Part shown: positions 1 to 64,000 of the stretch, one piece after another
How the letters are laid out: each line of letters begins with the position of its first letter
Position numbering within the stretch: position 1 is the first letter of the stretch
Assembly: GCA_964533415.1 (NCBI GenBank)
Contig: CAZHLV010000085.1
Location: forward strand, 628 to 64,627
Direction of reading: 5' to 3'
Length of the DNA: 64,000 nt
Source: an uncultured Hyphomicrobiales bacterium
Lineage (GTDB): Bacteria > Pseudomonadota > Alphaproteobacteria > Rhizobiales > BM303
The notes under the pieces: model-generated
Seen by the model: the letters and a program-made list of their open reading frames with translations, nothing else
Database searches by the model: none
What the model was told of the DNA's origin: nothing
Position numbers and translations under genes: made by a program

Positions 1-1534
1 CGGTTGTCACCTCATAACCGATCCGGTCCAGATAGGAAGGATCAGCGCTCAACTTGGGCAGCATTTCATTGACGATAATTGAAAGCGGAACACCCCAATA
101 GGGATTAAACTCGACCGTTTCGATCTCGTCATAAAAGAAGCTGGTCTGGTTGGTCTTCTTGCCCACCACGACACGCATGGAAAGCTCCGGCTTGCCATTG
201 TTGAAATAGGTTGCCCGGTAGGCCGGCTGGTTGATGAACACGTAGCGCTTGCCAAATTCGCGCGGCAGCCAGCGCAGGCGTTCCATGGCAAACTTGACCT
301 TCTGGATCCTGGAAGCGTTGGTATCCCCGCCCATGAGAGCCGCGATGGTTCTGCGGCCAATGATCCCGTCAGCGCCCAGTTTGTTCTCGCGCTGGAAATC
401 ACGCACCAGCTTGACCAGTTCAGGGGTATAAACCTCCTCCCCGGCATAGGCGGCCAGCACGGCGGCATGTTTTTCTTTCAGCATATCAGAACCGCGCAGT
501 TTAATGGCGGCCACGATATTGGCCAGTTCGGGACTGGAGCGCCCCGGCTTGAGCAATGTTCCCGGGGCGATTTCGATACGCTGTTCTTCGCCTTGCGCCA
601 CGAGCCGGGCAAGCTCGGCTTCAAGCGCCTTGAATTGCCAGCTCTGCGGCTGGCGGCTTTCAAGATATTTACCGATATCACCGCTTGCCGCGATCTCTTC
701 CATGGCGGCTTTCAGGTCAACCTTTTTGCGAGGCAGGTCATGATAGCCGGACAAGCGGTTGGGATTGATGCGCCCGCGCGTAGCATCAAGCACATAGGTA
801 AGCACCTTGGCGCTCATGGTCATTTCAAAGGTGACGAGTTCCTTTTGCCGCGCCTCTTTTGCCAGGCGCGCCATCTCGGCCGGATCAGGTTGATCGGCAT
901 CGGCATCGCCTTGCGCCAACTGGACCGGGGCCTCAGGGGCCGGCAGGGCCACCTTGTAATCAGAAGGCACGAGCCCGTAATGATCGGCGCGCTGGAAAAC
1001 AGCCATGGCCGAACGGGCTTTTACATCCACCCTTCCATCCTTGACCCAGATGAACTCAGGCTTGGCCGCGTAATGGGCAATAAGCGCCTTGCCAACCTCT
1101 TTGGGCATTCGCAGCTTGAAGGATTTCAGGTAAATCCGCGCCTCTTCAAAGGGCGTGGGAGGCGGGGCCGATGCCGTGGTGGTGGCTGGTGGAACCTGCC
1201 CGGCCCCATCTGCCGGAGGAGCAGATGCAGGCGTGTTTGCCGCTGCCGGCGCAGGGGCTGCAGGAGAAACGGCAAGAGCCGCCAGCTTATACGTTTTCAC
1301 CGCATCTGGCCGGTAGGTATAATATTTTGGACTGGAGATGCGCACCCTTGGCCGTGCACGCTCGCGCTCGCGGCGCAGTTCTTCCTCGCGCATACGCCGA
1401 CGCTCTTGGTAAGAGGGGCCACCAAACAGGCGCTCAAAAAAACCATCGGCTCGCACCTGGGTCGGCACAGCCACAAAGCTGCCAGCCAGGATCAGCCCGA
1501 CCATTGAAATCTTGATTGGCGTATCCAGCGCCAT
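1..1534 (-). CDS. L,D-transpeptidase (YcbB/LdtD-like with peptidoglycan-binding domain); 3' end runs off the window
   Basis: My own reverse-complement translation from ATG at 1534..1532 gives MALDTPIKISMVGLILAGSFVAVPTQVRA (signal-like). It continues with LVRDFQRENKLGADGIIGRRTIAAL (PG-binding-like) and YVFINQPAYRATYFNNGKPELSMRVVVGKK. The frame stays open to base 1. It is absent from the ORF track, presumably because no stop lies in the window. Confidence 0.75.
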   Translation of the reverse strand, partial: MALDTPIKISMVGLILAGSFVAVPTQVRADGFFERLFGGPSYQERRRMREEELRRERERARPRVRISSPKYYTYRPDAVKTYKLAALAVSPAAPAPAAANTPASAPPADGAGQVPPATTTASAPPPTPFEEARIYLKSFKLRMPKEVGKALIAHYAAKPEFIWVKDGRVDVKARSAMAVFQRADHYGLVPSDYKVALPAPEAPVQLAQGDADADQPDPAEMARLAKEARQKELVTFEMTMSAKVLTYVLDATRGRINPNRLSGYHDLPRKKVDLKAAMEEIAASGDIGKYLESRQPQSWQFKALEAELARLVAQGEEQRIEIAPGTLLKPGRSSPELANIVAAIKLRGSDMLKEKHAAVLAAYAGEEVYTPELVKLVRDFQRENKLGADGIIGRRTIAALMGGDTNASRIQKVKFAMERLRWLPREFGKRYVFINQPAYRATYFNNGKPELSMRVVVGKKTNQTSFFYDEIETVEFNPYWGVPLSIIVNEMLPKLSADPSYLDRIGYEVTT

Positions 1535-1875
1535 AACGCACCTCCACTTAATTGCCACATCTTGCTCTTCCGTGCATCTGATCGCGTCCTATACCCCGAA
1601 CTGAGCATTTTAACCATAATGATCTCTTACCGGTAGCAACTTTGCGCCGAATTTAAGTCACAATCGTGTCATAATTGCATCAAGGTGAGCGTAGAATCCA
1701 AAATTTTTCCTTGAAACAGCACGGGATGACGCCCCCCGGATTTCCCCAGATTGCATCTGGAAATTCACACCTTGCTGCACTACACTTTGCCGTTATAACA
1801 ACCTTGCCCTTAGAGAATCCGGCGCCGCGCTGTGAGGAGCGCCCAGAAAGCATCACGCAAAAGGTAGAAAAATTC

Positions 1876-2838
1876 ATGAACATGTTCTTTAAAGCCGCCC
1901 TTGCCGTACTGGCCCTTGGTGTATTCACCCCTTCCGCCATGGCTGCGGATAAACATATCGCCATCACCCAGATCGTGGAACACCCCGCCCTTGACGCTAC
2001 CCGCAAGGGGGTGAGGGACACCTTGGAAAAGGCTGGCTTTATTGTCGGCAAGAATCTGAAATGGACCTATGAAAACGCGCAAGGCAACGGTGTTACCGCC
2101 GGACAGATTGCCAAAAAATTTGTCGGGGAAGCCCCGGATGTAATCGTCGCCATAGCCACCCCTTCGGCCCAGACCGTGGCGGCAGCCACCAAGACCATTC
2201 CGCTGGTATTCTCCGCCGTGACCGATCCTGTCGGCGCCAAGCTGGTGAGCAACTGGGAAAAACCCGGCGCCAATATCACCGGCACCTCGGACATGTCCCC
2301 CATCGCGGCGCATCTGAAACTGGTTAAAGATCTCGTGCCTGACGCCAAGCGCCTCGGGGTTGTCTCCAATCCGGGTGAGGCCAATTCGGTGACGCTGGTG
2401 GAGATGGTCAAAAGGGAAGCCCCCAAGCTGGGCATGTCGGTGAGCGTGGCCGCGGCCACCAAGTCCGGCGAGGTTCTGCAAGCGGCCCGTTCGCTGGCTG
2501 GCAAGGTGGACGCCATTTACATCCCCACCGACAACACGGTGGTTTCAGCCTTCGAAGCGGTGGTGAAGGTTGGCAAGGACGCCAAAATCCCGGTCTTTGC
2601 CGGAGACACCGATTCGGTGGCGCGCGGCGCGGTGGCGGCCCTTGGGTTCAACTATTATGACGTGGGGGTTGAGACCGGGAACATCGTGGTCGAAATTCTC
2701 AAGGGAGCAAAACCGGGGGATATTCCGGTGCGCTTTGTCTCCAGGCTGGAGCTTGCGGTAAACCTGAAATCGGCCAAAGCCATGGGCGTTACTATCCCGG
2801 AAGCCATGATCGCCAAGGCCAAAAAGGTTGTCAAATAG
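1876..2838 (+). CDS. ABC transporter substrate-binding protein (ABC_sub_bind / COG2984-type)
   Basis: Part of ORF 1675..2838. The in-frame ATG at 1876 gives the signal peptide MNMFFKAALAVLALGVFTPSAMAADK. The body matches the periplasmic binding proteins that pair with the next two genes. Confidence 0.8.
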   Translation: MNMFFKAALAVLALGVFTPSAMAADKHIAITQIVEHPALDATRKGVRDTLEKAGFIVGKNLKWTYENAQGNGVTAGQIAKKFVGEAPDVIVAIATPSAQTVAAATKTIPLVFSAVTDPVGAKLVSNWEKPGANITGTSDMSPIAAHLKLVKDLVPDAKRLGVVSNPGEANSVTLVEMVKREAPKLGMSVSVAAATKSGEVLQAARSLAGKVDAIYIPTDNTVVSAFEAVVKVGKDAKIPVFAGDTDSVARGAVAALGFNYYDVGVETGNIVVEILKGAKPGDIPVRFVSRLELAVNLKSAKAMGVTIPEAMIAKAKKVVK

Positions 2839-2868
2839 CCCTGCTCGCAAGAGCTGTCAGGTAAGCCC

Positions 2869-3771
2869 ATGAGTCTGATTGCACTGCTCGGCGCGGTTGA
2901 ACTGGGGCTGTTGTTCGGCCTTGTGGCGCTCGGGGTGTTTTTATCCTTCCGGGTGCTGCAATTTCCCGATCTCACGGTAGATGGCTCATTTCCGCTGGGC
3001 GCGGCGGTGGCGGCGATCCTCATTGTCAGCGGCACCAATGCGTATCTGGCCACCCTTGTCGCCATGGCGGCGGGCGCCGGGGCGGGGCTGGTGACGGCAT
3101 GGCTCAATGTGCGGCTGAAAATCCTGCATCTTCTGGCCAGTATTCTGGTGATGATTGCGCTTTACTCGGTGAATTTGCGCATCATGGGGCGGCCCAATGT
3201 GCCGCTTCTGGGCGAAGATACGGTGTTTACACCACTGGAAGCCCTGCCCTATCCCACCTATGTTACCTTACCAATTGTGTTGTTTGTTCTGGTGGTGCTT
3301 GTAAAGCTCATACTCGACCGTTTCCTGAACTCGGAAATCGGCCTTGCCCTGCGCGCCACGGGGGTCAACCCGCGCATGGTTCAGGCACAGGGGATCAACA
3401 CGGGGGCGAGCATTCTGGCCGGCATGGCGCTGTCCAATGCGCTGGTGGCGCTGGCCGGCGCCCTGTTTGCCCAGAGCCAGGGGGCCGCCGATGTCACCCT
3501 CGGGGTCGGGGTGATCGTGGTCGGGCTGGCCTCGGTGATCGGCGGCGAGGCGCTGGTCAGCCCCAGGACCGTGTTTCGCGCCACGCTGGCCTGCATTGTC
3601 GGTTCGATTCTCTACCGCATGGCGGTCGCCGCCGCGCTCAATGCCGATTTCATTGGCCTGAAGGCACAGGACCTCAACCTGATTACCGCCGTTCTGGTGG
3701 TCATCGCCATGGTGCTGCCCGGGGCGCGCAACCCGCTTAAATTCCTGCGTTCAGGGGAGCGGGGCAAATGA
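2869..3771 (+). CDS. ABC transporter permease (COG4120-type)
   Basis: 300 aa, multi-TM and hydrophobic. The 4-nt overlap with the ATPase gene suggests one operon. Confidence 0.85.
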   Translation: MSLIALLGAVELGLLFGLVALGVFLSFRVLQFPDLTVDGSFPLGAAVAAILIVSGTNAYLATLVAMAAGAGAGLVTAWLNVRLKILHLLASILVMIALYSVNLRIMGRPNVPLLGEDTVFTPLEALPYPTYVTLPIVLFVLVVLVKLILDRFLNSEIGLALRATGVNPRMVQAQGINTGASILAGMALSNALVALAGALFAQSQGAADVTLGVGVIVVGLASVIGGEALVSPRTVFRATLACIVGSILYRMAVAAALNADFIGLKAQDLNLITAVLVVIAMVLPGARNPLKFLRSGERGK

Positions 3772-4559
3772 TCCGCGTATCTGATATTTCCGTGACCTTC
3801 AACACCGGAACCGCCATGGAAACCCCGGCGCTGCGCGGCGTTTCGCTGGAAATTCCCTCGGGCCAGTTCGTTACCGTGATCGGCTCCAACGGGGCGGGCA
3901 AGAGTACGCTTTTAAACGTCATGGCGGGCGAAACCATCCCGGATGCGGGACAGGTGCTGATTGAGGATATCAATGTCACCCGCTGGACCACGGCGCGGCG
4001 CGCCGCACTGGTGGCGCGGATTTTTCAGGACCCCATGGCCGGCTCCTGCGGCTCGCTCAGCATCGAGGAAAACCTCTCGCTCGCCGCCAGCCGGGGCAAG
4101 GGGCGTGGACTGGCCCTTGCTGTCACGCCCTCCTCGCGCCAATCGTTTCGCGCTTCTCTGGCGCGGCTCGGACTGGGGCTGGAAAACCGCCTTGGCGATA
4201 AAATGGAACTGCTTTCGGGCGGCCAGCGTCAGGCGGTCAGCCTGCTGATGGCGACCCTGAAACCGATGAAGATCCTGCTTCTGGACGAGCACACGGCAGC
4301 CCTTGATCCCAAGACGGCGGCATTTGTCATCAAGCTCACCCGCGATATCGTGGCCGAGCAGGGGCTGACCACCTTGATGGTCACCCATTCCATGGCGCAG
4401 GCGCTCGAGGTGGGGCATCGCACCATCATGCTGCATCAGGGCGAGATCATCCTTGACGTGGCAGGCAAGGAACGCGAGGGGCTTGGCGTACAGGATTTGC
4501 TCGACATGTTCCGCTCCGCCCGCGGCGAAGCGCTTGATGATGACAGTGCGCTGGAATAA
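3768..4559 (+). CDS. ABC transporter ATP-binding protein
   Basis: Walker A GSNGAGKST, signature LSGGQRQ and Walker B LLLDEHTAALD. Confidence 0.9.
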   Translation: MIRVSDISVTFNTGTAMETPALRGVSLEIPSGQFVTVIGSNGAGKSTLLNVMAGETIPDAGQVLIEDINVTRWTTARRAALVARIFQDPMAGSCGSLSIEENLSLAASRGKGRGLALAVTPSSRQSFRASLARLGLGLENRLGDKMELLSGGQRQAVSLLMATLKPMKILLLDEHTAALDPKTAAFVIKLTRDIVAEQGLTTLMVTHSMAQALEVGHRTIMLHQGEIILDVAGKEREGLGVQDLLDMFRSARGEALDDDSALE

Positions 4560-4562
4560 GCG

Positions 4563-5390
4563 TCATTTCGCGTTGGGGAAAAACAGTTGCTTGCCGTCCA
4601 GCCGGTAGCTGGCTATGGCGCTTTGCCCTTTTTTGCCCGTCAGCCAGGCAATGAACGCCTTGCCTGAAGATACATGGACATGGGGGTGTTTTTCAGGATT
4701 GACCAGGATCACCCCGTACGGGTTGAACAGGCGCGGATCGCCCTGGCTGAGAATTTTCATCCCTTCCTTGTTCCCAAACGCGATCCAGGTGGCGCGGTCG
4801 GTGAGGGTATAGGCCTTCATGCCCCGGGCGATATTGAGCGTTGCGCCCATGCCCGAGCCGGTCTCGCGGTACCAGTTGCCGCTGCTCTTGTTCACGTCAA
4901 TACCGCTCAGCCGCCAGAGCCTGAGTTCTTTTTTGTTGGTGCCCGAATCATCACCCCGCGAGGCAAAGGGCGCCATGGCGGCGGCGATTTTCTTCAAAGC
5001 CCCGACAATATCCTTGCTTTTTGCAACCCCCGCCGGGTCGGCGCCGGGGCCGACAAGAACAAAATCATTATACATCACATCCCGGCGCGAGACGCCGTAG
5101 CCTTCGGCAACGAATTTTTCTTCTGCATCTCTGGCATGAACCAGCAGGACATCACCATCGCCCCGGCGGCCGTTTTTCAGCGCCTGTCCGGTGCCCACCG
5201 CCACCACCTTGACCGTAATGCCGGTTTCGCGTTCGAAGAGGGGCAGGATATAATCAAACAGCCCGGAATTCTGGGTTGAAGTGGTGGATTGCAGGATAAT
5301 CGATTTTGCCGTTTTTGCATTTGCGGGCAAAACCACCGCCAAGCTGAATAGCAGCATTGCGGCAAGGCCCAAGGCTCTGATCTTTTGCAT
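4563..5390 (-). CDS. tupA: Tungstate ABC transporter substrate-binding protein (TupA-like)
   Basis: Part of ORF 4563..5567. The start is set at M60 (cat at 5388..5390), giving the signal peptide MQKIRALGLAAMLLFSLAVVLPANA. It carries an ILQSTTSTQNSGL anion-binding-type motif and lies in the same strand block as the permease, ATPase and W-enzyme genes. Confidence 0.75.
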   Translation of the reverse strand: MQKIRALGLAAMLLFSLAVVLPANAKTAKSIILQSTTSTQNSGLFDYILPLFERETGITVKVVAVGTGQALKNGRRGDGDVLLVHARDAEEKFVAEGYGVSRRDVMYNDFVLVGPGADPAGVAKSKDIVGALKKIAAAMAPFASRGDDSGTNKKELRLWRLSGIDVNKSSGNWYRETGSGMGATLNIARGMKAYTLTDRATWIAFGNKEGMKILSQGDPRLFNPYGVILVNPEKHPHVHVSSGKAFIAWLTGKKGQSAIASYRLDGKQLFFPNAK

Positions 5391-5415
5391 CTTTATCTGT
5401 CCTGTATGATGGAGT

Positions 5416-6186
5416 TCATTCCGGCGGCAGACGCCCGTCGAGATAACATTGCGCCTCAAGGCAGCCCGGCTCGTCAAAGAATGCGCCCGCCTCGTTCTGG
5501 ACCATGATCTGCCCCTGATGGATGAAAATGATATCATCCGCCACCCGTTTTGCCTGCTTGATATCATGGGTCACGAAAACAATCTTGACCCCCTTGCGAT
5601 CCGCCTCGTCGATCATGTCTTCCACCACGAAATTGGAAGCCGGGTCAAGCGAGGCGGTAGGCTCGTCGAGCAGCACCGCCGCGGGGTTGACAATAAGCGC
5701 CCGGGCAAGGGCCAGGCGCTGTTGCTCACCGCCCGACAAGCGCCGCGCCGGGGTTGCGGCATGGGCATCAAGACGGGCATGGGTCAGCGCCTGCATGACC
5801 ATTTCACGGCGTATCCGGGCCTTGAGTTTCAGCGGGGCAAGCACAAAGGCCATATTGTCAAAAACCGAGCGCCGCAAAAGGACCGGGTTTTGAAAAACCA
5901 GCGCATGGCAATTCAGCCTGCTTTGCTTTTTCTCCCCATCCCGGCTTTCGATCACCCCGGAACTTGGCGGGATCAACCCGGCCAAAAGCCGCAGAAACAG
6001 GCTTTTTCCCGCGCCATTGGGGCCAAGGATAACCGTCTTTCCCGCCGGACCCAGCTCGCAACTGATATTCCGGATCAGTTTCTTTCCACCCAGATCCAGT
6101 GACACGTTGCAAAACCGGATGGGCGCGCAGCGGGCAATGCGGGCGGCAGGCATGTCTTCAGGGCGCTCAAGCATAAGAATCCTCAT
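5416..6186 (-). CDS. tupC: ABC transporter ATP-binding protein (TupC-like)
   Basis: Walker A GPNGAGKS, signature LSGGEQQR and Walker B LLDEPTASLD. The start is uncertain (6186 or 6174) and overlaps the end of the permease gene. Confidence 0.8.
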   Translation of the reverse strand: MRILMLERPEDMPAARIARCAPIRFCNVSLDLGGKKLIRNISCELGPAGKTVILGPNGAGKSLFLRLLAGLIPPSSGVIESRDGEKKQSRLNCHALVFQNPVLLRRSVFDNMAFVLAPLKLKARIRREMVMQALTHARLDAHAATPARRLSGGEQQRLALARALIVNPAAVLLDEPTASLDPASNFVVEDMIDEADRKGVKIVFVTHDIKQAKRVADDIIFIHQGQIMVQNEAGAFFDEPGCLEAQCYLDGRLPPE

Positions 6187-6874
6187 GTGCCGCCGGGCGC
6201 AGCAGGGCAACGGCGGCATTGATGGTCACGGAAATGCAGATCAGGATCATCCCCAGCGCCAGCGCCATGGCCAGAGCGCCTTTTGATGTTTCCAGCGCAA
6301 TCGCCGTGGTCATGATGCGGGTGACATGGTTGATATTGCCGCCGACAATCATCACCGCGCCAACCTCGGAGATGGCCCGGCCAAACCCGGCCAGCGCCAC
6401 CGTGGCCAGTCCAGAACGCCCGTCATGGAGCAAGGCCTTGATGGTCTGCGGACGGCTTAAACCTATGGAGCGGAAAAACTCATCATATTCGCGGTGCAGG
6501 TTGCGCAGGATCGAGTATGAAAGGGCGGCAATCAGGGGCGTGACCAGAAGAATTTGCGCAATAATCATCGCCGTTGGCGTATAGAGCAGCCCCAGAACCC
6601 CCAGCGGACCGGAACGGGACAGGAGAAGATAGACGATCAACCCGACAACCACCGGCGGCAGGCCCATGAAGGCATTGAGCAAAACAACAATCGGGCGGCG
6701 GCCGGGAAAATCAAAGGCGGCCAGCACGGCCCCGGTGCCGAAGCCCAGCAAACAACCGGTCATTACTGCAGTGAGGGAAACCTTCAGGGACAAAAGAACA
6801 ATGGCAAAAAGCTGCGCATCGCCCGAGATGAGCAAATGAAACGCAATGCTGAAAGCCTCGCCGATCTCCCCCAT
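6167..6874 (-). CDS. tupB: ABC transporter permease (TupB-like)
   Basis: 235 aa, multi-TM, with a binding-protein-dependent permease fold motif region (...LSRPQTIKALLHDGRSG...). Confidence 0.8.
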   Translation of the reverse strand: MGEIGEAFSIAFHLLISGDAQLFAIVLLSLKVSLTAVMTGCLLGFGTGAVLAAFDFPGRRPIVVLLNAFMGLPPVVVGLIVYLLLSRSGPLGVLGLLYTPTAMIIAQILLVTPLIAALSYSILRNLHREYDEFFRSIGLSRPQTIKALLHDGRSGLATVALAGFGRAISEVGAVMIVGGNINHVTRIMTTAIALETSKGALAMALALGMILICISVTINAAVALLRPAAHEDSYA

Positions 6875-6915
6875 TTTTTGTCACCTTTCATTCAGGGCCC
6901 GGACGGACAATCGCC

Positions 6916-7260
6916 TTATCCGCCGCCGCGAAAATAAGTGCGGTCAAACCGGGCCAGCATGGCCTGACGCCCGCCTTCCCCGATCCCGTGAAATTCCAGT
7001 GTTATCCGGCATTGCGGCAGGACAATCAAGCCGCCGGGGGAAAAGGGGGGCAATTCTTCTATTCGGATCCGCAGCCCCCGGACCTCATCGCCCAGCAGAT
7101 AGTCGTTCCGTTCGCCCTGATGGCGGGTTTCAGGCGCAAATTTCACCAGGGCGCGGCGAAACTCCCGAATATCCAGCGACATCAGCTTGACAATGGTTTC
7201 CGGCGTCTTGTCCGGGGCCGGCTTATCCACCGGCGACCGGCGGCCAGACGGCGAGAACAT
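6916..7260 (-). CDS. Small hypothetical protein ending in ...FRGGG
   Basis: The ORF lies between the MoaD-like gene and tupB on the same strand. Starting at internal M27 (7182) would remove the 38-nt overlap with the MoaD-like gene. I recognise no family. Confidence 0.4.
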   Translation of the reverse strand: MFSPSGRRSPVDKPAPDKTPETIVKLMSLDIREFRRALVKFAPETRHQGERNDYLLGDEVRGLRIRIEELPPFSPGGLIVLPQCRITLEFHGIGEGGRQAMLARFDRTYFRGGG

Positions 7261-7474
7261 CGTTCTCGTTCAGTATAACTCCATCGACGTCGGCAGGACG
7301 TGAATAAACACCGTTGACCAGGATAATCTGGCAAAGCGGCAGGGCAACGCCGTGATCGGCAAGCACATCGCCTACCGATGCGCCGTCCCTGATTTCGATC
7401 TGCGCCTGGTTGCGAACCGCACCGGGGGGTAAGTGCTTTTCCAGGATGGAAAACAGCTTGAGGGTTATGGTCAT
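7223..7474 (-). CDS. MoaD/ThiS-family ubiquitin-like sulfur-carrier protein
   Basis: 83 aa with C-terminus ...VWPPVAGG (terminal Gly-Gly). It sits directly downstream of the AOR genes. Confidence 0.75.
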   Translation of the reverse strand: MTITLKLFSILEKHLPPGAVRNQAQIEIRDGASVGDVLADHGVALPLCQIILVNGVYSRPADVDGVILNENDVLAVWPPVAGG

Positions 7475-7487
7475 GTAGCCTCCCTTT

Positions 7488-8729
7488 TCAAACCCCGTTG
7501 GTTATCCCCACATAGGCCTCGGCCAGACGCAGCGGGTTTTCGGCCAACCGCTCCTTCCACGTGCCCAGCGGCGCTCCGCTCTGAATGAGCCCGCGCAAAA
7601 CCCCGATATGCTCGGGCAGGCCCAGGCTCTGGGCCCCGACCAGGACATCGCCGTCAAATTCAAGACGCATGTATTTATAGCCCGGCTCATCCAGGGCCAC
7701 CGCGCTTTTCTCGCTTGCCGGTCCGTGGCACAGGCCAAAAGAGGTTGAAATCAGCCCCATGGTATCGAGCACATTCATGGCCAGCGCGCCCTGATAGCGC
7801 GCATTGCCACCGGCCATGTTCGTTGCCGCAACGCGGGCATGATCGACCGCCACCGGCTGGATTGCCATCATCACGGCGCTGCCGGTGGAAAAATCGCGTG
7901 AGCGGGCAATATCACCCGCCGCAAACACGCCTTCGATATTGGTTTGCTGGCGCTCATCCACCAGAATGCCGTAATCAACCTCAATGCCGCTGCCTTCGAG
8001 GAAATCGGTGTTTGGCTTGACTCCGGCGGCCACCACGAGAAGTTTTGCACCAAGGGTCTCGCCATCGCTCAGGTGAATATCAAGGCCCGTATTTGCCTCT
8101 TCCACTTTCTCGATTCTCGTAGCGGTGCGTATATTCACGCCCTTGCCCTCACACCAGCTCTTGAGCAGGGCCCCGGCGGTTTCATCGAGCATGCGGGGGA
8201 CCATGCGGTCCTCGACCTCGACCACGGTGAGATTGACGCCGCGGGACTTGAGCGATTCAAGGATGATGGAGCCGATAAAGCCGGCACCCATCAGCACCAC
8301 ATTGTCTCCCTCGCCCGCCTGCTCTTCTATGGCGCGCATATCGGCGAGGGTCCAGCAATGATGCACACCGGGCAGGTCAAGACCGGGAACATGGGGCTTG
8401 ATGGGGCTGGCCCCGGCGGCGATCAGCAGACGGTCATAATTCACCGCGTTGCCGCCTGCCAGTTCCACGAGCTTGTGCAGGGTGTCAAGCCGCGCCACCG
8501 GCCCGGCGATAACCTCGATCCGGGCCGTGTCATAGTAGCCCGGCTCCTGGCGAAGACGGGTTCCGGCTTCGGATATATTGCCGCTCAGCACATAGGGAAT
8601 AGCCATGCGCGAATAGGGCGGCTCACCCTCGCCGCCAATCAGGGTAATCTTTGAATTGGCGTCATGCTTGCGCAAGACTTCGGCGGCGTTCACACCGGCA
8701 GGGCCCGTGCCTATGATGACATGGTGCAT
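7488..8729 (-). CDS. FAD/NAD(P)-binding pyridine nucleotide-disulfide oxidoreductase (AorC-like subunit)
   Basis: Dinucleotide folds HHVIIGTGPAGVNAAE and VVLMGAGFIGSIILE. It lies immediately downstream of the AOR gene. Confidence 0.8.
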   Translation of the reverse strand: MHHVIIGTGPAGVNAAEVLRKHDANSKITLIGGEGEPPYSRMAIPYVLSGNISEAGTRLRQEPGYYDTARIEVIAGPVARLDTLHKLVELAGGNAVNYDRLLIAAGASPIKPHVPGLDLPGVHHCWTLADMRAIEEQAGEGDNVVLMGAGFIGSIILESLKSRGVNLTVVEVEDRMVPRMLDETAGALLKSWCEGKGVNIRTATRIEKVEEANTGLDIHLSDGETLGAKLLVVAAGVKPNTDFLEGSGIEVDYGILVDERQQTNIEGVFAAGDIARSRDFSTGSAVMMAIQPVAVDHARVAATNMAGGNARYQGALAMNVLDTMGLISTSFGLCHGPASEKSAVALDEPGYKYMRLEFDGDVLVGAQSLGLPEHIGVLRGLIQSGAPLGTWKERLAENPLRLAEAYVGITNGV

Positions 8730-8797
8730 ATCTCATATCTCCAGACAAATAAAAACAAGGGCCACCGGCAAAAACCGATGGCCCGTCATGTTCGCGC

Positions 8798-10642
8798 CTA
8801 AAGCCCGAGGCGGCTCAGGGTCTCGCCGGTGGGAACACCGTCCGCCGACCAGCCGCGCAACTCGTAATATTCGGGCAGCATCTTGTCGAGCCCGTTCACG
8901 AGCCCCTTGGCCGGGCCGGTCCTGGCGGCGTCCTTGAGGATGCGCCTGGGCAAGGTGTCGTCCTTGCCGGTAAAGCCCGCAGCCAGGTTGAACTGGCGTT
9001 CCATGTTCCAGATGCGCTCGCCCGCCTCCAGCATGGTCTCCACCGTCCATTCGCCTTCACAGGCAGCATCAACCTGCGGCGCGATGTCCTCCAGGGACCA
9101 GGCAAAGGTGGTGAACAGGCAGATCCCGGCCGAATCCACCGCCGCGGTAGCGTCCTGGAAAGCTTTCACCAGCCCGGCCTTGCCGTCTGTTACCAGCGGA
9201 TCGGTTTTTTCCGGGATGCCGAGAATTTCTGAAGCCACGGTGTAGCCGCGCACATGGCAGGCGCCGCGGTTTGAAGTGGCGTAGTTGAGGCCGATGCCCT
9301 GAATGCCGCGCGGATCATAGGCGGGGAATTCAAGCCCCTTGACCGACATGGACAATTCCGGATGGCCATATTTCTCGCACAGCCGCCTGGAGCCAAGGCC
9401 CAGAACGGCGCCAAAGCCCTCGCCCTTGCCGGTCAGCTCCACCATGGTGGTGAGCGCCTCGGCCGAACCCATGTTGAGCGCAATCCCGCCGGTATCTTCA
9501 TCGGTGATGACGCCGGCGTCATAAAGCTCCATGGCCGCGCCAAGGGTGGCGCCGAAGGTGATGGGATCAATTGCCTGCTCGTTGCAGATGAAATTGGCGT
9601 AGGTGAGCGCTTCAAGGTCATTGATCCCGGTGGCCGCCCCCAAGGACCAGGCCGCTTCATATTCCAGACCGCCCGACGCGCCCCAGTATTCGGGCCTGTT
9701 GACGATGGTATAATGGGACTGGTCGATCTTCGAGACCCGCCCGCAGGCAATGGTGCAGCCAAAGCAGGCCTGGTTGGCCACCAGATTGGTGGTGCCGTCG
9801 CGGCGCGGCTCGCGCATGGCCTCCGCCGATATATCGCCAGCGCCTTCAAACTGCACATCCTCGGCATTGCGGGTGGGCAGTGCGCCGACCTCGTTGATGA
9901 CATTCATCAGGATCTGCGTGCCATGGGTGGGCAGGCCCACGCCGGTAACGGCATTGTCCGCCAGCACCTTCTTGGCGGCGCTGGCCGCTTTCATGAAGGC
10001 TTGCGGGTCGTTCACGGGAACACCCAACGTGCCGCGCACGCCAACGGCTTTCAGGTTTTTCGAGGCCATTACCGTGCCGACGCCGGAGCGGCCCGCGGCG
10101 CGGTGCAGATCATTGACAATGGCGGAATACAAAACCCCGTTTTCCGCCGCGATGCCGACAGAGGCCACCCGCATCATGGGGTCCTGATGGGTTTTCTTGA
10201 TCCATTCTTCGGTGTTCCAGGTCGAGGTTCCCCAGATCTCCGCCGCATCGCGCAATTCGGCCACGTCATTGCAGATATACAGGTAAACCGGTTTTGAAGA
10301 TTTACCCTCCACGATGACCATGTCCCAGCCGGCATTTTTCAGCTCGTTGCCGAAATACCCGCCCGAATTGGAACAGGCGATGGCCCCGGTCAGCGGGCCC
10401 TTGGTAATCACCGAATAGCGCGCGCTGGTGGACGCCCCGGTGCCGGTGAGCGGCCCGGTGGCGAAGATCATCTTGTTTTCAGGTGAGAGCGGATCAACCT
10501 TTGGGTCGATCTCCTCGGTAAGATACTTGGTGGCAAGACCGCGCTGGCCGATATATTTCCTGGCCCAGTCCATGTTGAGATCCTCGGGCGTACAAGTGCC
10601 TTGCGTAAGGTTGACGCGCAGGATTTTCCTTGTCCATGACAT
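8798..10642 (-). CDS. aor: Tungsten-pterin aldehyde:ferredoxin oxidoreductase (AOR family)
   Basis: 614 aa. The N-terminus MSWTRKILRVNLTQG...YIGQRGLATKYL and GPLTG motifs are typical of AOR. A CFGCTIAC cluster motif is present. Confidence 0.9.
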   Translation of the reverse strand: MSWTRKILRVNLTQGTCTPEDLNMDWARKYIGQRGLATKYLTEEIDPKVDPLSPENKMIFATGPLTGTGASTSARYSVITKGPLTGAIACSNSGGYFGNELKNAGWDMVIVEGKSSKPVYLYICNDVAELRDAAEIWGTSTWNTEEWIKKTHQDPMMRVASVGIAAENGVLYSAIVNDLHRAAGRSGVGTVMASKNLKAVGVRGTLGVPVNDPQAFMKAASAAKKVLADNAVTGVGLPTHGTQILMNVINEVGALPTRNAEDVQFEGAGDISAEAMREPRRDGTTNLVANQACFGCTIACGRVSKIDQSHYTIVNRPEYWGASGGLEYEAAWSLGAATGINDLEALTYANFICNEQAIDPITFGATLGAAMELYDAGVITDEDTGGIALNMGSAEALTTMVELTGKGEGFGAVLGLGSRRLCEKYGHPELSMSVKGLEFPAYDPRGIQGIGLNYATSNRGACHVRGYTVASEILGIPEKTDPLVTDGKAGLVKAFQDATAAVDSAGICLFTTFAWSLEDIAPQVDAACEGEWTVETMLEAGERIWNMERQFNLAAGFTGKDDTLPRRILKDAARTGPAKGLVNGLDKMLPEYYELRGWSADGVPTGETLSRLGL

Positions 10643-10659
10643 GATTGTTATCCTCCCCT

Positions 10660-11139
10660 TTAAGATGCGGCCTGCGGCGCGGTATCGGTTTTATGAGCCC
10701 AGTTCTGCATTTTCTCGTAACCGGCCAGATTTGAATCAACGAAAGTGATCGCATCGGTCGGACATTCACGGGCGCAGGCCGGGTCGCCGCCGCACAGATC
10801 GCATTTTTCGACCTTGCCGGAGATGGCGTTGTAATTGATGGTGCCGAACGGGCAGGCGATGGTGCAGACCTTGCAGCCAACGCAGGTCGAGGCATTTACC
10901 GACTTGACGCCGCTCACCGGGTCGGAGGTGATCGCGCCCACCGGGCAGACCTGCATGCACCAGGCCTGATCGCACTGGGTGCAGGTATAGGGGACAAACC
11001 GCGCCTCTTCTTCAAACACGAAGACGCGGATGCGTGAGCGCGTGACATTAAATATTCCCTCATGTTCAAAAGAGCAGGCCAGTTCGCACTGTTTGCACCC
11101 CGTGCATTTGCCCGCATCAAGAACCAAAGCCTTTTGCAT
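10660..11139 (-). CDS. 4Fe-4S dicluster/polyferredoxin-like protein (AorA-like)
   Basis: Part of ORF 10660..11208. The start is set at M24, which is preceded by GGGAGGA. Multiple CxxCxxCxxxC(P) motifs are present (CTGCKQCELAC, CVGCKVCTIACP and others). Confidence 0.85.
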   Translation of the reverse strand: MQKALVLDAGKCTGCKQCELACSFEHEGIFNVTRSRIRVFVFEEEARFVPYTCTQCDQAWCMQVCPVGAITSDPVSGVKSVNASTCVGCKVCTIACPFGTINYNAISGKVEKCDLCGGDPACARECPTDAITFVDSNLAGYEKMQNWAHKTDTAPQAAS

Positions 11140-11342
11140 TTTTTCCTCCCGGTTGTTTTTTTGCATCTGCAAATAGAAATTACTTAAGCAAATTCTAATG
11201 TTTAGCAAGATTCTGGTACTTTACCAGAGAGAGCTTCACATGCAAATATTTCTTGGGGCCGGCCCCGGCTACCAGGTGCTTGACAATTGCGCCGAAGGGG
11301 CCATCCTGACCGCCAGCCAATCATCAGGAGGATCAACCCAAG

Positions 11343-12509
11343 ATGCCCGTTATCAACCGTATTGCCGAGTTTGGCGATCAAATCACCAGGTGGCGACAGG
11401 ATTTCCATGCCCATCCTGAACTGCTTTACGATGTGCGCCGGACTGCCGGAAAAGTTGCGGATTTGTTGCGTGAATTTGGCGTGGATGAGATTATCACCGG
11501 TATCGGGAAAACCGGCGTTGTCGGGCTGATCCGGGGGCGGAAAACGAACAGCAGCAAGGTGATCGGGCTGCGGGCGGATATGGATGCCTTGCCCATGGAT
11601 GAGGCTTCCGATTTGCCCTATGCTTCAAAAAACGCTGGTAAAATGCACGCTTGCGGGCATGACGGGCACACGGCGATGTTGCTGGGGGCGGCAAAATATC
11701 TTTGTGAAACGCGCAATTTCAATGGCACGGCGGCGTTGATTTTCCAGCCCGCCGAAGAAGGCGGCGCCGGAGCAAGGGCGATGATTGATGACGGGCTGAT
11801 GGAGCGTTTTGGAATCAACGAGGTTTACGGGCTGCATAATTATCCGGGCATGAAGGTGGGGCAGTTTGGCATGCGCACCGGCGCCTTGCTGGCGGCGGCG
11901 GATTTTCTTGAGTTCACCATCACCGGCAAGGGCGGCCATGCGGCCAAACCGCAATCATGCATTGATCCGATCATTGCCGGAACCGCGGTGGTTCAGGCGC
12001 TGCAAGCTTTCGTGTCACGAAATGTTGACCCGTTGCAGCCGGTCGTGGTTTCGATCACAAGGTTCAATTCCGGCACAACCGACAATGTTATCCCGCCTCA
12101 GGCAAAACTTGCCGGTACGGTTCGTTCCATGGACCGGCAGGTGGGCGACCTGGCGGAAAGGCGCATTCAGGAGATTATTACCGAAGTGGCCACCGCTTAT
12201 GGCTGCACAACCCGGATCAACTATTCGCGTGAATATCCGCCCACCATAAACCACGCCGCGCAAACCGCCTTTGCCGGACAGGTTGCGGCAAGCATCGTTG
12301 GCGAGGCCAATGTCAACATGGACATGACGCCGGTGATGGGGGGCGAGGATTTTTCCTTCATGCTGGAAGAGCGCCCCGGCGCTTTTGTGTTTATCGGCAA
12401 TGGCGAGAGCGCCGGGCTGCATCATCCGGCCTATGATTTCAACGATGCGGCAATCCCCTACGGGGTTTCATACCTGGTTGAACTGGCGCAAGGTTACATG
12501 CCCCTGTAA
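11343..12509 (+). CDS. M20-family amidohydrolase (aminoacylase/hippurate hydrolase-like)
   Basis: 388 aa with an HACGHDGH metal-binding motif. The length and layout are typical of the family. Confidence 0.85.
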   Translation: MPVINRIAEFGDQITRWRQDFHAHPELLYDVRRTAGKVADLLREFGVDEIITGIGKTGVVGLIRGRKTNSSKVIGLRADMDALPMDEASDLPYASKNAGKMHACGHDGHTAMLLGAAKYLCETRNFNGTAALIFQPAEEGGAGARAMIDDGLMERFGINEVYGLHNYPGMKVGQFGMRTGALLAAADFLEFTITGKGGHAAKPQSCIDPIIAGTAVVQALQAFVSRNVDPLQPVVVSITRFNSGTTDNVIPPQAKLAGTVRSMDRQVGDLAERRIQEIITEVATAYGCTTRINYSREYPPTINHAAQTAFAGQVAASIVGEANVNMDMTPVMGGEDFSFMLEERPGAFVFIGNGESAGLHHPAYDFNDAAIPYGVSYLVELAQGYMPL

Positions 12510-12568
12510 GCGGATAACGCCTTGGGGCGGGAGATCATTGCACGGAATTTTTTTGCATTTTTCCAGAT

Positions 12569-14233
12569 ATGAGGTATGAAGGCGGCAATCTTCAATCCTC
12601 ACCCCCCAAATGGATATCCGACGTGATCAAGCCAACGCTTGCGGCCTTTGCTGCGCAACTCTCTGTTTCCAGGCTCAAGGACAGCAAAACCAGCCTGTGC
12701 TCGCCCGAATGCATCAAAACCGAAGTGCTTTCCGGGCTGACCGTGGCGCTGGCGCTGGTGCCCGAGGCGGTGGCGTTTTCCTTCGTGGCCGGGGTGCACC
12801 CGCTGGTGGGACTTTACGCGGCCTTCATGGTGGGGCTGATAACAGCTGTTTTCGGGGGCCGGGCGGGGATGATTTCAGGCGCTACCGGCGCGCTGGCGGT
12901 GGTGATGGTGGCGCTGGTTTCCCGGCACGGGGTTGAATATCTTTTCGCCACCGTGGTGCTGATGGGCATATTGCAGATTCTCGCCGGAATTTTTCATCTC
13001 GGCAAGTTCATCCGGCTGGTGCCGCATCCGGTGATGCTGGGCTTTGTCAACGGGCTGGCGATCGTTATTTTCCTGGCCCAGCTCAGCCAGTTTCAGGTGA
13101 CCGGGGCCGATGGCGCCAAGGTATGGATGTCCGGCTGGCCGCTGGTTGTCATGCTGGGGCTGGTGGCTCTCACCATGTTCATCATCTGGGTAATGCCGAA
13201 GATCACCGGCTTTATCCCTGCACCGCTGGCCGGGATCTTTGTTGTGGCGGCGCTGGTGATTGTCTTTGGCATTGATGTGCCGCGGGTCGGGGATCTGGCC
13301 TCCATCAAGGGGGGCTTGCCGCAATTTCATATCCCCCTTGTGCCGCTTGATCTTGAAACCCTGAAAATCATCTTTCCCTATGCGCTGATCCTGGCGGCGA
13401 TCGGGCTGATTGAAAGCCTGCTGACCCTTAACCTGATTGGCGAGATGACCGGCAAGGGCGGCGGGGCCTCGCGTGAATGCGCCGCGCAGGGGCTGGCCAA
13501 TGTGGTCACCGGCTTTTTTGGCGGCATGGGCGGCTGCGCCATGATCGGCCAGTCGATGATTAATGTAAAATCCGGCGGGCGCACCCGGCTCTCGGGAATT
13601 TCTGCTGCCCTGTTCCTGCTCAGCTTCATCCTGTTTGCCTCCGGGCTGATCGAGCAAATCCCGCTGGCGGCACTGGTGGGGGTGATGTTCATGGTGGTGG
13701 TGGGCACCTTTGCCTGGCAGAGCCTGACAATCCTGCGGCGCATTCCGCTCACCGATGCGCTGGTGATGATCCTGGTGACCATCGTCACGGTGATGAGCGA
13801 TCTGGCGATTGCCGTGGTGGTGGGGGTGATTGTCTCGGCGCTGGCTTTTGCCTGGAGCAACGCCACCCATATTCACGCTACCTCGAAAATCAGCGATGAA
13901 GGGGCAAAGATCTACCAGATCGAGGGCTTGTTGTTCTTTGGCTCGGTGGAAGGTTTTGGCGCGATTTTCAACCCGGCGGAAGACCCGGATCTGGTGATCG
14001 TGGATTTCATGAACAGCCGGGTCGTAGACCAGTCGGCCCTGCAGGCGATCGAGGCGCTGGCGCGCAAATATGAAGCCTTGGGCAAGACCTTGCAGCTCCG
14101 GCATCTCACCCAGGATTGCCACAAGCTGCTGAACCGGGCCGGTCAGCTCATGGTGGATTCTGATGATGATCCCCATTATGGCGTCGCGGTGGATTACTCG
14201 GTCAAAACCGGCGCATTGGGCAGCGGGCATTAA
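12569..14233 (+). CDS. SulP-family anion transporter with C-terminal STAS domain
   Basis: 554 aa with a polytopic core ([17 protein letters not shown]...). The soluble C-terminal domain ([12 protein letters not shown]...) resembles STAS. Confidence 0.85.
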
Positions 14234-15186
14234 AGCGTTGAGAGCCACCAGGCGATAGCGCGCATATCGGCTTCGGGTATTTCGGCAATGCTTTCCTTCA
14301 TGACCTCATACTGGTCATTGGCACGGGCGCGGCTTTTGAAATCCTGCATCTGTTTGAAAGCGTAATCGGCGCTCTGCCCGGCAAGTTTCGGATAAGCGGG
14401 AATGGCCGGGGTTGCGGCGTCCTCGCCGTGGCAGGCGGTGCAATTGTGATCGGCAAATTTGCTTGCACCCAATGCCGCCAGCTTGGCGTCACCGGTGATT
14501 TTCGGGATCGTCGGGTCTTCCTCGTTCAATGCCACATCGGATTCATCATCGGGCTCATCCTCAACCTTTTGATCCTTGGCATGGGTTTGCATGAATTGCA
14601 CGATCAGCGCCTTCTTGCCCTCGGACAAACCGGCCCGCACGGTCATGATCTTGAGAATTGAAGGCCATTGATTGGCGGTGAACTCGGTGGGCCGGTGCAG
14701 GGCGTGGCACCTCGTACAACGCTGGTGAAACAGGTGGCGTGCGGTTTTCCAGATTGCCTTGATATCTTCAGATGTATCTTTTTTGGCGATCCAGCCGGTC
14801 AGGCGCACATCCTGCCAGACGCTTTCATAATAGTCTTCCTTTTGCGCAATGACCTTTCGCCCCTCAAGCCCCTGATCGGTGATCTTGGCCAAACGGATGC
14901 GCTGGCCCATTTCAATAAACAGGTATTTCTCACCGCCCTCTGGCGACCAGCCGGTGATCTCCACCTTCACCTGCCCTCCCTTTTCATCCAGAACGCGAAG
15001 CGGCACTGCCGGGGAAATACGGGCGATAACGGTCCCGTTTTCCGCTGCATTATGTAATGGGGTCAGGGTCTTGGTGTAAAGAACCGGCCCTTGCGTGACC
15101 GCGTGAACCGGGATGCCAAGACCGAGCCACAGGGCAAGCAAGATCAAGACGGGTAAAAAGCGCAATGGAGAGAAGATGCGAGGCAT
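14230..15186 (-). CDS. Periplasmic dihaem c-type cytochrome
   Basis: Signal peptide, two CxxCH motifs (CTRCH, CTACH) and a C-terminal class-I cytochrome c-like segment ([11 protein letters not shown]). It lies downstream of the molybdoenzyme gene. Confidence 0.7.
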
Positions 15187-15288
15187 GATTCGTGTTCCCT
15201 GGATTGTTTTAAAGAGACATGAGGACAGCGCGAAAAATGCGGGGCGCCCGGATATACCGGGCGCCCCTTTTCAGGGCATGGGAGAAGA

Positions 15289-17718
15289 TCAGGCGCCAGC
15301 AGGCGGTGTAAATGCGGTGATTGCCGGAACAGCTCCCTTGAAGACCTCCACCTCGACAAGGGCGGTATTGGCAATATTGCCCTGGGCCAGCTTGGAGGTT
15401 CCCTTGTCAATGGTCACCAGGTTGATATTGCCATGCTTGCACAGGGCGCCCGCCTCGCCGGGCTTGTCCGGGTCATACCATGCGCCTTCTTGCAGCATCA
15501 CCACGCCGGGGCGGATGCGCTTGGTCACGATAGCCCCGGCAAGGGTGGCGCCGCGGTCATTGAACACCTTGACCACATCGCCGCTCTTGATGCCGCGCGC
15601 CTTGGCATCTTCCACATTGACCCAGACCGGCTCGCGCCCGGCCACCTCATAGGTGTTGCGCAGCCAGGTATTGTCCATTTGCGAATGGAGCCGGTATTTG
15701 GGATGTGGCGAGACAATATGGAGCGGGTGTCTGGCGGCCTTTTTCGAGCCAAGCCACTCGATGGGTTCCAGCCATGTGGGATGGGGCGGGCAATCGTCAT
15801 ATTTGAAGCCCTCGATCTTGCGCGAGTAAATATGGATCTTGCCCGACGGGGTGCCCAGCGCATTCTCGATCGGATTTTCGCGAAACTCGGAGAAGCGGGT
15901 ATAGTTTTTCGCCTCTGCCGGGATCGGGAACTCGATCACCTGGGTTGTATTCCAGAAGGTCTTGAAGTCGGGCATTTTGAGCCCCTTCTTCTTGGCGTCT
16001 TTGGCCGCCTCTTCATAGAAGGATTCGATCCAGTCCATCTCGCTCTTGCCCTCGGTATACTTGTCCTTGAAACCGAGCTTGTCAGCAATCGCGGCAAAGA
16101 TTTCGTAATCACTGCGCGATTCATAGCGGGACTCGATCAGCCTGGGCATGGCGACAATGTAATGCTCCGAATACTCGCTGGCCGAGACAATATCATTGCG
16201 CTCGAAGGTGGTATTCACCGGCAGGACAATATCGGCAAATTGCGCCGTATTGGTCCAGAACATCTCGTTGACGATGATGGTTTCAGGTTTCTGCCAGGCC
16301 TTGATCTGCCGGTTGCGATCCATCTGGTGGCTCAGCGGATTACCGCCCGCCCAATAAACCAGCTTGATATCGGGATAGGTGATCTTCTCGCCGTTATAGT
16401 CCACCACCTTGCCCGGATTAAGCAACATATCGCTCAGGCCCCGCGCATATGGCACCGCGGTTTTCACCGGGTTTTCGCCCGATGGAATGCCGCCCAAAGC
16501 CGCGCCCTTGGCGGTAAGCGAGCCGCCATTGGCGTAGTGATAGCTCAGGCCAAAGCCGCCGCCGGGAAGGCCGATATCGCCCAGCATGGCGGCCAGCGCG
16601 ACGAGTGACCAATAGGATTGCTCGCCATGATCCTGGCGCTGGATGGCCCAGCCGCTCATCAGCATGGTGCGTCCCTTGGCCATGGTGCGGGCCAGTTGCC
16701 TGATGGTATCTGCCGGGATGGAGGTGATTTTTGCCGCCCATTCGGCGGTTTTGGCGGGGCTGCCATCCTTGCCCAGCAGATAGGGCAGGAACTTCTTGAA
16801 GCCCACCGTGTATTTTTTCACGAAGGCCTTGTCGTAAAGATCTTCGGTGTACAAGGTATGCATCATGCCCATCATCAGGGCGGTGTCGGTATTGGGGGTA
16901 ATGGGCACCCATTCGGCGCCAAGATATTTCGCCGTATCGGTGATGCGCGGATCAATCGAGATGATTTTCTTGCCTGCCGCTTTCAGCCTGGCAAGGTAAT
17001 CATAGGTGGTGTGGTCGGTGGGTTCCCAGCCGATCTGGTTATTCTTGAAAAGGGTTGCGCCCCACAAAACCACCGTGTCGGTGTATTTCAGGACCGTCTC
17101 CCAGGCGGTGGGCTGGTCATAGACTTCCGTGCCGCCAATGACATGGGGCAGGATAACCATGGCGGCGGCAATGGAGAAATCACCGGAATTGTCCACGAAG
17201 CCGCCGAACTGGCCCAGCATGCGGCGCAGCAAAACCGGCGAGTTGTGGAGTTTACCCACCGAATGCCAGTCCACGGAGCCTGAATGGATAGCTTCATTGC
17301 CGTAAGTCTTCTTGACGCGTTTCAACTCCGAGGCCACGAGTTCGGTGGCCTTGTCCCAGCTTACGCGAACAAACTTGCCCTTGCCGCGCTGGGAAGTGTC
17401 GCTTTTGGCGCCGTCTTTCAGAAAGCCCTCGCGCACCATGGGATATTTCACCCGGTTGCGGGTATAAACCCGATCGGGGAAAGCCTGAATGACCGGCGAG
17501 GGCGAAAAGGCATCCTTGCCATAAGGCTCAACACGGGTGAGTCGCCCCGATTCAACGAAGGCCTTGATAATCCCCCAATGGGTCGCCGTCATGCGCGAGG
17601 AAGCGTCCAGCAGGGGCGCGGTGAGCAGGGTATGGGCGCCGGCAAGGGGAGGCATCGCGGCCATCCCGCCAAATGCAGCCGTGGTCCCCAGAAATGATCG
17701 TCTGGTCAGCTTTGTCAT
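15289..17718 (-). CDS. DMSO/TMAO/biotin-sulfoxide reductase-family molybdopterin oxidoreductase, Tat-exported
   Basis: 809 aa with the twin-arginine signal MTKLTRRSFLGTTAAFGG...LAGA. There is no N-terminal Cys cluster, as in type III DMSO-reductase-family enzymes. Confidence 0.85.
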   Translation of the reverse strand: MTKLTRRSFLGTTAAFGGMAAMPPLAGAHTLLTAPLLDASSRMTATHWGIIKAFVESGRLTRVEPYGKDAFSPSPVIQAFPDRVYTRNRVKYPMVREGFLKDGAKSDTSQRGKGKFVRVSWDKATELVASELKRVKKTYGNEAIHSGSVDWHSVGKLHNSPVLLRRMLGQFGGFVDNSGDFSIAAAMVILPHVIGGTEVYDQPTAWETVLKYTDTVVLWGATLFKNNQIGWEPTDHTTYDYLARLKAAGKKIISIDPRITDTAKYLGAEWVPITPNTDTALMMGMMHTLYTEDLYDKAFVKKYTVGFKKFLPYLLGKDGSPAKTAEWAAKITSIPADTIRQLARTMAKGRTMLMSGWAIQRQDHGEQSYWSLVALAAMLGDIGLPGGGFGLSYHYANGGSLTAKGAALGGIPSGENPVKTAVPYARGLSDMLLNPGKVVDYNGEKITYPDIKLVYWAGGNPLSHQMDRNRQIKAWQKPETIIVNEMFWTNTAQFADIVLPVNTTFERNDIVSASEYSEHYIVAMPRLIESRYESRSDYEIFAAIADKLGFKDKYTEGKSEMDWIESFYEEAAKDAKKKGLKMPDFKTFWNTTQVIEFPIPAEAKNYTRFSEFRENPIENALGTPSGKIHIYSRKIEGFKYDDCPPHPTWLEPIEWLGSKKAARHPLHIVSPHPKYRLHSQMDNTWLRNTYEVAGREPVWVNVEDAKARGIKSGDVVKVFNDRGATLAGAIVTKRIRPGVVMLQEGAWYDPDKPGEAGALCKHGNINLVTIDKGTSKLAQGNIANTALVEVEVFKGAVPAITAFTPPAGA

Positions 17719-17998
17719 GATCTCTCTCCCTTGTGAAAACCCGTGAAAACAGGATCGGCATTTCCGCCATCCTGATAAAAATCGACAGGATGGATTCTAC
17801 CAGGACAGCCGGACTCCTCTTAGATGCGCCGGGTGAGGTTTTCATGGGTACGGCAAGAAAGGTTTTTTCAGATTTCAAAATCTATCGGAGCCATCCCGGA
17901 GGACGAGGAACATGGCGTGGTCTGAGGCCGGGCAATACGGGAGAGAGTGCAGATCCCTTCACGAATCTGCTTTTCCGTAACCGAGGGGAACCCCATCA

Positions 17999-19429
17999 TC
18001 ACCATGCGCGCGCGTTGCTCATCGCTGGCGGTAAAAGAGGCCGCCCCTCTTTGAGCGGATAAATGCCAACCCCTTTTTGAAGCGCCCGCTCGCGCAGTTC
18101 CTGGGCGTTCATGCCGCCAGAGGGGAGGGTCCAGATGAGATGCATGCCGCAATCGGTGCCGGTAACATCGGCTTCACCGAATTCTTCGCGGATGGCGCCA
18201 ATCAGAGCGGCCTGCCGGCGCAGGTAAACCTGCCGGATCTTACGTAAATGCCGGTTAAAACCGCCGCTGGCGATAAACTCGGCCAAAACGGCCTGCTCCA
18301 GCCATGGATTGCCATTGTTCAGCAGCCCCTTAAGGGTGGTCAATGGTTCCACCAGCGCAGAGGGCGCGACGATATAGCCGGTGCGAATGCCCGCCCCGAT
18401 GGATTTTGAAAAGGTGCCGAGATAAATCACGCTTTCATGGCGATCCAGCCCGGCGAGGGCAAAAAGCGGCGAGCCACGATAGCGAAAATCACTGTCATAA
18501 TCATCTTCGATGATATAAGCCCCCGATGTCCAGGCCCATTCCAGCAGCTTGAAGCGGCGCTCCAGCGACAAGGTGCTGCCCAGCGGGTATTGGTGCGAAG
18601 GGGTAACATAGATAAGGCTCACCGGCCCTTCGGGAAGCTGTTCGACATCAAGCCCGGCCTGGTCCACCGGAACCGGGGTGATCTGCGCCCGCGCCGCGCG
18701 AAATACATAGGCCGCGCCTTGATAACACGGACTTTCAATTGCCACGCTGGTTTCTGAACCAACCAGGAGACGAGAAATCAGGCTCAGGGCCTCCTGAATA
18801 CCACCGACAATGATAATCTGCTCCGGCGATACATTGATGCCGCGTGCCGGGCCAAGGTGATCGGCAATCGCCTCGCGCAATTCGGGCAAGCCCGCCGGGT
18901 CGTTATACTGGGTCATTCCAGCGTGGCCGTGCTCGATTTTCTGGTCAAGGATGCGTTTCCAGATTCGGGCGGGAAAAGTCGCGGCATCGGGCCGGCCAAC
19001 AATGAAATCAATGCACGGTTTTGATGCCTTGCGGGGGAAAATCCTGTGCAAACGGCCATGAAACAGCAACGGGTGACGCCGGGCCATTTGTTCGGCCTTT
19101 TCCTGCTTCGTGGGGCGGCGCTGGGTAATCAGCAGGGATTGTTCGGGCAAATGGGGAGAGACATAGGTGCCCACCCCCGGCTTGGTCACCAGATAGCCCT
19201 CGCAAATCAAACGCTCATAGGAGAGAATGACCGTGTTCTTTGAAACCTTGAGCTGCGCCGCCATCTCGCGGAAAGACGGGAGAATGACACCCGATTTCAA
19301 GACCCCGTCAATTATGAGTTGCTGGATCCCGCGAAAAATCTGGATTTGCAGGTTTTCACCCGATTTCCGGTCAATAATCAGAGGAAGCTGTTCACTCTTG
19401 CGCAAGGTATCGGTTTTCGGAATGCCCAT
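17999..19429 (-). CDS. MocR/GntR-family transcriptional regulator with aminotransferase-like (PLP) domain
   Basis: 476 aa. An N-terminal wHTH (LPSFREMAAQLKVSKNTVILSYERL) is followed by a fold-type-I aminotransferase-like domain (YLGTFSKSIGAGIRTGY). Confidence 0.85.
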   Translation of the reverse strand: MGIPKTDTLRKSEQLPLIIDRKSGENLQIQIFRGIQQLIIDGVLKSGVILPSFREMAAQLKVSKNTVILSYERLICEGYLVTKPGVGTYVSPHLPEQSLLITQRRPTKQEKAEQMARRHPLLFHGRLHRIFPRKASKPCIDFIVGRPDAATFPARIWKRILDQKIEHGHAGMTQYNDPAGLPELREAIADHLGPARGINVSPEQIIIVGGIQEALSLISRLLVGSETSVAIESPCYQGAAYVFRAARAQITPVPVDQAGLDVEQLPEGPVSLIYVTPSHQYPLGSTLSLERRFKLLEWAWTSGAYIIEDDYDSDFRYRGSPLFALAGLDRHESVIYLGTFSKSIGAGIRTGYIVAPSALVEPLTTLKGLLNNGNPWLEQAVLAEFIASGGFNRHLRKIRQVYLRRQAALIGAIREEFGEADVTGTDCGMHLIWTLPSGGMNAQELRERALQKGVGIYPLKEGRPLLPPAMSNARAW

Positions 19430-19774
19430 TTCCCAGCCTTTACAGTTATCAAGGAAAGATCAAGACAGTACCTGACTATATCACATTTTTTCATAAAAAC
19501 ATGGGTACAGTCAAAATACCCGTCATGGGTTCAGCACGGAAGATTGACACTCTCCCGCACGTCTGTTCCAAAAATCGGGCAAAACATCCTTGCTATGGGG
19601 TTGATGATTTGGAGGACGTTCTGTCTACCAACAAGGAGAGGTGGCGAAAACCGGTTGTATGCGCCGGGTCAGGCCTGTCAAGGCCAAAGAATGAACATAA
19701 CTTGGCTAACCTTACGAAAAAACCAGCTAATCCAAAACGTAATCCATTGAAATGAAAGGATCCTAAAATGTATA

Positions 19775-19864
19775 TGGCGGATGGGGTGGGATTCGAACCC
19801 ACGAGACGCTTGCACGCCTGCCGGTTTTCAAGACCGGTGCCTTCAACCGCTCGGCCACCCATCC
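19775..19864 (-). tRNA. tRNA-Ser (anticodon UGA)
   Basis: The reverse complement is GGATGGGTGGCCGAGCGGTTGAAGGCACCGGTCTTGAAAACCGGCAGGCGTGCAAGCGTCTCGTGGGTTCGAATCCCACCCCATCCGCCA. It has a 7-bp acceptor stem, anticodon loop CTTGAAA, a long variable arm, a GTTCGAATC T-loop and an encoded CCA. Confidence 0.95.
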
Positions 19865-19928
19865 CGGATCACATCTCTTTTGCCACAGGCAAAACGTGGA
19901 TCACGAAAATGCCCTTGACCTCCATTAC

Positions 19929-20035
19929 CTAGAGCATTTCCGGTTTTGATTGAATCAAAACCTGGCTCTAACTCCTTGCTTCTACCTCACTTCTTATCGG
20001 AAAACCGGTCCCCGCTTTTCCGGAAGCGCTCTAGA
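19929..20035. repeat. Composite palindromic intergenic element bounded by CTAGAGC...GCTCTAG
   Basis: Terminal inverted heptamers lie at 19929-35 and 20028-34. A perfect 10-bp palindrome, ggttttgatt-g-aatcaaaacc, lies at 19942-19962. An internal module, tcggaaaaccggtccccgcttttccgga, recurs inverted at 20149-20181. Confidence 0.6.
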
Positions 20036-20097
20036 ATATAGGTACAGGATATCCCGGTGCGACTGGCAACATAACCGATTCAATTCCCAGTTACCAC

Positions 20098-20117
20098 AAC
20101 CTGTTTCAGGTTTTTTT
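20098..20117 (+). terminator. Orphan rho-independent terminator-like hairpin plus T-run
   Basis: The sequence aacctg-ttt-caggtt is followed by ttttt. No plus-strand CDS lies upstream. Confidence 0.4.
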
Positions 20118-20148
20118 CAGAACCTCCAGAAAGGTCATGAGACAAGTG

Positions 20149-20181
20149 CTTCGGGAAAAGTGGGAACCGGTTTTCCCGAAG
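20149..20181. repeat. Second copy of the cttcSggaaaagYgggRaccggttttcc hairpin module
   Basis: The stems cttcgggaaaa and ttttcccgaag (11 bp) flank gtgggaaccgg. The reverse complement of 19997-20026 is near-identical. Confidence 0.6.
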
Positions 20182-20266
20182 TGCCCAAGCCATCCACAGG
20201 ATGGCAATGGCATGGATAGCCGGGAGAGAATCGAAAGACTTCTCATGGCGGGTACGGTTTGGGACA

Positions 20267-20560
20267 TCAGGGCTTTTCTTCAGGCAGGAGCCATTTGAAG
20301 GCGCGGATTTCAACGTTTTCAAAAACGCCGGCCCTGGCATAAGGGTCCCGGGCCGCGATTGTGCGGGCTTCGTCGATATTTTCGGCCTCGATAATAACAA
20401 GGGAGCCGCGCGGCTCGGTCCCTTCATCATTCATGAAGGGACCGGCCATCTTCAGACGGTCGCCGAGTTGATCGAGAAAGGCAAGGTGGTCGGGGCGGTT
20501 TTTCATTCGCAGTTCCAGCCCTTCGCCGGGCTTGTCGGTGCAGATTATGGAAAACAGCAT
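20267..20560 (-). CDS. YciI-family protein
   Basis: Part of ORF 20267..20641. The start is set at MLFSIICTDKPG (cat at 20558..20560). The length (97 aa) and sequence are typical of YciI-like proteins. Confidence 0.75.
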   Translation of the reverse strand: MLFSIICTDKPGEGLELRMKNRPDHLAFLDQLGDRLKMAGPFMNDEGTEPRGSLVIIEAENIDEARTIAARDPYARAGVFENVEIRAFKWLLPEEKP

Positions 20561-20627
20561 GATTTGCTCCTTTTGACATTCATGTTTGTTCCCGCAGCCT
20601 TCATTGGTCCATGAAGCAGGCGGGGCC

Positions 20628-21629
20628 CTACGTGGTTTCATCTTTCATCGGGCGGGCCAGCAGACGGGTGATTTCCTGCCCGACGCTTTGGCCTTCATGG
20701 AGAATGGCGTGCACGGCGGCGCAAATGGGCATTTCCACACCTGCTGTTGCAGCTTTTTGCAAGATAATCTTGGCGGTATGCACCCCTTCGCTGACGCTCT
20801 GGCGGCTCTGCATGATTTGCTCCAGGGTTTTCCCCTGCCCCAATGCCGCGCCCAGCGACATGTTGCGCGATTGCAGGGAGCCGCAGGTCAAGATGAGGTC
20901 GCCAAGCCCTGAAAGCCCGGCAAGGGTTTCACGCCTTGCGCCAAGGGCAACGGCAAGACGGGTGAGTTCGGCAAAACCGCGTGCCGTGAGGGCGGCGCTG
21001 GCGCTGGCGCCGAGTTTGCGGCCTTCAACAATGCCGCAGGCGATGGCCAGAACATTTTTCACCGCACCGCCGATTTGCGCGCCGATCAGGTCGTCGGAAA
21101 GATAAAGCCGGAAGGTTGCGGTGTTGAGCACCCTTGCGATGCGTTTGCCCATATCGGTATCTCTTGCCGCCAGGGTGACGGCAGTGGGCAGGCCTTTGGC
21201 GACCTCCCCGGCAAAACTGGGGCCGGAAAGAATGACGGGATGGCTTTGCGGCAGGGTGTCGGCCGTGATCTGCGACATCAAATGCCCGGTGCGCATCTCG
21301 ATCCCCTTGGAGCACAGGACAATGGGTGTTCCGGCTTCTACATGGGGGGCCATTTGCGCCATGATTGTCCGGCTGTGCTGCACCGGGGTGACCAGCAGCA
21401 GGATGCTGTTCTTGCAAGCCGCCGTGATATCCGCCGTTGCGGTTATAGCCGGATCAAGCGGGATTCCGGGGAGGTATTTGTTGTTTTCCAGGTTTTGCGT
21501 GATCTGCTCTGCGATTTCTGGCTCAAAGGACCAGAGCGTGGTTCGGCAACCTGCCCGCGCGGCGATATTGGCCAGCGCCGTTCCCCATGCGCCTGCGCCG
21601 ATGACGCCAAGGGTTTGTCTTGTGTTCAT
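20628..21629 (-). CDS. gpsA: NAD(P)H-dependent glycerol-3-phosphate dehydrogenase
   Basis: 333 aa with N-terminal [14 protein letters not shown]. Overall similarity is GpsA-like. Confidence 0.9.
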
Positions 21630-22726
21630 GCTTTTACTCCTGCGCCTTTCAAGGGCGCGGCCTTGCTGTCCAGCGGCCAGCGCGCCCGGGCCGGAATATC
21701 CAGATTGTCGGTCAGGCCAAGGCTGAGTTTTTCTGCCCCCGCCCAGGCGATCATGGCGCCGTTATCGGTGCAGAGTCGGGGCGGCGGGATGGTCAGTTCA
21801 AAACCTTCGTTTTTACAAAGCCGGGTCAGGCTCTCCTTGATCGCGGCATTGGCGGCGACCCCGCCCGCCATGACAAAATTGCGCGGGATATCTCCGGCGA
21901 GGCTTTGCGCATGGATTTGCATGGCCAAGGCGCATTTTTCGCTCAACACATCCGTGACCGCGGCCTGAAATGAAGCACAAAGGTCGCAGATATCCTGTTT
22001 ACCCAGCGGTTCGGCATTTTGTGCGGCGTGCCTTACAGCGGTTTTCAGGCCGGAGAAGGAAAAATTGGGTTCAGGGCTTCCCTTGAGCGGGCGCGGCAGG
22101 GCAAAACGTTCCGGGTTACCGCCAAGGGCGGCCTTTTCCACCGCCGGGCCGCCGGGAAAGCCAAGCTGCAGGAGCTTGGCGGTTTTATCATAAGCCTCGC
22201 CCAGCGCGTCATCAATGGTGGCGCCGATGCGGCGGTAATGCCCGATGCCCGAAACAGTCAGAAGCTGGGTGTGCCCGCCCGAGGCCAGCAGCAGCAGATA
22301 GGGGAATTTCACCCCATTGGTGAGGCGCACGGTCAGGGCATGGCCTTCCAGGTGATTGACGCCGATGAGGGGAAGATCATGGGCAAGGGCGATTGCCTTG
22401 GCGCTCATCAACCCCACCATGACCCCGCCGATCAGTCCCGGCCCGGAAGTGGCGGCAACCCCGTCAAGATCGGCAAAGGTGACATGGGCCTCCTCCAGCG
22501 CCTCGATGATAAGCCGGTCGATATGCTCCACATGGGCGCGGGCGGCGATCTCCGGCACGACGCCGCCATAAGGCGCATGATCCTCGATTTGCGAAAGCAC
22601 CACATTGCTCAGGATCTCGCCGCGCCCGTCCCCGTGACGGCGCACGACGGCAATGGCCGTTTCATCACAGCTCGATTCCAGTCCGAGGATTGTCAACTCT
22701 TGCGGCGTTGCGCTCAAATGGGTCAC
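21626..22726 (-). CDS. tsaD: tRNA N6-adenosine threonylcarbamoyltransferase
   Basis: [12 protein letters not shown] plus GVNHLEGH motifs. I moved the start to GTG at 22726, because the longer ORF would overlap the divergent hemC. Confidence 0.85.
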
Positions 22727-22830
22727 GTTTTTTCTATACCTGGTGAATTTGATGGGTATATTGCGGTCAAATCTGAAAACATTCACGAAAGTGCAGGATA
22801 TCCCTGCACGATACACGCGGAGAAAACACC

Positions 22831-23760
22831 ATGCAATCACCAAGGCTTCGACTGGGGACAAGGGGCAGCCCGCTGGCCATGGCCCAGGCGCATGAAGTGC
22901 GCGGCAAGCTCATGGCGGCACACGGGCTTGGTGAGGACGAAATCGAGATTGTTGTTATCAAGACCATTGGTGACCAGATTCTTGACCGGGCGCTGGCGGA
23001 AGTTGGCGGCAAGGGGCTGTTCACCAAGGAGATCGAGACCGCGCTCATAGAGGGCGAAATTGATCTGGCGGTGCATTCCATGAAGGATATGCCCACCGTG
23101 CTTCCCGATGGACTGGTCATTTCCACCATGCTGGAGCGTGAAGATACGCGCGATGCCTTCATCAGCAACAAGGCGGCGCGCCCGCAGGATCTGCCGCAAG
23201 GCGCGGTGGTGGGCACCGCCTCGCTGCGGCGGCAGGCGCAACTGAAACATATGCGCCCCGATCTTGAAGTCATTACCTATCGCGGCAATGTGCAGCGGCG
23301 GCTGGAGAAGCTTGAAGAAGGCGTGGTTGACGCCACGTTTTTAGCCTATGCCGGGCTGCGGCGGCTGGGGCTTGAGGATGTGATAACCAGCATCGTGCCG
23401 CATGAGGACATGCTGCCCGCCGTGGCGCAGGGGGCAATCGGGATTGAAATCCGGCAAGGGGATGACAAAACGGCGGCGCTGCTGGCCCCTGTCAATCATC
23501 AGACAACGCAGATTTGCGTCAATGCGGAGCGGGCCTTCCTGCATGTTCTGGACGGCTCCTGCCGTACGCCGATTGGCGGGCTGGCGCAGATCACCGGCGA
23601 TCGGGTTTCATTCCGCGGCATGATTCTCACCCCTGATGGCCGCATTTGCCACGAGACGGGCCGCGAGGGGCCTGTTGGTGAGGCCGGGGCTTTGGGCCGG
23701 GATGCCGGAGAGGAATTGAAGGCAAGGGGCGGCCCTGACTTTTTTGCCGGATCCGGATAA
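22831..23760 (+). CDS. hemC: Hydroxymethylbilane synthase (porphobilinogen deaminase)
   Basis: [16 protein letters not shown]-terminus and a 309-aa length typical of HemC. Confidence 0.92.
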
Positions 23761-23766
23761 GGCTTC

Positions 23767-24492
23767 ATGCGAATTCTCATTACCCGTCCTGAAATTGACG
23801 CCGCACCGTTGGCCAAGGCGCTGGAGGCGCGGGGGCATGTCGCGGTTATCATGCCCTTGCTGGATATCCGCTTTCGGGATTTCGGGATAAACCCGTCTTG
23901 CTATCGCGGTGTTCTGGCGACCAGCGCCAATGGGGTAAGGGCTCTGGAGCGTTGCAACAGTTTTGAAAATATCAAGACCTTGCCACTTTACGCGGTGGGG
24001 CCGGCAAGCGCGGCAGAGGCGCGCCGCGCCGGTTTTGCCCATGTGGAGACGGCGGGCGGTGATGTTGTCCGCCTTGGCGAGCATGTAAGAACGCATCTTG
24101 AGGCTGAAGGCGCGCCGCTCTTGCATGTCAGCGGCAAGGCGGCGGCGGGCGATTTGCAGGGGATGCTGGACGGTTTCGGGTTCAGGGTCGAGCGAATCAT
24201 TGGCTATGAGGCCAAAAAGGCAAGGGGTTTTACACCGCAGGTTCTCCAGATGTTGCAAGAAGGCGATATCAATGCGGTTTTGCTATATTCGCCGCGCACG
24301 GCGGTGATTTTTTCCGATCTCGTTCGGCAAAGCGGTTTGGATGAGGCTCTTGGCCATGTCCGGTTTTTCTGCCTGTCGGATACGGTTGGCGCGAAACTGG
24401 CCAGGATCAGCGCCAAAGCCGTTCTTGTTGCGCAATCACCCGATCAGGACGCCCTGCTTGATCTTGTGGAGCAATGTAGCCAAGATAGATAA
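23767..24492 (+). CDS. hemD: Uroporphyrinogen-III synthase
   Basis: 241 aa, HEM4-like (MRILITRPE...), directly after hemC. Confidence 0.8.
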   Translation: MRILITRPEIDAAPLAKALEARGHVAVIMPLLDIRFRDFGINPSCYRGVLATSANGVRALERCNSFENIKTLPLYAVGPASAAEARRAGFAHVETAGGDVVRLGEHVRTHLEAEGAPLLHVSGKAAAGDLQGMLDGFGFRVERIIGYEAKKARGFTPQVLQMLQEGDINAVLLYSPRTAVIFSDLVRQSGLDEALGHVRFFCLSDTVGAKLARISAKAVLVAQSPDQDALLDLVEQCSQDR

Positions 24493-24552
24493 ATTCCAGT
24501 ACATCAATCCTGTACATATTTTCTTTGCAAAACGATTCGTATCAGAGGTCAA

Positions 24553-26523
24553 ATGGCGGATAAATCGGGCAGTGGTAAAAAAACAGATGCCGCGAAAAAA
24601 GCAGCGCAGGCAAAATCCGGAAAATCAGCGCGCGGACGCACCATCGAGCTTACGGCTGAAGATGTAACGCCTTCTGAAAAGACGGCAAGGAAAGCCGGTG
24701 CGCCCCGGTCTGCACCGGAAAAATCCACCGATCCGGAACCAACCGGGACGCCGCAAGGGAAAACCAAGCCAAGTAAATCCAGGCCAAATGAAGCCATGGC
24801 CACGCCCTCGGTGCAGGTGGTCAAGCGAGGCGGGTTTGGTCTTTTCCTCCTCTCCAGCATTACCGGGGCGGCGCTGGCGCTGGGGGTCGGCTATGGGCTT
24901 TTGGCGTTCAGGGTGATCGCCTTGCCGGATGACAACAAGGCGCAGGTTATCAAGGCTCTCGGCAAGCTGGAAGGGCAGGTCAAGGGGGCCGGAAAGCTCA
25001 CCGAAGAACGCCTTGCCGCGTTTGAGGCAAAAACGCAAAGCAAGGCGCAGGTTTATTCCGACATGCTGGCCAGGGCAAACGGAGACTTGGCCGCGCTCAA
25101 GGATCAAATGACCGGGGTAAAAGCCCAGGTGGCCGGGCTTGATGCGGCGGCAAAAAACAATGCCAAGTCGCTGGCGGCGGTCAACACGGCGGCGCAATCG
25201 GCCCTGAAACAGGTTGAGACGCTGGCGCTCCGGCTGGATGAAGAGAGCAAGTCAAGGGCAAAACTTGGTCCCTCCATTGCCGCCAATACGGCGCAGGTGC
25301 AAAAACGGGCGGCGGAAATTGCCCGGCTGACAGGTGAACTCGGTGCGGTCAAGACCGGGACCTCACGCCTGGCGAGCCGGGTGGATGATCTGTTCAAGGG
25401 GCTGAAAGATATCGAAAAGGCAGTTGTGGAAGCTGGCGTTCAGGGCGGCGGCGCACCAAGCTCGGCGGGAGTGCGCATTTCGCTGCTGGGCAACAAGTTC
25501 AAGCGCCTGGAACAGGATATGGCGGGGTTGCGCAATACGCTCAAATCCCTGCCCGCGGTGCCGCCGGATGTAACGCCGCAGATCGCGGTGCTGGAGAAAT
25601 CCCTGGCCCGGATTACCAGGGGGATTGGAGACCTGGGGGCGCGGGATGCAGCGCGAGAGGATGCCTTGCGGCGCTTGCAGGACAAAACCGAAACGCTCGG
25701 TCACGAGATAGGGAAAATCGCTTCCCTGGATGAGCGTCTTGAGGGATTGAGCAAGAAACTTGATGCCTTGCAGGTTGATCTTGGCCTTGTCGGCAAGGCG
25801 GCGGATACACTCAGGGTCGGGGAAGGAGGGCGTTCCGGGGCCCTGGATGCGCTGGCCGGACAGATTGAGGCGGTACGCGCGGAGTTGACCGGCAAGATCG
25901 CCAAACTGGAGAAACTCACCGCCGGGATCGCCGAGGCTGAATCAAGACTGAACGCCGTTGATGCACGGCTCAAGGATGTCAAATCGGTGCAGGCGGCCCT
26001 TGCGGTTCAGCAAAAACAGGCGGCGAGGGTGCAAAGCGCCAACCGGCTGCAACGGGTCTTGCTGGGCGGGGCTCCCTATAAGGATGCCCTGTTCGCCTTC
26101 ATGGAGGTTGCGCCGGGTATCAAGATACCCGAAAGCGTAAATGCAAGGGCATCGAGCGGTGTTTTGACAATGGCGCAGTTGCGCGCCCGTTTTGGCGCCT
26201 TGCGCGAGACGCTTGAGGCGCAGAATATTCTTGATGGTGGTTCGGGGCTCATGGGCAAGATCATGAAAAGTGCCGGCTCGGTTGTCTCGGTGCGGCGCAC
26301 CGGTCCGACGGCGGGGATGAGCGCCGGCGCGATTGCCTCGCGGATTGCGGATCATCTGGAAAAGGGCAATCTGGCCCTGGCGCTGAAAGAGGCAGAAGGC
26401 TTTAAAGGGGATGCGCGGGAGAAAGCCGCGCCGTGGATCAGGCAGGCGCAGGCGCGACTGGATGCGGAAAAATTCGCCGCGGATCTGGGTGCGCTGGTTT
26501 ATTCGGACCATGAAGGGGAGTAG
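24553..26523 (+). CDS. Mitofilin/Mic60-like coiled-coil membrane protein (alphaproteobacterial Mic60 homolog candidate)
   Basis: A basic N-terminal tail is followed by one TM segment (GGFGLFLLSSITGAALALGVGYGLLAF), a coiled coil of more than 350 aa, and a C-terminal block. The block reads LGGAPYKDAL...GNLALALKEAEGFKGDAREKAAPWIRQAQARLDAEKF and resembles the mitofilin domain. The gene lies between hemD and the hemY-like gene. Confidence 0.65.
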   Translation: MADKSGSGKKTDAAKKAAQAKSGKSARGRTIELTAEDVTPSEKTARKAGAPRSAPEKSTDPEPTGTPQGKTKPSKSRPNEAMATPSVQVVKRGGFGLFLLSSITGAALALGVGYGLLAFRVIALPDDNKAQVIKALGKLEGQVKGAGKLTEERLAAFEAKTQSKAQVYSDMLARANGDLAALKDQMTGVKAQVAGLDAAAKNNAKSLAAVNTAAQSALKQVETLALRLDEESKSRAKLGPSIAANTAQVQKRAAEIARLTGELGAVKTGTSRLASRVDDLFKGLKDIEKAVVEAGVQGGGAPSSAGVRISLLGNKFKRLEQDMAGLRNTLKSLPAVPPDVTPQIAVLEKSLARITRGIGDLGARDAAREDALRRLQDKTETLGHEIGKIASLDERLEGLSKKLDALQVDLGLVGKAADTLRVGEGGRSGALDALAGQIEAVRAELTGKIAKLEKLTAGIAEAESRLNAVDARLKDVKSVQAALAVQQKQAARVQSANRLQRVLLGGAPYKDALFAFMEVAPGIKIPESVNARASSGVLTMAQLRARFGALRETLEAQNILDGGSGLMGKIMKSAGSVVSVRRTGPTAGMSAGAIASRIADHLEKGNLALALKEAEGFKGDAREKAAPWIRQAQARLDAEKFAADLGALVYSDHEGE

Positions 26524-26528
26524 CGGAT

Positions 26529-28151
26529 ATGGTACGGCTTCTTGTCTTCTTCATCATTGTTGCCGCCATTGCCGCCGGGGCGGTTTGGCTTTCGGATCAA
26601 CCGGGCTATGTCACGGCCAACTGGCAAGGTTATGAAATCCGCATCAGCATCCTGGTAGCGGCAGCTGCCGGACTGATCGCCTTTACCCTGCTCTATTGGG
26701 CTATCCGTTTTATCAAGAATATCCTGAATGCTCCGAAGGCGGCGGCGGGCGCGGTGCGCCAGCGGCGTCAGCGCAAGGGCTTCGAGGCGCTCTCGCGCGG
26801 CCTTCTGGCGGTCAGCGCCGGGCATGGACGACAGGCGGAGAAACTGGGGGCAAAGGCGCGCAAGCTGTTGCCCGATGAGCCTTTGACCTTGTTGCTTCAG
26901 GCACAGTCCGCCGAGCTTAAAGGCGATAGGGCGGGAGCATCTGATGTGTACCGCAACATGCTGGAACGCGAAGAAACCCAGGCGCTGGGGCTGCACGGGC
27001 TGTTTCTGGAGGCCCGCCGGGTTGGCGATATGCAGGTTGCCAAGGTCATTGCCGAGCGCGCCGTGCGTCTCGAGCCCGATTCGCCCTGGGGCGCACCGGC
27101 GCTGATGGATTTGCAGGCGGCTGAGGGCGACTGGGTAGCGGCCTCGCAGACATTGGCCAAGAAGAAGCAATACCATCTTGTCTCCAAGGAAGGCTACAAA
27201 CGCCAGATGGCGGTTTTGCTTACCGCGCAGGCCATGGAGGCGGAAGAAAACAACCCGGAAAAAGCCCTTGAACTGGCGCTTTTAGCCCATAAGGGGGCAA
27301 ATGACCTGGTTCCCGCGGCGGTGATCGCCGGGCGTTTGCTGGCGCAAAAAGGGCGGATCGCCAAGGCAGCCAAGGTGCTGGAGAAAACCTGGAAACTGGC
27401 GCCGCACCCGGATCTGGCCGAGGTTTATGCGCATCTGAAACTCGGGGACAAACCGGCGGCACGGCTCAAACGCATCCGCTTTTTAACCCACAAGAACAAG
27501 GAACACCTGGAATCCTGCGTGGCGCTGGCCAGGGCGGCGATCAGCGCCCGGGAGTGGGGGCTGGCGCGCGAGGCGCTCGGCCCCTTCATGCAAGCCCCCA
27601 CCCAGCGGGTTTGCACCCTGATGGCCGAGATCGAAGATGGCGAGTTTGGCGACAAGGGCAAGGTTCGCGAATGGCTCGCCCGGGCGCTTCGGGCACAGCG
27701 TGATCCGGTGTGGATTGCCGATGGCCGGGTGTCGCAAAAATGGGCCCCGGTTTCGCCGGTGACCGGCAAGCTCGATGCCTTTGTGTGGAAAGCTCCGCTT
27801 GATGAGCTGCCGCCCTCGGATCTGGCCGGAAACCTGGACCTTGATGCGGATACCGATACAGCATCACAGCCTCCCGAGATCGAGCTTGTCGTGCAAGACA
27901 AAGCTGAAGAAACTGCCCCAGTGGTGGAAACGGGAACTGCAACAAAACAGCCGGAACCAGAATCTGAACCGGCAAAAGAAAATCTTGAAATCGTCAAATC
28001 CGAACCCCCTAAATTAACGCCTGCCCCGGCGGAAAAGACGCCCGAAAAGCCGGTTCTTGAAATCGTTGAGCCACCGCAACCCGATGATCCGGGACCGGAT
28101 ACCGGTGATCGAAGCGGGGTCGGCGGAAAACCGGCGCTGGGTGCGTTTTAA
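26529..28151 (+). CDS. HemY N-terminal-domain/TPR protein with acidic Pro-rich tail
   Basis: N-terminal double-TM HemY_N-like segment (MVRLLVFFIIVAAIAAGAVWLSDQPGYV...), a TPR-like middle region and a low-complexity C-terminus. Confidence 0.75.
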   Translation: MVRLLVFFIIVAAIAAGAVWLSDQPGYVTANWQGYEIRISILVAAAAGLIAFTLLYWAIRFIKNILNAPKAAAGAVRQRRQRKGFEALSRGLLAVSAGHGRQAEKLGAKARKLLPDEPLTLLLQAQSAELKGDRAGASDVYRNMLEREETQALGLHGLFLEARRVGDMQVAKVIAERAVRLEPDSPWGAPALMDLQAAEGDWVAASQTLAKKKQYHLVSKEGYKRQMAVLLTAQAMEAEENNPEKALELALLAHKGANDLVPAAVIAGRLLAQKGRIAKAAKVLEKTWKLAPHPDLAEVYAHLKLGDKPAARLKRIRFLTHKNKEHLESCVALARAAISAREWGLAREALGPFMQAPTQRVCTLMAEIEDGEFGDKGKVREWLARALRAQRDPVWIADGRVSQKWAPVSPVTGKLDAFVWKAPLDELPPSDLAGNLDLDADTDTASQPPEIELVVQDKAEETAPVVETGTATKQPEPESEPAKENLEIVKSEPPKLTPAPAEKTPEKPVLEIVEPPQPDDPGPDTGDRSGVGGKPALGAF

Positions 28152-28183
28152 CCGGATTGGCCGTGCGCCGGTCTTGACTTGCC

Positions 28184-29641
28184 TCAGTCGGTTTCCCGGT
28201 CCAGGCGAATGGCGATATTCTTGGTCTGGACATAATTGAGCAGGGCCTCGCGCCCCTTCTCGCGGCCATAACCGGATTTTCCATAGCCGCCAAAGGGGGT
28301 TTCAACCCCGCCGGCAAACCATTCGTTGATGAAAATCTGGCCGCCGCGCATCTGTTTTGCCGTGCTCAGGGCCAGGTCGATATCGGGGGTAAACACGCCG
28401 CCCACAAGGCCATATTGCGTGGCGTTGGCAATGGCGATGGCCTCGTTTTCATCGGAAAACCCGATTACCGAAAGTACCGGGCCAAAAACTTCGGTTTGGG
28501 CAATCTCGCTGGCGGGGTCCACCCGGTCAAGAATGGTGGGTTCCAGAAAAACGCCTTCACGGTTGAGCTTGCGACCGCCGGTGCAGGCGCGCGCGCCTGC
28601 CTTTTCGGCCCGGGCGCAAAGCCCTTCGGCGCGTTCGCGCTGTTTTTGCGAGATCATGGCGCCCATATTGGGACCAAATTCATGCCGCTCAATACCGGGG
28701 CCAACGGAGAGCGAGCGGGCAAGCGCGGCGGCGCGTTCGACAAACTCGTCATGGATCGAGGCATGAACCAGCGCCCGGGACATGGCCGAGCAGACCTGGC
28801 CGGAATTGAGGAAAATGCCGAGCCGGACCGAGCGCATGACCAGATCAAGATCGGCGTCCTTGTGGATGATGGCGGCGGATTTGCCGCCAAGCTCCAGCAC
28901 ATTGGGCACAATGTTTTGCGCCGTTGCGGTGGCGATTTTTACACCGGTTTCTACCGATCCGGTAAACACCATCTGGTTGATTTTGGCATGGGCGGCAAGG
29001 GCCGCGCCGGCCTCATGGCCATGGCCGCACAGGATATTGAGCGCACCGGGGGGAAAGCCCGCCGCTTGAGCGGCGCGGGCCAGATAGGTGGAGGATAAAG
29101 GCGCAAGTTCGGGGGTTTTGACAATGCACGCATTGCCCGTGGCCAGCCCGGCGGCAATGGAGCGGGCGGCAATTTCAAAGGGAAAGTTCCACGGGATAAT
29201 CTGGGCCGAGACCCCGTAAGGCTCAAGGAGGGTGAAATCAAGATAGCCCGCACCAAGGGGTATGGAGGCCCCTTCAAGGGTTTGCGCCATCTGGCCGTAA
29301 TATTCAAAATAGCGCACCGCTCCGGCGATTTCCTTTTTGGATTCCCACAGGGGCTTGCCGTTGTCCAGCGTGTGAATGGATGCAATTTCATCCGCGTTCC
29401 GGCTGATCCAAAGCCCCATCTCATGAACCATCCGCCCCCGGTCACAAGGGCGCATGTTACTCAAGGCCCCGCTTTCATGGCAGCGCCTTGCCGCGGCCAC
29501 GGCCTTGTCGATATCCGCCGCATTGGCCAGCGCCTGTTCAGCCAGGGGGGCTTGCGTGGCCGGATTTTCGACTGTCAGGCGCCCGGCGCCGCCATCAACA
29601 AAATGGCCGTCGATGTAATTTTGCCAATATGGGGCGATCAT
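28184..29641 (-). CDS. NAD(P)+-dependent aldehyde dehydrogenase
   Basis: 485 aa with catalytic motifs ELGGKS and GQVCSA. Confidence 0.9.
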   Translation of the reverse strand: MIAPYWQNYIDGHFVDGGAGRLTVENPATQAPLAEQALANAADIDKAVAAARRCHESGALSNMRPCDRGRMVHEMGLWISRNADEIASIHTLDNGKPLWESKKEIAGAVRYFEYYGQMAQTLEGASIPLGAGYLDFTLLEPYGVSAQIIPWNFPFEIAARSIAAGLATGNACIVKTPELAPLSSTYLARAAQAAGFPPGALNILCGHGHEAGAALAAHAKINQMVFTGSVETGVKIATATAQNIVPNVLELGGKSAAIIHKDADLDLVMRSVRLGIFLNSGQVCSAMSRALVHASIHDEFVERAAALARSLSVGPGIERHEFGPNMGAMISQKQRERAEGLCARAEKAGARACTGGRKLNREGVFLEPTILDRVDPASEIAQTEVFGPVLSVIGFSDENEAIAIANATQYGLVGGVFTPDIDLALSTAKQMRGGQIFINEWFAGGVETPFGGYGKSGYGREKGREALLNYVQTKNIAIRLDRETD

Positions 29642-29780
29642 GATTTGGCTTCCCGTTTGTTTTTACAATTCAGCCTATCAGAAATATCCCCGGCTTTGGA
29701 ACCCTGAATGGATCATCCAGGTGAGGTTTATCCTTCCCGTATTGACAGGCTTCGGTTTGCTCTGTACGGATCGTGGAGAT

Positions 29781-29998
29781 GGTTCCTTTGCCGGTGCAAG
29801 CTGGATGAGGATAATAGGGAACACGGTGAGGCGCGTTTTGCCGATGCCGTGGCTGCCCCCGCAACTGTGAGCGACGAGTTGCCGGTCCGAAAGACCACTG
29901 GATATCCGGGAATAACGGATTCCGGGAAGGTCAGGATTGGCGGCGATGAAGCGCAAGCCAGGAGACCTGCCATCTTTAAATCGCCATTGCGATGAACC
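29781..29998 (+). promoter_or_regulatory. Cobalamin (B12) riboswitch
   Basis: Core aatagggaacacggtgagg...gctgcccccgcaactgtgagcg and B12 box aagccaggagacctgcc at 29955-29971. The ends ggttc (29781) and gaacc (29994) can close P1. Confidence 0.85.
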
Positions 29999-30050
29999 GG
30001 AACGGGGTGTTTCTGAATCGATTGGTGCCAAGGCACGGTCACTCGCTTCA

Positions 30051-30099
30051 TTCTCCTTTTCGCAATGGCTTGAACCTTGTTGAAGGATGTTAAGGAGAA
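30051..30099 (+). promoter_or_regulatory. Putative anti-SD/SD sequestering pair of the riboswitch expression platform
   Basis: ttctcctt (30051-30058) is complementary to the SD aaggagaa (30092-30099), which lies 5 nt upstream of the ATG at 30104. Confidence 0.5.
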
Positions 30100-30103
30100 A
30101 GAT

Positions 30104-30781
30104 ATGCATATTGAACCGGGAATTGTTCAGGGCGCAAAGATTTTTGCAAGCTATGGAACGGCGGCCGCTTCGCTTGGTTACACGGCGAAGCTGGTTATGA
30201 ATTCGGTGAGAAAGGACGGGCTTGTCTCGCTGGCTGCCCGAAGCGCCATGGCAACGGTGCTGGTATTTTGCTATTTTGAGGTTCTTCCTCATTACCCGAT
30301 CGGCGTATCGGAGGTGCATCTTATCATGGGATCGACCCTGTTCCTGATCCTTGGCCTGGCGCCTGCCGCGATTGGCCTTGCGGCGGGTCTGCTCATTCAG
30401 GGTCTCTTTTTTGCGCCTTTCGATCTGCCGCAATACGGCATCAACGTGACAACACTTCTGGCGCCGCTCTTTGCCATGAGCCTGCTGGCCCAAAAGGTCA
30501 TCCCGCAAAATGTCGCCTACAAAGATCTGAAATATTCTCAGGCCCTGGCGCTCTCAACCGCCTATCAGGGCGGGATTGTAGCCTGGGTGGCGTTCTGGGC
30601 GTTTTATGGCCAGGGCTTTGGCAGTGCAAATATGGCCCAGGTCCTGACCTTCGGTTCGGCCTATATGACGGTTATCATCCTGGAGCCGCTCGTGGACTTG
30701 GCGGTGCTGGCCGGGGCCAAGCTTCTTTATGGCCTGAAAGACAGCGGCATGGTGGAAAAACGCCTCTATTCAGCCGCCTGA
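30104..30781 (+). CDS. Solitary CbiM/ECF-S-component-like membrane protein (cobalt or cobamide uptake candidate)
   Basis: Part of ORF 30077..30781. The ATG at 30104 follows AAGGAG. The N-terminus MHIEPG resembles the CbiM MHIxEG motif. The protein is polytopic and I see no cbiN/Q/O genes nearby. Confidence 0.7.
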   Translation: MHIEPGIVQGAKIFASYGTAAASLGYTAKLVMNSVRKDGLVSLAARSAMATVLVFCYFEVLPHYPIGVSEVHLIMGSTLFLILGLAPAAIGLAAGLLIQGLFFAPFDLPQYGINVTTLLAPLFAMSLLAQKVIPQNVAYKDLKYSQALALSTAYQGGIVAWVAFWAFYGQGFGSANMAQVLTFGSAYMTVIILEPLVDLAVLAGAKLLYGLKDSGMVEKRLYSAA

Positions 30782-30846
30782 AATCAAGGGAGGCCGGCAG
30801 GGTTGGAACCTTGCCGCCTTTCTCTGCCAGGCATCAGGATTTACAG

Positions 30847-30876
30847 GAGCGCGGTTTTGTTAAACCGCGCTCTTTG
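30847..30876 (+). terminator. Rho-independent terminator
   Basis: Perfect 11-bp stem gagcgcggttt/aaaccgcgctc with loop tgtt, followed by tttgg. Confidence 0.7.
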
Positions 30877-31033
30877 GATTCATGGCGGGTTGAATATCGC
30901 CAATACAGAATCCGGTAATTCAGAATTATTCCAGATTTTGATTTGACAGTACCTTTTTGCCTGTATCAAGAAAGATATTGACGGGGTCCGTGACGCCGTT
31001 TTTGTCCACCTGTGACAATAGGCGTCATGGACT

Positions 31034-31060
31034 ATATATTATAAATAACTAATATATTAT
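31034..31060. promoter_or_regulatory. AT-rich direct repeat ATATATTAT-N9-ATATATTAT upstream of the Mrp/Nuo-like operon
   Basis: Copies lie at 31034-31042 and 31052-31060, inside a strikingly AT-rich patch of an otherwise GC-rich window. The repeat lies about 105 nt upstream of the first ORF. Confidence 0.35.
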
Positions 31061-31166
31061 CAGTAAAAGGTTGAGTTGATTCGCTTCCGCGAGGCGGGCT
31101 GGATCAGGGGGGTATTTCGTGACTTCCGTGTTCTGGTTTTCCCTCCGGGTCTGACGAGGTTGTGCT

Positions 31167-31709
31167 ATGCGATCACCTGTGTTTGTGCGTCTGGCGGAAG
31201 GGACAGCGAGCGTCAACAAGCGCCGTTTTGCCCTGACCATGGCGGGGATTTTCGTTGTCTGGATGGCGCTTGCGGGAAAACTGACGCTGGCTGAAATCCT
31301 GGTGGGGCTGGCGGTTTCGGGTGGTGTTGCGCTGCTGAGCCAGAGCCATTTGTCGATGCTGGATGATCTGAAGCTTTCGGTATCCCTCCCTTTTGATTTG
31401 CTTCGCTATTTCGCGGTGTTTTTCTGGGCGCTGTTGCGGGCCAACCTTGACGTGGCCCGGCGCGTGGCTGCGCCGCGTGTGCAGATCAATCCGGCTATTG
31501 TCGAAGTTCATACCGAACTGAAATCGGATCTTGGAAAATTATGGCTGGCCAATTCCATTACCCTCACCCCCGGTACTTTATGTGTTGATGTCGTTGGCGA
31601 AACGCTCAAGGTCCACTGGATTGATATTTCCCCGGGCGCGGATATCGAACATGCCACCCGCGAGATCGCCGCCCGGTTTGAAGGGCTGCTGAAGGAGTTT
31701 TTGCAATGA
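31167..31709 (+). CDS. MrpE/MnhE-family antiporter subunit (MbxA-position)
   Basis: 180 aa. MAGIFVVWMALAGKLTLAEILVGLAVSG... is typical of the MnhE N-terminus. The start could be later (ATG at 31239). Confidence 0.7.
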   Translation: MRSPVFVRLAEGTASVNKRRFALTMAGIFVVWMALAGKLTLAEILVGLAVSGGVALLSQSHLSMLDDLKLSVSLPFDLLRYFAVFFWALLRANLDVARRVAAPRVQINPAIVEVHTELKSDLGKLWLANSITLTPGTLCVDVVGETLKVHWIDISPGADIEHATREIAARFEGLLKEFLQ

Positions 31710-31990
31710 TCGCTCTGGATTTGAGCTTTTTGGGCGGGTTTGCATTTCTTTTGGTATTGCTGGCCATTGTGCTGGCGGCGGCGCGGTTGCTGATGGGGCC
31801 ATCCATTCCAGACCGGGTTGTGGCAGCAGATGTGCTGGGGGTTATCACCACGGCGGGGCTGGTGTGGCTGGCCAGTGCGCTTGATAACGCTATTTATCTC
31901 GATATTGCGCTGGTTTATGGCGCGCTGGCCTTTGTCGGCGTAGTCGCCATTGCCCGGGCATTGGAGAGCAACAAGGGTAACAAGGGTTAG
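31706..31990 (+). CDS. MrpF/MnhF-family subunit (MbxB-position)
   Basis: 94 aa with 3 TM segments and a PSIPDRVVAADVLG motif typical of MrpF. ATGA overlap with the upstream gene. Confidence 0.75.
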   Translation: MIALDLSFLGGFAFLLVLLAIVLAAARLLMGPSIPDRVVAADVLGVITTAGLVWLASALDNAIYLDIALVYGALAFVGVVAIARALESNKGNKG

Positions 31991-31999
31991 GGGCGGCGC

Positions 32000-32308
32000 A
32001 TGGAAATCATTGGTGATCTGTTTTTCCTGATCGGCGGCATCTTTTTGTTCATGGGTTCGCTGGGACTGGTGCGTATGCCGGATGTTTTCAACCGCATTCA
32101 GGCCGGGGCCAAATCGGCAACGCTGGGCTCGCTGGGATTGATACTCGGCGTATTCTTTTATCACCCGGACTGGTGGGCCAAGCTGGCGATCATTGCCATG
32201 TTCGTGCTGATTACCTCGCCGGTGGGCTCCTCCACCATCGCGCGGGCGGCGCTGAGCATGGGGATTAGGCCCTGGGCGACACGCTCACGCGAAGGAGAGG
32301 GCGAATGA
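32000..32308 (+). CDS. MrpG/MnhG-family subunit (MbxC-position)
   Basis: 102 aa. GSLGLVRMPDVFNRIQAGAKSATLG is typical of MnhG. Confidence 0.8.
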   Translation: MEIIGDLFFLIGGIFLFMGSLGLVRMPDVFNRIQAGAKSATLGSLGLILGVFFYHPDWWAKLAIIAMFVLITSPVGSSTIARAALSMGIRPWATRSREGEGE

Positions 32309-32568
32309 CCATTTTAATCACGCTGATTGTTGGTGTCATGCTTCTGGCAGCGGTGGCTGTCGTGGTGCTCCGCGGGTTTTTAGCCGCGGTTGCAGCGCTG
32401 GCGGCGGTTTCGCTGGCACTTTCGGTTTTGTTTGTGCTGCTGCGCGCGCCCGATGTGGCCCTGGCGGAAGCTGCGGTTGGGGCCGGGCTGTCGGGGGTTT
32501 TGCTGGCGCTCACCTTGCGCCGGGTCGGGTTGTGGCCGGGCGGATCTGCGCGGGAGGATGAATCATGA
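32305..32568 (+). CDS. DUF4040/MbhD-like small membrane subunit (MrpB N-terminal part; MbxD-position)
   Basis: 87 aa. LRAPDVALAEAAVGAGLSGVLL is typical of the MbhD/MnhB N-terminal domain. Confidence 0.7.
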   Translation: MTILITLIVGVMLLAAVAVVVLRGFLAAVAALAAVSLALSVLFVLLRAPDVALAEAAVGAGLSGVLLALTLRRVGLWPGGSAREDES

Positions 32569-33263
32569 AGGGATATGGCCATACCGCCGCAAGCTTGCTG
32601 TTTCTGACCGGTCTTGGAATCTTGCTGATGGCCTTGCTTCAGGCGCTGCCCTTTGGCCATGCACCCATGCAGGTGGGGCAGGCGATCGTGGCTGCCGCGC
32701 CGGGGGATACGGGGGCGGATAATATCGTTACGGCGATTTTGCTGGGCTATCGCGGGCTGGATACGCTGGGCGAGGTGACGATCTTGTTTGTTGCCGCGTC
32801 TGCCGCCGGGATGGTGCTGGGCAGCGCCCGGCGCGGTGAGGCGCAGGCGATAAATGCCGGTTTTATCTTGCATAGCGCGGCTTATCTGCTGTTTCCCTTC
32901 CTGCTGGTTCTGGGGGCATATATCGTGTTGCACGGGCATCTGACCCCGGGCGGCGGTTTCCAGGGCGGTGCCATTCTGGCGGCAGCGTTTTTTGTGCCGA
33001 TCCTGGCTTCACCCGCCAGCCCGTTCAACCATCGCACCGCGGTGCTGGTGGAAGGTTTTGCCGGAGCCGCCTTTATCATGATCGGGCTTTATTCCCTGGT
33101 CGGCGGTTCAGCGTTCCTGACCCCCTTCCTTGGCAAGGGGGCGGCGGGTTCACTGTTTTCCGCCGGTTCCCTGCCGCTGCTGTATCTGGCCATTGGCCTG
33201 AAAGTCGGCTCGGAGCTAGCCGGTCTGATGGCGAGGGTTTCGGGCGGGGAGGCAAGCTCATGA
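32565..33263 (+). CDS. MnhB-domain membrane subunit (MbxF-position)
   Basis: 232 aa with an NIVTAILLGYRGLDTLGEVTILFVA motif of the MnhB family. Confidence 0.75.
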   Translation: MKGYGHTAASLLFLTGLGILLMALLQALPFGHAPMQVGQAIVAAAPGDTGADNIVTAILLGYRGLDTLGEVTILFVAASAAGMVLGSARRGEAQAINAGFILHSAAYLLFPFLLVLGAYIVLHGHLTPGGGFQGGAILAAAFFVPILASPASPFNHRTAVLVEGFAGAAFIMIGLYSLVGGSAFLTPFLGKGAAGSLFSAGSLPLLYLAIGLKVGSELAGLMARVSGGEASS

Positions 33264-33667
33264 GCGCGGGTGCAGTTCTTTATGCCGGGGCTATCGGTCT
33301 TTTCCTGATCGGCTTTTACGCCATGGTGGCCGAGCGCCATCTCATTCGCAATATTCTCGGGCTGGCACTGGTGGAATCAGGCGTTAACCTGCTGCTGGTC
33401 GCGGTGGGCTTTCGCGATGATGCCGCCGCACCGATTCTCAAGGCCGGTCAAAGCGCGGGCGCCATGGTGGACCCGTTGCCGCAGGCGCTTGTTCTCACCG
33501 CCATTGTCATTGGTTTTGGCGTGCTGGCGCTGGCGCTGGCGCTGGTTGTGCGGGTTTACCAGGCTTATGGAACGCTTGATGCGCGCAAGGTTGCCCAGTT
33601 GATGCGGGCGGAAAATGCAGCTGGCGGGTTGCCGGCAGTCAAGCCTCAGGCGGGGGCAAAATCATGA
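33260..33667 (+). CDS. MrpC/MnhC/NuoK-like subunit (MbxG-position)
   Basis: 135 aa. LIRNILGLALVESGVNLLLV is a NuoK/MnhC hallmark, including the membrane-embedded Glu. Confidence 0.8.
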   Translation: MSAGAVLYAGAIGLFLIGFYAMVAERHLIRNILGLALVESGVNLLLVAVGFRDDAAAPILKAGQSAGAMVDPLPQALVLTAIVIGFGVLALALALVVRVYQAYGTLDARKVAQLMRAENAAGGLPAVKPQAGAKS

Positions 33668-35124
33668 ATACGGTTCCGCAGATTGTTTTTCCGGTGGTGA
33701 TCCCGCTCATTGCAGCGTTTCTCTTGCCGATCGCCCGGCGCTGTCATGGCGGGTTTGGCGATATATTCGGGCGCGCGGCGGTTTTTGTTACCTTTCTCGC
33801 CGCGGCCTTCCTGGCCTGGCATGTGGCTGGCAGCGGGCCGGTAAGCTCGGCAATCGGTGGCTTTAAGGCCCCGCTGGGAATCGTGTTTTATGCCGACAAC
33901 CTGGCCATGGCATTCGTGTTGCTGCTCAATATCGGTGTCTGGCTGTTCTGGCCTGAAAGCGAGCATAAGGGCGCAGGGGCACAAACCCTCATCCTTACCC
34001 TTCTGGGCGGCGGCGCGGGGCTGGTGCTGTCGGGCGATCTGTTCAATATCTTCGTGTTTTACGAGATCGTCGCGGTGACCTCTTACGGGCTGGCGGCAAG
34101 CGGAGGTTCGGCGGCGGGCTTTGGCGCATCCTTGCGGTATTTGCTGCTCAGCGCGCTGGGTTCATCGCTGGCGCTGATGGGAATTGCGTTGGTCTATGCC
34201 ACCGCCGGGACGCTTAACCTGGCTGACCTGGCGCTGCTTGCGCCGCATGTCCTCAGGGGTCCCATCGGGGCGGCGGCCTTCTTGCTGCTGCTGATCGGTT
34301 TTGGCGTCAAGGCGGAGCTGTTTCCGGTCAATTCCTGGGTGCCGGAGGTCTATGCCAGCGCCCCGGTGCGGGTAACCTCGCTTCTGGCGGGGATTGTCTC
34401 CAAGCTGGCGCTGATCGTGATCCTGCGTTTTCTGGTGCTGGTTTTCCCGATGCCTTCGGCTTACGGCTTGTTGCTCGTGATCGGGATCCTGGGTGTGCTG
34501 GCCGGTGAACTGGCGGCGTATCGTGCACGGGATCTCAATTCCACATTTGCCTGGTCGTCGATTGCCCAGCTTGGCGTGATCGCCATCGCGTTTTCGATTC
34601 CAGGCCCGGCGGGTATTGCGGCGGGTATTGCTCTTGCCCTGCACCACGCGGTGGTCAAACCGGCGTTTTTCCTCATCGCGGATAAATGGCGCGGGGATGT
34701 GCTGTTTCTGGGCGGCGGGGCCAAGGCGGCGCCCTTTGTCGCCGCCCTGTTTGTCCTGCTTTCGCTCTCCATCATCGGAATTCCGCCGCTGCCCGGCTTC
34801 TGGGCCAAATACCTGCTGCTTGATGCAGCATTTTCCTCCTCCTCCCCGGTCTATGGGCTGGCAGCGGCGGTTGTTCTTGCCGGGGCCGTGATAGAGGCGG
34901 CCTATCTCTTCCGTGCCGCGGGCATTTTTTACGGACGCTCACCAACCGGTCGCGGCGTGCCGCTGTTTTTACTGGGTGAAATGGCCCCGGCCTTTGTGCT
35001 GGGCGCGGTTTTGATCGTTGCCATGCTCGCCCTGCCGGTTCTGGGGAGTTACATCACTTCCATGGCGGTGGAGGCGGCAGATGCCCCGGCCATTGCTTCA
35101 CAAATTCTCATTGGGGGGAAATGA
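33664..35124 (+). CDS. MrpD/NuoN-M-like proton-antiporter subunit (MbxH-position)
   Basis: 486 aa, polytopic, with a Proton_antipo_M-type core (FFVFYEIVAVTSYGL..., KAELFPVNSWVPEVY). Confidence 0.85.
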   Translation: MNTVPQIVFPVVIPLIAAFLLPIARRCHGGFGDIFGRAAVFVTFLAAAFLAWHVAGSGPVSSAIGGFKAPLGIVFYADNLAMAFVLLLNIGVWLFWPESEHKGAGAQTLILTLLGGGAGLVLSGDLFNIFVFYEIVAVTSYGLAASGGSAAGFGASLRYLLLSALGSSLALMGIALVYATAGTLNLADLALLAPHVLRGPIGAAAFLLLLIGFGVKAELFPVNSWVPEVYASAPVRVTSLLAGIVSKLALIVILRFLVLVFPMPSAYGLLLVIGILGVLAGELAAYRARDLNSTFAWSSIAQLGVIAIAFSIPGPAGIAAGIALALHHAVVKPAFFLIADKWRGDVLFLGGGAKAAPFVAALFVLLSLSIIGIPPLPGFWAKYLLLDAAFSSSSPVYGLAAAVVLAGAVIEAAYLFRAAGIFYGRSPTGRGVPLFLLGEMAPAFVLGAVLIVAMLALPVLGSYITSMAVEAADAPAIASQILIGGK

Positions 35125-35128
35125 TCTC

Positions 35129-37009
35129 ATGAGTCTTCTTGATATCCTCCTTGTTCTCTCTTTGCTTCTGACCGGCGGGCTTCTCATCTGGGGCCGTTTG
35201 CCCGGAGCAGGCTGGTTTGCCACCGTGGTTTATGCGTTTATGCTGGGTCTTGTGGCCATGGTCGGCATGCAGCTGGATGGCGGGACCGCCGCGATTCCTT
35301 CAAACCTTGGGTTTAGCGTTCTTGGCCAGGACATGAGCTGGCGGCTTGACGGGCTTGGCTGGTTCTTTGCCCTGTTGAGCGTTGGCGCGGCGTTTTTTGC
35401 AAGCTGGTATGCGAGCGGCGAATGGGGGGCCAGGCAAAAGCGTATCGGCATGCAGCATGGTTTGCTGGCGCTTAATGTGCTGGCCATGTTGCTGCTGCTC
35501 TCCAGCGGCGATCTGCTGAGCCTGTTCATCGGCTGGGAACTGGTGAGCTGGGCGGCATTTGTCATGATGACGCAAGGCGGCGGCGTGGCAATTGCGGCGG
35601 CTTACCGCTACATGATCTACGCGCTGGCCGGGGCCATGGCGGTGTTCGCCGGGATCATGCTGGTGCATAATGTGACCGGCGGATTTGGTTTTGCCGATCT
35701 GCATGCCGCCATCCCGGCCATGTCGGCGGGGCGGCTCTGGGTGCTGTTTGGCCTGTTTGCCGCCGGGTTCGGCGTCAAGATGGCGCTGATGCCGTTTCAC
35801 CTGTGGCAGGCTCCGGCCTATTCGGAAACCCCCGGCGCGTCTTCGGCCTTCTTGAACGCGGTTTCGGCGCGCATGGGGCTGTTTGCGCTTATCCTGGTGC
35901 TGGTCAAGCTGATCGGTCTGGGGGCGCTTGGCTCTCTTGCCATCCCCTTCACCTTCATGAGCGCCAAGAGCCTGTTGATGTGGGTGGCGGCAATCACCAT
36001 GGTGGTGCCGACCTTTATCGCGCTGATGCAGACCGATGCGCGGATGCTGCTCACCTGGCACGGTATCGGGCAAGGCGGCTACATGCTGCTGGGCGTTCTG
36101 GTGGGCACCTCGCTGGGCACGGCGGGCGGATTGCTGCATATCTTCAATTACGCCACCTATCAGGCGGCGCTGTTCCTGGCGGTAACGGCGGTTATCCACC
36201 GCGCCGGAACCTCGGATCTCGATGAGCTTGGCGGGCTGATTACCCGTATGCCATGGACCTATGTCACCTTGTTGATGGGCATTATCGGCCTAGCCGGTCT
36301 GCCGCCGATGAACGGGTTTGTCTCCAAGTGGATGATCTACAAGTCCCTGCTTGATGGCGGTCAGCCCCTGCTTTTGATTATGGCTTTTGCCGGCACGCTG
36401 GGAACGATCCTGAGCGTTTACAAGCTCATTCACAATATCTTCCTCGGGCAACTCAGGCGCGAGCATCAAGACCTCAAGGAAGCCCCGGTTTCCATGGTTC
36501 TGCCGATGCTGATTCTGGCGGGGATCGGTTTTGTCACCGGTTTCATGCCCGGCCTGGCGCTCGATATCACCGATATTGCCCAAAGGGCGATTGGCGGGGA
36601 CAGGCTTGCCCATCATCTGGGCGGCGTGGTTCTGGCCACGGGATCGCTCAACATGCTCTGGGTGGTCGGGGTACTGATCGGGGCGATTGGCGTTGGCGCG
36701 TTGATCTTCTACCTGCTCGGCAACCGGCGCCGGGAAGTGCACCAGTATGACAATTATGCCGGTGGGCATTTCCTCTCGGCCGATATCCGTTACCATTTCA
36801 GCCACGAGTTTTATCCCGGTCTGGCGCGGGTGATCGGCCCGTGGTATCGCGGCTCAATCGTGCGGGCCGAGCAGGGGATCGGCATATTTGTGAATGTGGC
36901 GGGCGATCTGTGGCAGGCGGTGTTCAAGGTTGCCTATACGCCGCTTTACATGCTGCTTGCCGTTGTGCTTGGCCTCATTCTTACCGGAACCGGGGGGATT
37001 GCCCTATGA
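35129..37009 (+). CDS. Second MrpD/MrpA/NuoL-like antiporter subunit with C-terminal extension (MbxH'-position)
   Basis: Part of ORF 35018..37009, with the start at MSLLDILLVL (ATG at 35129). The core contains LFIGWELVSWAAFVMM and KMALMPFHLWQAPAY. A tail of about 110 aa ends in one further TM segment. Confidence 0.8.
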   Translation: MSLLDILLVLSLLLTGGLLIWGRLPGAGWFATVVYAFMLGLVAMVGMQLDGGTAAIPSNLGFSVLGQDMSWRLDGLGWFFALLSVGAAFFASWYASGEWGARQKRIGMQHGLLALNVLAMLLLLSSGDLLSLFIGWELVSWAAFVMMTQGGGVAIAAAYRYMIYALAGAMAVFAGIMLVHNVTGGFGFADLHAAIPAMSAGRLWVLFGLFAAGFGVKMALMPFHLWQAPAYSETPGASSAFLNAVSARMGLFALILVLVKLIGLGALGSLAIPFTFMSAKSLLMWVAAITMVVPTFIALMQTDARMLLTWHGIGQGGYMLLGVLVGTSLGTAGGLLHIFNYATYQAALFLAVTAVIHRAGTSDLDELGGLITRMPWTYVTLLMGIIGLAGLPPMNGFVSKWMIYKSLLDGGQPLLLIMAFAGTLGTILSVYKLIHNIFLGQLRREHQDLKEAPVSMVLPMLILAGIGFVTGFMPGLALDITDIAQRAIGGDRLAHHLGGVVLATGSLNMLWVVGVLIGAIGVGALIFYLLGNRRREVHQYDNYAGGHFLSADIRYHFSHEFYPGLARVIGPWYRGSIVRAEQGIGIFVNVAGDLWQAVFKVAYTPLYMLLAVVLGLILTGTGGIAL

Positions 37010-37902
37010 TGACCTATGTGGCCGATTTCATCTTCATGCCGCTGATTGCCTTTGTCACCGGTCTGGGTCTCGTGCTGATGGCGCGCCGGGTGCGGGCCAA
37101 GATCGAGCGCCGGGTTGGCCCGCCGGTGTTGCAGCCGGTCTACGATATCGTCAAGCTTTATGCCAAGAAGACGCAAATCTCGCACGGGATCATGCATGAT
37201 CTGTCCATCATGATGCTGCTGGGCGGTTTTTTCACGGCGGAGATTTTCCTGCCCGTGCCGGGCTTTGACGGGCTTGCCGGGGAAGGCGATCTGATTACGC
37301 TGATTTATATCATGATGGTGCCGATGCTTGGCCTTGCGCTCGGGGTTGGCTCCTGCGCCAATCCGAACGGGTCTATCGGCATCTCCCGCGCGCTTACCGC
37401 GATGCTGGCCTATGATATCCCGTTTATTATCGCGGTCACCGGCGCCTGCATGGCTTATGGCACCACCAATCTGATCGAGATCGTGCAGATCCAGCAGGCG
37501 GGCGGACCGGCAAGCTGGGGTGCGGCGACCATGCCGCTTCTGGCCTTTGGAGGGTTGCTGGCGGTGCACGGCATGATGGGCAAGGAGCCGTTTGAGATTT
37601 ACATCGCGCCAGCCGAGATCGCCACCGGCCCGATGGTCGAGATGAGCGGCAAATATATGGGCGCGCTGTTCATCATGCAGTGTTTCCAGCTTTACACCAT
37701 CGGTGTCATTTACACGACCTTGTTCCTGGGCGGCGGTGAGAACTGGCCGTTCTTCCTCGCCAAGGTGTTTGGCGTGGTGTTCATCTCGGTGGCGGTGACC
37801 AATGTCTATGGCCGCTTCAAGACCGATACGGTGATCCGCTGGATGTGGAAATGGCCGACCGGGATCGCCCTTGCGGGTCTGGCGCTGGTGATGGCGAATT
37901 AG
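37006..37902 (+). CDS. NuoH/HycD/MbhM-like membrane subunit (MbxM-position)
   Basis: Part of ORF 36841..37902, with the start at MMTYVADF (ATG at 37006, ATGA overlap). RRVGPPVLQPVYDIVKLYAKK is typical of the NuoH family. Confidence 0.85.
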   Translation: MMTYVADFIFMPLIAFVTGLGLVLMARRVRAKIERRVGPPVLQPVYDIVKLYAKKTQISHGIMHDLSIMMLLGGFFTAEIFLPVPGFDGLAGEGDLITLIYIMMVPMLGLALGVGSCANPNGSIGISRALTAMLAYDIPFIIAVTGACMAYGTTNLIEIVQIQQAGGPASWGAATMPLLAFGGLLAVHGMMGKEPFEIYIAPAEIATGPMVEMSGKYMGALFIMQCFQLYTIGVIYTTLFLGGGENWPFFLAKVFGVVFISVAVTNVYGRFKTDTVIRWMWKWPTGIALAGLALVMAN

Positions 37903-37916
37903 GAAGGATAACAACA

Positions 37917-38663
37917 ATGAGTGACAAGCTTCCCGTCGTAGAAGATCAGCCCGAGGTCTGCCGCACTGTGGATGCCAGGGAGCGTTCATTGTGGACCAGG
38001 GTGATGGACCGGTTCGCCGATCACTGCCGCGCCCGCTCGCTTTTCGTGCTGCATTACTGCACCGGCTGCGGGGCGATCGAGCTGCCTCCCACCATAACCT
38101 CGCGCTTTGACATGGAGCGGGTCGGCATCTCGCCCATGGTGACGCCGCGCCAGGCGGATATCCTGCTGATTACCGGGTATCTTTCGGTCAAGACCTTGAA
38201 GCGGGTGATCTTGTCTTATGAGCAGATGCAGTCACCCAAATATGTGATCGGTTTTGGCTCCTGCACCATTAATGGCGGTATGTACTGGAACTCTTACGCC
38301 ACGGTGAAACGGCTGGACCAGTATATCCCGGCGGATCTGTTCATCGCCGGCTGCATGCCGCGGCCAGAAGCGGTGCAGCAGGTGCTGCTCAAGCTGATGG
38401 AGGATATTGATGCGGGCCGCGCCAGGGGCTGGCAGGATTATTACAAGAACTATGATCGTTATCTTGGCAACCAGCAGGCGCTGTTTGGGCCAAGCTGGCA
38501 CACGCCCACCGATGTGATCGCCGAGGCAAAGCATTATGGCTATCTGGCCGAAGGCACCACCGGGATTCATACGGACCTGCTGCTGGAGCGCAAGGAATAT
38601 GCCCTTGACCGTGTGCCGGAGGACTATCCCGAGCGCGGAGAAAACGAGAGGTTTTTGCCATGA
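37917..38663 (+). CDS. NuoB/[NiFe]-hydrogenase group-4 small-subunit-like Fe-S protein (MbxJ-position)
   Basis: The start at 37917 follows GGAAGGA. All four cluster cysteines are present: YCTGCGAIE, GSCTINGG and AGCMPRPE. There is a C-terminal extension of roughly 90 aa. Confidence 0.85.
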   Translation: MSDKLPVVEDQPEVCRTVDARERSLWTRVMDRFADHCRARSLFVLHYCTGCGAIELPPTITSRFDMERVGISPMVTPRQADILLITGYLSVKTLKRVILSYEQMQSPKYVIGFGSCTINGGMYWNSYATVKRLDQYIPADLFIAGCMPRPEAVQQVLLKLMEDIDAGRARGWQDYYKNYDRYLGNQQALFGPSWHTPTDVIAEAKHYGYLAEGTTGIHTDLLLERKEYALDRVPEDYPERGENERFLP

Positions 38664-39184
38664 GCATTCCTGCAAAACTTGAGGATGTCCTGCATGAAAT
38701 GCCGGGAATCAAGGTGCGGACAACAAATGACCGGCGGGTGCGGGTTGATCTTTCCCCCGATACCCTGCCCGCCTTGCTGGAGATTTTGAAAGGGCGGCTG
38801 GGCTATTGCCATCTTTCGGCGATTTCCTGCGTGGACTGGATGGAGACGGACCAGTTCGAGCTGGTTTATCATGTCTGGTCGCACATGCTAAAAACCATGG
38901 TTTCGGCGCATATCTTCATCTCGCGCGATCCGGGGCAGTTTATCTCGGTTTACGACATTCATACCCCGGCAGGCTTTTTCGAGCGGGATATCCACGAGAT
39001 GTTCGGGGTGCATTTTGAAGGCGCGCCCAATCTTGGCAAGTTCATCCTGACGAGCTGGGGCGGACCGCCGCCGATGCTCAAGGACTTCAATACCCGCGAA
39101 TATGTCGAGAAGACCTTTGACTGGGTTCAGTACAGCCCGGACTGGCTGAAAGACATTGAGGCCAAGGGCGGGGGGATCGAATAA
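38660..39184 (+). CDS. NuoC/30-kDa-subunit-like protein (MbxK-position)
   Basis: 174 aa with the FERDIHEMFGVHFEGAPN hallmark. Confidence 0.85.
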   Translation: MSIPAKLEDVLHEMPGIKVRTTNDRRVRVDLSPDTLPALLEILKGRLGYCHLSAISCVDWMETDQFELVYHVWSHMLKTMVSAHIFISRDPGQFISVYDIHTPAGFFERDIHEMFGVHFEGAPNLGKFILTSWGGPPPMLKDFNTREYVEKTFDWVQYSPDWLKDIEAKGGGIE

Positions 39185-40326
39185 TGCGTCCTGAAAACTA
39201 CCGCCCCGTCAAGCATCCGCCAAGCCATGAATACGAGTTGTATTTTGGTCCCAACCATCCGGGGATCGAGGGTAATTATGCCATCCGGGTGCGCCTGAAG
39301 GGTGATGTCATTATCGAGGCGATCGCCGATGGCGGCTATCTGCACCGTGGTTTTGAAAAGATCATGGAAGACCGGCTGTGGATCCAGAATGTGGCGCTGG
39401 TGCCGCGCATTTGCGTGCCCGATCCGGTGCCGATGGAAGAGACCTATTCGCGCGCTGTCGAGATGATCGGCGGGCTTGAGGTTCCCGAACGCGCCCAGTG
39501 GATCCGGGTGATGCTGCTGGAGATGTCGCGCATTTGCGCCCATCTGTTCACCTTTGGCGGCAATGCCGCCACCATCGGGCTTTACACCAACATGTTCTGG
39601 GGCGTGACCATGCGCGATTATTTCCTCGATCTGTTCGAGGAAGTCACCGGGGCGCGGATCTATCACATGTTCATCACGCCCGGCGGGGTGCGGCGTGATT
39701 TGCCGGAAGGGTTTTTGGGGCGTTTGTCTGACCTGCTGGATGAGCTGGAGCGGCGCACGCCGGAGTTTGAGGATCTGTTCTTTGAAAGCGCGGTGGTGAT
39801 AAACCGGGCCAGTGGCACCGGGATCATCACCCAGGAACAGGCGCTTTCATGGGGGGTGACGGGCCCCAATCTGCGCGCCTGTGATCTTCCTATCGATCTG
39901 CGCCGGGATGATCCTTATCTGGTTTATCCCGAGCTTGAGTTTGATGTCATCACTCAAGAGAACGGTGATGCGCTGGCGCGCATGATGGTGCGGCGCGGCG
40001 AGGTGATCCAGTCGATCCGCATCCTGCGCCAGGTGATCGAGCGGCTGCCCCTTGTTGGCGGACCGGTCCGGGCGCCCCTGCCCAACCCGCTGGCCTGGAA
40101 TCTCCCCGTGGGCGAGGCTTATGCCCGTACCGAATCCTCAAAAGGCGAGACGGCCTTTTACGTGGTTTCCGATGGCGGCCCGCGGCCCTACCGGGTGCAT
40201 GTGCGCGGGGCCTCTTCCATGCATGCGGTGCAGGTGCTGGAAAAACTGCTGGTCGGGGCGCGAATCGAGGATATCGCCCAGATCATGTTCTCGCTGGATG
40301 CCTGCCCGCCGGAGGTTGATCGTTAA
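39184..40326 (+). CDS. NuoD/[NiFe]-hydrogenase large-subunit-like protein with degenerate Ni-Fe site (MbxL-position)
   Basis: 380 aa containing GYLHRGFEKIME. The N-terminal motif reads PRICVPD (C77, D80) and the C-terminal motif reads LDACPPEVDR-stop (C374, E377). Confidence 0.85.
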   Translation: MRPENYRPVKHPPSHEYELYFGPNHPGIEGNYAIRVRLKGDVIIEAIADGGYLHRGFEKIMEDRLWIQNVALVPRICVPDPVPMEETYSRAVEMIGGLEVPERAQWIRVMLLEMSRICAHLFTFGGNAATIGLYTNMFWGVTMRDYFLDLFEEVTGARIYHMFITPGGVRRDLPEGFLGRLSDLLDELERRTPEFEDLFFESAVVINRASGTGIITQEQALSWGVTGPNLRACDLPIDLRRDDPYLVYPELEFDVITQENGDALARMMVRRGEVIQSIRILRQVIERLPLVGGPVRAPLPNPLAWNLPVGEAYARTESSKGETAFYVVSDGGPRPYRVHVRGASSMHAVQVLEKLLVGARIEDIAQIMFSLDACPPEVDR

Positions 40327-40327
40327 A

Positions 40328-42154
40328 ATGAGTGATATCAGACCAAAATACAAAGGCTCGCTGCTGCGCCCCATGAAAGCGCTCTCGTTCCTGTTTCGTG
40401 AACCGGCGACCTTGCCCATGGAACCGCGTGAGGCTTCTGAAATCTATCGCGGGTTTCACCTGAATGATTGGGAAAAGTGCATAGGTTGCGGCACATGCGG
40501 CGAGATTTGCGATAATTTTGCCATCCGCATGGCGAAGATTCCCGGTCTGCCCAGCGATCCGGCCAGGGGGGTCAAACCGCGCCGTCCGGTGATTGATTAT
40601 GGCCGGTGTTGCTGGTGTGCGCTGTGCGTGGATATCTGCCCCACCGGCTCGCTCTCCATGTCGCGTGAATATATTCATGTGAGCCGCGATCTCGACAGCT
40701 ACCTGATCCTGCCTGACGAAGCGGGCATGCACGCAGAAAACTTCCAGAAAGGCTGGGCAAAATCAGAGCATTCCGATCTGCTGGATCTGACCCGCCGCGC
40801 CATGGGCGAACTTGAACCTGAGGCCCGGAGTGATAATTTTGATGAAGTCACGAAAGGCTTTGATGCGCAAACGGCGCTGCTGGAGGCCTCGCGCTGCATC
40901 CAGTGCGGCATGTGTCACGAGGCCTGTCCGGCCCATATGCATGCGCCCGAATATATCCGCGCCATCTGGGATGGGGACATGGAGCGGGCGGTGGAAGAGA
41001 TTTACCGCACCAATCCCTTCCCGCATGTGTGCGGGCGCATTTGCACCCATCGTTGCGAGAGCGCCTGTTCCATCGGGCGGCGCGGCGATCCGGTGGCGAT
41101 CCGCTGGCTCAAGCGTTTTGCCATGGATCAGGTGGAGCCGGAAAAGGTGCAGGAGATTGCGCTGAAAAACGGTATTGCCAGATCCACGGGGAAAAAGGTT
41201 GCGGTGATCGGGGCGGGGCCTGCCGGACTGACGGCAGCCTTTGATCTGGCCAGGCTGGGGCACAAGGTGCGTGTTTATGAAGCGCGCCCGGAGCCGGGCG
41301 GCATGATGCGCTATGGCATACCCGAATACCGCCTGCCCTATGACAAGCTTGATGCCGATATCGAGGTGATCCGCAAGGCCGGGGTTGAGATCAGGTGCAA
41401 TGTACGGCTTGGTGAAAATGAGGATTTGCAGAACTTGCGCAGCCGCAACGATGCGGTGCTGATTTCCACCGGGCTCAATCTGGGCCGCTCGACGCGTATT
41501 CCCGGTTCCGATCACCCGCAGGTAGCCTCGGCCGTTGACCTGCTGGCGCGCATTACGCTGGGCGAGAATATCAAGGCCCCCAAACGCATTGCAGTCATTG
41601 GCGGCGGTAATGTGGCGTTTGATATTGCCCGCTCCATGGCGCGCTTGCAGCGCCAGCAGCACGGCAAGGTCAACATGACGGTGCTGGCGCTGGAAGAGCG
41701 CGGCGCCATGCTGGCGGATGAGGCGGAGGTGATCGAATCCGCCGATGAAGGCATCGTGCTCATCAATGGGCGCGGTCCCAGGCAGGTCAGGATCGAAGAC
41801 GGGAAAATGATTGGCCTGGAGACGGTCAATTGCCTGTCAATCTTTGACGAGGAAGGGCGCTTTCATCCCAGATATGATGAAAGTGACCTGATCCTGCATG
41901 ATGTGGACATGGTGATCGAGGCCATCGGGCAGATGTCGGACACAAGCTGGCTTGGCGAGGAACTGACCGAAGCGCTGGAGTGGCAGCGCGGGCGTATCGC
42001 GGTTGATGATGACGGGCGCACCTCCGAGAGCTGGCTGTGGGCGGCAGGCGATCTGGTGCGCGGGCCCGATGTCATTCACGCGGTGGCAGCAGGACACAAG
42101 GCGGCAAGCAGCATCCACGGCGCGATTACCGGCAAGAAGGGAGCTTCACGATGA
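40328..42154 (+). CDS. Fusion protein: NuoI/MbhN-like 2x[4Fe-4S] domain plus GltD/NfnB/SudA-like FAD/NAD(P)H oxidoreductase domain
   Basis: Part of ORF 40052..42154, with the start at MSDIRPKY (ATG at 40328). The Fe-S motifs are CIGCGTCGEIC, CCWCALCVDICP, CIQCGMCHEACP and CGRICTHRCESAC. These are followed by VAVIGAGPAGLTAA, GGMMRYGIPEYRLP and IAVIGGGNVAFD. Confidence 0.85.
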   Translation: MSDIRPKYKGSLLRPMKALSFLFREPATLPMEPREASEIYRGFHLNDWEKCIGCGTCGEICDNFAIRMAKIPGLPSDPARGVKPRRPVIDYGRCCWCALCVDICPTGSLSMSREYIHVSRDLDSYLILPDEAGMHAENFQKGWAKSEHSDLLDLTRRAMGELEPEARSDNFDEVTKGFDAQTALLEASRCIQCGMCHEACPAHMHAPEYIRAIWDGDMERAVEEIYRTNPFPHVCGRICTHRCESACSIGRRGDPVAIRWLKRFAMDQVEPEKVQEIALKNGIARSTGKKVAVIGAGPAGLTAAFDLARLGHKVRVYEARPEPGGMMRYGIPEYRLPYDKLDADIEVIRKAGVEIRCNVRLGENEDLQNLRSRNDAVLISTGLNLGRSTRIPGSDHPQVASAVDLLARITLGENIKAPKRIAVIGGGNVAFDIARSMARLQRQQHGKVNMTVLALEERGAMLADEAEVIESADEGIVLINGRGPRQVRIEDGKMIGLETVNCLSIFDEEGRFHPRYDESDLILHDVDMVIEAIGQMSDTSWLGEELTEALEWQRGRIAVDDDGRTSESWLWAAGDLVRGPDVIHAVAAGHKAASSIHGAITGKKGASR

Positions 42155-42663
42155 GCCAGCATGGCGAGGGGCACAAGGGCGCCCGTGAGCGTCTGGAGGG
42201 CATGAAGTCTTTGGAAGATATTCTTGAAACCGCCATGTCGTTTGAGGAAACCGCCGGGGCGTTTTATTCGGCGCTGAAAGACAAGGTGGGAAAACCGCTG
42301 CGCGAGCTTGTCGGGGAACTGGCTCTGGAAGAAGCAGAGCATTACCGCCTGTTCAAGGCGCTCAGGGACAACCCGGATATTGCCGGGCAATTATCCAGCC
42401 AGGTGCAGGCCCCGGCAGAGGATCATGATTTTTCCAGGTATATCCTGCTGCCGGACCTGGGAGAACATCCGGACGATCAGGCGATCTTGCAATATGCGCT
42501 GGCGCGCGAGGATGCGGCGGCCAAGCAATATGCCGACCTGGCGCAAACCACGCCGGAAGGACCGGTGCGCGACCTGTTCGCTTTCCTTGCCAGGGAAGAA
42601 ATCGAGCACAAGGCGGAGCTTGAAAAACGCTACTATCAACTGGTCCATGGCGGCGGCGTGTAG
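42151..42663 (+). CDS. Rubrerythrin/erythrin-like ferritin-fold diiron protein (no rubredoxin domain)
   Basis: Part of ORF 42037..42663. The ATG at 42151 overlaps the upstream stop (ATGA). The E-x6-Y ... ExxH pattern occurs twice: FEETAGAFY with EEAEH, and AREDAAAKQY with EEIEH. Confidence 0.7.
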   Translation: MSQHGEGHKGARERLEGMKSLEDILETAMSFEETAGAFYSALKDKVGKPLRELVGELALEEAEHYRLFKALRDNPDIAGQLSSQVQAPAEDHDFSRYILLPDLGEHPDDQAILQYALAREDAAAKQYADLAQTTPEGPVRDLFAFLAREEIEHKAELEKRYYQLVHGGGV

Positions 42664-42671
42664 AAAAACTC

Positions 42672-42700
42672 CCGCCCGGGAGGATGAACTGTACGGGCGG
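42672..42700. terminator. Bidirectional hairpin terminator between the operon and convergent htpG
   Basis: Stem ccgcccg/cgggcgg with a 15-nt loop. It is flanked by aaaaa on the left (a T-run for the minus strand) and aattt on the right. Confidence 0.55.
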
Positions 42701-42709
42701 AATTTGTGC

Positions 42710-44638
42710 CTATTTCATACCCTTCAGGATTAACGCATTGAGGCGGGTGACAAATCCGGTTGGGTCTTCAAGAACCTCTCCTTCCAGAATGCGGGCCTGA
42801 TCGAGCAGCAGATGGGCGGCATCGGCAATAAGGGTTTTGTCCTTGTCGGTTTTTTCGGCCAGCATCCGGATCATTTCATGATCCGGGTTGATCTCAAGGA
42901 TATGAAGGGCAGCCGGAGCCTCGCCCTTGGACTGCTTGAGAATTTTCTCAAGCCCAAGATCAGGCCCCCCTGCCCCGGCAACAAGACAGACAGGACTATC
43001 AACAAGGCGATCCGAGACGCGGACATCCTCGATCTGGCCTTCAAGGTTTTGTTTAATCAAGGCGGCAAGAGCGGCGATCCTGGCTTTGCCCGGTGATTTT
43101 TCGTCCTTGTCTTGCGCTTTTTTCTCATCCTTGTCCTTGCGCGGGATGCTATCAAGGTCAGCCCCGCCCCGGGTCACGGATTTGAACGGCTTGCCGTCAA
43201 AGCCGGTTACGGTCGAGGTCCAGAAGCTGTCCACCGGGTCGGTGAGCAGCAGAACCTCGACGCCCCTGGCCTTGAATCCCTCCAGTTGCGGGCTGGCGGC
43301 AGCCGCGGCGGCATTCTCGCCGGTGATGAAATAGATCGCGGTCTGGTTCTCGGCCATGTCGGCGACATAATCCTTCAACGAGCGCAGCTTGTCGCCCGAT
43401 GTGGTGGTCTTGAAGCGGGCCAGTTCCAGCAGGGCATCGCGGCGCTCGTAATCCTCGTATATGCCTTCCTTGATAACCGCGCCGAAGGCTTCCCAGAGGC
43501 TGGCGAAATCATCAGGTTTCTTGTCGGCCATCTTTGTCAGTTCGGACAGAACCCGCTTGGTGACCGCCTTGCGGATAGCGCCGGCCACCGGGTTGTTTTG
43601 CAGCATCTCGCGGCTGATGGTAAGCGGCATGTCTTCAGAATCCACCACCCCGCGCACAAAGCGCAGATAAGCGGGCAACATGTCGGCTTCATCGGTAATC
43701 AGGACACGGCGGACATAGAGCCGGATGCGGCCCTTGCGGTCCGGGTCGAACAGGTCAAAGGGGCGCGACTTGGGGATAAACAGCAGCACGGCATATTCAT
43801 GGCGCCCTTCCGCGCGGTAATGGATGATCTTGGCCGGTTCATCGTAAAGCCCGCAAATATGGCCATAAAATTCCTTGTAATCCTCGTCGGAGATTTCCGA
43901 TTTTGGCCGCATCCACAAGGCTCTTGCGGCGTTGAGAACATGGACATCTTCGGATTTGCCATCTTCAGACTTTTCGATCAGTTCAATGGGCAGCGGGATA
44001 TGATCGGAATAGGTCTTGACGATATGGCGCAGCTTTTCACTATCGAGAAATTCCGTTGCCTCATCGCGCATGTGCAGCGTGATACGGGTGCCGCGGGCAA
44101 GAGCGTCTTTTTTGAGTTTTGAAAGCTCGAACGACCCGGTGCCATCGGAGCGCCACGCCCAGACTTCGCTGGAACCGGCCCGGGTGCTCACCACTTCCAC
44201 CTCCCTGGCGACCATGAAGGCGGAGTAAAAGCCGATGCCGAACTGGCCGATCAGGGCGTTCTTGTCCTTGGCGTCATCGGCATTTTCCATGAAGGCGCGG
44301 GTGCCCGAGCGGGCCAGGGTGCCCAGATTGTCGGCCAGCTCATCATGGCTCATGCCGATGCCGTTATCGGTGATGGTAAGGGTATTGGCATCCTTGTCGG
44401 CCCGCAGGGTGATTTTCAGATCCGGGTCATCTTTGAGAAGTTTGTCATTGGTGAGCGCCTCATAGCGCAGTTTCTCGCACGCATCTGAGGCGTTGGAGAT
44501 CAACTCGCGCAGGAAAACCTCGCGTTCGGAGTAAACCGAATGCACCAGAATATCGAGAAGGCGCGAAACCTCGGCACGAAATTCGTGGGTTTCGTTGTTT
44601 GATGTTTTTGGTGATTTGGACGTTTTTGTATCCGACAT
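42710..44638 (-). CDS. htpG: Molecular chaperone HtpG (Hsp90)
   Basis: 642 aa with FRAEVSRLLDILVHSVYSEREVFLRELISNASDA and GQFGIGFYSAFMVA motifs. Confidence 0.95.
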   Translation of the reverse strand: MSDTKTSKSPKTSNNETHEFRAEVSRLLDILVHSVYSEREVFLRELISNASDACEKLRYEALTNDKLLKDDPDLKITLRADKDANTLTITDNGIGMSHDELADNLGTLARSGTRAFMENADDAKDKNALIGQFGIGFYSAFMVAREVEVVSTRAGSSEVWAWRSDGTGSFELSKLKKDALARGTRITLHMRDEATEFLDSEKLRHIVKTYSDHIPLPIELIEKSEDGKSEDVHVLNAARALWMRPKSEISDEDYKEFYGHICGLYDEPAKIIHYRAEGRHEYAVLLFIPKSRPFDLFDPDRKGRIRLYVRRVLITDEADMLPAYLRFVRGVVDSEDMPLTISREMLQNNPVAGAIRKAVTKRVLSELTKMADKKPDDFASLWEAFGAVIKEGIYEDYERRDALLELARFKTTTSGDKLRSLKDYVADMAENQTAIYFITGENAAAAAASPQLEGFKARGVEVLLLTDPVDSFWTSTVTGFDGKPFKSVTRGGADLDSIPRKDKDEKKAQDKDEKSPGKARIAALAALIKQNLEGQIEDVRVSDRLVDSPVCLVAGAGGPDLGLEKILKQSKGEAPAALHILEINPDHEMIRMLAEKTDKDKTLIADAAHLLLDQARILEGEVLEDPTGFVTRLNALILKGMK

Positions 44639-44883
44639 GATCCGTCATCCCTTATGACTCTAAAATTATCAGGAATATTTGTCGGTTCAGGTCCAAGTTC
44701 AAGGGGGGAAAGACAAAAATAGGCCCGGTTCATTACTCAGGACTGCGGGGGCTGGGGGGCTGAGAAATCCGCAGGTCCAAACACGAACCGGGCCGTTTGA
44801 GGCAACATCATCTGTATAGAAACGCAATGCGGCGGAGAAAGGGCGCAAATATGGCAATAATGTGATTTCTTGGAAAAAGGGGG

Positions 44884-44944
44884 AATCATAAAAGGCGGGA
44901 GAAAACGCAAGATCAAGGGGTCGCGTTCCAGCGTTTCTCCCGCC
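44884..44944 (-). terminator. Hairpin plus T-run (minus strand), about 190 nt downstream of the amidotransferase gene
   Basis: The stems ggcgggagaaaacgc and gcgtttctcccgcc span 44894-44944. On the minus strand the hairpin is followed by ttttatgatt. Confidence 0.5.
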
Positions 44945-45131
44945 TTTAGTACTGAGAACATATTCAATGTCCCCAACATGTCTTTTATCAGCAAGAGCTG
45001 TGCCAACTTTGATATTTCAATATATAGTGCCTTTGGCTCCAGAAAGCCATAAATATAGATTGTTTGCGTCCGGTTACTTGCGGGGATTCGCAATTTGCAA
45101 GTCAATTTGCAATGCGGAGTGCAAGATGGAG

Positions 45132-45848
45132 TTATATCTCCTGACTGGCCGGTATGGGCGGATGGGCTTTTAGCCAGGTATCCAGAAAACTGTCGAGCCA
45201 TCTGGCCAGCGCACTGTCATAGTGAGAACGACCATAAAAATGCAGCCTTTTGGGCTGGGCACATTTCTTTTCCAGCATGGCCGCACCGACACAGGTCCAG
45301 CGGTTCATCATGGCAAGCGTGAGTTCGGGGTGAAATTGCAGGCCAAAAGCGTGCTGGCCATAAGCCATGGCCTGGTTGCGAAACAGCTCGCCCCTGGCCA
45401 GCAGCCGTGCACCATGGGGGATGTCAAAGCCTTCATGGTGCCATTGATACACACGGGCAGGCCACTGGGCGATGAACTTGCGGCCCTCCATGGTGGGGCG
45501 GATGGGATAATAACCGGCTTCAACACAGCCATGCCTGTGGCGGCGCACCCGGGCGCCCAGTTGCTTGGCGAGAAGATGCGCGCCAAGGCAAATACCCAGA
45601 AAGGGTTTGTCTTCGCGCAAGGGGACATGGATCCAGTCGATCTCTTTCCTGATGAAGTCCGAACCATCATTGGCGAACATGGGGCCGCCGAAAATAATGG
45701 CCCCGGCGTGATTCTGCATGGTTCCGGGCAGGACATCGCCATAGCGCGGGCGCTTGATATCAAGTGTATAGCCGCGGTGTACAAGGGCTTCTCCCAGCCG
45801 TCCGGGGGTCGAGTTTTTCTGGTGCAGTATGATGAGAATCTTGCTCAA
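45132..45848 (-). CDS. Class I glutamine amidotransferase-like protein
   Basis: 238 aa with the nucleophile elbow GICLGAHLL and a His/Glu region (WHHEGF, QFHPE). Confidence 0.8.
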   Translation of the reverse strand: MSKILIILHQKNSTPGRLGEALVHRGYTLDIKRPRYGDVLPGTMQNHAGAIIFGGPMFANDGSDFIRKEIDWIHVPLREDKPFLGICLGAHLLAKQLGARVRRHRHGCVEAGYYPIRPTMEGRKFIAQWPARVYQWHHEGFDIPHGARLLARGELFRNQAMAYGQHAFGLQFHPELTLAMMNRWTCVGAAMLEKKCAQPKRLHFYGRSHYDSALARWLDSFLDTWLKAHPPIPASQEI

Positions 45849-45864
45849 AGCCCTGTCCTGTGTT

Positions 45865-46341
45865 TTATTCCGGGGAGGAAACTTGCGATGCGCCCAGGCG
45901 TGCCTTGACCCGGCTTTTCAATTTCAGGCGATCCTGGCGCGAAACGCCCAGCAGTTCTGAGGCGCGCCAGACGAGATTGGATTCATATTCATCCAGCCGC
46001 CCATCGGCGAATGCCATTTCCCAGAGCATTTCAACGATTTCCTTGCGTCCCTCCTGGCCCAGTCGGCGGGTCAAAACCCGGGTGAAACTGTAGATATCTA
46101 TGGAATCTTCCTCGCGTTGGCGCGCCGCGGCGACCAATGTATCCACCTGCTCCCCGGTAAGATCAAAATGTCTTTTCATCAACTCTTCAAGCTGTTTTTG
46201 CTCCTCGGGCGCATAGTCCCCGTCAATGGCGGCGACATGAACCAGAAGGGCCGCCACGGCAAGCTGAAACTCATCCGGGGCAAGTGGCTCCGTCTCGCCA
46301 TCCAATAATCCATCAAACATTTTTTTTAAGGAAGTCCACAT
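45865..46341 (-). CDS. TerB-family (tellurite-resistance-like) protein
   Basis: 158 aa. Segments VAALLVHVAAIDGDYAPEEQ and EMLWEMAFADGRLDEYESNLV are typical of TerB-like domains. Confidence 0.7.
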   Translation of the reverse strand: MWTSLKKMFDGLLDGETEPLAPDEFQLAVAALLVHVAAIDGDYAPEEQKQLEELMKRHFDLTGEQVDTLVAAARQREEDSIDIYSFTRVLTRRLGQEGRKEIVEMLWEMAFADGRLDEYESNLVWRASELLGVSRQDRLKLKSRVKARLGASQVSSPE

Positions 46342-46393
46342 CTGTCCAGCCCTGTATTTGAGAGGGAGGTTCTACACTATTTTGGTAAATAAG

Positions 46394-47227
46394 CTACTCA
46401 CCAGCCCATTTGGGGATCAGGTCACGGATTTCAACGGCGCTCAGGAGCGAGCGCCGGGATTTGCGCGCGATTAAAGTGGCTTGTTTCACCAGATCCTCGT
46501 TTGCACCCACGAGCTTGCCGTTTGCATCCACCAGGTTATTTTCAAATCCAACCCGCAGATGCCCACCCAGCCGGGCCGCTTTGTCCATGCAGGCGGCTTC
46601 ATGGCGGCCAAAGGCGCAGACCATCCACGGCCATTTATACTCGCCCAGGATTTCCAGGAAAGGGTCAAGATCAGCAGGGCGGGCTTCACAGCACCCGTAT
46701 TGCCCTAAAACAAAAAGCAAGAACGGCTTGTGAAAAGGGATCAGGCCACGCTTGTAAAGCCGGATGAAGCGATACAGTTCACCGGGGGCATAGAGAATGA
46801 ATTGCGGCCAGATCCGGCGCTGGGCAAGCTTGCTCAAAAAAACGGTGGCCTCATGTTCGGTTGATTCATCGGGGATTATTTCTCGCAAGGCGAGCGAGAC
46901 GGCTTCAGGATGCAGGATATCAACGATCTGCATCTGTTCAGATGCGCGATAGCGGCCAACGGCCTCGGTGGTGACCTGTATGACCATCTTTTCACCGATG
47001 AGCCTGTGGATTTCCTCCATGGCCCTGGAATATATGCCGGCATCAAGGGTGTGGGCGCCAAGGGCATCACGAACATGCAAGTGTAAAATCGACGCGCCAG
47101 CCTCAAGGCAGGAACTTGCGGTTCGGGCGATTTCCCCGGGAGCCAGGGGGATCTCCGGGTGATCCGCCTTGCTGCGCCGCGCTCCGTTTGGCGCAGTCAT
47201 AATCATGATCGGGGATGGGTTTTCCAT
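46394..47227 (-). CDS. BKACE-family (3-keto-5-aminohexanoate cleavage-like, DUF849) enzyme
   Basis: 277 aa. MIMTAPNGARRSKADHPEIPLAPGEIA...ILHLHVRD is typical of the family. Confidence 0.8.
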   Translation of the reverse strand: MENPSPIMIMTAPNGARRSKADHPEIPLAPGEIARTASSCLEAGASILHLHVRDALGAHTLDAGIYSRAMEEIHRLIGEKMVIQVTTEAVGRYRASEQMQIVDILHPEAVSLALREIIPDESTEHEATVFLSKLAQRRIWPQFILYAPGELYRFIRLYKRGLIPFHKPFLLFVLGQYGCCEARPADLDPFLEILGEYKWPWMVCAFGRHEAACMDKAARLGGHLRVGFENNLVDANGKLVGANEDLVKQATLIARKSRRSLLSAVEIRDLIPKWAGE

Positions 47228-47238
47228 GTGCGTTATCT

Positions 47239-48603
47239 TCAGACAGCGCGGGCATTGACCTGGGCAATGGCTTCATCAAGGCTCACTGCCAGCTTGTCCA
47301 CCAGCAAGTCCATTTCCTCTTCGGTAATGATGAAGGGCGGCGCCAGGAGGATATGATCGCCCCTGATCCCGTCCGCGGTACCACCGCCGGGATAAATCAG
47401 CAGATTATGGTTAAAAGCGGTTTGCTTGATCCGGGTATTGAGCTTGTCTTCAGGAGCAAAAGTTTCCTTGCTGCGCTTGTCCTGTACCAGTTCGATCCCG
47501 ATAAACAGCCCGCGGCCACGGATATCGCCGACATGCGGATGATCGGCAAATTTGTCCTGCAACATGTCCCTGAGACGTGCGCCCTTTTGCCGGACCTGTT
47601 CAAGAAGACCATCACGCGCAATGATCTTTTGCACCGCCAGGGCGCCGGCAGCAGCAGCAGCGTGACCCATATAGGTGTGGCCGTGCTGGAAAAAACCTGC
47701 CGCTTCGCGCACCACGTCGACAATCTTGTCCTGGACCAGAAGCCCGCCAATGGGCTGGTAACCACCACCCAGAGCCTTGGCGATGGTAATCATGTCGGGA
47801 ATCACGTCATCCTGCTCGCAGGCATACAAGGTTCCGGTGCGGCCCATGCCGCACATCACTTCGTCAAGAACAAGCAAGACGCCATATTGGTCGCAAATCC
47901 GGCGAATCTCCCTGAAATATCCCGGAGCTGGGGGAACAGCCCCGGCAGTGGCGCCAACAACGGTTTCGGCAAAAAAGGCGGCAACACGCTCCGGGCCGAT
48001 GCGCAAGATTTCCTCTTCAAGATCCCGCGCAGAACGAAGCGCATAGTCTGTATCGCTTTCACCCTGCATCTTGTTGCGATAGGCAAAACACGGGGCGATA
48101 TGGCTGACTTTTCCGGGCAGAATATCTTCATAGGGTTTGCGGCGCACCAGATTGCCGCCCAGCGCCAGCGCGCCCAGGGTGTTGCCGTGATAGGAGCGCC
48201 AGCGGGCAATATAATACATCCGTTCCGGGTCACCGCGCCCCATGTGATACTGGCGCACCAGCTTCATGGCGGCCTCTACCGCTTCAGAGCCGCCTGAAAC
48301 CAGATAGGCTCGGGAGATGCCTTGCGGGGCTCGATCTGTCAAAAAGGCGGCAAGTTCTTCTGCTGCTTCATTGGTGAAGGAGCCGGTATGGGCAAAGGCA
48401 ATCTTGTCGAGTTGCGCCTTGATGGCAGCAATGACCTCCTTGTTGCCATGACCAAGGGCAGCCACGGCGGCGCCGCCAGAACCATCAAGATAACGTTCGT
48501 GGTTGTTGCCAATGAGCCAGGAACCTTCACCCCCGGTGACAATTGGGTACGAGGCGCGCAAAGAGCGGTGAAATACGCGGGTATCTTCAGGTGAATGTGA
48601 CAT
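47239..48603 (-). CDS. Class III (omega-type) PLP-dependent aminotransferase
   Basis: Part of ORF 47239..48924, with the start at MSHSPEDT (cat at 48601..48603). Motifs include GSEAVEAAMKL, DEVMCGMGRTG and TIAKALGGGYQPIG. Confidence 0.85.
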   Translation of the reverse strand: MSHSPEDTRVFHRSLRASYPIVTGGEGSWLIGNNHERYLDGSGGAAVAALGHGNKEVIAAIKAQLDKIAFAHTGSFTNEAAEELAAFLTDRAPQGISRAYLVSGGSEAVEAAMKLVRQYHMGRGDPERMYYIARWRSYHGNTLGALALGGNLVRRKPYEDILPGKVSHIAPCFAYRNKMQGESDTDYALRSARDLEEEILRIGPERVAAFFAETVVGATAGAVPPAPGYFREIRRICDQYGVLLVLDEVMCGMGRTGTLYACEQDDVIPDMITIAKALGGGYQPIGGLLVQDKIVDVVREAAGFFQHGHTYMGHAAAAAGALAVQKIIARDGLLEQVRQKGARLRDMLQDKFADHPHVGDIRGRGLFIGIELVQDKRSKETFAPEDKLNTRIKQTAFNHNLLIYPGGGTADGIRGDHILLAPPFIITEEEMDLLVDKLAVSLDEAIAQVNARAV

Positions 48604-48807
48604 GATCTGCGGCTTTTTTCCATGTTGTTTCTCAATTCGCACCAGCCGTATCCGTGGGCCGGAATCAGGACTATATGCCTGGTCTTTTTCTCTGGCGATC
48701 CTTATTTTTGTAATATTTCGTGAGATGGTTACATGGACAGATGCCGGACCGGGCGGCAAAGCCTTCCGGTTGTGATTTGCGTAACCTTTTTCATGTTTAT
48801 TAACCAC

Positions 48808-50250
48808 ATGGATATTTCTGCTCTCTCCAACCCGCCGCCTGGTATGCAGGGCATGGCTAAATCTGCCGCGGCGAACATGCTTGTCCTTGAGGCCGGACAA
48901 AGCATCGAGGCGCGGGTGGCGCAAATCCTGGCCAAGGGGGTGATGCTGCTTGACTTGAGCAGCGCCCGGCTCATGGTCAAGACGCAGGAGTCTTTACCCG
49001 CGGGGCAAAAACTGAATCTGCAAGTCGAATCGGACAAGGGCAATGTCCGCCTTGTAATATTAAATAATACAGACGGCAAAGCTACTGTAAAACTTGATGT
49101 TTTGCAGGCGCATGGCGGGCTGGGCCGGGGGACGGCCAGCGGGGCGGGGGCGCCGGTATCCAAAAATACCGGGATGCCTTCTCAACCCCGGAGCCGCAAT
49201 TTGCCTTCTCAAGAACCCCCGCAGGCTTTGCGCATGACACGGGATGAACAATCTGAACCGGTAAAAAATTCCGTGCGCGGGGCGGCGCCTGTTGACGGGG
49301 ACTCCCGGCCAGTTGTCAAAACCGCATCTCAGGCCCTGCAGGCGGAAATTTCCAGGGCGGTACAAAAGGCCATTACAAACCAGAACAGCTTGAGCGGTAT
49401 CTTTGCTGAGGCCCGGCAGGTGCTTCAAGACCCGAAAGCGCGGTTGCCTGAAAATGTTCAGCAGGCATTGAAAAACCTGTTGGGCCTGCGCCTTTCCGGG
49501 CAAGGGAAAATATCGGGTCCGGATATCCGGCAGGCATTCTCCGGGTCCGGGATTTTCATGGAAAACCGGTTGGCGGGAAAAACTGCCGGAGAGTTTTCTG
49601 CTGGAGCGGATCTGAAATCGGCGCTTGTGCGTTTGAACGGGGCGCTCAAGGCTTGGCTGGGCGAGACGGCCCAGCCCCACACCGCGCCTCAAACCCGGCT
49701 TTCTCCTCCATTCAAACAAGGAATGCCGCAGGGCCAGCCACCGCGTTCGCCGGTTCTGGAGACCGGGTCTGCCTTGCCCGAAGCCGGGCGAATCTTGCTG
49801 GGAGAGGCGCGTGCGGCGCTTTCGCGTCTTACGCTTTTGCAAACGGCCTCCTTGCCGAGTCACAATGATGCAGCCCTCCAGCGGGCAGCGGAATGGAATT
49901 TTGAAATTCCTCTCAAGCTGGGTGAAGAAACAGCTATTGCCCAGTTCCGGATTGATAGTGAAACCAAGGGGGAGAGGTCGGTGGAACAGAGGCAGTGGAA
50001 TGTTCAGATTTCGCTGGATGTTCCGCAAACCGGACCTGTGCATGCGGCGCTGAGTTTGCGGGGAGAAGCCGTGCGGATCAACTTGTGGGCGCAGCATGAT
50101 GACACCCTGGCCATGTTCAAATCACAAAAAGCATGGTTGAAAGCCGCGCTTGAAGACAGCGGCCTTGAAGCCGGGAGGATATCTTTTCAAAAAGGGTTGC
50201 CGAAGGTGAAAGCTCCTGAGCCTGGTTCAATAATGGACCAAATCCAATGA
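48808..50250 (+). CDS. Flagellar hook-length control protein FliK-like
   Basis: Pro/Gln/Ser-rich middle region. The C-terminal block (EWNFEIPLKLGEETAIAQFRI...VRINLWAQHDDTLAMFKSQKAWLKAALEDSGL) resembles the Flg_hook domain. The start is uncertain. Confidence 0.55.
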   Translation: MDISALSNPPPGMQGMAKSAAANMLVLEAGQSIEARVAQILAKGVMLLDLSSARLMVKTQESLPAGQKLNLQVESDKGNVRLVILNNTDGKATVKLDVLQAHGGLGRGTASGAGAPVSKNTGMPSQPRSRNLPSQEPPQALRMTRDEQSEPVKNSVRGAAPVDGDSRPVVKTASQALQAEISRAVQKAITNQNSLSGIFAEARQVLQDPKARLPENVQQALKNLLGLRLSGQGKISGPDIRQAFSGSGIFMENRLAGKTAGEFSAGADLKSALVRLNGALKAWLGETAQPHTAPQTRLSPPFKQGMPQGQPPRSPVLETGSALPEAGRILLGEARAALSRLTLLQTASLPSHNDAALQRAAEWNFEIPLKLGEETAIAQFRIDSETKGERSVEQRQWNVQISLDVPQTGPVHAALSLRGEAVRINLWAQHDDTLAMFKSQKAWLKAALEDSGLEAGRISFQKGLPKVKAPEPGSIMDQIQ

Positions 50251-50528
50251 GAACTGGAAATCCAAAAACCGCTATTGCCCTGAAATATGAACCTGGTGGG
50301 ACGCCCCGGGTTAGCGCCAAGGGCGAGGGGGAAATGGCCGAGCGGATTCTTGCTGTTGCCCGCGAGCATGGTGTCGATATTGAAGAAAACCCGTTGCTGG
50401 CGCAAGCCCTGGCCCAGGTTGAAATCGATCAAGAAATTCCACCCGACCTTTATATCGCGGTTGCTGAAATCATCAATTTTATTTTGCATTGCTCAACCCT
50501 GCCTTCGCAAAACCTTCCGGAAAGGTAA
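50247..50528 (+). CDS. FlhB C-terminal-domain-like (EscU/YscU/HrcU family) small protein
   Basis: 93 aa (AIALKYEPGGTPRVSAKGEGEMAERILAVAREHGVDIEENPLLAQAL). ATGA overlap with the fliK-like gene. Confidence 0.75.
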   Translation: MRTGNPKTAIALKYEPGGTPRVSAKGEGEMAERILAVAREHGVDIEENPLLAQALAQVEIDQEIPPDLYIAVAEIINFILHCSTLPSQNLPER

Positions 50529-50611
50529 TATCATACCGATTTACCAAAATTTAGAATTATGCTTCTAGGCTGATAGTCTGGGAAGTCATGTTGAGATGAA
50601 GTGGCAAGAAC

Positions 50612-51691
50612 TTGGAAGACCTGGTTGATCTGGCCCGCGAGAATTCAAGTGAAAAGAGGCGTGAGCTTATGGGCCGCGTGGCCGATAATTTTGTGCAAGG
50701 TTCCGAGGTTTACTCCAACCGGGAGCTGAAGCTTTTTGGTGAAATCATGATGCGGCTGCTGTGTAATGCCGATCTTGAGGCCCGGGCCTCGCTGTCCACG
50801 ACAATTGCTACTGATAAAAATGCACCGCGAAATTTGGCCATCAAGCTGGCCAGTGATGACATTCGCGTTGCCAAGCCGATCCTGGAAAGCTCGCCGACCC
50901 TGACTTCGGGAGATCTGGTTACCCTGGCGCGAGATCAGGGCATGGATCACAGGCTGGCAATTTCGCAGCGTCATGATCTTGATGAAGATGTAACCGATGC
51001 GCTGATTGAACATGGTGAACTGGAGGTTCTGCGCGCGGTTTCTGGCAACCACAAGGCGCGGATTTCTGATTGGGGGTTTGGTTCGCTGGCCCAGCGCGCC
51101 CCGGATGATGACACGATTCAAGACAATCTCTCCCGCCGCAGGGACATGTCTCTGGAAGCGGCAAAAAACGTGCTTCCGCTGCTCGCGCCAAATGCCCAGA
51201 AATTACTTTTGTCCATGATGCAGGATGAAACCGGCGAGCTGACACAGGTTATCAGCAAGGCTGCCCGTGATACCTCGGTGGCCAAGATCGGTATTGCCAA
51301 AAAACGCCTCGGCGCCAAAGCCATGATTTCAGCAATCCGGCGGGGGGAGCGCTCCCTTGGCGAGGTCATCGTTGTGTTGTCGAAAGAAAACCGGCCCATG
51401 GATTGCGCGCTGGTTCTGGCGGTATTTTCCGGGATTCCCGAGGATCAGGCGGCAAATGCGTTGTTGCAGGTCAACAGTGAAACCATTTCCCTGCTTTGCA
51501 AGTCTCTGGATATCGATCGACGCCATTTTCGGGCCTTGTGCGAGATGCGCTGTAAACGCCTGCATTTGCCGCTTTCACAGGCAGATCGTCTGGCCGAACG
51601 ATACGACGATATCGACCCGACCGGAGCCAAAAGAACCATACGTTTCCTCAAGGTCCGAAATGCTGTCAAACCGGGCTCCGATGCTGCCTGA
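50612..51691 (+). CDS. DUF2336-like protein
   Basis: 359 aa with a TTG start. The helical repeat protein with ARENSSEKRRELMGRVADNF resembles DUF2336-type proteins common in Alphaproteobacteria. Confidence 0.55.
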   Translation: MEDLVDLARENSSEKRRELMGRVADNFVQGSEVYSNRELKLFGEIMMRLLCNADLEARASLSTTIATDKNAPRNLAIKLASDDIRVAKPILESSPTLTSGDLVTLARDQGMDHRLAISQRHDLDEDVTDALIEHGELEVLRAVSGNHKARISDWGFGSLAQRAPDDDTIQDNLSRRRDMSLEAAKNVLPLLAPNAQKLLLSMMQDETGELTQVISKAARDTSVAKIGIAKKRLGAKAMISAIRRGERSLGEVIVVLSKENRPMDCALVLAVFSGIPEDQAANALLQVNSETISLLCKSLDIDRRHFRALCEMRCKRLHLPLSQADRLAERYDDIDPTGAKRTIRFLKVRNAVKPGSDAA

Positions 51692-51853
51692 GGGGCAAGC
51701 CTGAACAAATCCTGTTTTTTAGAGTGCTCCATCTTCTTCTTGAATCAGCACTGTCCCACTCCTCCCCGCCACCATCCTTCACAAAATCCCTGGGGATAGT
51801 GGGGAGAAGGAAGGCTCGGGCCGCAACAATAACGAGAGCGGGAAAATATAAAA

Positions 51854-52204
51854 ATGAATGTCTATCACATCTTCTGCACCCTCAAGGAGGGAGCATCCGA
51901 CATGGTCTTTGCCGAAGCTCTTGCCAACTGGCTCGATCACCTGAAAACTGAGGGCATGATCGAGGCCTGGCGGTTGATGCGCCGCAAGCTGGGGCTTGGC
52001 CCCGATGATCTGGGCGAATTTCACATCATGATCGAAACGGCCTCCCTGGCCGCCCTTGATGAAGCCTTTGCCCTTGCCGCCCGCCGGACCGGCAAGGCCG
52101 AAAAGTTGCATTTTGAAGTTACCCGCAAAATCAAAACCGTGAAATTCGCCCTCTACCGGGATTTCCCCGATCCCGGGCGCAAGACCGGCGGCGAGTTGTT
52201 TTGA
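51854..52204 (+). CDS. Small conserved hypothetical protein
   Basis: 116 aa with good coding composition. ATGA overlap with the following Rieske gene. Confidence 0.5.
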   Translation: MNVYHIFCTLKEGASDMVFAEALANWLDHLKTEGMIEAWRLMRRKLGLGPDDLGEFHIMIETASLAALDEAFALAARRTGKAEKLHFEVTRKIKTVKFALYRDFPDPGRKTGGELF

Positions 52205-52539
52205 TGTCTTCCGTTCCCCCCGGTACATATCTTTGCGCGGTCAAGGATATCCCCGACCCCGGCGCCATCAGTGTTGAACCTGGAGGCGGCGCGGATATCA
52301 TCATCACCCGCAACGGCAATGTCTTCCGCGCCTATGAAAATTCATGCCCCCATCAGGGCACCCCGCTGGAGACCTTTCCGGGCCGTTTCCTGACCCGGGA
52401 CAAGCAGCACCTGCTGTGCTCGACACATGGCGCCCGGTTTTGCATTGATGACGGGATGTGCATCTCTGGCCCCTGCAAGGGAAAACCGCTCAACCCGGTA
52501 CAAATCCGGTTGTGGAGGAGAAGAATCGTGACAATCTGA
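52201..52539 (+). CDS. Rieske [2Fe-2S] domain protein
   Basis: CPHQG (CxH) and CSTHGARF (CxxH) motifs, 112 aa. Confidence 0.85.
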   Translation: MMSSVPPGTYLCAVKDIPDPGAISVEPGGGADIIITRNGNVFRAYENSCPHQGTPLETFPGRFLTRDKQHLLCSTHGARFCIDDGMCISGPCKGKPLNPVQIRLWRRRIVTI

Positions 52540-52632
52540 AAATCTTCAACCAAAGCCATATTGCGGTTTCATAAAAGCCCGCTCATAATGCGCCGAAATT
52601 TTCAAAATCACATGCCAAGGGGGAGAATTTCC

Positions 52633-54567
<1,935 letters not shown>

Positions 54568-54587
54568 TCCGGGCTATAAAGAATAAT

Positions 54588-54619
54588 CCCGTATCACCCT
54601 GGTTTCCAGGTGATACGGG
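54588..54619 (+). terminator. Hairpin downstream of acs (no clear U-tract)
   Basis: An 11-bp stem, cccgtatcacc/ggtgatacggg. Confidence 0.35.
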
Positions 54620-54912
54620 AAGCGCCCGCTCCAAGGCCCACCTTGGCCCTTGACAAATCTGCCTGAATTATGCTCCTGAAGGGCGGATGCGGCTTGCCGC
54701 CGCAAAACTTGTGAAAACTTCAGGCCTTGGGCGATCTGATTATGTTCAAAATCAAAACATGCAAAACCGCCAAAACACGCACCGGGACCAAAACCGCGTA
54801 GCCTGACCTTTTCTCCTTCGGAACCTCTCCCCCGCAGGCGGAAGAGGCAAAGCCCCAAGGGGCAAGCACCAGAAGGGAGAAAACGGGGATACCCCCACCA
54901 GGAGTGAGAAAA

Positions 54913-55941
54913 ATGGGTTACAAGGTTGCTCTTGTTGGCGCGACGGGAAATGTCGGCCGCGAGATGATGAACATTCTGGATGAACGCGGCTTTCCGGTCG
55001 ATGAGCTTGTCCCGCTGGCCTCGGCGCGTTCTCAGGGCCGCGATGTGTCTTTTGGCGATACAACCCTGAAAGTGCAGAACCTGGAAAATTATGATTTCAC
55101 CGGCACCGATATCGCCCTGCTTTCCGCCGGCGGCTCGATCTCGAAGGAATGGGCGCCGAAAATCGCCGCTCAAGGCTGCGTGGTAATCGACAACTCCTCC
55201 GCCTGGCGCTATGACAGCGACATTCCGCTGATCGTGCCGGAAGTCAACCCGGATGATATCACCGGATTTTCCAGGCGCGGCATCATCGCCAACCCCAATT
55301 GCTCCACCGCCCAACTTCTCGTGGCCCTGAAACCCCTGCATGACGAAGCCACCATCAAGCGGGTTGTCATTTCCACCTACCAGTCCGTGTCCGGCGCCGG
55401 CAAGGCCGCCATGGACGAGTTGTGGAACCAGACCAAGGGCATCTTTGTCACCGATTCGCCAAGCCCGGAAAATTTCACCAAGCAGATTGCTTTCAACGTC
55501 ATCCCCCATATCGACGTGTTCATGGAAGATGGCTACACGAAAGAAGAATGGAAGCTGATGGCGGAGACCAAGAAAATGCTTGATCCCAATATCAGGCTCA
55601 GCGCCACGGCGGTGCGGGTTCCGGTCTTTGTCGGCCACGGCGAGGCGGTCAATATCGAGTTTGAAAACCCGATCACGCCGGATCGCGCCCGCGAGATCCT
55701 GCGCGAGGCTCCCGGCTGCATGGTCATCGACAAGCGCGAAGATGGCGGCTATGTCACCCCGGTGGAATGCGTTGGCGATTATGCCACTTTCGTTTCGCGC
55801 ATCCGCGAGGACGCAACGGTGGAAAACGGCCTTAACATCTGGGTTGTTTCGGACAACCTGCGCAAGGGCGCAGCCCTGAACACCGTCCAGATCGCCGAGT
55901 TGCTCATCAACCGCGGCTTGCTCAAAAAAGACGCGGGCTAA
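54913..55941 (+). CDS. asd: Aspartate-semialdehyde dehydrogenase
   Basis: MGYKVALVGATGNVGREM N-terminus and active-site region IANPNCSTAQ. Confidence 0.93.
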   Translation: MGYKVALVGATGNVGREMMNILDERGFPVDELVPLASARSQGRDVSFGDTTLKVQNLENYDFTGTDIALLSAGGSISKEWAPKIAAQGCVVIDNSSAWRYDSDIPLIVPEVNPDDITGFSRRGIIANPNCSTAQLLVALKPLHDEATIKRVVISTYQSVSGAGKAAMDELWNQTKGIFVTDSPSPENFTKQIAFNVIPHIDVFMEDGYTKEEWKLMAETKKMLDPNIRLSATAVRVPVFVGHGEAVNIEFENPITPDRAREILREAPGCMVIDKREDGGYVTPVECVGDYATFVSRIREDATVENGLNIWVVSDNLRKGAALNTVQIAELLINRGLLKKDAG

Positions 55942-56974
55942 GCGTAACCACGCTGTTCTCTTCATCTTTCAGGTGAATACGCGCCTTCATGGCCGGGTTG
56001 AGATAGATCCGGCCATGATCGTCCACCAGCATGGCATATCTCACCCCCATGCGCTTGGCGATGCGGAACCAGTCTTCAGGTCCGGCCACCGAAAGCGCCG
56101 TGGCGGCGGCATCGGCATCGGCGCCACTGGTTCCGATCACGCTGGCCGAGACAATATGCTTCACCGGCCAGCCGGTGCGCGGATCGATGATATGCGAATA
56201 ACGCACCCCTTCATGTTCAAGGAAGCGCTCGTAATTGCCCGAAGTATAAAGCACCTCGCCGGGTTTCAGCTCAACGGTGGCAATCACGCCCCAGTTCTTG
56301 GGATGGCGAATCCCGGCGCGCCATGGCCGGTCAGAGTGAACCCCCATCACGTTGAGATCGCCGCCGGCGTTGAGGACCGCGTTCCTGATCCCGTGCGCTT
56401 TAAGCCGGATCACCGCCCGGTCCAGCGCCTCGCCCTTGGCAAAACCGCCAAAATCAAGGCTCACGTCTTTATTGCGCGAAGACACCTCATGCCCCTTGAT
56501 GACCAGATCCGCCACCTTTGGCCTTGAGGCCACCCAGGCCCTGATCGCCTCATAGGGCGGCGCGCGGCCCTTGGGCAGGTTATCGTCATGAAACCCCCAA
56601 TCGGCCACCAGCCCGCCGATTGCCGCGTTAAACAGCCCGTCACTTGTCCGTTCATAGCGCTGCGCCTGAAGCAGCAGCGGCAGCAGGAAATCACTCACTT
56701 GCACCGATTTGCCCGCCGCTATCGCCGCATTCAGGGAACTCAGTTCACCGGGTTTCCAGGCATGCCAGTCCTTGTGCATATGGCGAAATTCAGACCCGAC
56801 ATCTTTCAGCGCCGCCCGCGCGGTTGCCTTGTCCGAATCGCGGATGGTTATCTCGACAATCGTGCCAAAAACATAAAGTTTCTCGCGCAGTTCAGATTCA
56901 GGTTGCTTGCACCCGCCGGCAACCAGCAAAAAAACGAGACCAACAAGGATGCAACTAACGGATCTGGTCAGCAT
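55922..56974 (-). CDS. apbE: FAD:protein FMN transferase (ApbE family), lipoprotein
   Basis: Part of ORF 55922..57190, with the start at MLTRSVSCILVGLVFLLVAGGC (lipobox). The ApbE-like body includes NAGGDLNVMG and YSHIIDPRTG. Confidence 0.85.
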   Translation of the reverse strand: MLTRSVSCILVGLVFLLVAGGCKQPESELREKLYVFGTIVEITIRDSDKATARAALKDVGSEFRHMHKDWHAWKPGELSSLNAAIAAGKSVQVSDFLLPLLLQAQRYERTSDGLFNAAIGGLVADWGFHDDNLPKGRAPPYEAIRAWVASRPKVADLVIKGHEVSSRNKDVSLDFGGFAKGEALDRAVIRLKAHGIRNAVLNAGGDLNVMGVHSDRPWRAGIRHPKNWGVIATVELKPGEVLYTSGNYERFLEHEGVRYSHIIDPRTGWPVKHIVSASVIGTSGADADAAATALSVAGPEDWFRIAKRMGVRYAMLVDDHGRIYLNPAMKARIHLKDEENSVVTLSPRLF

Positions 56975-57446
56975 AAGACTCCCCGGCGCGGCGCAAGAAT
57001 ACCGGTTTGAAGCGGTTGCCCTTCGCCCCGCGCAACCGCGAGCCGATCCAGAACCCCGCACCCAGTCCGGCAAAACCGGCAATTGCTGAAATACCGCCTC
57101 CATAACCGGCAGATGAAGCCGCAACCGCCCCCAGGAGCAACCCGGCCAGCGGCACCATATAGGCAAGAAGCGAAGCGCCAAGCAGGGCATGGTCAGACAG
57201 CCCGATCACGATACGATCTCCCACCCGCGCATCAAAGGTATTTTCAATACGCAGATCAACGCCCCGATCCTTGAAAAGCGAAGCCAACGAAGCCGTGCCG
57301 CACCCATGGGACACCGAACAGGATGAGCAGGTGGATTTGCGCTCGGCCTGCAAATAAGCCCAATGCGAATCATATCTGCGCACAACAGCATGGGATTCCA
57401 CCATATCTTGCAGGGGGGTGAGGCAATCTTGTGAAAATTCCGGCAT
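56955..57446 (-). CDS. rseC: RseC/MucC-family (SoxR-reducing-system) membrane protein
   Basis: 163 aa with a Cys-rich N-terminus (CSSCSVSHGCG) and two Gly-rich TM segments. It lies divergent to rnfA. Confidence 0.7.
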   Translation of the reverse strand: MPEFSQDCLTPLQDMVESHAVVRRYDSHWAYLQAERKSTCSSCSVSHGCGTASLASLFKDRGVDLRIENTFDARVGDRIVIGLSDHALLGASLLAYMVPLAGLLLGAVAASSAGYGGGISAIAGFAGLGAGFWIGSRLRGAKGNRFKPVFLRRAGESYADQIR

Positions 57447-57604
57447 GCTCAGGATGCAGGCGCCGTTTCGGAACGGGGCGCGGCATATTGCCCTTTTTGT
57501 TGACCTATAGCCTTCATAACTATTCCTGTTCTGTCCGCTTTGGTATATTAGTCAATGCAAATACAACTTGATCCACGCGATATTAGCACAGGCTACGAGG
57601 CTTC

Positions 57605-58186
57605 ATGGAGAAATTTCTCATCATTCTTCTGGGAACGGCCCTCGTCAACAATGTTGTTCTGGTCCGTTTTCTCGGGCTTTGCCCGTTTATGGGGGTCTCC
57701 AACAAATACGGCGCCGCCGTGGGCATGGGAATGGCCACCACCTTTGTGCTCACCCTGGCGGCCTCGGCGAGCTGGTTGCTGGAAACCTATCTCCTGGAGC
57801 CGCTCGGGCTTGAGTTCCTGCGCATCTTGACCTTCATTCTGGTGATTGCCGCGGTGGTGCAGTTTACCGAGATCGCCATCCGCAAATTCTCCCCCGTCCT
57901 GTATCAGGTCCTGGGGATCTACCTGCCGCTGATTACCACGAACTGCGCGGTTCTGGGCATAGCCCTGCTCAATGTTCAGGAAGATCATACCTTTACCGAA
58001 AGCGTTTTGTTCGGCTTTGGCTCGGCTTTGGGCTTTACGCTGGTCATGTTGGTTTTTGCCGGGCTGCGGGAGCGGCTGGAACTTTCCAATGTTCCTGAAG
58101 CCTTCAAGGGCGTACCCATAGGGTTTGTCACGGCCGGGCTGTTATCCATGGCCTTCATGGGCTTTTCCGGATTGGTGGCAAACTAG
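57605..58186 (+). CDS. rnfA: Rnf electron-transport complex subunit A
   Basis: 193 aa ([27 protein letters not shown]). Confidence 0.93.
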
Positions 58187-58756
58187 ATGACCGGCGCATT
58201 CATCAGCCTCACCATCATGGGCTTTGTCCTGGGCGGCGCATTAAGTCTTGCCGCACGCCTCATGCGGGTGGAAAGCAACCCGCTGGCCGATGACCTGGAA
58301 TCCATCCTTCCGGGTCTGCAATGCGGCCAGTGCGGCTATCCCGGCTGCCGCGGCGCGGCTGAAGCCCTGAGCAAGGCCGAGGCGGAAATCACCCTGTGCC
58401 CACCCGGCGGAAGCGCCATCATCGAAATCCTCGCCGACAAGCTGCAAATCCCCTTTGATGTCTCCGGCTTTGAAATCAAGCAGCCCGAAGTTGCCCTGAT
58501 TATTGAAGACGAGTGCATTGGCTGCACCAAATGTATCCAGGTCTGCGGCACCGATGCCATCATTGGCGCCAACAAGCTCATGCACACGGTGATTCCCGAA
58601 GCCTGCACCGGTTGCGACAAATGCGTCGAGGCTTGCCCGGTGGATTGCATCAAGATGATTCCCAAGGATATCGAGCCCCCCAGCCTTGGCACATGGCACT
58701 GGCCCAAGCCCGGCGCGGCGGATATGCCGGTCATGGAAAGGTCCCTGGCATCATGA
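58187..58756 (+). CDS. rnfB: Rnf complex subunit B (Fe-S)
   Basis: An N-terminal TM segment is followed by the Cys motifs CGQCGYPGC, CIGCTKCIQVC and CTGCDKCVEACP. Confidence 0.92.
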   Translation: MTGAFISLTIMGFVLGGALSLAARLMRVESNPLADDLESILPGLQCGQCGYPGCRGAAEALSKAEAEITLCPPGGSAIIEILADKLQIPFDVSGFEIKQPEVALIIEDECIGCTKCIQVCGTDAIIGANKLMHTVIPEACTGCDKCVEACPVDCIKMIPKDIEPPSLGTWHWPKPGAADMPVMERSLAS

Positions 58757-60249
58757 AGATTTTTTCCATACGCGGCGGCGTACACCCGCACGACCATAAA
58801 AAACCGGCCAGCGAGAAACAGATCCAGGATGCCGATATCCCTGCTGCCCTGCACCTGCCCCTGCTCCAGCATATCGGCAAACCGGCCATTCCCGTCGTCA
58901 AGGAAGGCGAGCATGTCCGCAAGGGCCAGCTCATCGGCAAGAGCGACGGGGTCATTTCTGCCCCGGTTCATGCGCCAACTTCCGGTATCGTCACCGCGGT
59001 CAGCGACTTCATCGCCCCGCACCCTTCCGGTCTGGCGGGCCTGACCATAACGCTGGAGCCCGATGGCAAGGAAACATGGTGCGAATTGCCGCCAGCCCTT
59101 GACCCGCAAACGGCTGACCCGGATTCCATCGCTGCGCGAGTGCGTGAGAGCGGTATAGTCGGTATGGGCGGCGCGGCCTTTCCCTCTTCGGTCAAGCTTT
59201 CCCTTGGCGTGGAACATCAGTTGCATACCCTCGTGGTCAACGGCGCGGAATGCGAGCCTTACCTGACCGCCGATGACCGGCTCATGCGTGAACATGCCGG
59301 GGATATTCTCGACGGTATCACCATTATCCTGCAAACAACCGGCATTCCCCGGGCGATTATCGCGATTGAAGACAACAAGCCCGAAGCGACAAAAGCCCTG
59401 CGCGCCGCCATAGCCGCGGGAAGCCCGGTTGAAGTGGTCAATGTCCCGGCCCGCTACCCCATGGGTTCGGAAAAACACCTTATTGAAGTAATCACCGGCA
59501 TCGAGACCCCGGCCCGCAAGCTGCCCGCCGATATCGGCGTGCTCATGCACAATGTGGCCACCATTTTCGCCATCCATGAAGCGGTGCGCCTTGGCCGCCC
59601 GCTGATCTCTCGTATCGTCACGCTGAGCGGCGGAGCCATGGCCAATCCGGGCAATTACCGGGTTTTGCTCGGCACCCCGGTCGCCGATCTGATCGCTCAG
59701 GCGGGCGGTTTTGCCTCCGAGCCGGAAGTTACCTTGCTGGGCGGCCCGATGATGGGGGTTCCCCTGCATGATCCCCGCGCCCCGGTCATCAAGGGCACGA
59801 ATGGCATTCTCGCCCTTACCCGCAACGAAACCAACCCCGGCGCACGCCTGCCCTGCATCCGCTGCGCCGCCTGTGTCACCGCCTGCCCCTGCGGCCTGCA
59901 ACCCCAGGAAATGTCATTTCGCATTTCCCGCGACAAGCTCGATGCGGCCGCCGATATTGGTCTCAATGACTGCATCTTGTGCGGCGCCTGCGCCTATGTC
60001 TGCCCGTCTCATATCCCGCTGGTGCAATATTTCAACTACGCAAGGGGCGCGCTTGCCGAAGCGCGCCGCATAAAGGCGCATCAGGACAAGATGAAAGCCC
60101 TTGCCGAACAGCATGAACAAAGGCTGGCGCGGATCGAGGCGGAAAAACAGGCCGCCCGCGAAGCCCGCAAGGCCCGCATGGCGGAAAAGCGGGCCAAGGC
60201 CGCCGCGGCAGCCGCAGCCAAGGAAAAAGAGGAGCAAAACGCATCATGA
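58753..60249 (+). CDS. rnfC: Rnf complex subunit C
   Basis: Part of ORF 58513..60249, with the start at MKIFSIRGGVHP (ATGA overlap). Motifs GMGGAAFP, CIRCAACVTACP and CILCGACAYVCP are present, with a Lys/Ala-rich tail. Confidence 0.92.
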   Translation: MKIFSIRGGVHPHDHKKPASEKQIQDADIPAALHLPLLQHIGKPAIPVVKEGEHVRKGQLIGKSDGVISAPVHAPTSGIVTAVSDFIAPHPSGLAGLTITLEPDGKETWCELPPALDPQTADPDSIAARVRESGIVGMGGAAFPSSVKLSLGVEHQLHTLVVNGAECEPYLTADDRLMREHAGDILDGITIILQTTGIPRAIIAIEDNKPEATKALRAAIAAGSPVEVVNVPARYPMGSEKHLIEVITGIETPARKLPADIGVLMHNVATIFAIHEAVRLGRPLISRIVTLSGGAMANPGNYRVLLGTPVADLIAQAGGFASEPEVTLLGGPMMGVPLHDPRAPVIKGTNGILALTRNETNPGARLPCIRCAACVTACPCGLQPQEMSFRISRDKLDAAADIGLNDCILCGACAYVCPSHIPLVQYFNYARGALAEARRIKAHQDKMKALAEQHEQRLARIEAEKQAAREARKARMAEKRAKAAAAAAAKEKEEQNAS

Positions 60250-61316
60250 AAATGCTCCCCAGCGCCCCTTATACCCATGCCAATTCCAGCGTGACCCGCA
60301 CCATGACGCTGGTCATGCTGGCGCTTTCACCAGCCACCCTGCTTGGCCTTTACCAGTTTGGCTGGCCGGCCATATTCCTGTTTGTCACCACGATTGCAAC
60401 CGCCATTGTGGCCGAAGCCCTTTGCCTGATGATCGCCAAAAAACCGGTCCGGCTGCATCTGGCCGATGGTTCGGCCATTTTAAGCGCCTGGATCGTGGCC
60501 CTCACCCTGCCGCCCTGGGCGCCGTGGTGGATCGGCGTTTCCGGGGCGCTTATCGCCATTGTCATCGGCAAGCAGATTTTTGGCGGAATCGGCCAGAATG
60601 TCTTTAACCCGGCCATGGTGGCGCGCGTCATGCTGCTGGTCTCCTTCCCGCTGGAAATGACCCGCTTCGTCAATGCCCGCCCGCTTTTCAGTGACGCCGC
60701 GCCCGGTTTTATTGAGGGCCTGCGCATTTTTCTGGCCTCCGGCGTCAATTACGATGCCCTCAGCAGCCCTTCAGTGCTGGGTTTTGTACGCATGGAGATT
60801 TCCCGGGGACTGCCTCTGAGTGAAGTCCTGGACAAGGCCTATAATCCCTTGAGCCTGTTTCTGGGCACCGCCAACGGCTCCATGGGCGAAGTCTCGGCAC
60901 TGCTGATCCTGCTTGGCGGCCTGTTCCTGGTCTATAAACGCATCATCACCTGGCATACCCCGGCCTCCATGATCGCCGCGATGATCCTGCTGGCCGGTAT
61001 TTTCCACCTGATATCCCCGGAAAAATACCCGGATCCCATATATCAGCTTCTCACCGGGGCCTTCATGCTCGGGGCGTTTTTCATCGCCACCGATTATGTT
61101 ACCGTCCCTTCCACCCGCACCGGACGCATGATCTTCGGGGCCGGGTGCGGCGCACTGGTTTTCGTGATCCGCAGCTGGGCGGCTTTCCCCGAAGGGGTGG
61201 CGTTCTCCATTTTGCTGATGAACGCCCTTACCCCGGTAATTGATTATTACGTCAAACCGCGCATCTATGGCCGCACCCGCAAGGGCGAGCCGCTCGATCC
61301 GCCAGAGCGGTCTTGA
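60246..61316 (+). CDS. rnfD: Rnf complex subunit D
   Basis: 356 aa, polytopic (GKQIFGGIGQNVFNPAMVARV). Confidence 0.92.
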   Translation: MKMLPSAPYTHANSSVTRTMTLVMLALSPATLLGLYQFGWPAIFLFVTTIATAIVAEALCLMIAKKPVRLHLADGSAILSAWIVALTLPPWAPWWIGVSGALIAIVIGKQIFGGIGQNVFNPAMVARVMLLVSFPLEMTRFVNARPLFSDAAPGFIEGLRIFLASGVNYDALSSPSVLGFVRMEISRGLPLSEVLDKAYNPLSLFLGTANGSMGEVSALLILLGGLFLVYKRIITWHTPASMIAAMILLAGIFHLISPEKYPDPIYQLLTGAFMLGAFFIATDYVTVPSTRTGRMIFGAGCGALVFVIRSWAAFPEGVAFSILLMNALTPVIDYYVKPRIYGRTRKGEPLDPPERS

Positions 61317-61325
61317 GGGGGGTGA

Positions 61326-61970
61326 GTGATGTTTGATTCAATTAAAAACAAACACGGGCACAATCCCCTGTTTCATGCCGCCCTTCTGGCCGGTTTTGCC
61401 CTGATCTCTGCCGTCTTGCTGATCCTTGGCGACAAGGTTACCTCCGGGGCCATCAAGCAGCGCCATATTGAGGATTTAAAACACTCCCTGGAACAGGTGA
61501 TCCCGGCCAGCCTGCACGACAACGACATGTGGCGCGACAAGATCGAAATCCGGCAAGATGGCCAGCACCCCCCTCGCCTGGTTTACCTTGCCCGGCGCGG
61601 CGGTAAGCTCGCCGGGGTGGCCTTCGAGGTAAGCGGGCGCGGCTATAACGGCAAGATTACCCTGCTCATGGGGATTGACGCCGATGGGCGCATTTTAGGG
61701 GTGCGGGTGCTTTCCCACACAGAAACCCCCGGACTTGGCGACAAGATCAACGAGCGCAAAAGCAACTGGATCTTCAATTTTGACGGCAAGTCTCTCGGCT
61801 CCCCCCCGCCCGATCAATGGAAAGTCAAGAAGGATGGCGGCGCATTCGATCAGCTTTCCGGCGCCACCATCACGCCGCGCGCCGTGGTCAAGGCGGTGCG
61901 TGAAGGCCTGGAGTTTTTCAAGGCCCAGCGTAAAACTTTGCGTCGCAGCACAAAAGGTGAGCCAAGATGA
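61326..61970 (+). CDS. rnfG: Rnf complex subunit G (FMN-binding)
   Basis: ETPGLGDKI and the flavinylation-type motif FDQLSGATITPRAV. The start is either GTG at 61326 or ATG at 61329. Confidence 0.9.
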   Translation: MMFDSIKNKHGHNPLFHAALLAGFALISAVLLILGDKVTSGAIKQRHIEDLKHSLEQVIPASLHDNDMWRDKIEIRQDGQHPPRLVYLARRGGKLAGVAFEVSGRGYNGKITLLMGIDADGRILGVRVLSHTETPGLGDKINERKSNWIFNFDGKSLGSPPPDQWKVKKDGGAFDQLSGATITPRAVVKAVREGLEFFKAQRKTLRRSTKGEPR

Positions 61971-62674
61971 GTGTGAATTACAAACGTATCGCCATGGACG
62001 GCTTCTGGACCAACAATATCGTCTTTACCCAGCTTCTGGCCCTCTGCCCGCTCATGGCGGTCACCGACACCGCCACCAATGGTCTGGGCATGGGCATTGC
62101 GACAACCGCCGTTCTGGCCTCTTCAGGCGTGACCGTCTCCATCTGGCGTCACTTCATCACCCATGAAATCCGCATTCCCGCCCTTGTCCTGATTATCGCC
62201 ACCCTGGTAACTCTCGTGGAAATGGGCATGAATGCCTGGATGCATGAAATGTACAAGGTTCTGGGGCTGTTCATCCCGTTGATCGTCACCAACTGCGCCA
62301 TCTTGGGCCGCGCCGAGATTTTTGCTTCGCGCAACTGGATCCTGCCGGCCTTTGTTGACGGCCTGTTCATGGGCATCGGTTTCACCATCGCACTGGTTTC
62401 ACTCGGCGCTATCCGCGAGATTCTTGGCTCCGGAACCCTGTTTGCCAATGCCTCGCTTCTCCTTGGACCGCATTTTTCCTTCATGGAAATGACCCTGATC
62501 CCCGACTACAAGGGATTCTTGCTGTTTGTCTTGCCGCCGGGCGGATTTATTGCCCTTGGTTTCCTGATTGCCTTCCGGCGCATTTTCGATAAATTTCTTG
62601 AAAAAATGATCCCCGGCGCACTGACCCCGAAAGATCCCGTCTTGCCTGCCGAAGTTGAAGAGGCCGCAAATTGA
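61967..62674 (+). CDS. rnfE: Rnf complex subunit E
   Basis: 235 aa (NNIVFTQLLALCPLMAVT, IVTNCAILGRAE). Confidence 0.92.
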   Translation: MSVNYKRIAMDGFWTNNIVFTQLLALCPLMAVTDTATNGLGMGIATTAVLASSGVTVSIWRHFITHEIRIPALVLIIATLVTLVEMGMNAWMHEMYKVLGLFIPLIVTNCAILGRAEIFASRNWILPAFVDGLFMGIGFTIALVSLGAIREILGSGTLFANASLLLGPHFSFMEMTLIPDYKGFLLFVLPPGGFIALGFLIAFRRIFDKFLEKMIPGALTPKDPVLPAEVEEAAN

Positions 62675-62937
62675 AAATCTCCGTAGCCTATGCCCGGAAA
62701 GACAAAAGCGAGTGGCTTGAACTCGACATCCCCGAAGGCGCAACCGTCCGCGAGGCGATTGAAAATTCAGGCATACTGAAAGATTTTCCGGAGATCGACC
62801 TGAACACCAACCGCACCGGCATATTCGGCCGCCTCGCCAAGCTCGACCAGCAATTAAACGATGGCGACCGGGTTGAAATCTACCGCAAGCTGATTGCCGA
62901 TCCGAAGCAGAAAAAGATAGCCCGGAAAAAGCTCTGA
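62671..62937 (+). CDS. rnfH: RnfH-family ubiquitin-like protein
   Basis: 88 aa with a TTG start overlapping the rnfE stop (MKISVAYARKDKSEWLELDIPEGATVREAI...GDRVEIYR). Confidence 0.8.
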   Translation: MKISVAYARKDKSEWLELDIPEGATVREAIENSGILKDFPEIDLNTNRTGIFGRLAKLDQQLNDGDRVEIYRKLIADPKQKKIARKKL

Positions 62938-62945
62938 GCACCCGG

Positions 62946-63341
62946 TTATGCTACGCCCTGTGCGGGTTTTAACAAGGCGTAATGTTCATCGAGGTTGTTC
63001 TCGGCAATGAATTTATCGACAAATTCTTCTTCGAGTTCATCAAACAGCAAAATCCCGTAGCCACTCGGATTCGCATTCATAATTTTCCCCGAAACATGCC
63101 GATCGCCGATCAACACGGTGACAACCTCACCGGTCCGGTTGAGGATATAAACGGTTCCGGGGCGGAATTTGAGCCCGCCAAGAGACAGCTCGGTAATCGC
63201 CCCCTCAAGCGAAAAAGATCGGTCCACAAAGGTCAGTGCTCCAGGTGCAAAACATTCATGCCGGACATGGCGCCGGGACGGCGCTTTCTTGGGCCGGAAA
63301 AACGGTAATTTGGAACTCAGGGACTGGGTTGGAAACTTCAT
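62946..63341 (-). CDS. PilZ-domain protein (c-di-GMP receptor candidate)
   Basis: 131 aa with an RxxxR-type motif (SRRHVRHE) and a D/NxSxxG-type motif (ELSLGG). Confidence 0.6.
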   Translation of the reverse strand: MKFPTQSLSSKLPFFRPKKAPSRRHVRHECFAPGALTFVDRSFSLEGAITELSLGGLKFRPGTVYILNRTGEVVTVLIGDRHVSGKIMNANPSGYGILLFDELEEEFVDKFIAENNLDEHYALLKPAQGVA

Positions 63342-63355
63342 TGCGCAATCCTGCC

Positions 63356-64000
63356 TTATCTGCGAACGCTCTGGGCATTTACCGCCATTTGCCGATCAGG
63401 GTCCGGCTGCCGATTAACCGGTTCACCAGCCGTTTCACAGACCTTGGCCTTGTCGTGCAAACGCTCCAGGGGAAACTGGTATTCCTTGTACAGCTTGGCC
63501 AGTGTTTTCAGATCCCTTGTGTCTTCAGGGCTCAGATGGCTGACCTGGATAAGACCATCAAGCTGGTTGGCAAGCTGGGTTACCTCGTCATCACCCGGCA
63601 CAGGACCGGCAGCAACCTCCCTCACCTCATGGGAAAGCGTGCTCATGGTGCGGTTAACCTGATGCAGGGAAGCCGAAACTTGCTGAAACCGCTTTGTCAT
63701 ACTCTCATCCACATTGTGCAAAAGCGCCGCCATATCATTGAAAGAGCTCAGCGTATCGGCTGTCTTGTCAAGAAAATAGGCAAAATGAGCCTGTTGCGAG
63801 GTAATTTTCTCAACGCTCTGGGCCATTTGTGAAAGCAGAACGCGGTTTTCATATTGCTCTTTTTCAAGCTTCTCAAGCTCCTTGCTTTGCATTTCCAGCG
63901 TCTTGGCGACCCGCGAACTGGAAGACACCGAAAACCGGGCAACCCGGAACAACAAGCGCAACTGGTTGGCTTCCATGCCAAGCCCGCCGCCTGCACCTTG
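63356..64000 (-). CDS. Hypothetical coiled-coil protein, possibly 5'-truncated by the window end
   Basis: ORF 63356..63976. The frame stays open upstream of the listed Met to base 64000 (..QGAGGGLG-MEANQ). I recognise no family. Confidence 0.45.
   Translation of the reverse strand, partial: QGAGGGLGMEANQLRLLFRVARFSVSSSSRVAKTLEMQSKELEKLEKEQYENRVLLSQMAQSVEKITSQQAHFAYFLDKTADTLSSFNDMAALLHNVDESMTKRFQQVSASLHQVNRTMSTLSHEVREVAAGPVPGDDEVTQLANQLDGLIQVSHLSPEDTRDLKTLAKLYKEYQFPLERLHDKAKVCETAGEPVNRQPDPDRQMAVNAQSVRR

Follow-up and report, generated by a model that had tools for sequence, protein, structure and literature searches.

The closest described systems to the operon analysed here are the archaeal, ion-pumping MBS complex of P. 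furiosus (membrane-bound sulfane-sulfur reductase, formerly Mbx, PDB 6U8Y) and the bacterial operons termed mbx-like or Mrp-Mbx, of which no version has, to our knowledge, been biochemically characterised. MBS takes ferredoxin electrons at a plain 2x[4Fe-4S] subunit, MbsN. Residues C28, C93 and C123 of its MbsJ subunit ligate the proximal cluster and C25 is not a ligand, the cysteine pair of the L-type subunit is vestigial and non-catalytic, and the open-iron cluster is inactivated by oxidation (PMC7684303). On the bacterial side, an mbx-like operon was described in Thermotoga, Magnetococcus and proteobacteria, in which a gltD-related flavoprotein replaces NuoI and which "often terminates with rubrerythrin" (Degli Esposti 2015). 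The T. maritima mbx operon is induced by S0, with mbxA up 4.4-fold (PMC9431562). A "putative Mrp-Mbx complex" was reported in 2024 in the sulfur-oxidising Riftia symbiont Endoriftia, where it is co-expressed with sulfur-globule proteins and with the rTCA cycle and hydrogenases, not with Sox/Dsr and Calvin-cycle genes (PMC11636981).

The window examined here, 64,000 nucleotides from a Hyphomicrobiales MAG, contains 14 ORFs at 31167-42663, all on the + strand, which we read as a real operon encoding a bacterial complex related to archaeal MBS (Mbx). Its features, with the flanking elements, are as follows.

30986..31040, + strand: candidate promoter/operator (consensus scan and inverted repeat)
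31167..31709, + strand: subunit A, MrpE-like, 180 aa (Pfam MNHE, 127 bits)
31706..31990, + strand: subunit B, MrpF-like, 94 aa (Pfam MrpF_PhaF, 58 bits)
32000..32308, + strand: subunit C, MrpG-like, 102 aa (Pfam PhaG_MnhG_YufB, 84 bits)
32305..32568, + strand: subunit D, MbhD-like, 87 aa (Pfam MbhD, 60 bits)
32565..33263, + strand: subunit E, MbsE-like, 232 aa (Pfam MbhE and MnhB, fused)
33260..33667, + strand: subunit G, NuoK/MrpC-like, 135 aa (Pfam Oxidored_q2, 85 bits)
33664..35124, + strand: subunit H, MrpD-like proton-pump subunit, 486 aa (Pfam Proton_antipo_M)
35129..37009, + strand: subunit H', second antiporter-like pump, C-terminally extended, 626 aa (Pfam Proton_antipo_M)
37006..37902, + strand: subunit M, NuoH-like, anchoring the peripheral arm to the membrane, 298 aa (Pfam NADHdh, 164 bits)
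37917..38663, + strand: subunit J, NuoB-like, proximal [4Fe-4S], 248 aa (Pfam Oxidored_q6)
38660..39184, + strand: subunit K, NuoC-like, 174 aa (Pfam Complex1_30kDa, 83 bits)
39184..40326, + strand: subunit L, MbsL-like, 380 aa (Pfam Complex1_49kDa)
40328..42154, + strand: subunit N fusion, 608 aa (Pfam Fer4 x2, Fer4_20 and Pyr_redox_2)
42151..42663, + strand: ferritin-like diiron-carboxylate protein, 170 aa (Pfam Rubrerythrin, 45 bits)
42672..42700, no strand assigned: hairpin separating the diiron-protein gene from htpG, which converges on it (folding)

All 14 ORFs lie at the coordinates originally given, and in a Pfam profile search every one (14/14) exceeded the gathering score of its predicted family. 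The ENA gene calls for the same contig, made by an independent caller, agree and differ only in starting H' 48 nt further upstream (35081, giving 642 aa). Nine junctions overlap, again as predicted, eight by 4 nt (31706, 32305, 32565, 33260, 33664, 37006, 38660 and 42151) and one by 1 nt (39184), whereas 1 to 14 nt separate the genes at the remaining four. A genome search for the same synteny recovered the block with 14/14 genes colinear and subunit A as its first gene in 24 genomes; most of them are sulfur-oxidising Gammaproteobacteria, and the set also includes Hyphomicrobiales and Magnetospira. From the gene packing and this conserved synteny we infer co-transcription of the 14 genes, and the 24-locus colinearity together with the adjacency of N and the diiron gene in 36 loci counts for one functional unit.

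The 13-subunit core follows the MBS order (A-B-C-D-E-G-H-H'-M-J-K-L-N), as had been proposed, and not that of Mbh, a plain Mrp antiporter or nuo. The operon and MBS also have in common the fused E, the two pumps, the long C-terminal extension of H', the MbsJ-type cluster motif and the MbsL-type vestigial Cys pair. PDB searches with seven subunits (L, J, M, H, H', E and N) gave the matching 6U8Y chain as the best or best-fitting hit in every case. Within the membrane arm, E matched 6u8y_E (235 aa) at 159 bits versus 58 bits for 6cfw_F, M matched 6u8y_M at 173 bits versus 67 bits for MbhM, and the best hit of H was 6u8y_H (MbsH) at 180 bits. H' aligned end to end with 6u8y_X (MbsH', 618 aa; residues 9-618 with 8-613, 175 bits), and this alignment extends over the part that in MBS forms TM15-16 and the lateral helix (PMC7684303). 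Unlike MBS, the operon encodes a diiron protein and an N subunit extended by an FAD/NAD(P)H domain of NfnB/GltD-like type, which brings two further clusters; its host is a mesophilic proteobacterium. P. furiosus MBH and the group-4 [NiFe] hydrogenases share the Mrp-type membrane arm and the NuoB/C/D/H/I-like peripheral module, but MBH has one pump where the operon has two, M precedes J-K-L in the operon, and similarity to MBH is much lower for both M and L.

At the redox site, the alignment of J with its best match, 6u8y_J (212 bits), is gap-free, and its cluster motif is thus of MBS length. The key residues C48-x2-C51, C116 and C146 correspond to MbsJ C25, C28, C93 and C123, and all four are invariant in 28 sequences. 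Subunit L, which carries the motifs RIC77VPDP and DAC374PPEVDR, matched 6u8y_L best (378 bits, versus 260 for Nqo4 and 150 for MbhL); its C77 and C374, equivalent to MbsL C85 and C385, are found in 100% and 98%, respectively, of 55 L sequences. It has no His/Tyr at the positions of Nqo4 H38 and Y87, the quinone-binding residues of complex I, and lacks two of the four Ni-Fe cysteines of hydrogenases, keeping only the vestigial pair. Conservation of J and L from host to host is 60-80%, and their active-site signatures are also kept in distant fused-N operons; a Spirochaete operon retains the three ligand Cys and has lost only the two that are dispensable in MBS mutants.

Going by database names, one would instead expect either a group-4 [NiFe] hydrogenase or a complex I (NADH:quinone oxidoreductase) that has diverged. 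L does pass the NCBIfam model NF004739 "NADH-quinone oxidoreductase subunit D" (420 bits, cutoff 360), public records name it NuoD, and the Q-module and antiporter-like subunits of complex I (Nuo/Nqo) are homologous to those of the operon. Such an identity is hardly credible: L, which lacks the quinone residues and two of the Ni-Fe ligands, belongs with neither canonical NuoD nor the 4-Cys hydrogenases, and all subunits tested scored higher with MBS chains than with those of complex I or MBH. Seven Mrp-type subunits, including the small ones, are present, and NuoA/J and the N-module (NuoE/F/G) are missing from the operon. As originally noted for the window, no nuoA/J/E/F/G or hyp/hyc genes were seen among its Pfam-scanned ORFs, a selection from the ORFs of 200 aa or longer; the sole NuoF-like domain among them is that of RnfC (58513-60249).

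Residues 1-141 of N form an MbsN/NuoI-like 2x[4Fe-4S] domain (6-141 match 6u8y_N, MbsN, at 96 bits), fused to an NfnB/GltD-like module at residues ~158-603 that comprises 2x[4Fe-4S] and two Rossmann folds, one for FAD and one for the pyridine nucleotide. We place this flavin module nearest to NfnB by sequence; PDB matches were T. maritima NfnB (4ylf_B, 253 bits), P. furiosus NfnI (5jca_L, 248 bits) and GltD (175 bits). The C-terminal 450 residues align end to end with NfnB, the large subunit of NADH-dependent ferredoxin:NADP+ oxidoreductase, and retain its two [4Fe-4S] sites as well as the motifs for FAD and nucleotide. All eight NfnB-type cluster Cys and both Rossmann motifs are conserved, 17 Cys of N are conserved at 97% or more, and the NCBIfam model NF010590 "putative oxidoreductase" covers the protein end to end. 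The operon has no NfnA partner, and thus there is no sign of electron bifurcation. Motif comparison shows that the nucleotide fold carries GGGNVA and, in place of the YRR of NADPH-using NfnB/GltD relatives, A454-L455-E456, a change present in every proteobacterial member compared. Because the NADPH-type YRR is replaced, NADH is the likelier partner, an assignment based on one motif and general Rossmann-fold rules.

The product of the 14th gene is rubrerythrin-like, without the rubredoxin-type FeCys4 domain and without Cys. Its diiron ligands (E32, E61-x2-H64, E120 and E150-x2-H153) are invariant in 37 sequences, and its AF2 model is a four-helix bundle (pLDDT 82.7) whose best Foldseek matches are 2clb, 1vjx, 2fzf and 2oh3. 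The same bundle and E, ExxH, E, ExxH site occur in rubrerythrin and COG1633 proteins (TM1526, 1VJX; S. solfataricus Dps-like, 2CLB), but identity to solved structures of this type is only 18-22%, and the operon's diiron proteins constitute a dedicated subfamily tied to it. The gene heads the operon in one locus (L061), and in another (L062) the N subunit is 764 aa long and ends in a domain homologous to the protein; because of this fusion, it is probably part of the complex, most likely as a bound peroxide/oxygen scavenger. Its absence from WOR-3 and Spirochaete loci, from lineages that we take to be anaerobic, also speaks for this. One could also suppose that it is the true terminal site, making the complex an NAD(P)H peroxidase/oxidase with a vestigial or regulatory MBS-like site. 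The invariant ligands, the fusion to the flavin module, the fusion of similar ferritin-like domains to NfnA/GltD-like proteins (NF009413) and the action of structural neighbours on peroxide all fit this proposal. We nevertheless rate it very improbable: the residues of the J/L/M site are strongly conserved, the WOR-3 and Spirochaete loci have the 13-gene core without any diiron gene, and complex I-type coupling needs a membrane-proximal redox event, not one far out on the tip of the peripheral arm.

The original suggestion of an undescribed system is not supported in that form, in view of the bacterial operons cited above, which are identical in architecture as described, with the same Mrp block, NuoH-B-C-D homologs, NuoI plus gltD-like flavoprotein, 3' rubrerythrin and a NuoD homolog with vestigial Cys (Degli Esposti 2015; PMC11636981). 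The Hyphomicrobiales MAG thus supplies another member, family identity with the T. maritima, Magnetococcus and Endoriftia operons being drawn from published descriptions and Sedimenticola relatives. New here are the 14-gene colinearity in 24 genomes, the NfnB-like module without YRR and the diiron-N fusion in one lineage.

The Gammaproteobacteria among 55 host genomes belong almost entirely to sulfur-oxidising lineages (Thiomargarita, Thiotrichaceae, Sedimenticola, Thiogranum, Thiolapillus, Ectothiorhodospiraceae and Thiobacillaceae). The scan recovers close relatives only, so this bias is partly one of shared ancestry and habitat. Host distribution and expression data point to sulfur, and we tentatively favour, with somewhat less than even confidence, an NADH-linked, ion-translocating sulfane-sulfur oxidoreductase, probably reversible and with a peroxide guard, whose sulfane-sulfur substrate we infer purely by homology. 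Briefly, hydride from NAD(P)H, likelier NADH, would pass to the FAD of N, and electrons would then travel through the four [4Fe-4S] clusters of N to the proximal cluster of J, which should, as in MBS, be held by three Cys only and face a hydrophobic chamber of L, J and M. Polysulfide or persulfide (sulfane sulfur) would be reductively cleaved at this cluster and chamber, and the redox step would power Na+/H+ exchange in the Mrp-like subunits A to G as well as H+ pumping through H and H'. The diiron scavenger, fed from the N module, would protect the oxidation-labile open-iron cluster in hosts living at oxic-sulfidic interfaces. The NADH and polysulfide/sulfide couples lie ~50-60 mV apart, so the enzyme would sit near equilibrium and run in either direction according to ion gradient and sulfide level. 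This standard driving force is small for three ion-translocating modules, MBS itself is ferredoxin-driven and most hosts oxidise sulfur rather than reduce it, all of which counts against the favoured reading. Donor, acceptor, coupling ion and direction, originally held to be unreadable from the sequence, have indeed been determined experimentally for no bacterial member.

The same enzyme might run in reverse, a H+/Na+ gradient driving electrons of sulfide or sulfane sulfur from the J/L/M site to NAD(P)+, which would supply reducing power for CO2 fixation while bypassing the quinone pool and reversed complex I. The gammaproteobacterial hosts, overwhelmingly sulfur-oxidising and largely autotrophic, would suit this direction, the two couples are nearly isopotential, complex I-type machines are reversible, and the direction of the Endoriftia complex is listed as unknown (PMC11636981). 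We consider it quite unlikely, however, given that MBS has been shown only to reduce S-S bonds, that the T. maritima homolog is induced with S0 as acceptor (PMC9431562), that the Endoriftia co-expression partners are not Sox/Dsr and the Calvin cycle (PMC11636981), and that the 64-kb window lends no support. Alternatively, the chamber of an MBS-type machine could bind another hydrophobic or small oxidant, leaving a NADH-driven Na+/H+ pump with a non-sulfur acceptor. The substrate-defining residues of MBS are poorly known and its conserved Cys non-catalytic (PMC7684303), no sulfur-metabolism genes were seen in the examined 64 kb, and none recurs as a neighbour of the operon across the compared loci. 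This alternative is unlikely, if worth weighing, in the face of the J/L conservation and MBS-specific motif geometry, the absence of quinone-binding residues from L, the incomplete Ni-Fe ligands, which make H+ impossible as acceptor, and the hosts and expression data.

Of the two hairpins said to bracket the operon, the downstream one (42672-42700) is present but weak (z = -1.5 on the + strand, -2.1 on the - strand), and because the minus strand has the better of its T-runs it is probably a terminator shared with, or mainly serving, the convergent htpG. The upstream claim holds: the hairpin at 30847-30876 has a perfect 11-bp stem followed by TTT. A 385-nt AT-rich intergenic region holds the sigma-70-like element GTGACA-17-TATATT (31012-31040, consensus scan), overlapped by the inverted repeat GTCCGTGACGCC / GGCGTCATGGAC (30986-30997 / 31021-31032). 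In a ~90%-identical relative (L002), the stretch from ~31000 to the start codon is conserved and the sequence further upstream is not. Two hairpins (z = -6.8), including that at 30847-30876, end the preceding CbiM-like gene, which is controlled by a cobalamin riboswitch.

Reading of the open reading frames in the window gave 14 ORFs on one strand between positions 31167 and 42663, with the Pfam families that the original prediction had assigned to them; the operon that it described is therefore real and was well described. An independent ENA gene call on the same contig agrees with this layout, differing in a slightly earlier start of the second pump. The nine overlapping junctions claimed earlier were recovered at exactly their positions, each of 4 nt or 1 nt, while the other gaps measure 1 to 14 nt, and we infer a single transcript for the operon.

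Operon genes and upstream features in the window
29763-29988, + strand, cobalamin riboswitch (Rfam RF00174, 109 bits) ahead of a CbiM-like gene
30077-30781, + strand, CbiM-like cobalt-transporter gene with its own riboswitch, a separate unit directly upstream of the operon
30795-30876, two strong hairpins 3' of the CbiM-like gene
Genes 1 to 6, + strand, in order MNHE, MrpF_PhaF, PhaG_MnhG, MbhD, MbhE plus MnhB, and Oxidored_q2 (Pfam)
Genes 7 and 8, + strand, two Proton_antipo_M proteins of 486 and 626 aa (Pfam)
Genes 9 to 12, + strand, NADHdh, Oxidored_q6 (J, 37917-38663, 248 aa), Complex1_30kDa and Complex1_49kDa (L, 39184-40326, 380 aa) (Pfam)
Gene 13 (N, 40328-42154), + strand, 608 aa, two Fer4 motifs, Fer4_20 and Pyr_redox_2 (Pfam)
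Gene 14 (42151-42663), + strand, 170 aa, Rubrerythrin family (Pfam), overlapping the stop codon of N

The housekeeping surroundings that had been reported are likewise present, the flanks comprising gpsA, tsaD, hemC, hemD, a HemY-family gene, an aldehyde dehydrogenase gene and htpG. An AT-rich spacer of 385 nt precedes the operon, and the upstream terminator proposed earlier is borne out by the two strong hairpins (z = -6.8) at the 5' end of this spacer, which terminate the CbiM-like gene. Its proposed downstream counterpart does exist, but it is weak, with a T-run on the strand of the convergent htpG (minus strand). A candidate promoter-like site in the spacer is conserved in a close relative, and an Rfam search of the upstream region for a regulatory RNA of the operon matched only the cobalamin riboswitch of the preceding gene.

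The earlier assignment of the complex to the Mbx/MBS type is supported by gene order, by matches to the structure of the membrane-bound sulfane-sulfur reductase from Pyrococcus furiosus (MBS, PDB 6U8Y), and by active-site signatures. In the MBS subunit naming (PMC10356935), the order A-B-C-D-E-G-H-H'-M-J-K-L-N is that of MBS, with the NuoH homolog before NuoB/C/D and two MrpD-like genes. Seven subunits were searched against all PDB sequences, and the matching 6U8Y chain was the top match in each case, save that with the N-terminal stretch of N it was the chain that fitted best.

Matches of the seven subunits to MBS chains
L: 378 bits, versus 260 for Thermus Nqo4, 150 for MbhL and 117 for HycE
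J: 212 bits, next best 121
M: 173 bits, versus 67 for MbhM
E: 159 bits, to the fused MbsE
H: 180 bits
H': 175 bits (chain X), end to end with the 618-aa MbsH', C-terminal extension included
N, residues 6-141: 96 bits, to MbsN

The cluster motif of MbsJ is three residues shorter than that of the P. furiosus membrane-bound hydrogenase (MBH), so that the proximal [4Fe-4S] cluster has only C28, C93, and C123 as ligands and C25 stays free, while MbsL keeps two of the four Ni-Fe cysteines (C85 and C385) and the catalytic module of MBS lacks the quinone His/Tyr pair (PMC7684303). The window J aligns with MbsJ without gaps, with the same motif length and all four Cys positions matched. In the window L, the motifs RIC77VPDP and DAC374PPEVDR align with those of MbsL C85 and C385, and the positions of Nqo4 H38 and Y87 are occupied by E and V/C. 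This L signature is conserved in 98-100% of 55 sequences, and the J/L signature residues vary little or not at all among 28 to 55 relatives. From these residues, the complex is neither complex I nor a hydrogenase and belongs with MBS/Mbx, the L subunit being classed by its bit scores and its signature residues. A complex I reading is ruled out by what the operon encodes together with its active-site residues: no NuoE/F/G, NuoA, or NuoJ was found in the operon or among the window ORFs scanned, and the quinone-binding His/Tyr of NuoD are absent from L. A group-4 [NiFe] hydrogenase is rejected on the single Cys left in each CxxC motif of L; the NiFeSe_Hases Pfam match stays below threshold (18.5 versus 25.8 bits), and no hyp genes were seen among the window ORFs scanned. 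J also carries a C-terminal tail of about 50 residues (approximately 195-248; window 38500-38663), which is missing in MbsJ and in the homologs from WOR-3, the Spirochaete, and assembly GCA_975218695.1.

A genome scan with one genome per species recovered 55 loci with an L subunit 63-94% identical to that of the window. When all 14 proteins were used as tblastn queries, the full set was found in the same order in 24 loci, and loci truncated by contig ends held colinear fragments. The hosts are Hyphomicrobiales, Magnetospira, Rhodospirillaceae and many Gammaproteobacteria, the latter almost all from sulfur-oxidising lineages (Thiomargarita, Thiotrichaceae, Ca. Venteria, Sedimenticola, Thiogranum, Thiohalobacterales, Ectothiorhodospiraceae, Thiolapillus, Chromatiales, and Thiobacillaceae). 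The loci of Thiomargarita, Thiotrichaceae, Ca. Venteria and related hosts (L014-L018, L020-L022, L024, L026, L054, L055) hold L alone or J-K-L only; the operon is thus fragmented in the giant sulfur bacteria, with proteins still 72-78% identical. Clustering of flanking ORFs within 6 kb of the 55 loci gave no family in more than five loci, on which ground the 14 genes look self-contained; no sulfur gene was linked to the operon in these flanks, and none is visible in the window.

More distant relatives were sought by a HMMER search with N against 1.8 billion representatives, which returned about 16 clusters (50% identity) with the full NuoI-NfnB fusion, including candidate division WOR-3, Ca. 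Hydrothermae, and Spirochaetaceae. The MBS signatures are kept in four such distant operons.

Distant operons
L058, WOR-3: the same 13 genes, diiron gene absent
L059, Spirochaetaceae: same order with H/H' fused, then NfnA/B-like genes; diiron gene absent
L061, GCA_975218695.1: rubrerythrin gene at the operon head, NfnA/B-like genes at the end
L062, GCA_054029235.1: 764-aa N with a diiron domain at its C-terminus

In the Spirochaetaceae MAG (L059), H and H' form one protein of 1150 aa (2562-6014), J lacks the equivalent of MbsJ C25 and L that of C385, these being the only signature cysteines lost. Both are dispensable according to MBS mutagenesis (PMC7684303).

MBS receives electrons from ferredoxin through a simple N subunit with two [4Fe-4S] clusters and couples the reduction of polysulfide (sulfane sulfur) to a Na+ gradient. 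The window N, by contrast, is 608 aa long and includes a fused FAD/NAD(P)H domain of the NfnB/GltD-like kind. End-to-end alignment of its C-terminal 450 residues scores 253 bits with Thermotoga maritima NfnB and 248 bits with P. furiosus NfnI-L; the score for GltD is lower, at 175 bits. Conservation covers the FAD motif, the nucleotide motif GGGNVA, and every one of the eight cysteines belonging to both NfnB-type clusters. Y-R-R closes the second Rossmann β-strand in NfnB, in GltD, and in three fused homologs from distant lineages, and A-L-E stands there in the window N and every proteobacterial relative. As a general rule for Rossmann folds, NADH is favoured when this strand end carries an acidic residue, and from A-L-E our inference is that the N module would prefer NADH. 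NfnAB transhydrogenase pairs NfnB with an FAD/[2Fe-2S] partner, NfnA, whereas only the NfnB-like domain occurs here, and no NfnA-like gene was found in the operon or the window. Electron bifurcation, considered since the module is NfnB-like, is accordingly not the default reading, the operon having neither this partner nor a second acceptor. NfnA/B-like genes follow the operon only in L059 (11723-14151) and L061 (11850-14101), lineages whose fused N keeps the NADPH-type YRR. The fused N matches its legacy model, NCBIfam NF010590 'putative oxidoreductase', end to end at 826 bits, below the cutoff of 946, and the NuoI-NfnB fusion is not mentioned in the Nfn review. A full-length fusion of 605 aa also lies beside a formate-tetrahydrofolate ligase gene in a further genome (L060, 10001-13374), outside any mbx-like operon, so the fusion can exist on its own.

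The diiron site of the 14th protein (E, ExxH, E, ExxH) is invariant in relatives, and the protein is predicted to form a four-helix bundle (pLDDT 82.7). A fold search placed it nearest to COG1633/Dps-like diiron proteins, without a close match, and a sequence search of the PDB gave marginal matches only. Rubrerythrin proper joins such a bundle to a C-terminal rubredoxin-like Fe(Cys)4 domain, whereas the window protein has no Cys and no extra domain. A rubrerythrin-family gene overlaps or adjoins the end of N in 36 related loci as well. In L062, the 764-aa N (10001-12295, P0241) carries at its C-terminus a rubrerythrin-like domain homologous over its full length to the window protein (E = 6e-12), and this fusion gives good grounds to hold that the diiron protein and the N module work together physically. 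In L061, the rubrerythrin gene (513-974) is the first gene of the operon, not the last. The open-iron cluster of MBS is destroyed by oxidation (PMC7684303); because of this lability, and since the diiron gene is present in proteobacteria of oxic-sulfidic settings and absent from the WOR-3 and Spirochaete loci, lineages assumed here to be anaerobic, the simplest role suggested by these few genomes would be a built-in peroxide/oxygen guard.

The cofactor-binding residues of the complex can be read directly from its proteins, and the remaining mechanism is proposed from them. Briefly, NADH would reduce the FAD, and the four N clusters would relay the electrons to the proximal one in J. A sulfane-sulfur substrate would be cleaved in the L/J/M chamber; as has been proposed for MBS, this redox step would power both pumps (H and H') together with the Mrp-type Na+/H+ module. 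NADH, at about -320 mV, lies close in potential to polysulfide/sulfide, at about -260 to -270 mV, so the enzyme should sit near equilibrium and could run in either direction. A link to sulfur is suggested indirectly by the 4.4-fold induction of T. maritima mbxA by S0 (PMC9431562) and by the 'Mrp-Mbx' complex of the sulfur-oxidising Riftia symbiont Endoriftia, whose co-expressed partners are sulfur-globule proteins, the rTCA cycle, hydrogenases, and a V-type ATPase, with its function and direction listed as unknown (PMC11636981). Against the proposed mechanism count the small driving force, hosts that mainly oxidise sulfur, and the lack of sulfur genes beside the operon or visible in the window. 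We put forward, as a speculative candidate more likely wrong than right, a link, reversible and coupled to an ion gradient, that would join NAD(H) to the sulfide/sulfane-sulfur pool in sulfur-oxidising proteobacteria, with the diiron protein as a true subunit. With ample sulfide and membrane potential, sulfide or polysulfide could serve such a complex as the direct source of electrons for NADH, with no detour by reverse electron flow via the quinone pool; under anoxia it could respire stored elemental sulfur with NADH; and the diiron subunit might allow the oxygen-labile open-iron cluster to work at oxic-anoxic interfaces. 'Sulfur respiration' is seen in Beggiatoa, and if the candidate link is real, the complex would be its missing enzyme. 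Coupling of NADH to sulfane sulfur and an ion gradient would, if real, bear on how the hosts balance reducing power and use stored sulfur without oxygen.

The earlier claim of an undescribed system was overstated, as the architecture is already in the literature (Degli Esposti 2015; Endoriftia Mrp-Mbx, PMC11636981). The mbx-like operon of Degli Esposti 2015 has the entire pha/mrp block, then homologs of NuoH, B, C, and D, and a rubrerythrin gene in last place, all likewise found here; it has a gltD-related flavoprotein at the NuoI position, where the window has Fer4_20 and Pyr_redox_2 fused behind a NuoI-like domain. The window operon is thus a further member of a known, uncharacterised type, and a biochemical study of the bacterial form was looked for in the literature and not found. 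What is new is the one-to-one mapping of seven subunits on the MBS structure, the host bias to sulfur oxidisers, the closeness of the flavin module to NfnB, its change from YRR to ALE, and three independent arrangements that link the diiron protein with the complex.

MBS is considered to stand midway between complex I and the membrane-bound hydrogenases and has, to our knowledge, been studied only in a hyperthermophilic archaeon. The proteobacterial version has a pyridine-nucleotide module in place of ferredoxin input and is widespread in environmentally important sulfur oxidisers, among them giant sulfur bacteria, Sedimenticola relatives and, reportedly, vent symbionts. The architecture will not surprise a specialist; the function in sulfur-oxidising bacteria is directly testable. 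The public names of L and N are misleading: the NCBI NuoD model accepts L as 'NADH-quinone oxidoreductase subunit D', JGI and NCBI records name the N fusion 'glutamate synthase small chain' or 'FAD-dependent oxidoreductase', and the subunit D and glutamate synthase labels hide the complex from metabolic reconstructions.

Other redox genes lie in the same window. At 4563-10642 (minus strand), a tungsten-type aldehyde:ferredoxin oxidoreductase (AFOR_N/AFOR_C, 614 aa) adjoins a Pyr_redox_2 flavoprotein, together with an ABC transporter whose PBP_like_2 binding protein suggests tungstate or molybdate as a possible cargo; such a locus is not usual in a Hyphomicrobiales-like genome and speaks for an anaerobic metabolism based on ferredoxin. 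At 55922-62674, 13 kb downstream of the operon, an ApbE gene (minus strand) and, on the plus strand, an Rnf cluster with homologs of RnfC, D, G, and E indicate the additional presence of a ferredoxin:NAD+ ion pump in the same organism. A molybdopterin oxidoreductase (809 aa) adjoins a cytochrome c-domain protein at 14230-17718 (minus strand), with a SulP-family permease nearby at 12569-14233.

Follow-up and report, generated by a model that had tools for sequence, protein, structure and literature searches.

The stretch of DNA analysed here (hereafter the window; 64,000 nucleotides) carries a Mrp-type operon of 14 genes, all in the positive strand, and the ORF studied here lies within it, at 39184-40326. 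The operon begins with a MnhE/MrpE-like membrane subunit (31167-31709, as in the gene call for the identical ENA contig; PF01899 MNHE, 5.5e-37), followed by MrpF/PhaF-like (31706-31990; PF04066, 1.2e-15), MrpG/MnhG-like (32000-32308; PF03334, 7.1e-24), MbhD-like (32305-32568; PF13244 MbhD, 1.7e-16), MnhB/MbhE-like (32565-33263; PF04039, 1.8e-20, and PF20501, 3e-07) and NuoK/MrpC-like (33260-33667; PF00420, 2.5e-24) subunits. Next to these are two antiporter-like pump subunits, one of the MrpD/NuoN type and MbsH-like (33664-35124; PF00361, 3.5e-47) and a second of 642 aa, MbsH'-like (35081-37009, the start being that of the ENA gene call; PF00361, 8.8e-45), and a NuoH-like, MbsM-like membrane anchor of the peripheral arm (37006-37902, from the gene call; PF00146, 1.4e-47). 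Thus, by Pfam, the nine upstream genes make up a complete Mrp-type membrane arm: homologues of MrpE, F, G, B and C, two pump subunits and the NuoH-like anchor. Just upstream of the operon, at 30077-30781, we found a CbiM-like gene for a transporter of the Co/Ni type, preceded by a cobalamin riboswitch. The same window encodes a tungsten-type AOR and an Rnf operon. No obvious sulfur-metabolism genes adjoin the operon in the window, and the ORFs scanned in its 64 kb included no hyp or maturation-protease genes.

The peripheral arm starts with a NuoB-like, MbsJ-like subunit (37917-38663; PDB 6u8y_J, 1.2e-61), the putative carrier of the proximal [4Fe-4S] cluster. It aligned with MbsJ residues 6-172 over 167 residues with zero gaps, the CTGC motif included, so that its C48, C51, C116 and C146 correspond to MbsJ C25, C28, C93 and C123. 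The first Cys of CTGC was replaced by Gly in 33 of 73 related loci among the matches listed, which suggests that a proximal cluster with three Cys is characteristic of the family; in agreement with the Gly found there in relatives, C25 of MbsJ is no cluster ligand in the MBS structure (PMC7684303). The shortened Cys loop of the MbsJ type in this partner is thus predicted, from its sequence, to hold a [4Fe-4S] cluster probably bound by three Cys. A NuoC-like, MbsK-like subunit (38660-39184; PF00329, 2.8e-23) precedes the large subunit, and a fusion subunit of 608 aa follows it (40328-42154; Pfam Fer4_20 and Pyr_redox_2; four Cys clusters). Residues 6-141 of the latter correspond to a MbsN/NuoI-like domain with 2x[4Fe-4S] (PDB 6u8y_N, 1.6e-26), and residues 158-603 to a NfnB/GltD-like part with 2x[4Fe-4S], FAD and NAD(P)H sites (matches to 4ylf_B, 3.7e-74; 5jca_L, 1.8e-72; and GltD 6s6s_G, 2e-50). 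In place of a stand-alone MbsN of the archaeal type, the locus therefore has the bacterial "mbx-like" variant, in which the MbsN-like domain is fused to a flavoprotein. Since this flavoprotein is of the NAD(P)H type, the complex probably exchanges electrons with NAD(P)H rather than with free ferredoxin. The potential of NAD(P)H is about -320 mV. With it in place of ferredoxin, the driving force for sulfane reduction would be small, which fits poorly with the presence of two pump modules. The final gene of the operon encodes a rubrerythrin-like di-iron protein of 170 aa (42151-42663; PF02915, 2.9e-11), with two ExxH motifs and without a rubredoxin domain, whose downstream position is kept in the proteobacterial clade.

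The ORF at 39184-40326 encodes 380 aa of the NuoD/HycE family (PF00346, 1.1e-75). In a phmmer search its closest PDB match was MbsL (6u8y_L; E 3.5e-112, residues 15-380), as compared with 4.2e-76 for Nqo4 and 7.8e-43 for MbhL, and its identity was 48% with MbsL, 31% with MbhL and 28% with HycE. An AF2 monomer model (pLDDT 84, pTM 0.87) had the same 6u8y_L as top Foldseek match (TM 0.91/0.92, rmsd 2.5 Å); its confidence was lowest in the loops of the pocket (residues 23-29 and 74-76), and only the global fold match was taken from it. The product is an orthologue-grade relative of Pyrococcus furiosus MbsL (PDB 6u8y_L), and the ORF is a large subunit of the MbsL/MbxL type, from the MBS/Mbx clade of the complex I / group-4 hydrogenase superfamily.

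Group-4 hydrogenases bind their metals through two motifs, RxCGxCxxxH (L1) and DPCxxCxxR (L2), which in this ORF read RICVPDPVPM and DACPPEVDR, with two of the four Cys absent. The N-terminal vestige, C77-V-P-D80 (39412-39423), covers ligand columns 1 and 2: the segment LVPRICVPDPVP holds C77 (39412-39414), and D80 stands three residues later (RICVPD). The C-terminal vestige, C374-P-P-E377 (40303-40314), covers columns 3 and 4, with C374 (40303-40305) in FSLDACPPEVDR, which runs to the stop codon, and E377 three residues later (ACPPEVDR-stop). R380, at the position of the ...DR ending, is the last residue, and the translated ORF has no C-terminal processing extension. Columns were assigned with a MAFFT L-INS-i alignment of the ORF with MbsL, MbhL, HycE and Nqo4, in which C77 matched MbhL C68, HycE C241 and MbsL C85; D80 matched MbhL C71, HycE C244 and MbsL E88; C374 matched MbhL C374, HycE C531 and MbsL C385; and E377 matched MbhL C377, HycE C534 and MbsL D388. 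Independent phmmer alignments concurred. A preliminary description of this DNA had reported a CxxD and a CxxE in place of both CxxC pairs; on translation every coordinate it gave was exact, with residue 24 the first of NHPGIEGN, and the alignments place the four residues in the [NiFe] ligand columns as it had supposed. We also agree with its view of the metal centre: with two of the four ligand Cys replaced by Asp and Glu, the product, judged by its sequence, cannot ligate a canonical NiFe centre.

The same alignment was used for the quinone site of complex I. The loop between beta1 and beta2, H25-P-G-I-E29-G-N31 (39256-39276), places E29 in the column of Nqo4 H38, and V78 occupies that of Nqo4 Y87; G30 takes the column of the proton-relay residue MbhL E21. 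The absence of the NuoD quinone residues, proposed earlier by eye, was thereby borne out. A quinone-reducing enzyme resembling complex I, or a hydrogenase that is still functional, would account for the present database label of the ORF ("NADH-quinone oxidoreductase subunit D") and for its strong Pfam Complex1_49kDa match. Either is scarcely credible, however, given E29 and V78 at the quinone columns, a membrane arm of the Mrp type and not of the Nuo type (NuoA/J/L/M/N), the loss of two of the four NiFe ligands, and the lack of hyp and maturation-protease genes among the ORFs scanned in the window.

The four residues C77, D80, C374 and E377 (the quartet) were then followed across relatives at several depths. 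Among the 120 nearest database homologues (70-100% identity) all had PRICVPDP and all had the C-terminal CPPE, as ACPPEVDR in 116 and ACPPE[IL]DR in 4, and HPGIEGN was kept in 119; the quartet, whose conservation the preliminary description had left to be checked, was thus intact in 120/120. A survey of GTDB, which is a sample, gave 80 related loci among the matches listed, 79 of them covering all four columns; the nearest to the window had 79% identity, the window's own species not being included. The order C-D-C-E was present in 26 of 26 loci of the same clade that covered the four columns, down to 59% identity, and C-[DE]-C-[DE] in 65 of the 79, again among the matches listed. On these comparisons, conservation of the quartet is far above chance level, and its invariance, together with that of E29, in the proteobacterial/spirochaete clade points to purifying selection for some role. 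The two kinds of residue had different fates across the survey: the acidic residues persisted in 78/79 loci covering four columns, and one or both Cys had been lost in 13 of the 80 loci, these 13 having the same operon (matches listed in both cases). These 13 read AEYE, CEYE, NEVE, NETE or NDAE; the Cys-less Thermotogae among them are represented by one uncultured Thermotogae MAG (locus L070). To sample the superfamily more widely we used representatives of 50%-identity clusters (the best 150 listed), in which nearly all complex I NuoD proteins had D or E at the fourth column. E377 is therefore no innovation of MBS.

These patterns bear on what the quartet might do. The preliminary description had raised the possibility that a Cys2(Asp/Glu)2 site binds some other mononuclear metal (Fe, Zn, Ni or Co), in a catalytic or structural role, which would fit four side chains that stand in the Ni-Fe columns of hydrogenases and are invariant in the clade. 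We consider this very improbable: MbsL in which both Cys were removed (C85A/C385A) retains activity (PMC7684303), the Cys are lost in 13/80 related loci and the acids kept in 78/79 (matches listed), and the acid of the fourth column is common to NuoD of complex I, which is metal-free there (best 150 listed). The CbiM-like gene just upstream (30077-30781) was considered as support for such a site and set aside, as it is under a cobalamin riboswitch and none of the 80 related loci had such a gene next to the operon.

The C85A/C385A protein had wild-type DMTS reductase activity, and catalysis was assigned to the proximal cluster (PMC7684303). This result, and the replacement of Cys in the 13 loci with the same operon (matches listed), also tell against a redox-active dithiol/disulfide or persulfide-relay pair formed by C77 and C374, which with the aid of D80, E377 and E29 would handle sulfane sulfur or gate the delivery of electrons or protons in the pocket. 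The two Cys are invariant in the window's clade, and those of MBS, about 12 Å from the proximal cluster, were once candidate polysulfide-reducing sites (PMC7684303), so that this option, though quite unlikely, deserves mention. Note that the assays were done on the soluble C-MBS subcomplex with DMTS as model substrate (PMC7684303); the Cys pair may therefore still contribute to coupling, or matter when the physiological substrate is used. A narrower proposal is that in the proteobacterial/spirochaete clade the quartet and the clade-specific E29 form a working site for sulfane/persulfide handling or proton gating. We regard it as highly doubtful. If it were true, sulfur oxidisers might operate the NAD(P)H-linked complex backwards, the ion-motive force driving electrons of sulfide or polysulfide onto NAD(P)+ for CO2 fixation. 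Reverse electron flow would then have gained a new route, and the Cys-less lineages would lack the working site.

Taken together, the reading that we prefer, with a probability of about 0.8, is that the ORF encodes the MbsL-type subunit of a bacterial Mrp-Mbx/MBS-like ion-translocating oxidoreductase and that the quartet is a vestige of a group-4 [NiFe] site. The quartet would have been inherited from a group-4 hydrogenase ancestor, the second Cys of each pair having given way to a carboxylate as in P. furiosus MbsL. Electrons would move between NAD(P)H and a pocket where the L, J and M subunits meet, by way of FAD, the four [4Fe-4S] clusters of the fusion subunit and then the proximal one in the NuoB-like subunit. 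The catalytic centre would most likely be this proximal cluster, probably held by three Cys and with one Fe left open as in MBS, and not the vestigial Cys pair; the vestigial residues would probably act structurally or in the second shell. Sulfane sulfur or polysulfide is the most likely substrate, and turnover would be coupled to movement of H+ or Na+ through the Mrp-like arm. The potentials of NAD(P)H and of polysulfide/sulfide are close, so the complex could run either way. For the GltD-fused bacterial complexes, we infer substrate, direction and the ion moved by analogy. As to sulfur, mbxA of Thermotoga maritima is induced 4.4-fold by S0 (PMC9431562).

The older "Mbx" model offers a different path, in which reduced ferredoxin docks at the MbsN-like domain and the GltD-like flavoprotein passes its electrons to NADP+ with ion pumping, leaving the L/J pocket and the vestigial residues in it without a substrate. 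Such ferredoxin:NADP+ activity has been assumed for mbx-like operons (PMC4758237) and for Mesotoga (bioRxiv 10.1101/322537), and the organism does have ferredoxin-linked enzymes, as the tungsten-type AOR and the Rnf operon in the window indicate; the Rnf operon, on the other hand, already provides for Fd:NAD+ coupling. P. furiosus Mbx has been re-assigned as a sulfane reductase (PMC7684303), and the pocket, the MbsJ-type motif and the quartet are still strongly conserved. Moreover, a flow from ferredoxin to FAD would bypass the proximal cluster and the pocket, and it is to this pocket that pumping is coupled in the established mechanism of all complex I-type enzymes. We judge this model unlikely, with a real chance of being right.

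By itself the finding is minor: the annotation "NADH-quinone oxidoreductase subunit D" is corrected to the MbsL type, in a Mrp-Mbx/MBS-like complex. Of the overall reading in the preliminary description, the MBS/Mbx-like assignment without NiFe and without the quinone residues of complex I stood; the weight and novelty given to it did not, because the half-lost NiFe pattern is a family signature passed on by inheritance, rather than an active site of a new kind, and it is already published for archaeal MbsL (PMC7684303) and for proteobacterial mbx-like operons (PMC4758237). It is the family that merits attention, as these MBS-like complexes fused to an NAD(P)H flavoprotein occur in many bacterial phyla, sulfur-oxidising symbionts included. 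The gene order H-B-C-D-[N::GltD] was found in 68/80 related loci from many phyla, and many homologues belonged to sulfur-oxidising Gammaproteobacteria (Thiodiazotropha, Sedimenticola, Thiomargarita, Thiobacillaceae and Chromatiaceae), both among the matches listed. The comparison also supplies targets for mutagenesis: the carboxylates are more conserved than the Cys, which several lineages have lost, and in the NuoB-like subunit Gly often replaces the Cys that is no ligand.

Among known systems, the protein was compared first with the hydrogenase subunits MbhL and HycE (6CFW_L, 7Z0S_E; identity 28-31%), with which it shares the fold, the position in the complex and the RxC / DxC...DR frameworks, and from which it differs by Asp and Glu instead of Cys at ligand columns 2 and 4 and by Gly30 at the column of MbhL E21. 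With Nqo4/NuoD (4HEA/2FUG chain 4) it shares the fold, 43% identity over aligned columns, the ...DR C-terminus and an acid at ligand column 4 (Nqo4 D406); complex I, in contrast, has lost both Cys (D86, V403), which this protein retains, and has the quinone residues H38 and Y87 where this protein has E29 and V78. The likeness to MBS is closer. In both MbsL and the window's protein, ligand columns 1 and 3 are occupied by Cys and columns 2 and 4 by carboxylates, and both lack equivalents of Nqo4 H38/Y87 and MbhL E21, a published mark of MbsL (PMC7684303). As the preliminary description had stated, MbsL retains only two of the four Cys, C85 and C385 (PMC7684303). The CTGC loop of the MbsJ type is identical, and the arm is of the Mrp type with two pump subunits. 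The differences from MBS are the swap of Asp and Glu (D80/E377 against E88/D388), a beta1-beta2 loop one residue longer (HPGIEGN against HMATE-N), the fusion of the MbsN equivalent to a NfnB/GltD-like flavoprotein, the rubrerythrin-like gene that closes the operon, and a host that, by its nearest named homologues, is apparently a mesophilic alphaproteobacterium. The match is closest with the mbx-like operons of Thermotoga and proteobacteria (Degli Esposti 2015, PMC4758237), whose gene order is the same, with a gltD-related flavoprotein instead of a stand-alone NuoI and rubrerythrin last. Of the NiFe Cys, the NuoD homologue of those operons retains the first and the third (Thermus positions 86 and 403), in the same columns as in the window. 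We found no substantive difference from these operons, of which the window holds another member.

The plus-strand ORF at 39184-40326 translates into 380 aa followed by a stop codon. Script checks confirmed every coordinate of the preliminary description: C77 (39412-39414) lies within LVPRICVPDPVP with D80 three residues on, C374 (40303-40305) lies within FSLDACPPEVDR, directly before the stop, with E377 three residues on, and the loop NHPGIEGN begins at residue 24. The protein belongs to the Pfam family Complex1_49kDa (1.1e-75) and matched NiFeSe_Hases only below threshold. Its closest solved structure in phmmer searches was PDB 6U8Y chain L (E 3.5e-112, spanning residues 15-380), i.e., MbsL of the membrane-bound reductase of sulfane sulfur (MBS) in P. 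furiosus; the other solved relatives were Nqo4, the NuoD of Thermus complex I (4.2e-76), and the group-4 hydrogenase large subunits MbhL (7.8e-43) and HycE (8.9e-33). Identities were 48% with MbsL, 43% with Nqo4, 31% with MbhL and 28% with HycE. An AlphaFold2 model computed from a 16-sequence alignment (pLDDT 84.3, pTM 0.87) again had 6u8y_L as its top PDB match (TM 0.91/0.92, rmsd 2.5 A), its confidence being lowest at the pocket loops, residues 23-29 and 74-76.

The protein was aligned with MbsL, MbhL, HycE and Nqo4 by MAFFT L-INS-i, with E. coli HycE taken from the annotated genome and the other three rebuilt from phmmer alignments. C77 aligned with MbsL C85, MbhL C68, HycE C241 and Nqo4 D86; D80 with MbsL E88, MbhL C71, HycE C244 and Nqo4 H89; C374 with MbsL C385, MbhL C374, HycE C531 and Nqo4 V403; and E377 with MbsL D388, MbhL C377, HycE C534 and Nqo4 D406. 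The quartet thus coincides exactly, residue for residue, with the ligand columns of the NiFe site (columns 1 to 4), as had been proposed. E29 shared its column with MbsL E38, MbhL E20, HycE D192 and Nqo4 H38, and V78 with MbsL V86, MbhL G69, HycE G242 and Nqo4 Y87, so that both complex I quinone residues are absent, which had been suspected by eye. The proton-relay residue (MbhL E21) is missing too, its column, which holds HycE E193, Nqo4 G39 and a gap in MbsL, being occupied by G30. MBS likewise lacks equivalents of Nqo4 H38/Y87 and MbhL E21, and has lost two of the four MbhL NiFe cysteines; as the preliminary description suggested, two remain, C85 and C385, by the proximal cluster at ~12 A (Yu et al. 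2020, PMC7684303). With MbsL as top match by sequence and fold and the same vestigial columns, the protein is an MbsL-type subunit, as first read, and its quartet is an inherited vestige of the NiFe site.

The gene is the twelfth of a tightly packed 14-gene plus-strand operon (31167-42663; gene boundaries from an identical ENA metagenome contig). The order is MrpE-, MrpF- and MrpG-like, MbhD-like, MnhB/MbhE-like and NuoK-like genes, two antiporter-like pump subunits, NuoH-, NuoB-, NuoC- and NuoD-like genes, a fusion gene starting at ATG 40328 (608 aa) and a rubrerythrin-like gene (42151-42663, 170 aa). The complex thus has a Mrp-type membrane arm and an MBS-type NuoB-like partner: the NuoB-like protein (37917-38663) had MbsJ as top match (1.2e-61), without gaps over 167 residues including the C48-T-G-C51 motif, and C116 and C146 are also conserved. 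The fusion is an NAD(P)H flavoprotein: residues 6-141 resemble the ferredoxin subunit MbsN (6u8y_N, 1.6e-26) and residues 158-603 resemble NfnB and GltD (4ylf_B 3.7e-74, 5jca_L 1.8e-72, 6s6s_G 2e-50), with four Cys motifs for [4Fe-4S] clusters and glycine-rich motifs for FAD and NAD(P)H. The terminal "rubrerythrin" belongs to the ferritin-like di-iron proteins and has two ExxH motifs but lacks a rubredoxin domain. Its start and the fusion-gene stop share 4 nt, suggesting that the two genes are translationally coupled, and the protein may shield the exposed cluster against peroxide.

Conservation of the quartet was complete in the 120 nearest database proteins (70-100% identical; Rhizobiales/Hyphomicrobiales, Kaistiaceae, Thiomargarita, Ca. 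Venteria, Chromatiales and further Pseudomonadota MAGs). All 120 had PRICVPDP and a C-terminal CPPE (ACPPEVDR in 116, ACPPE[IL]DR in 4), and 119 had HPGIEGN. Among the best 150 representatives of 50%-identity clusters, sampled from the whole superfamily, the 19 with C-C-C-C are true hydrogenases, C-[DE]-C-[DE] appeared in roughly a dozen top-scoring clusters, and the numerous complex I-type clusters showed D/N - S/A/G - V/I - E/D. The column-4 acid is near-universal outside the hydrogenases in this sample and therefore no MBS-specific substitution.

Scanning GTDB species genomes yielded at least 80 related loci; on the 80 listed, the window proteins were placed by tblastn, and the large and NuoB-like subunits were re-aligned. 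The order H-B-C-D-[MbsN::GltD] occurred in 68 of the 80, the other 12 being apparent exceptions, some of them truncated contigs. Carriers included sulfur-oxidising Gammaproteobacteria (Thiodiazotropha, Sedimenticola thiotaurini, Thiomargarita, Thiobacillaceae, Thiohalobacterales, Chromatiaceae), Spirochaetes, Bacteroidales, Melioribacter, Thermotogae, Acidobacteria and others; the GltD part was missing in archaeal loci, Sulfurovum loci and a few more, and a downstream rubrerythrin-like gene was largely confined to the proteobacterial clade. The quartet read CECE in 32 loci, CDCE in 26, CECD in 6, AEYE in 4, CEYE and NEVE in 3 each, NETE in 2, and CDCD, NDAE, CDCG and CE-- in one each. The CE-- locus, L026 (JAIVTC010000306.1), is a truncated contig of a MAG labelled Bathyarchaeota; its operon is of proteobacterial type at 67% identity and therefore probably a binning contaminant.

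One or both cysteines were replaced in 13 of the 80 loci, all with the same GltD-fused operon and both carboxylates kept (L063-L065, L068, L070, L073, L076, L078-L083; AEYE, CEYE, NEVE, NETE, NDAE); columns 1 and 3 tended to vary jointly there. Both carboxylates were retained in 78 of the 79 loci covering all four columns, and thus the acids are more conserved than the cysteines. The sole exception was the CDCG of L006 (DAOVTJ010000203.1, a Thiomargarita MAG), where the match ends with SLGACRPGVDR at the extreme contig end, probably an assembly error rather than a real variant. Within the proteobacterial/spirochaete clade the cysteines were invariant and D80 went with E29; outside it, the two columns held E and T. 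Across L004-L083, D at column 2 accompanied HPGIEGN, which puts Glu opposite Nqo4 H38, and E accompanied HPGI/VTGN, which puts Thr there; the archaeal MbsL type, L029 (CDCE, Ser), L026 (E, Glu) and L059 (CDCD, Thr) departed from this. This covariation of E29 (codon 39268-39270) and D80 (39421-39423) may reflect compensation between neighbouring carboxylates.

Two functional readings of the quartet were weighed against these losses. One makes the cysteines a dithiol/persulfide relay, and the other, offered in the preliminary description, a new Cys2(Asp/Glu)2 site for a different metal. Against both stand the natural Cys losses and the wild-type DMTS reductase activity of MbsL C85A/C385A (as of MbsJ C25A) mutants (PMC7684303); the metal site is further disfavoured by the column-4 acid throughout complex I and by the MBS papers, which describe no more than three [4Fe-4S] clusters for the peripheral arm. 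In MBS, catalysis is assigned to the proximal cluster's open Fe; an MbsJ loop that falls three residues short of its MBH counterpart leaves this cluster with only three Cys ligands (PMC7684303). The equivalent of MbsJ C25, window C48, was Gly in 33 of 73 loci (GTGC, not CTGC; e.g., L031-L055, L063-L065, L073, L080), which by sequence would leave just three Cys for the cluster and agrees with the MBS structure, in which C25 does not ligate the cluster.

Several other features of the window were recorded. A CbiM-like transporter ORF (30077-30781, +) ends 386 nt short of the operon, with a cobalamin riboswitch directly 5' of it (RF00174, 29763-29988, +, 108.9 bits). As a metal supplier to the quartet it was rejected, since it lies behind that riboswitch and such a gene adjoined the operon in none of the 80 loci listed; the adjacency is therefore probably coincidental. 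In 7488-11208 (-), a 614-aa aldehyde:ferredoxin oxidoreductase of the tungsten type (AFOR_N/AFOR_C) has as its flanking neighbours a 4Fe-4S protein resembling poly-ferredoxin and a pyridine-nucleotide-disulfide oxidoreductase, an AorABC-like arrangement unusual in an apparent Hyphomicrobiales genome. A molybdopterin oxidoreductase (809 aa, Molybdopterin_N domain) and then a c-type cytochrome-domain protein occupy 14230-17718 (-), and the only tRNA gene is tRNA-Ser(TGA) (19775-19864, -). An Rnf-type operon (RnfA/E-like, RnfC, RnfD, RnfG-like) with an adjoining ApbE flavin-transferase gene lies at 57605-62674 (+) and 55922-57190 (-), so the organism already has a ferredoxin:NAD+ ion pump.

An older reading takes the complex for a Fd:NADP+ oxidoreductase, but this would duplicate the Rnf complex and leave the conserved pocket without a role. 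In an MBS-like enzyme, electrons would move through four intervening [4Fe-4S] clusters that link NAD(P)H/FAD to the proximal cluster, the catalytic centre would be that cluster with its open Fe, the putative substrate would be sulfane sulfur or polysulfide, and H+/Na+ movement would be coupled to the reaction. The textbook potentials of NAD(P)H and polysulfide/sulfide lie close together, so that the enzyme could run forwards or in reverse.

From Thermotoga and proteobacteria, "mbx-like" operons have been described that carry a gltD-related flavoprotein instead of NuoI and often terminate in rubrerythrin (Degli Esposti 2015, PMC4758237); S0 induces T. maritima mbxA 4.4-fold (PMC9431562), and a "putative Mrp-Mbx complex" is expressed in the Riftia symbiont alongside rTCA-cycle genes (PMC11636981). 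The survey adds modestly to this that carboxylates outlast cysteines family-wide, that the cysteines are invariant within the proteobacterial/spirochaete clade, where D80 accompanies E29, and that Gly is frequent at the non-ligand NuoB-like Cys. Both the operon type and the half-lost NiFe site, a family signature, are documented: NuoD homologues of "mbx-like" operons retain vestigial NiFe Cys ligands (PMC4758237), in the same columns as C77 and C374.

Follow-up and report, generated by a model that had tools for sequence, protein, structure and literature searches.

The open reading frame at 40328-42154 on the forward strand of the window (the whole analysed stretch of DNA, 64,000 nucleotides) encodes a single polypeptide of 608 residues, with zero internal stops, in which an MbsN/NuoI-type ferredoxin subunit is fused to a flavoprotein module of the NfnB/GltD type. 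The gene stands 13th among the 14 tightly coupled genes of an operon (31167-42663), and the fusion is the normal last subunit in a widespread bacterial MBS-type complex. We hold with moderate confidence that this complex is an NADH-linked, ion-translocating oxidoreductase, which would probably reduce sulfane sulfur and may be reversible.

Domains, authenticity and distribution of the fusion

The fusion gene and the regions recognised within it are listed below.

40328-42154, +, mbsN::nfnB/gltD-like fusion gene, 608 aa, gene 13 of the operon (translation, Pfam, structure and sequence matches)
40343-40750, +, MbsN/NuoI-type domain with two [4Fe-4S] clusters, residues about 6-141 (6u8y_N match; two four-cysteine sets)
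40751-40798, +, conserved linker, residues about 142-157, aligning with neither MbsN nor NfnB
40799-41137, +, Fer4_20-type N-terminal region of the GltD-like module with two [4Fe-4S] clusters, residues about 158-270 (Pfam)
41192-42136, +, FAD and NAD(P)H domain with two dinucleotide folds, residues about 289-603 (Pfam Pyr_redox_2, Foldseek)

An earlier note, made from the sequence, had described a NuoI/MbhN-like and a GltD/NfnB/SudA-like part in one polypeptide, located behind a NuoD-like gene. Pfam, 6u8y_N and 4ylf_B agree with this description: a Fer4 dicluster is detected at residues 47-107, Fer4_20 at 168-270 (1.1e-30) and Pyr_redox_2 at 289-585 (5.9e-28), while the N-terminal 160 residues match MBS subunit N (6u8y_N, 8.7e-28, residues 6-141) and residues 158-603 match T. 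maritima NfnB (4ylf_B, 3.7e-74). The MbsL-like gene ends directly upstream, the start ATG being placed 1 nt past its stop codon, with a GGAGG 12 nt upstream of the ATG. Every motif that had been quoted was found at its residue, VAVIGAGPAGLTAA at 291, GGMMRYGIPEYRLP at 324 and IAVIGGGNVAFD at 421 among them. Only the linker had been overestimated: against the proposed 50 residues or so, the unaligned stretch covers about 16-25.

The cluster cysteines are C51/54/57/61 and C94/97/100/104 in the MbsN-type domain, which also contains an extra C95, and C190/193/196/200 and C235/239/243/247 in the GltD-like module, where they are spaced CX2CX2CX3CP and CX3CX3CX3C. All 16 are invariant in 69 fusion sequences, including the 8 of the GltD-like module. 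Invariant in the fusion alignment are also GxGxxG (295-300), E318, GGMxRYGIPxYRLP, GGGN (425-428), L455-E456 and G574-D575, and G142, R156 and M159, three positions in or near the linker, show at least 97% conservation (69 sequences). The best Foldseek match of the GltD-like module is 5jca_L (target-normalised TM-score 0.87). The AlphaFold2 model, based on a 47-sequence alignment, is confident for the GltD-like part, and residues 1-152 have a pLDDT below 50.

Full-length fusions were found in at least 240 protein clusters (120 + 120 cluster representatives from two protein searches) and in 80 species-level genomes of about 10 phyla. The same reading frame runs across the fusion in 79 independent loci, and isolate genomes are represented by Lamprobacter, Celeribacter, Tropicimonas and Halanaerobium. 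A junction of separate mbsN and gltD-like genes produced by assembly or frameshift, a possibility raised earlier, is excluded by these comparative data and retains practically no probability. The fusion is genuine, because frame and linker are conserved in independent assemblies and in isolates.

An exact-sequence look-up found no record identical to the window protein; the closest locus, at 91% identity, belongs to an alphaproteobacterial MAG. Close relatives are concentrated in Gammaproteobacteria that store or oxidise sulfur (Beggiatoa, Thiomargarita, Parabeggiatoa, Ectothiorhodospiraceae, Chromatiales, Thiobacillaceae, Sedimenticolaceae). The fusion is also found in fermenters (Halanaerobium, Bacteroidales, Spirochaetota, Bipolaricaulota) and in the aerobic Rhodobacterales Celeribacter and Tropicimonas, in which sulfur reduction is not known. 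A search seeded with a protein from a 'Thermotogae' MAG (L047) returned Bipolaricaulota, WOR-3 and Spirochaetota and no link to T. maritima, so that the tie between Thermotoga and the fusion comes from the literature only.

An operon for an MBS-type complex

The gene order is mbsABCDEGHH'MJKLN followed by a rubrerythrin-like gene, and all 13 mbs genes have Pfam matches. The genes flanking the fusion are as follows.

31167-31709, +, mbsA-like (MnhE/MrpE), first gene of the colinear order (Pfam MNHE, 5.5e-37)
31706-31990, +, mbsB-like (MrpF), ATGA overlap with the preceding stop (Pfam MrpF_PhaF, 1.2e-15)
32000-32308, +, mbsC-like (MnhG) (Pfam PhaG_MnhG_YufB, 7e-24)
32305-32568, +, mbsD-like (MbhD) (Pfam MbhD, 1.7e-16)
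32565-33263, +, mbsE-like (MbhE/MnhB) (Pfam MnhB, 1.8e-20; MbhE, 3e-7)
33260-33667, +, mbsG-like (NuoK/MnhC type) (Pfam Oxidored_q2, 2.5e-24)
33664-35124, +, mbsH-like antiporter-type subunit (Pfam Proton_antipo_M, 3.5e-47)
35129-37009, +, mbsH'-like antiporter-type subunit with a long C-terminal extension (best PDB match 6u8y_X, MbsH')
37006-37902, +, mbsM-like membrane anchor, NuoH type (best PDB match 6u8y_M, 9.7e-50; MbhM, 1.3e-17)
37917-38663, +, mbsJ-like (NuoB type), proximal [4Fe-4S] cluster (6u8y_J, 9e-62)
38660-39184, +, mbsK-like (NuoC type) (Pfam Complex1_30kDa, 2.8e-23; best PDB match 6u8y_K, 1.7e-14)
39184-40326, +, mbsL-like (NuoD / [NiFe] large-subunit type, no NiFe site) (6u8y_L, 3.5e-112, full length)
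42151-42663, +, rubrerythrin-like di-iron protein gene, without rubredoxin domain (Pfam Rubrerythrin, 1.5e-11)

Of the 47 loci with sufficient flank, 40 show the colinear order A-B-C-D-E-G-H-H'-M-J-K-L-N(fusion), and an MbsL-like gene directly precedes the fusion in 64 of 69 loci, across about 10 phyla.

MBS, with its 13 subunits, is related to complex I and has an Mrp antiporter as its foundation; the two MbsN clusters of the archaeal enzyme receive their electrons from soluble ferredoxin. Its class is marked by a ferredoxin donor, reduction of polysulfide/DMTS and ion translocation, and the fused NAD(P)H module argues for another donor here. The earlier note had drawn an Fe-S chain leading to a NuoB/NuoD-like pocket and had compared it with Mbh/Mbx and complex I. 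Sequence comparison narrows the complex specifically to the MBS type (formerly Mbx), not Mbh or complex I, since all six subunits tested (N, L, J, M, H' and K) find their best match in 6u8y, far ahead of MBH and complex I. For the MbsL-like subunit, the value for 6u8y_L compares with 4e-76 for Nqo4 and 8e-43 for MbhL; the MbsH'-like one aligns with 6u8y_X at 3.2e-50 (9-618 to 8-613), and with MbhH only at 4e-36. The alignment of the MbsJ-like subunit to 6u8y_J is gap-free over 167 residues, with YCTGCGAIELPP against FCTGCGGIEMPP, and its motifs CTGCG (C48, C51), GSC (C116) and GCMPRPE (C146) correspond to C25, C28, C93 and C123 of MbsJ. It keeps the shortened-loop CTGC motif, which in MBS leaves one iron without a cysteine, and three-cysteine ligation is predicted. 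Two of the four NiFe cysteines are retained by the MbsL-like subunit, C77 (RICVP) and C374 (DACPP), aligned with C85 and C385 of MbsL. A shortened loop with a three-cysteine cluster in MbsJ and a two-cysteine MbsL are the diagnostic features of MBS (PMC7684303).

Two other enzyme classes were considered and rejected: a group 4 [NiFe] hydrogenase (Mbh/Ech), as the large subunit lacks the set of four NiFe cysteines in two CxxC motifs and has C77 and C374 only, and canonical complex I, as NuoE, NuoF and NuoG are missing from the operon and the NuoB-like subunit has CTGC, not a tandem CC.

The operon shares with P. furiosus MBS (6u8y) the 13-gene order, the CTGC motif of MbsJ, the two vestigial NiFe cysteines of MbsL and the eight cysteines of MbsN. 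The archaeal MbsN, however, has 208 residues and receives electrons from free ferredoxin, whereas in the window, which comes from a mesophilic proteobacterium, about 450 further residues are fused to MbsN as a module for FAD, two [4Fe-4S] clusters and NAD(P)H. The window operon also has the additional rubrerythrin-like gene, whose ATG overlaps the stop codon of the fusion (ATGA), indicating translational coupling. Its product contains ExxH motifs at residues 61 and 150 and zero cysteines, hence no rubredoxin domain, and is, judged by these residues, no more than an erythrin-like di-iron protein. In 26 of 75 loci the gene directly after the fusion is a homologue, and in Spirochaetota it is fused onto the C-terminus of the fusion protein.

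The earlier note had left it undecided whether such a fusion was already catalogued. It is: for Thermotoga and proteobacteria, Degli Esposti (2015) reported Mbx-like operons that end in a rubrerythrin and in which NuoI has a gltD-like flavoprotein "substituting" for it (PMC4758237), an arrangement of the same kind, with the gltD-related gene at the NuoI position and the rubrerythrin often last. This was the only description of the architecture in the literature searched, and it has been passed over by later MBS work. In contrast to a substitution, the NuoI/MbsN domain is actually retained and fused.

Relatives and nucleotide preference of the GltD-like module

The C-terminal module is nearer to NfnB/NfnI-L (3.7e-74) than to GltD (2e-50). 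It has the same fold as NfnB and NfnI-L (SudA; 4ylf_B, 5jca_L), at 35-36% identity and a TM-score of 0.85-0.87, and like them a nucleotide fold, FAD and two [4Fe-4S] clusters at the N-terminus, but both cysteine motifs are two residues shorter than in TmNfnB, and the fusion operon encodes no NfnA partner. At the position of the non-cysteine ligand of the FAD-proximal cluster, the Glu of 'GRLERF' in TmNfnB aligns with the invariant K262 of the fusion; no conclusion was drawn from this residue, since 9bov_A has a Lys as well.

The top sequence match of the fusion (3e-75) is to the large subunits of StnC / NfnABC (8oh5_C, 9bov_A), where an NfnB-like domain is likewise combined with further Fe-S domains in one polypeptide. 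These are, in contrast, soluble transhydrogenases joined to HydA-like domains, with an NADPH-type YRR. This Arg pair of the NADPH 2'-phosphate site, found in 4ylf_B (NfnB) and 9bov_A (StnC/NfnABC), is absent from the fusion, in which the aligned position, where beta2 of the nucleotide fold ends, is occupied by an invariant xLE (L455, E456). As a rule for Rossmann folds, an acidic residue at the end of beta2 favours NAD(H). The replacement of YRR by xLE suggests NADH rather than NADPH as the nucleotide, by a motif rule and not by comparison with a characterised NADH-specific homologue. The NAD(P)H site proposed earlier is thus borne out as to its FAD and nucleotide folds, and may be narrowed to NADH.

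In GltD-like modules, a partner protein receives NAD(P)H electrons by way of two low-potential clusters (PMC8097209), and the same logic, with FAD as first carrier, applies to GltD, DPD/PreT and AegA. Here, the partner differs, being the peripheral arm of a complex-I-type enzyme, which is missing from the contexts of GltD-like modules in the 2021 review (PMC8097209). In principle, the arrangement resembles NuoEFG of complex I, where NADH is oxidised at a flavin and single electrons enter the NuoI-NuoB chain of an Mrp-derived pump. The proteins are unrelated, however, with FAD on an adrenodoxin-reductase-like fold here and FMN on NuoF there, and the acceptor pocket is of the MBS type, not of the quinone type. 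The GltD-like NADH input would represent an evolutionary solution independent of NuoEFG.

Proposed function and alternatives

A nicotinamide/flavin site feeding the Fe-S chain, as claimed by the earlier note, would be the most economical reading of the anatomy; the domains fit the claim, and the path itself is what we infer from them. The fused module would probably let NADH replace ferredoxin as electron partner, the fusion serving as the electron-input (or exit) subunit of the complex. A hydride from NADH would reach the FAD of the GltD-like module, from which single electrons would pass to its two [4Fe-4S] clusters, onward to the two MbsN clusters and then to the proximal cluster with its three predicted cysteine ligands, which the MbsJ-like subunit contributes to the MbsJ/L/M chamber. 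In enzymes of the complex-I type, it is in this chamber that redox reactions become coupled to the movement of ions. The reduction there of a sulfane-sulfur compound, such as polysulfide, would drive H+ or Na+ through the Mrp-like arm. With potentials of about -320 mV for NADH and about -260 mV for polysulfide, the reaction yields about 12 kJ per 2 e-. The energy-conserving MBH works with a yield of the same order, 12 kJ/mol/2e- (PMC8165549). The small redox span makes the enzyme probably reversible. Among the three roles suggested earlier, ion-coupled reduction of sulfane sulfur, or its reverse, fits best. For T. maritima, whose genus was reported to have an Mbx-like operon with a gltD-like subunit (PMC4758237), mbxA is upregulated 4.4-fold with S0 (PMC9431562).

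The Thermotoga (PMC9431562) and Mesotoga (bioRxiv 10.1101/322537) papers, on the other hand, assume a ferredoxin donor, which counts against the NADH reading. According to the older view of Mbx, put forward with the sole description of the architecture (PMC4758237) and applied to Mesotoga too, the enzyme would be a ferredoxin:NAD(P)+ oxidoreductase with Rnf-like ion pumping, with ferredoxin electrons entering at the MbsN clusters and leaving for NAD(P)+ at the flavin of the GltD-like module. The retained MbsN domain could indeed still dock ferredoxin. This view, however, predates the work by which archaeal Mbx was recognised as a sulfane reductase instead of a ferredoxin:NADP+ oxidoreductase (PMC7684303, PMC8165549), its route would skip the MbsJ/L/M chamber, whose MBS-specific features are conserved here, and an Rnf for the same reaction is already present in the window (rnfC at 58513-60249); we regard it as doubtful. 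Rather unlikely, too, is reverse operation in sulfur oxidisers, in which electrons of sulfide or polysulfide would be pushed onto NAD+ by an ion gradient and chemolithoautotrophs be provided with cheap NADH. The concentration of the nearest relatives in sulfur-oxidising and sulfur-storing Gammaproteobacteria, the rhodanese gene abutting the fusion in Thiomargarita and the small redox span, which by established potentials makes the reaction thermodynamically easy, all speak for it. The same sulfur organisms, however, also reduce stored sulfur under anoxia, so that taxonomy gives no direction, and the same enzyme is held by the fermenters named above.

A non-sulfur acceptor is quite improbable. 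It would imply that the chamber reduces another substrate or that, in Bacteroidota, the GltD-like module serves a DHODH-like FMN partner, as in DPD/PreTA. The family is carried by aerobes, and its flanks contain few sulfur genes: clustering of flank genes in 80 loci produced a DHODH-like family, a CBS-domain family and further rubrerythrin-like genes, with no recurrent sulfur-transfer genes among the families, and sulfur-linked genes occurred only twice, as the rhodanese directly upstream in Thiomargarita and an ArsR-rhodanese in Lamprobacter. A DHODH-like gene directly follows the fusion in 19 loci of Bacteroidota/Chlorobi, and is fused in one case (L043); its product might serve the module as another electron partner in these phyla. 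Against this stand the strongly MBS-like MbsJ, MbsL and MbsM, including the catalytic-cluster motif, and the window operon is without a DHODH-like gene. The last of the suggested roles, a membrane-anchored bifurcating or confurcating module, would have the FAD divide the electrons of NAD(P)H, one share entering the Fe-S chain and the other going to a second acceptor (perhaps the rubrerythrin-like protein), or combine electrons from ferredoxin and NADH. The proximity to bifurcating NfnB/NfnI-L (TM-score 0.87) rather than GltD, and a di-iron protein genetically coupled or fused to the module, are in line with it. Yet no NfnA-type partner ([2Fe-2S] and FAD, FNR-like) was found in the 14-gene operon, in about 50 window ORFs scanned or in the recurrent flank families of the 80 loci; the rubrerythrin gene is missing in most members; NADH to polysulfide leaves no surplus energy for the reduction of ferredoxin; and NfnB-like domains, as in the Stn/NfnABC complexes, are not in themselves proof of bifurcation. 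Bifurcation by the fusion complex is unlikely, because there is neither an NfnA-like second branch nor spare driving force, and the probability left to such a module is slight.

As a wider and tentative proposal, which we consider improbable in its full extent, the fused enzymes would form a family of reversible, ion-coupled NADH:sulfane-sulfur oxidoreductases and represent the second, independently evolved attachment of an NADH dehydrogenase to a complex-I-type pump. In sulfur-storing and sulfur-oxidising bacteria they would run backward, with sulfide or polysulfide supplying the electrons for NADH and about one translocated ion being spent, so that expensive reverse electron flow from quinol would be avoided. 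In microoxic cells, protection of the exposed catalytic cluster would fall to the rubrerythrin-like subunit.

If the NADH-linked wiring is as proposed, an NADH-fed pump of the MBS type, entered through a GltD-like flavoprotein, is in wide use among bacteria. Models of Thermotoga, Mesotoga, Halanaerobium, Bacteroidales and the giant sulfur bacteria, which treat 'Mbx' as ferredoxin-dependent, would be altered by NADH dependence, and the existence of culturable hosts makes the question directly testable. A membrane-respiratory partner would be added to the known contexts of GltD-like modules. The family would also offer a natural experiment, in which a nicotinamide input was bolted onto the NuoI-NuoB chain independently of NuoEFG, and would bear on how complex I acquired its N-module.

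The fused protein and its operon

The open reading frame at 40328-42154 (+) is translated into a single protein of 608 aa with no internal stops; its ATG lies 1 base past the upstream stop, and GGAGG is found 12 nt 5' of it. Pfam identified the following regions:

Residues 47-107: ferredoxin-type dicluster
Residues 168-270: Fer4_20 (1.1e-30)
Residues 289-585: Pyr_redox_2 (5.9e-28)

Compared with solved structures, residues 6-141 matched subunit N of MBS, the Pyrococcus furiosus membrane-bound sulfane reductase (6u8y_N, 8.7e-28), with MbhN (1.2e-12) and Nqo9 (2e-11) both far behind. Residues 158-603 matched the NfnB-like domains of StnC/NfnABC (3e-75), T. maritima NfnB (3.7e-74), P. furiosus NfnI-L (1.8e-72) and, more weakly, GltD (2e-50). 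The anatomy proposed in an earlier note, a NuoI/MbhN-like domain and a GltD-like module in one polypeptide, is largely right by these Pfam and structure matches, and each motif quoted there occurs in the translation at its assigned residue. The linker, put there at about 50 residues, really amounts to about 16-25 residues aligning to neither half, which are conserved and form no loose spacer. At 40607-40612, C94, which supplies the first ligand in the second cluster motif of the MbsN-type domain, is followed by an additional cysteine, C95 ('RCCWC'). Of 69 fusion-family members, 67 share C95; P. furiosus MbsN has Thr there.

Fourteen genes on one strand form a cluster (31167-42663) with the fusion in position 13; stop and start codons overlap at most of its junctions. 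By Pfam, genes 1-7 are, in order, MnhE, MrpF, MnhG, MbhD, MbhE/MnhB, NuoK-like and an Mrp-D-like antiporter subunit; genes 8-14 are a second Mrp-D-like antiporter subunit, NuoH-, NuoB-, NuoC- and NuoD-like, the fusion and a rubrerythrin-like gene. The cluster shows the mbsABCDEGHH'MJKLN order of archaeal MBS, formerly Mbx (PMC7684303). Subunit L matched 6u8y_L at 3.5e-112, versus 4e-76 for Nqo4 and 8e-43 for MbhL; M matched 6u8y_M at 9.7e-50, versus 1.3e-17 for MbhM; J matched 6u8y_J (9e-62), H' 6u8y_X (3.2e-50, end to end) and K 6u8y_K (1.7e-14). Two features are treated as diagnostic of MBS in the literature, a two-cysteine L subunit and a CTGC in a shortened loop of J (PMC7684303, PMC8165549). 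Both were found in the window operon, where, of the four NiFe cysteines, L retains just C77 and C374, and J carries CTGC in the shortened loop, aligning to 6u8y_J without gaps. As judged from sequence, the partner subunits are specifically MBS-type.

Other features of the window are:

7488-11208 (-): tungsten-type aldehyde:ferredoxin oxidoreductase (AFOR_N/AFOR_C, 1e-137), its neighbours being a polyferredoxin-like Fer4 protein and a Pyr_redox_2 flavoprotein in an AorABC-like layout
12569-14233: SulP-family permease
14230-17718 (-): DMSO-reductase-family molybdopterin oxidoreductase (809 aa, Molybdopterin_N domain), adjoining a c-type cytochrome
24553-28151: Mitofilin-like (alpha-MICOS type) and HemY-N proteins, after hemC and hemD
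55922-57190 (-): ApbE, adjoining the plus-strand rnf cluster
57605-58756 (+): rnfA/B, by position only
58513-60249 (+): rnfC, Pfam-confirmed member of the rnf cluster
60246-62674 (+): rnfD/G/E, by position only

An AorABC-like layout is unusual in alphaproteobacteria; the Mitofilin-like and HemY-N genes fit an alphaproteobacterial origin.

Spread and conservation of the fused family

A search of 5.8 billion proteins with the window fusion as query matched at least 120 cluster representatives (590-628 aa, 96-100% query coverage, 61-100% identity), from Hyphomicrobiales, Beggiatoa, Parabeggiatoa, Thiomargarita and other Gammaproteobacteria. A further search, started from a distant member of the family, added at least 120 more, of 575-774 aa. 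The survey of one-genome-per-species contigs yielded at least 80 loci, nearly all covering query residues from 12 or lower to 596 or higher; in the few shorter ones the fusion runs into a contig end or a stretch of N. They belong to Alpha- and Gammaproteobacteria, Spirochaetota, Bacteroidota, Chlorobi, Halanaerobiales, Cloacimonadota, WOR-3, Aminicenantes, Bipolaricaulota and others, and include isolates of Lamprobacter, Celeribacter, Tropicimonas and Halanaerobium. An MbsL-like gene lies immediately 5' of the fusion in 64 of the 69 loci with sufficient flank, and 13-gene colinearity was found in 40 of 47. Across an alignment of 69 full-length sequences, none of the 16 Fe-S cysteines varies, nor do the FAD and nucleotide motifs.

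A frameshift artefact, for which the earlier note had proposed a check, is ruled out by full-length fusions in independent relatives across the searches and the surveyed loci. The nearest locus, L001, comes from an alphaproteobacterial MAG; its operon proteins share 86-98% identity with those of the window.

Probable nucleotide preference, proposed electron path and alternatives

The confident part of the AlphaFold model superposes on NfnI-L and NfnB (Foldseek, target-normalised TM-score 0.85-0.87); pLDDT is below 50 for residues 1-152. Compared with TmNfnB, the two cysteine motifs, CX2CX2CX3CP and CX3CX3CX3C, are each two residues shorter. After beta2 of the nucleotide fold NfnB and StnC/NfnABC carry YRR, the 2'-phosphate site of adrenodoxin-reductase-type folds, whereas the whole fused family has xLE (L455 and E456, each conserved in at least 97% of the 69 sequences). 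Under the general Rossmann-fold rule this kind of change favours NADH over NADPH, so that the fused family would be expected to prefer NADH.

GltD-like modules relay electrons from NAD(P)H to a partner protein by way of two low-potential clusters (PMC8097209); in MBS, electrons run from ferredoxin through two MbsN clusters and a three-cysteine MbsJ cluster to polysulfide (PMC7684303). The joining of MbsN to a GltD-like module suggests a path from NADH to sulfane sulfur. NADH would reduce the FAD of the GltD-like module, and electrons would then pass through its two [4Fe-4S] clusters and the two of the MbsN part to the MbsJ cluster and sulfane sulfur, this reduction being coupled to ion movement through the Mrp arm. 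Textbook potentials put the span between NADH and sulfane sulfur at about 60 mV, corresponding to roughly 12 kJ per 2 e-, which makes modest pumping and easy reversal both plausible. A comparable value, 12 kJ/mol/2e-, is quoted for MBH (PMC8165549). Experimentally, the fused lineage offers a single hint: mbxA of T. maritima rises 4.4-fold with S0 (PMC9431562), the Thermotoga operon being reported to carry a gltD-like subunit (PMC4758237).

The older view of a ferredoxin:NAD(P)+ oxidoreductase (PMC4758237; bioRxiv 10.1101/322537) appears unlikely, as the conserved coupling chamber would be bypassed and the activity would be redundant with that of the Rnf complex, whose genes lie 16 kb downstream; given this rnf cluster, the organism apparently possesses a ferredoxin:NAD+ pump distinct from the MBS-type complex. 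Reversal of the enzyme in sulfur oxidisers, with which the taxonomy of the relatives is compatible, is a putative reading of low probability. A non-sulfur acceptor, or a DHODH-like partner in Bacteroidota, is rather improbable, even with a DHODH-like gene directly 3' of the fusion in 19 Bacteroidota/Chlorobi loci. Flavin-based bifurcation by the fusion, which would have neither a second branch nor a driving force, is very improbable; no NfnA-like partner was found in the operon or among about 50 window ORFs scanned, and none recurs in the flanks of the surveyed loci.

Variant loci and prior record

In Spirochaetota-type loci (L023, L026, L027, L028, L030, L031, L033; ORFs of about 750 aa) the MbsN-GltD protein is extended at its C-terminus by another domain, about 150 aa long and identified as Pfam Rubrerythrin (3.5e-13 in L031). 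The same triple fusion occurs in protein-search matches P0312, P0324, P0336, P0346, P0355, P0359, P0366 and P0125, PF02915 being precomputed on many hits, and ties the separate rubrerythrin-like gene of the window to the complex. Cloacimonadota-type loci (L049, L070, L072, L073) have a divergent 151-aa rubrerythrin-like gene 3' of the fusion (PF02915, 1.5e-9; e.g. L073 11964-12419). Since these were missed by tblastn with the window protein, the association is wider than the 26 of 75 loci so counted.

The DHODH-like gene, of about 329 aa (PF01180, 2.9e-16; e.g. L061 11782-12771), is conserved within L043-L080, and in L043 is fused to the MbsN-GltD protein (931-aa ORF); the pairing is similar to that of DPD/PreTA. 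Ten Bacteroidota/Chlorobi-group loci within L050-L079 encode a CBS-pair protein of about 158 aa 3' of the operon (e.g. L052 13098-13574). In giant sulfur bacteria (L002, L003, L004, L006; Thiotrichaceae, Thiomargarita, Parabeggiatoa and a Guaymas gammaproteobacterium) the fusion is accompanied only by the rubrerythrin-like gene, and mbs genes are absent immediately 5' (10 kb examined in L002, L003 and L006, about 3.5 kb in L004). The sequence directly 5' of the fusion in L003 encodes a single-domain rhodanese (9622-9951; PF00581, 2.9e-19) and a sigma-54/GAF regulator. In a sulfidic-cave MAG (L010, 9039-9995) mbsA to mbsH' are followed by a DUF697 gene and the fusion, M, J, K and L being absent between.

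This kind of fusion is already on record, though uncharacterised (PMC4758237), and the window locus is another member; its novelty had been overrated in the earlier note. In that paper the gltD-like flavoprotein is presented as a substitution, not a fusion; the function read from it there has since become outdated. The architecture is unmentioned in the MBS structure paper (PMC7684303), the 2021 reviews of complex-I-like enzymes (PMC8165549) and GltD-like modules (PMC8097209), and the Thermotoga (PMC9431562), Mesotoga (bioRxiv 10.1101/322537) and deep-branching-bacterium papers. To the 2015 description the present analysis adds the retention of the MbsN domain, catalytic features specific to MBS, a signature of the NADH type, the wide spread of the family and the rubrerythrin triple fusion. 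The predicted wiring, which can be tested, would be an NADH input that evolved independently on a complex-I-type pump; it would also correct the assumed ferredoxin dependence of bacterial 'Mbx'.
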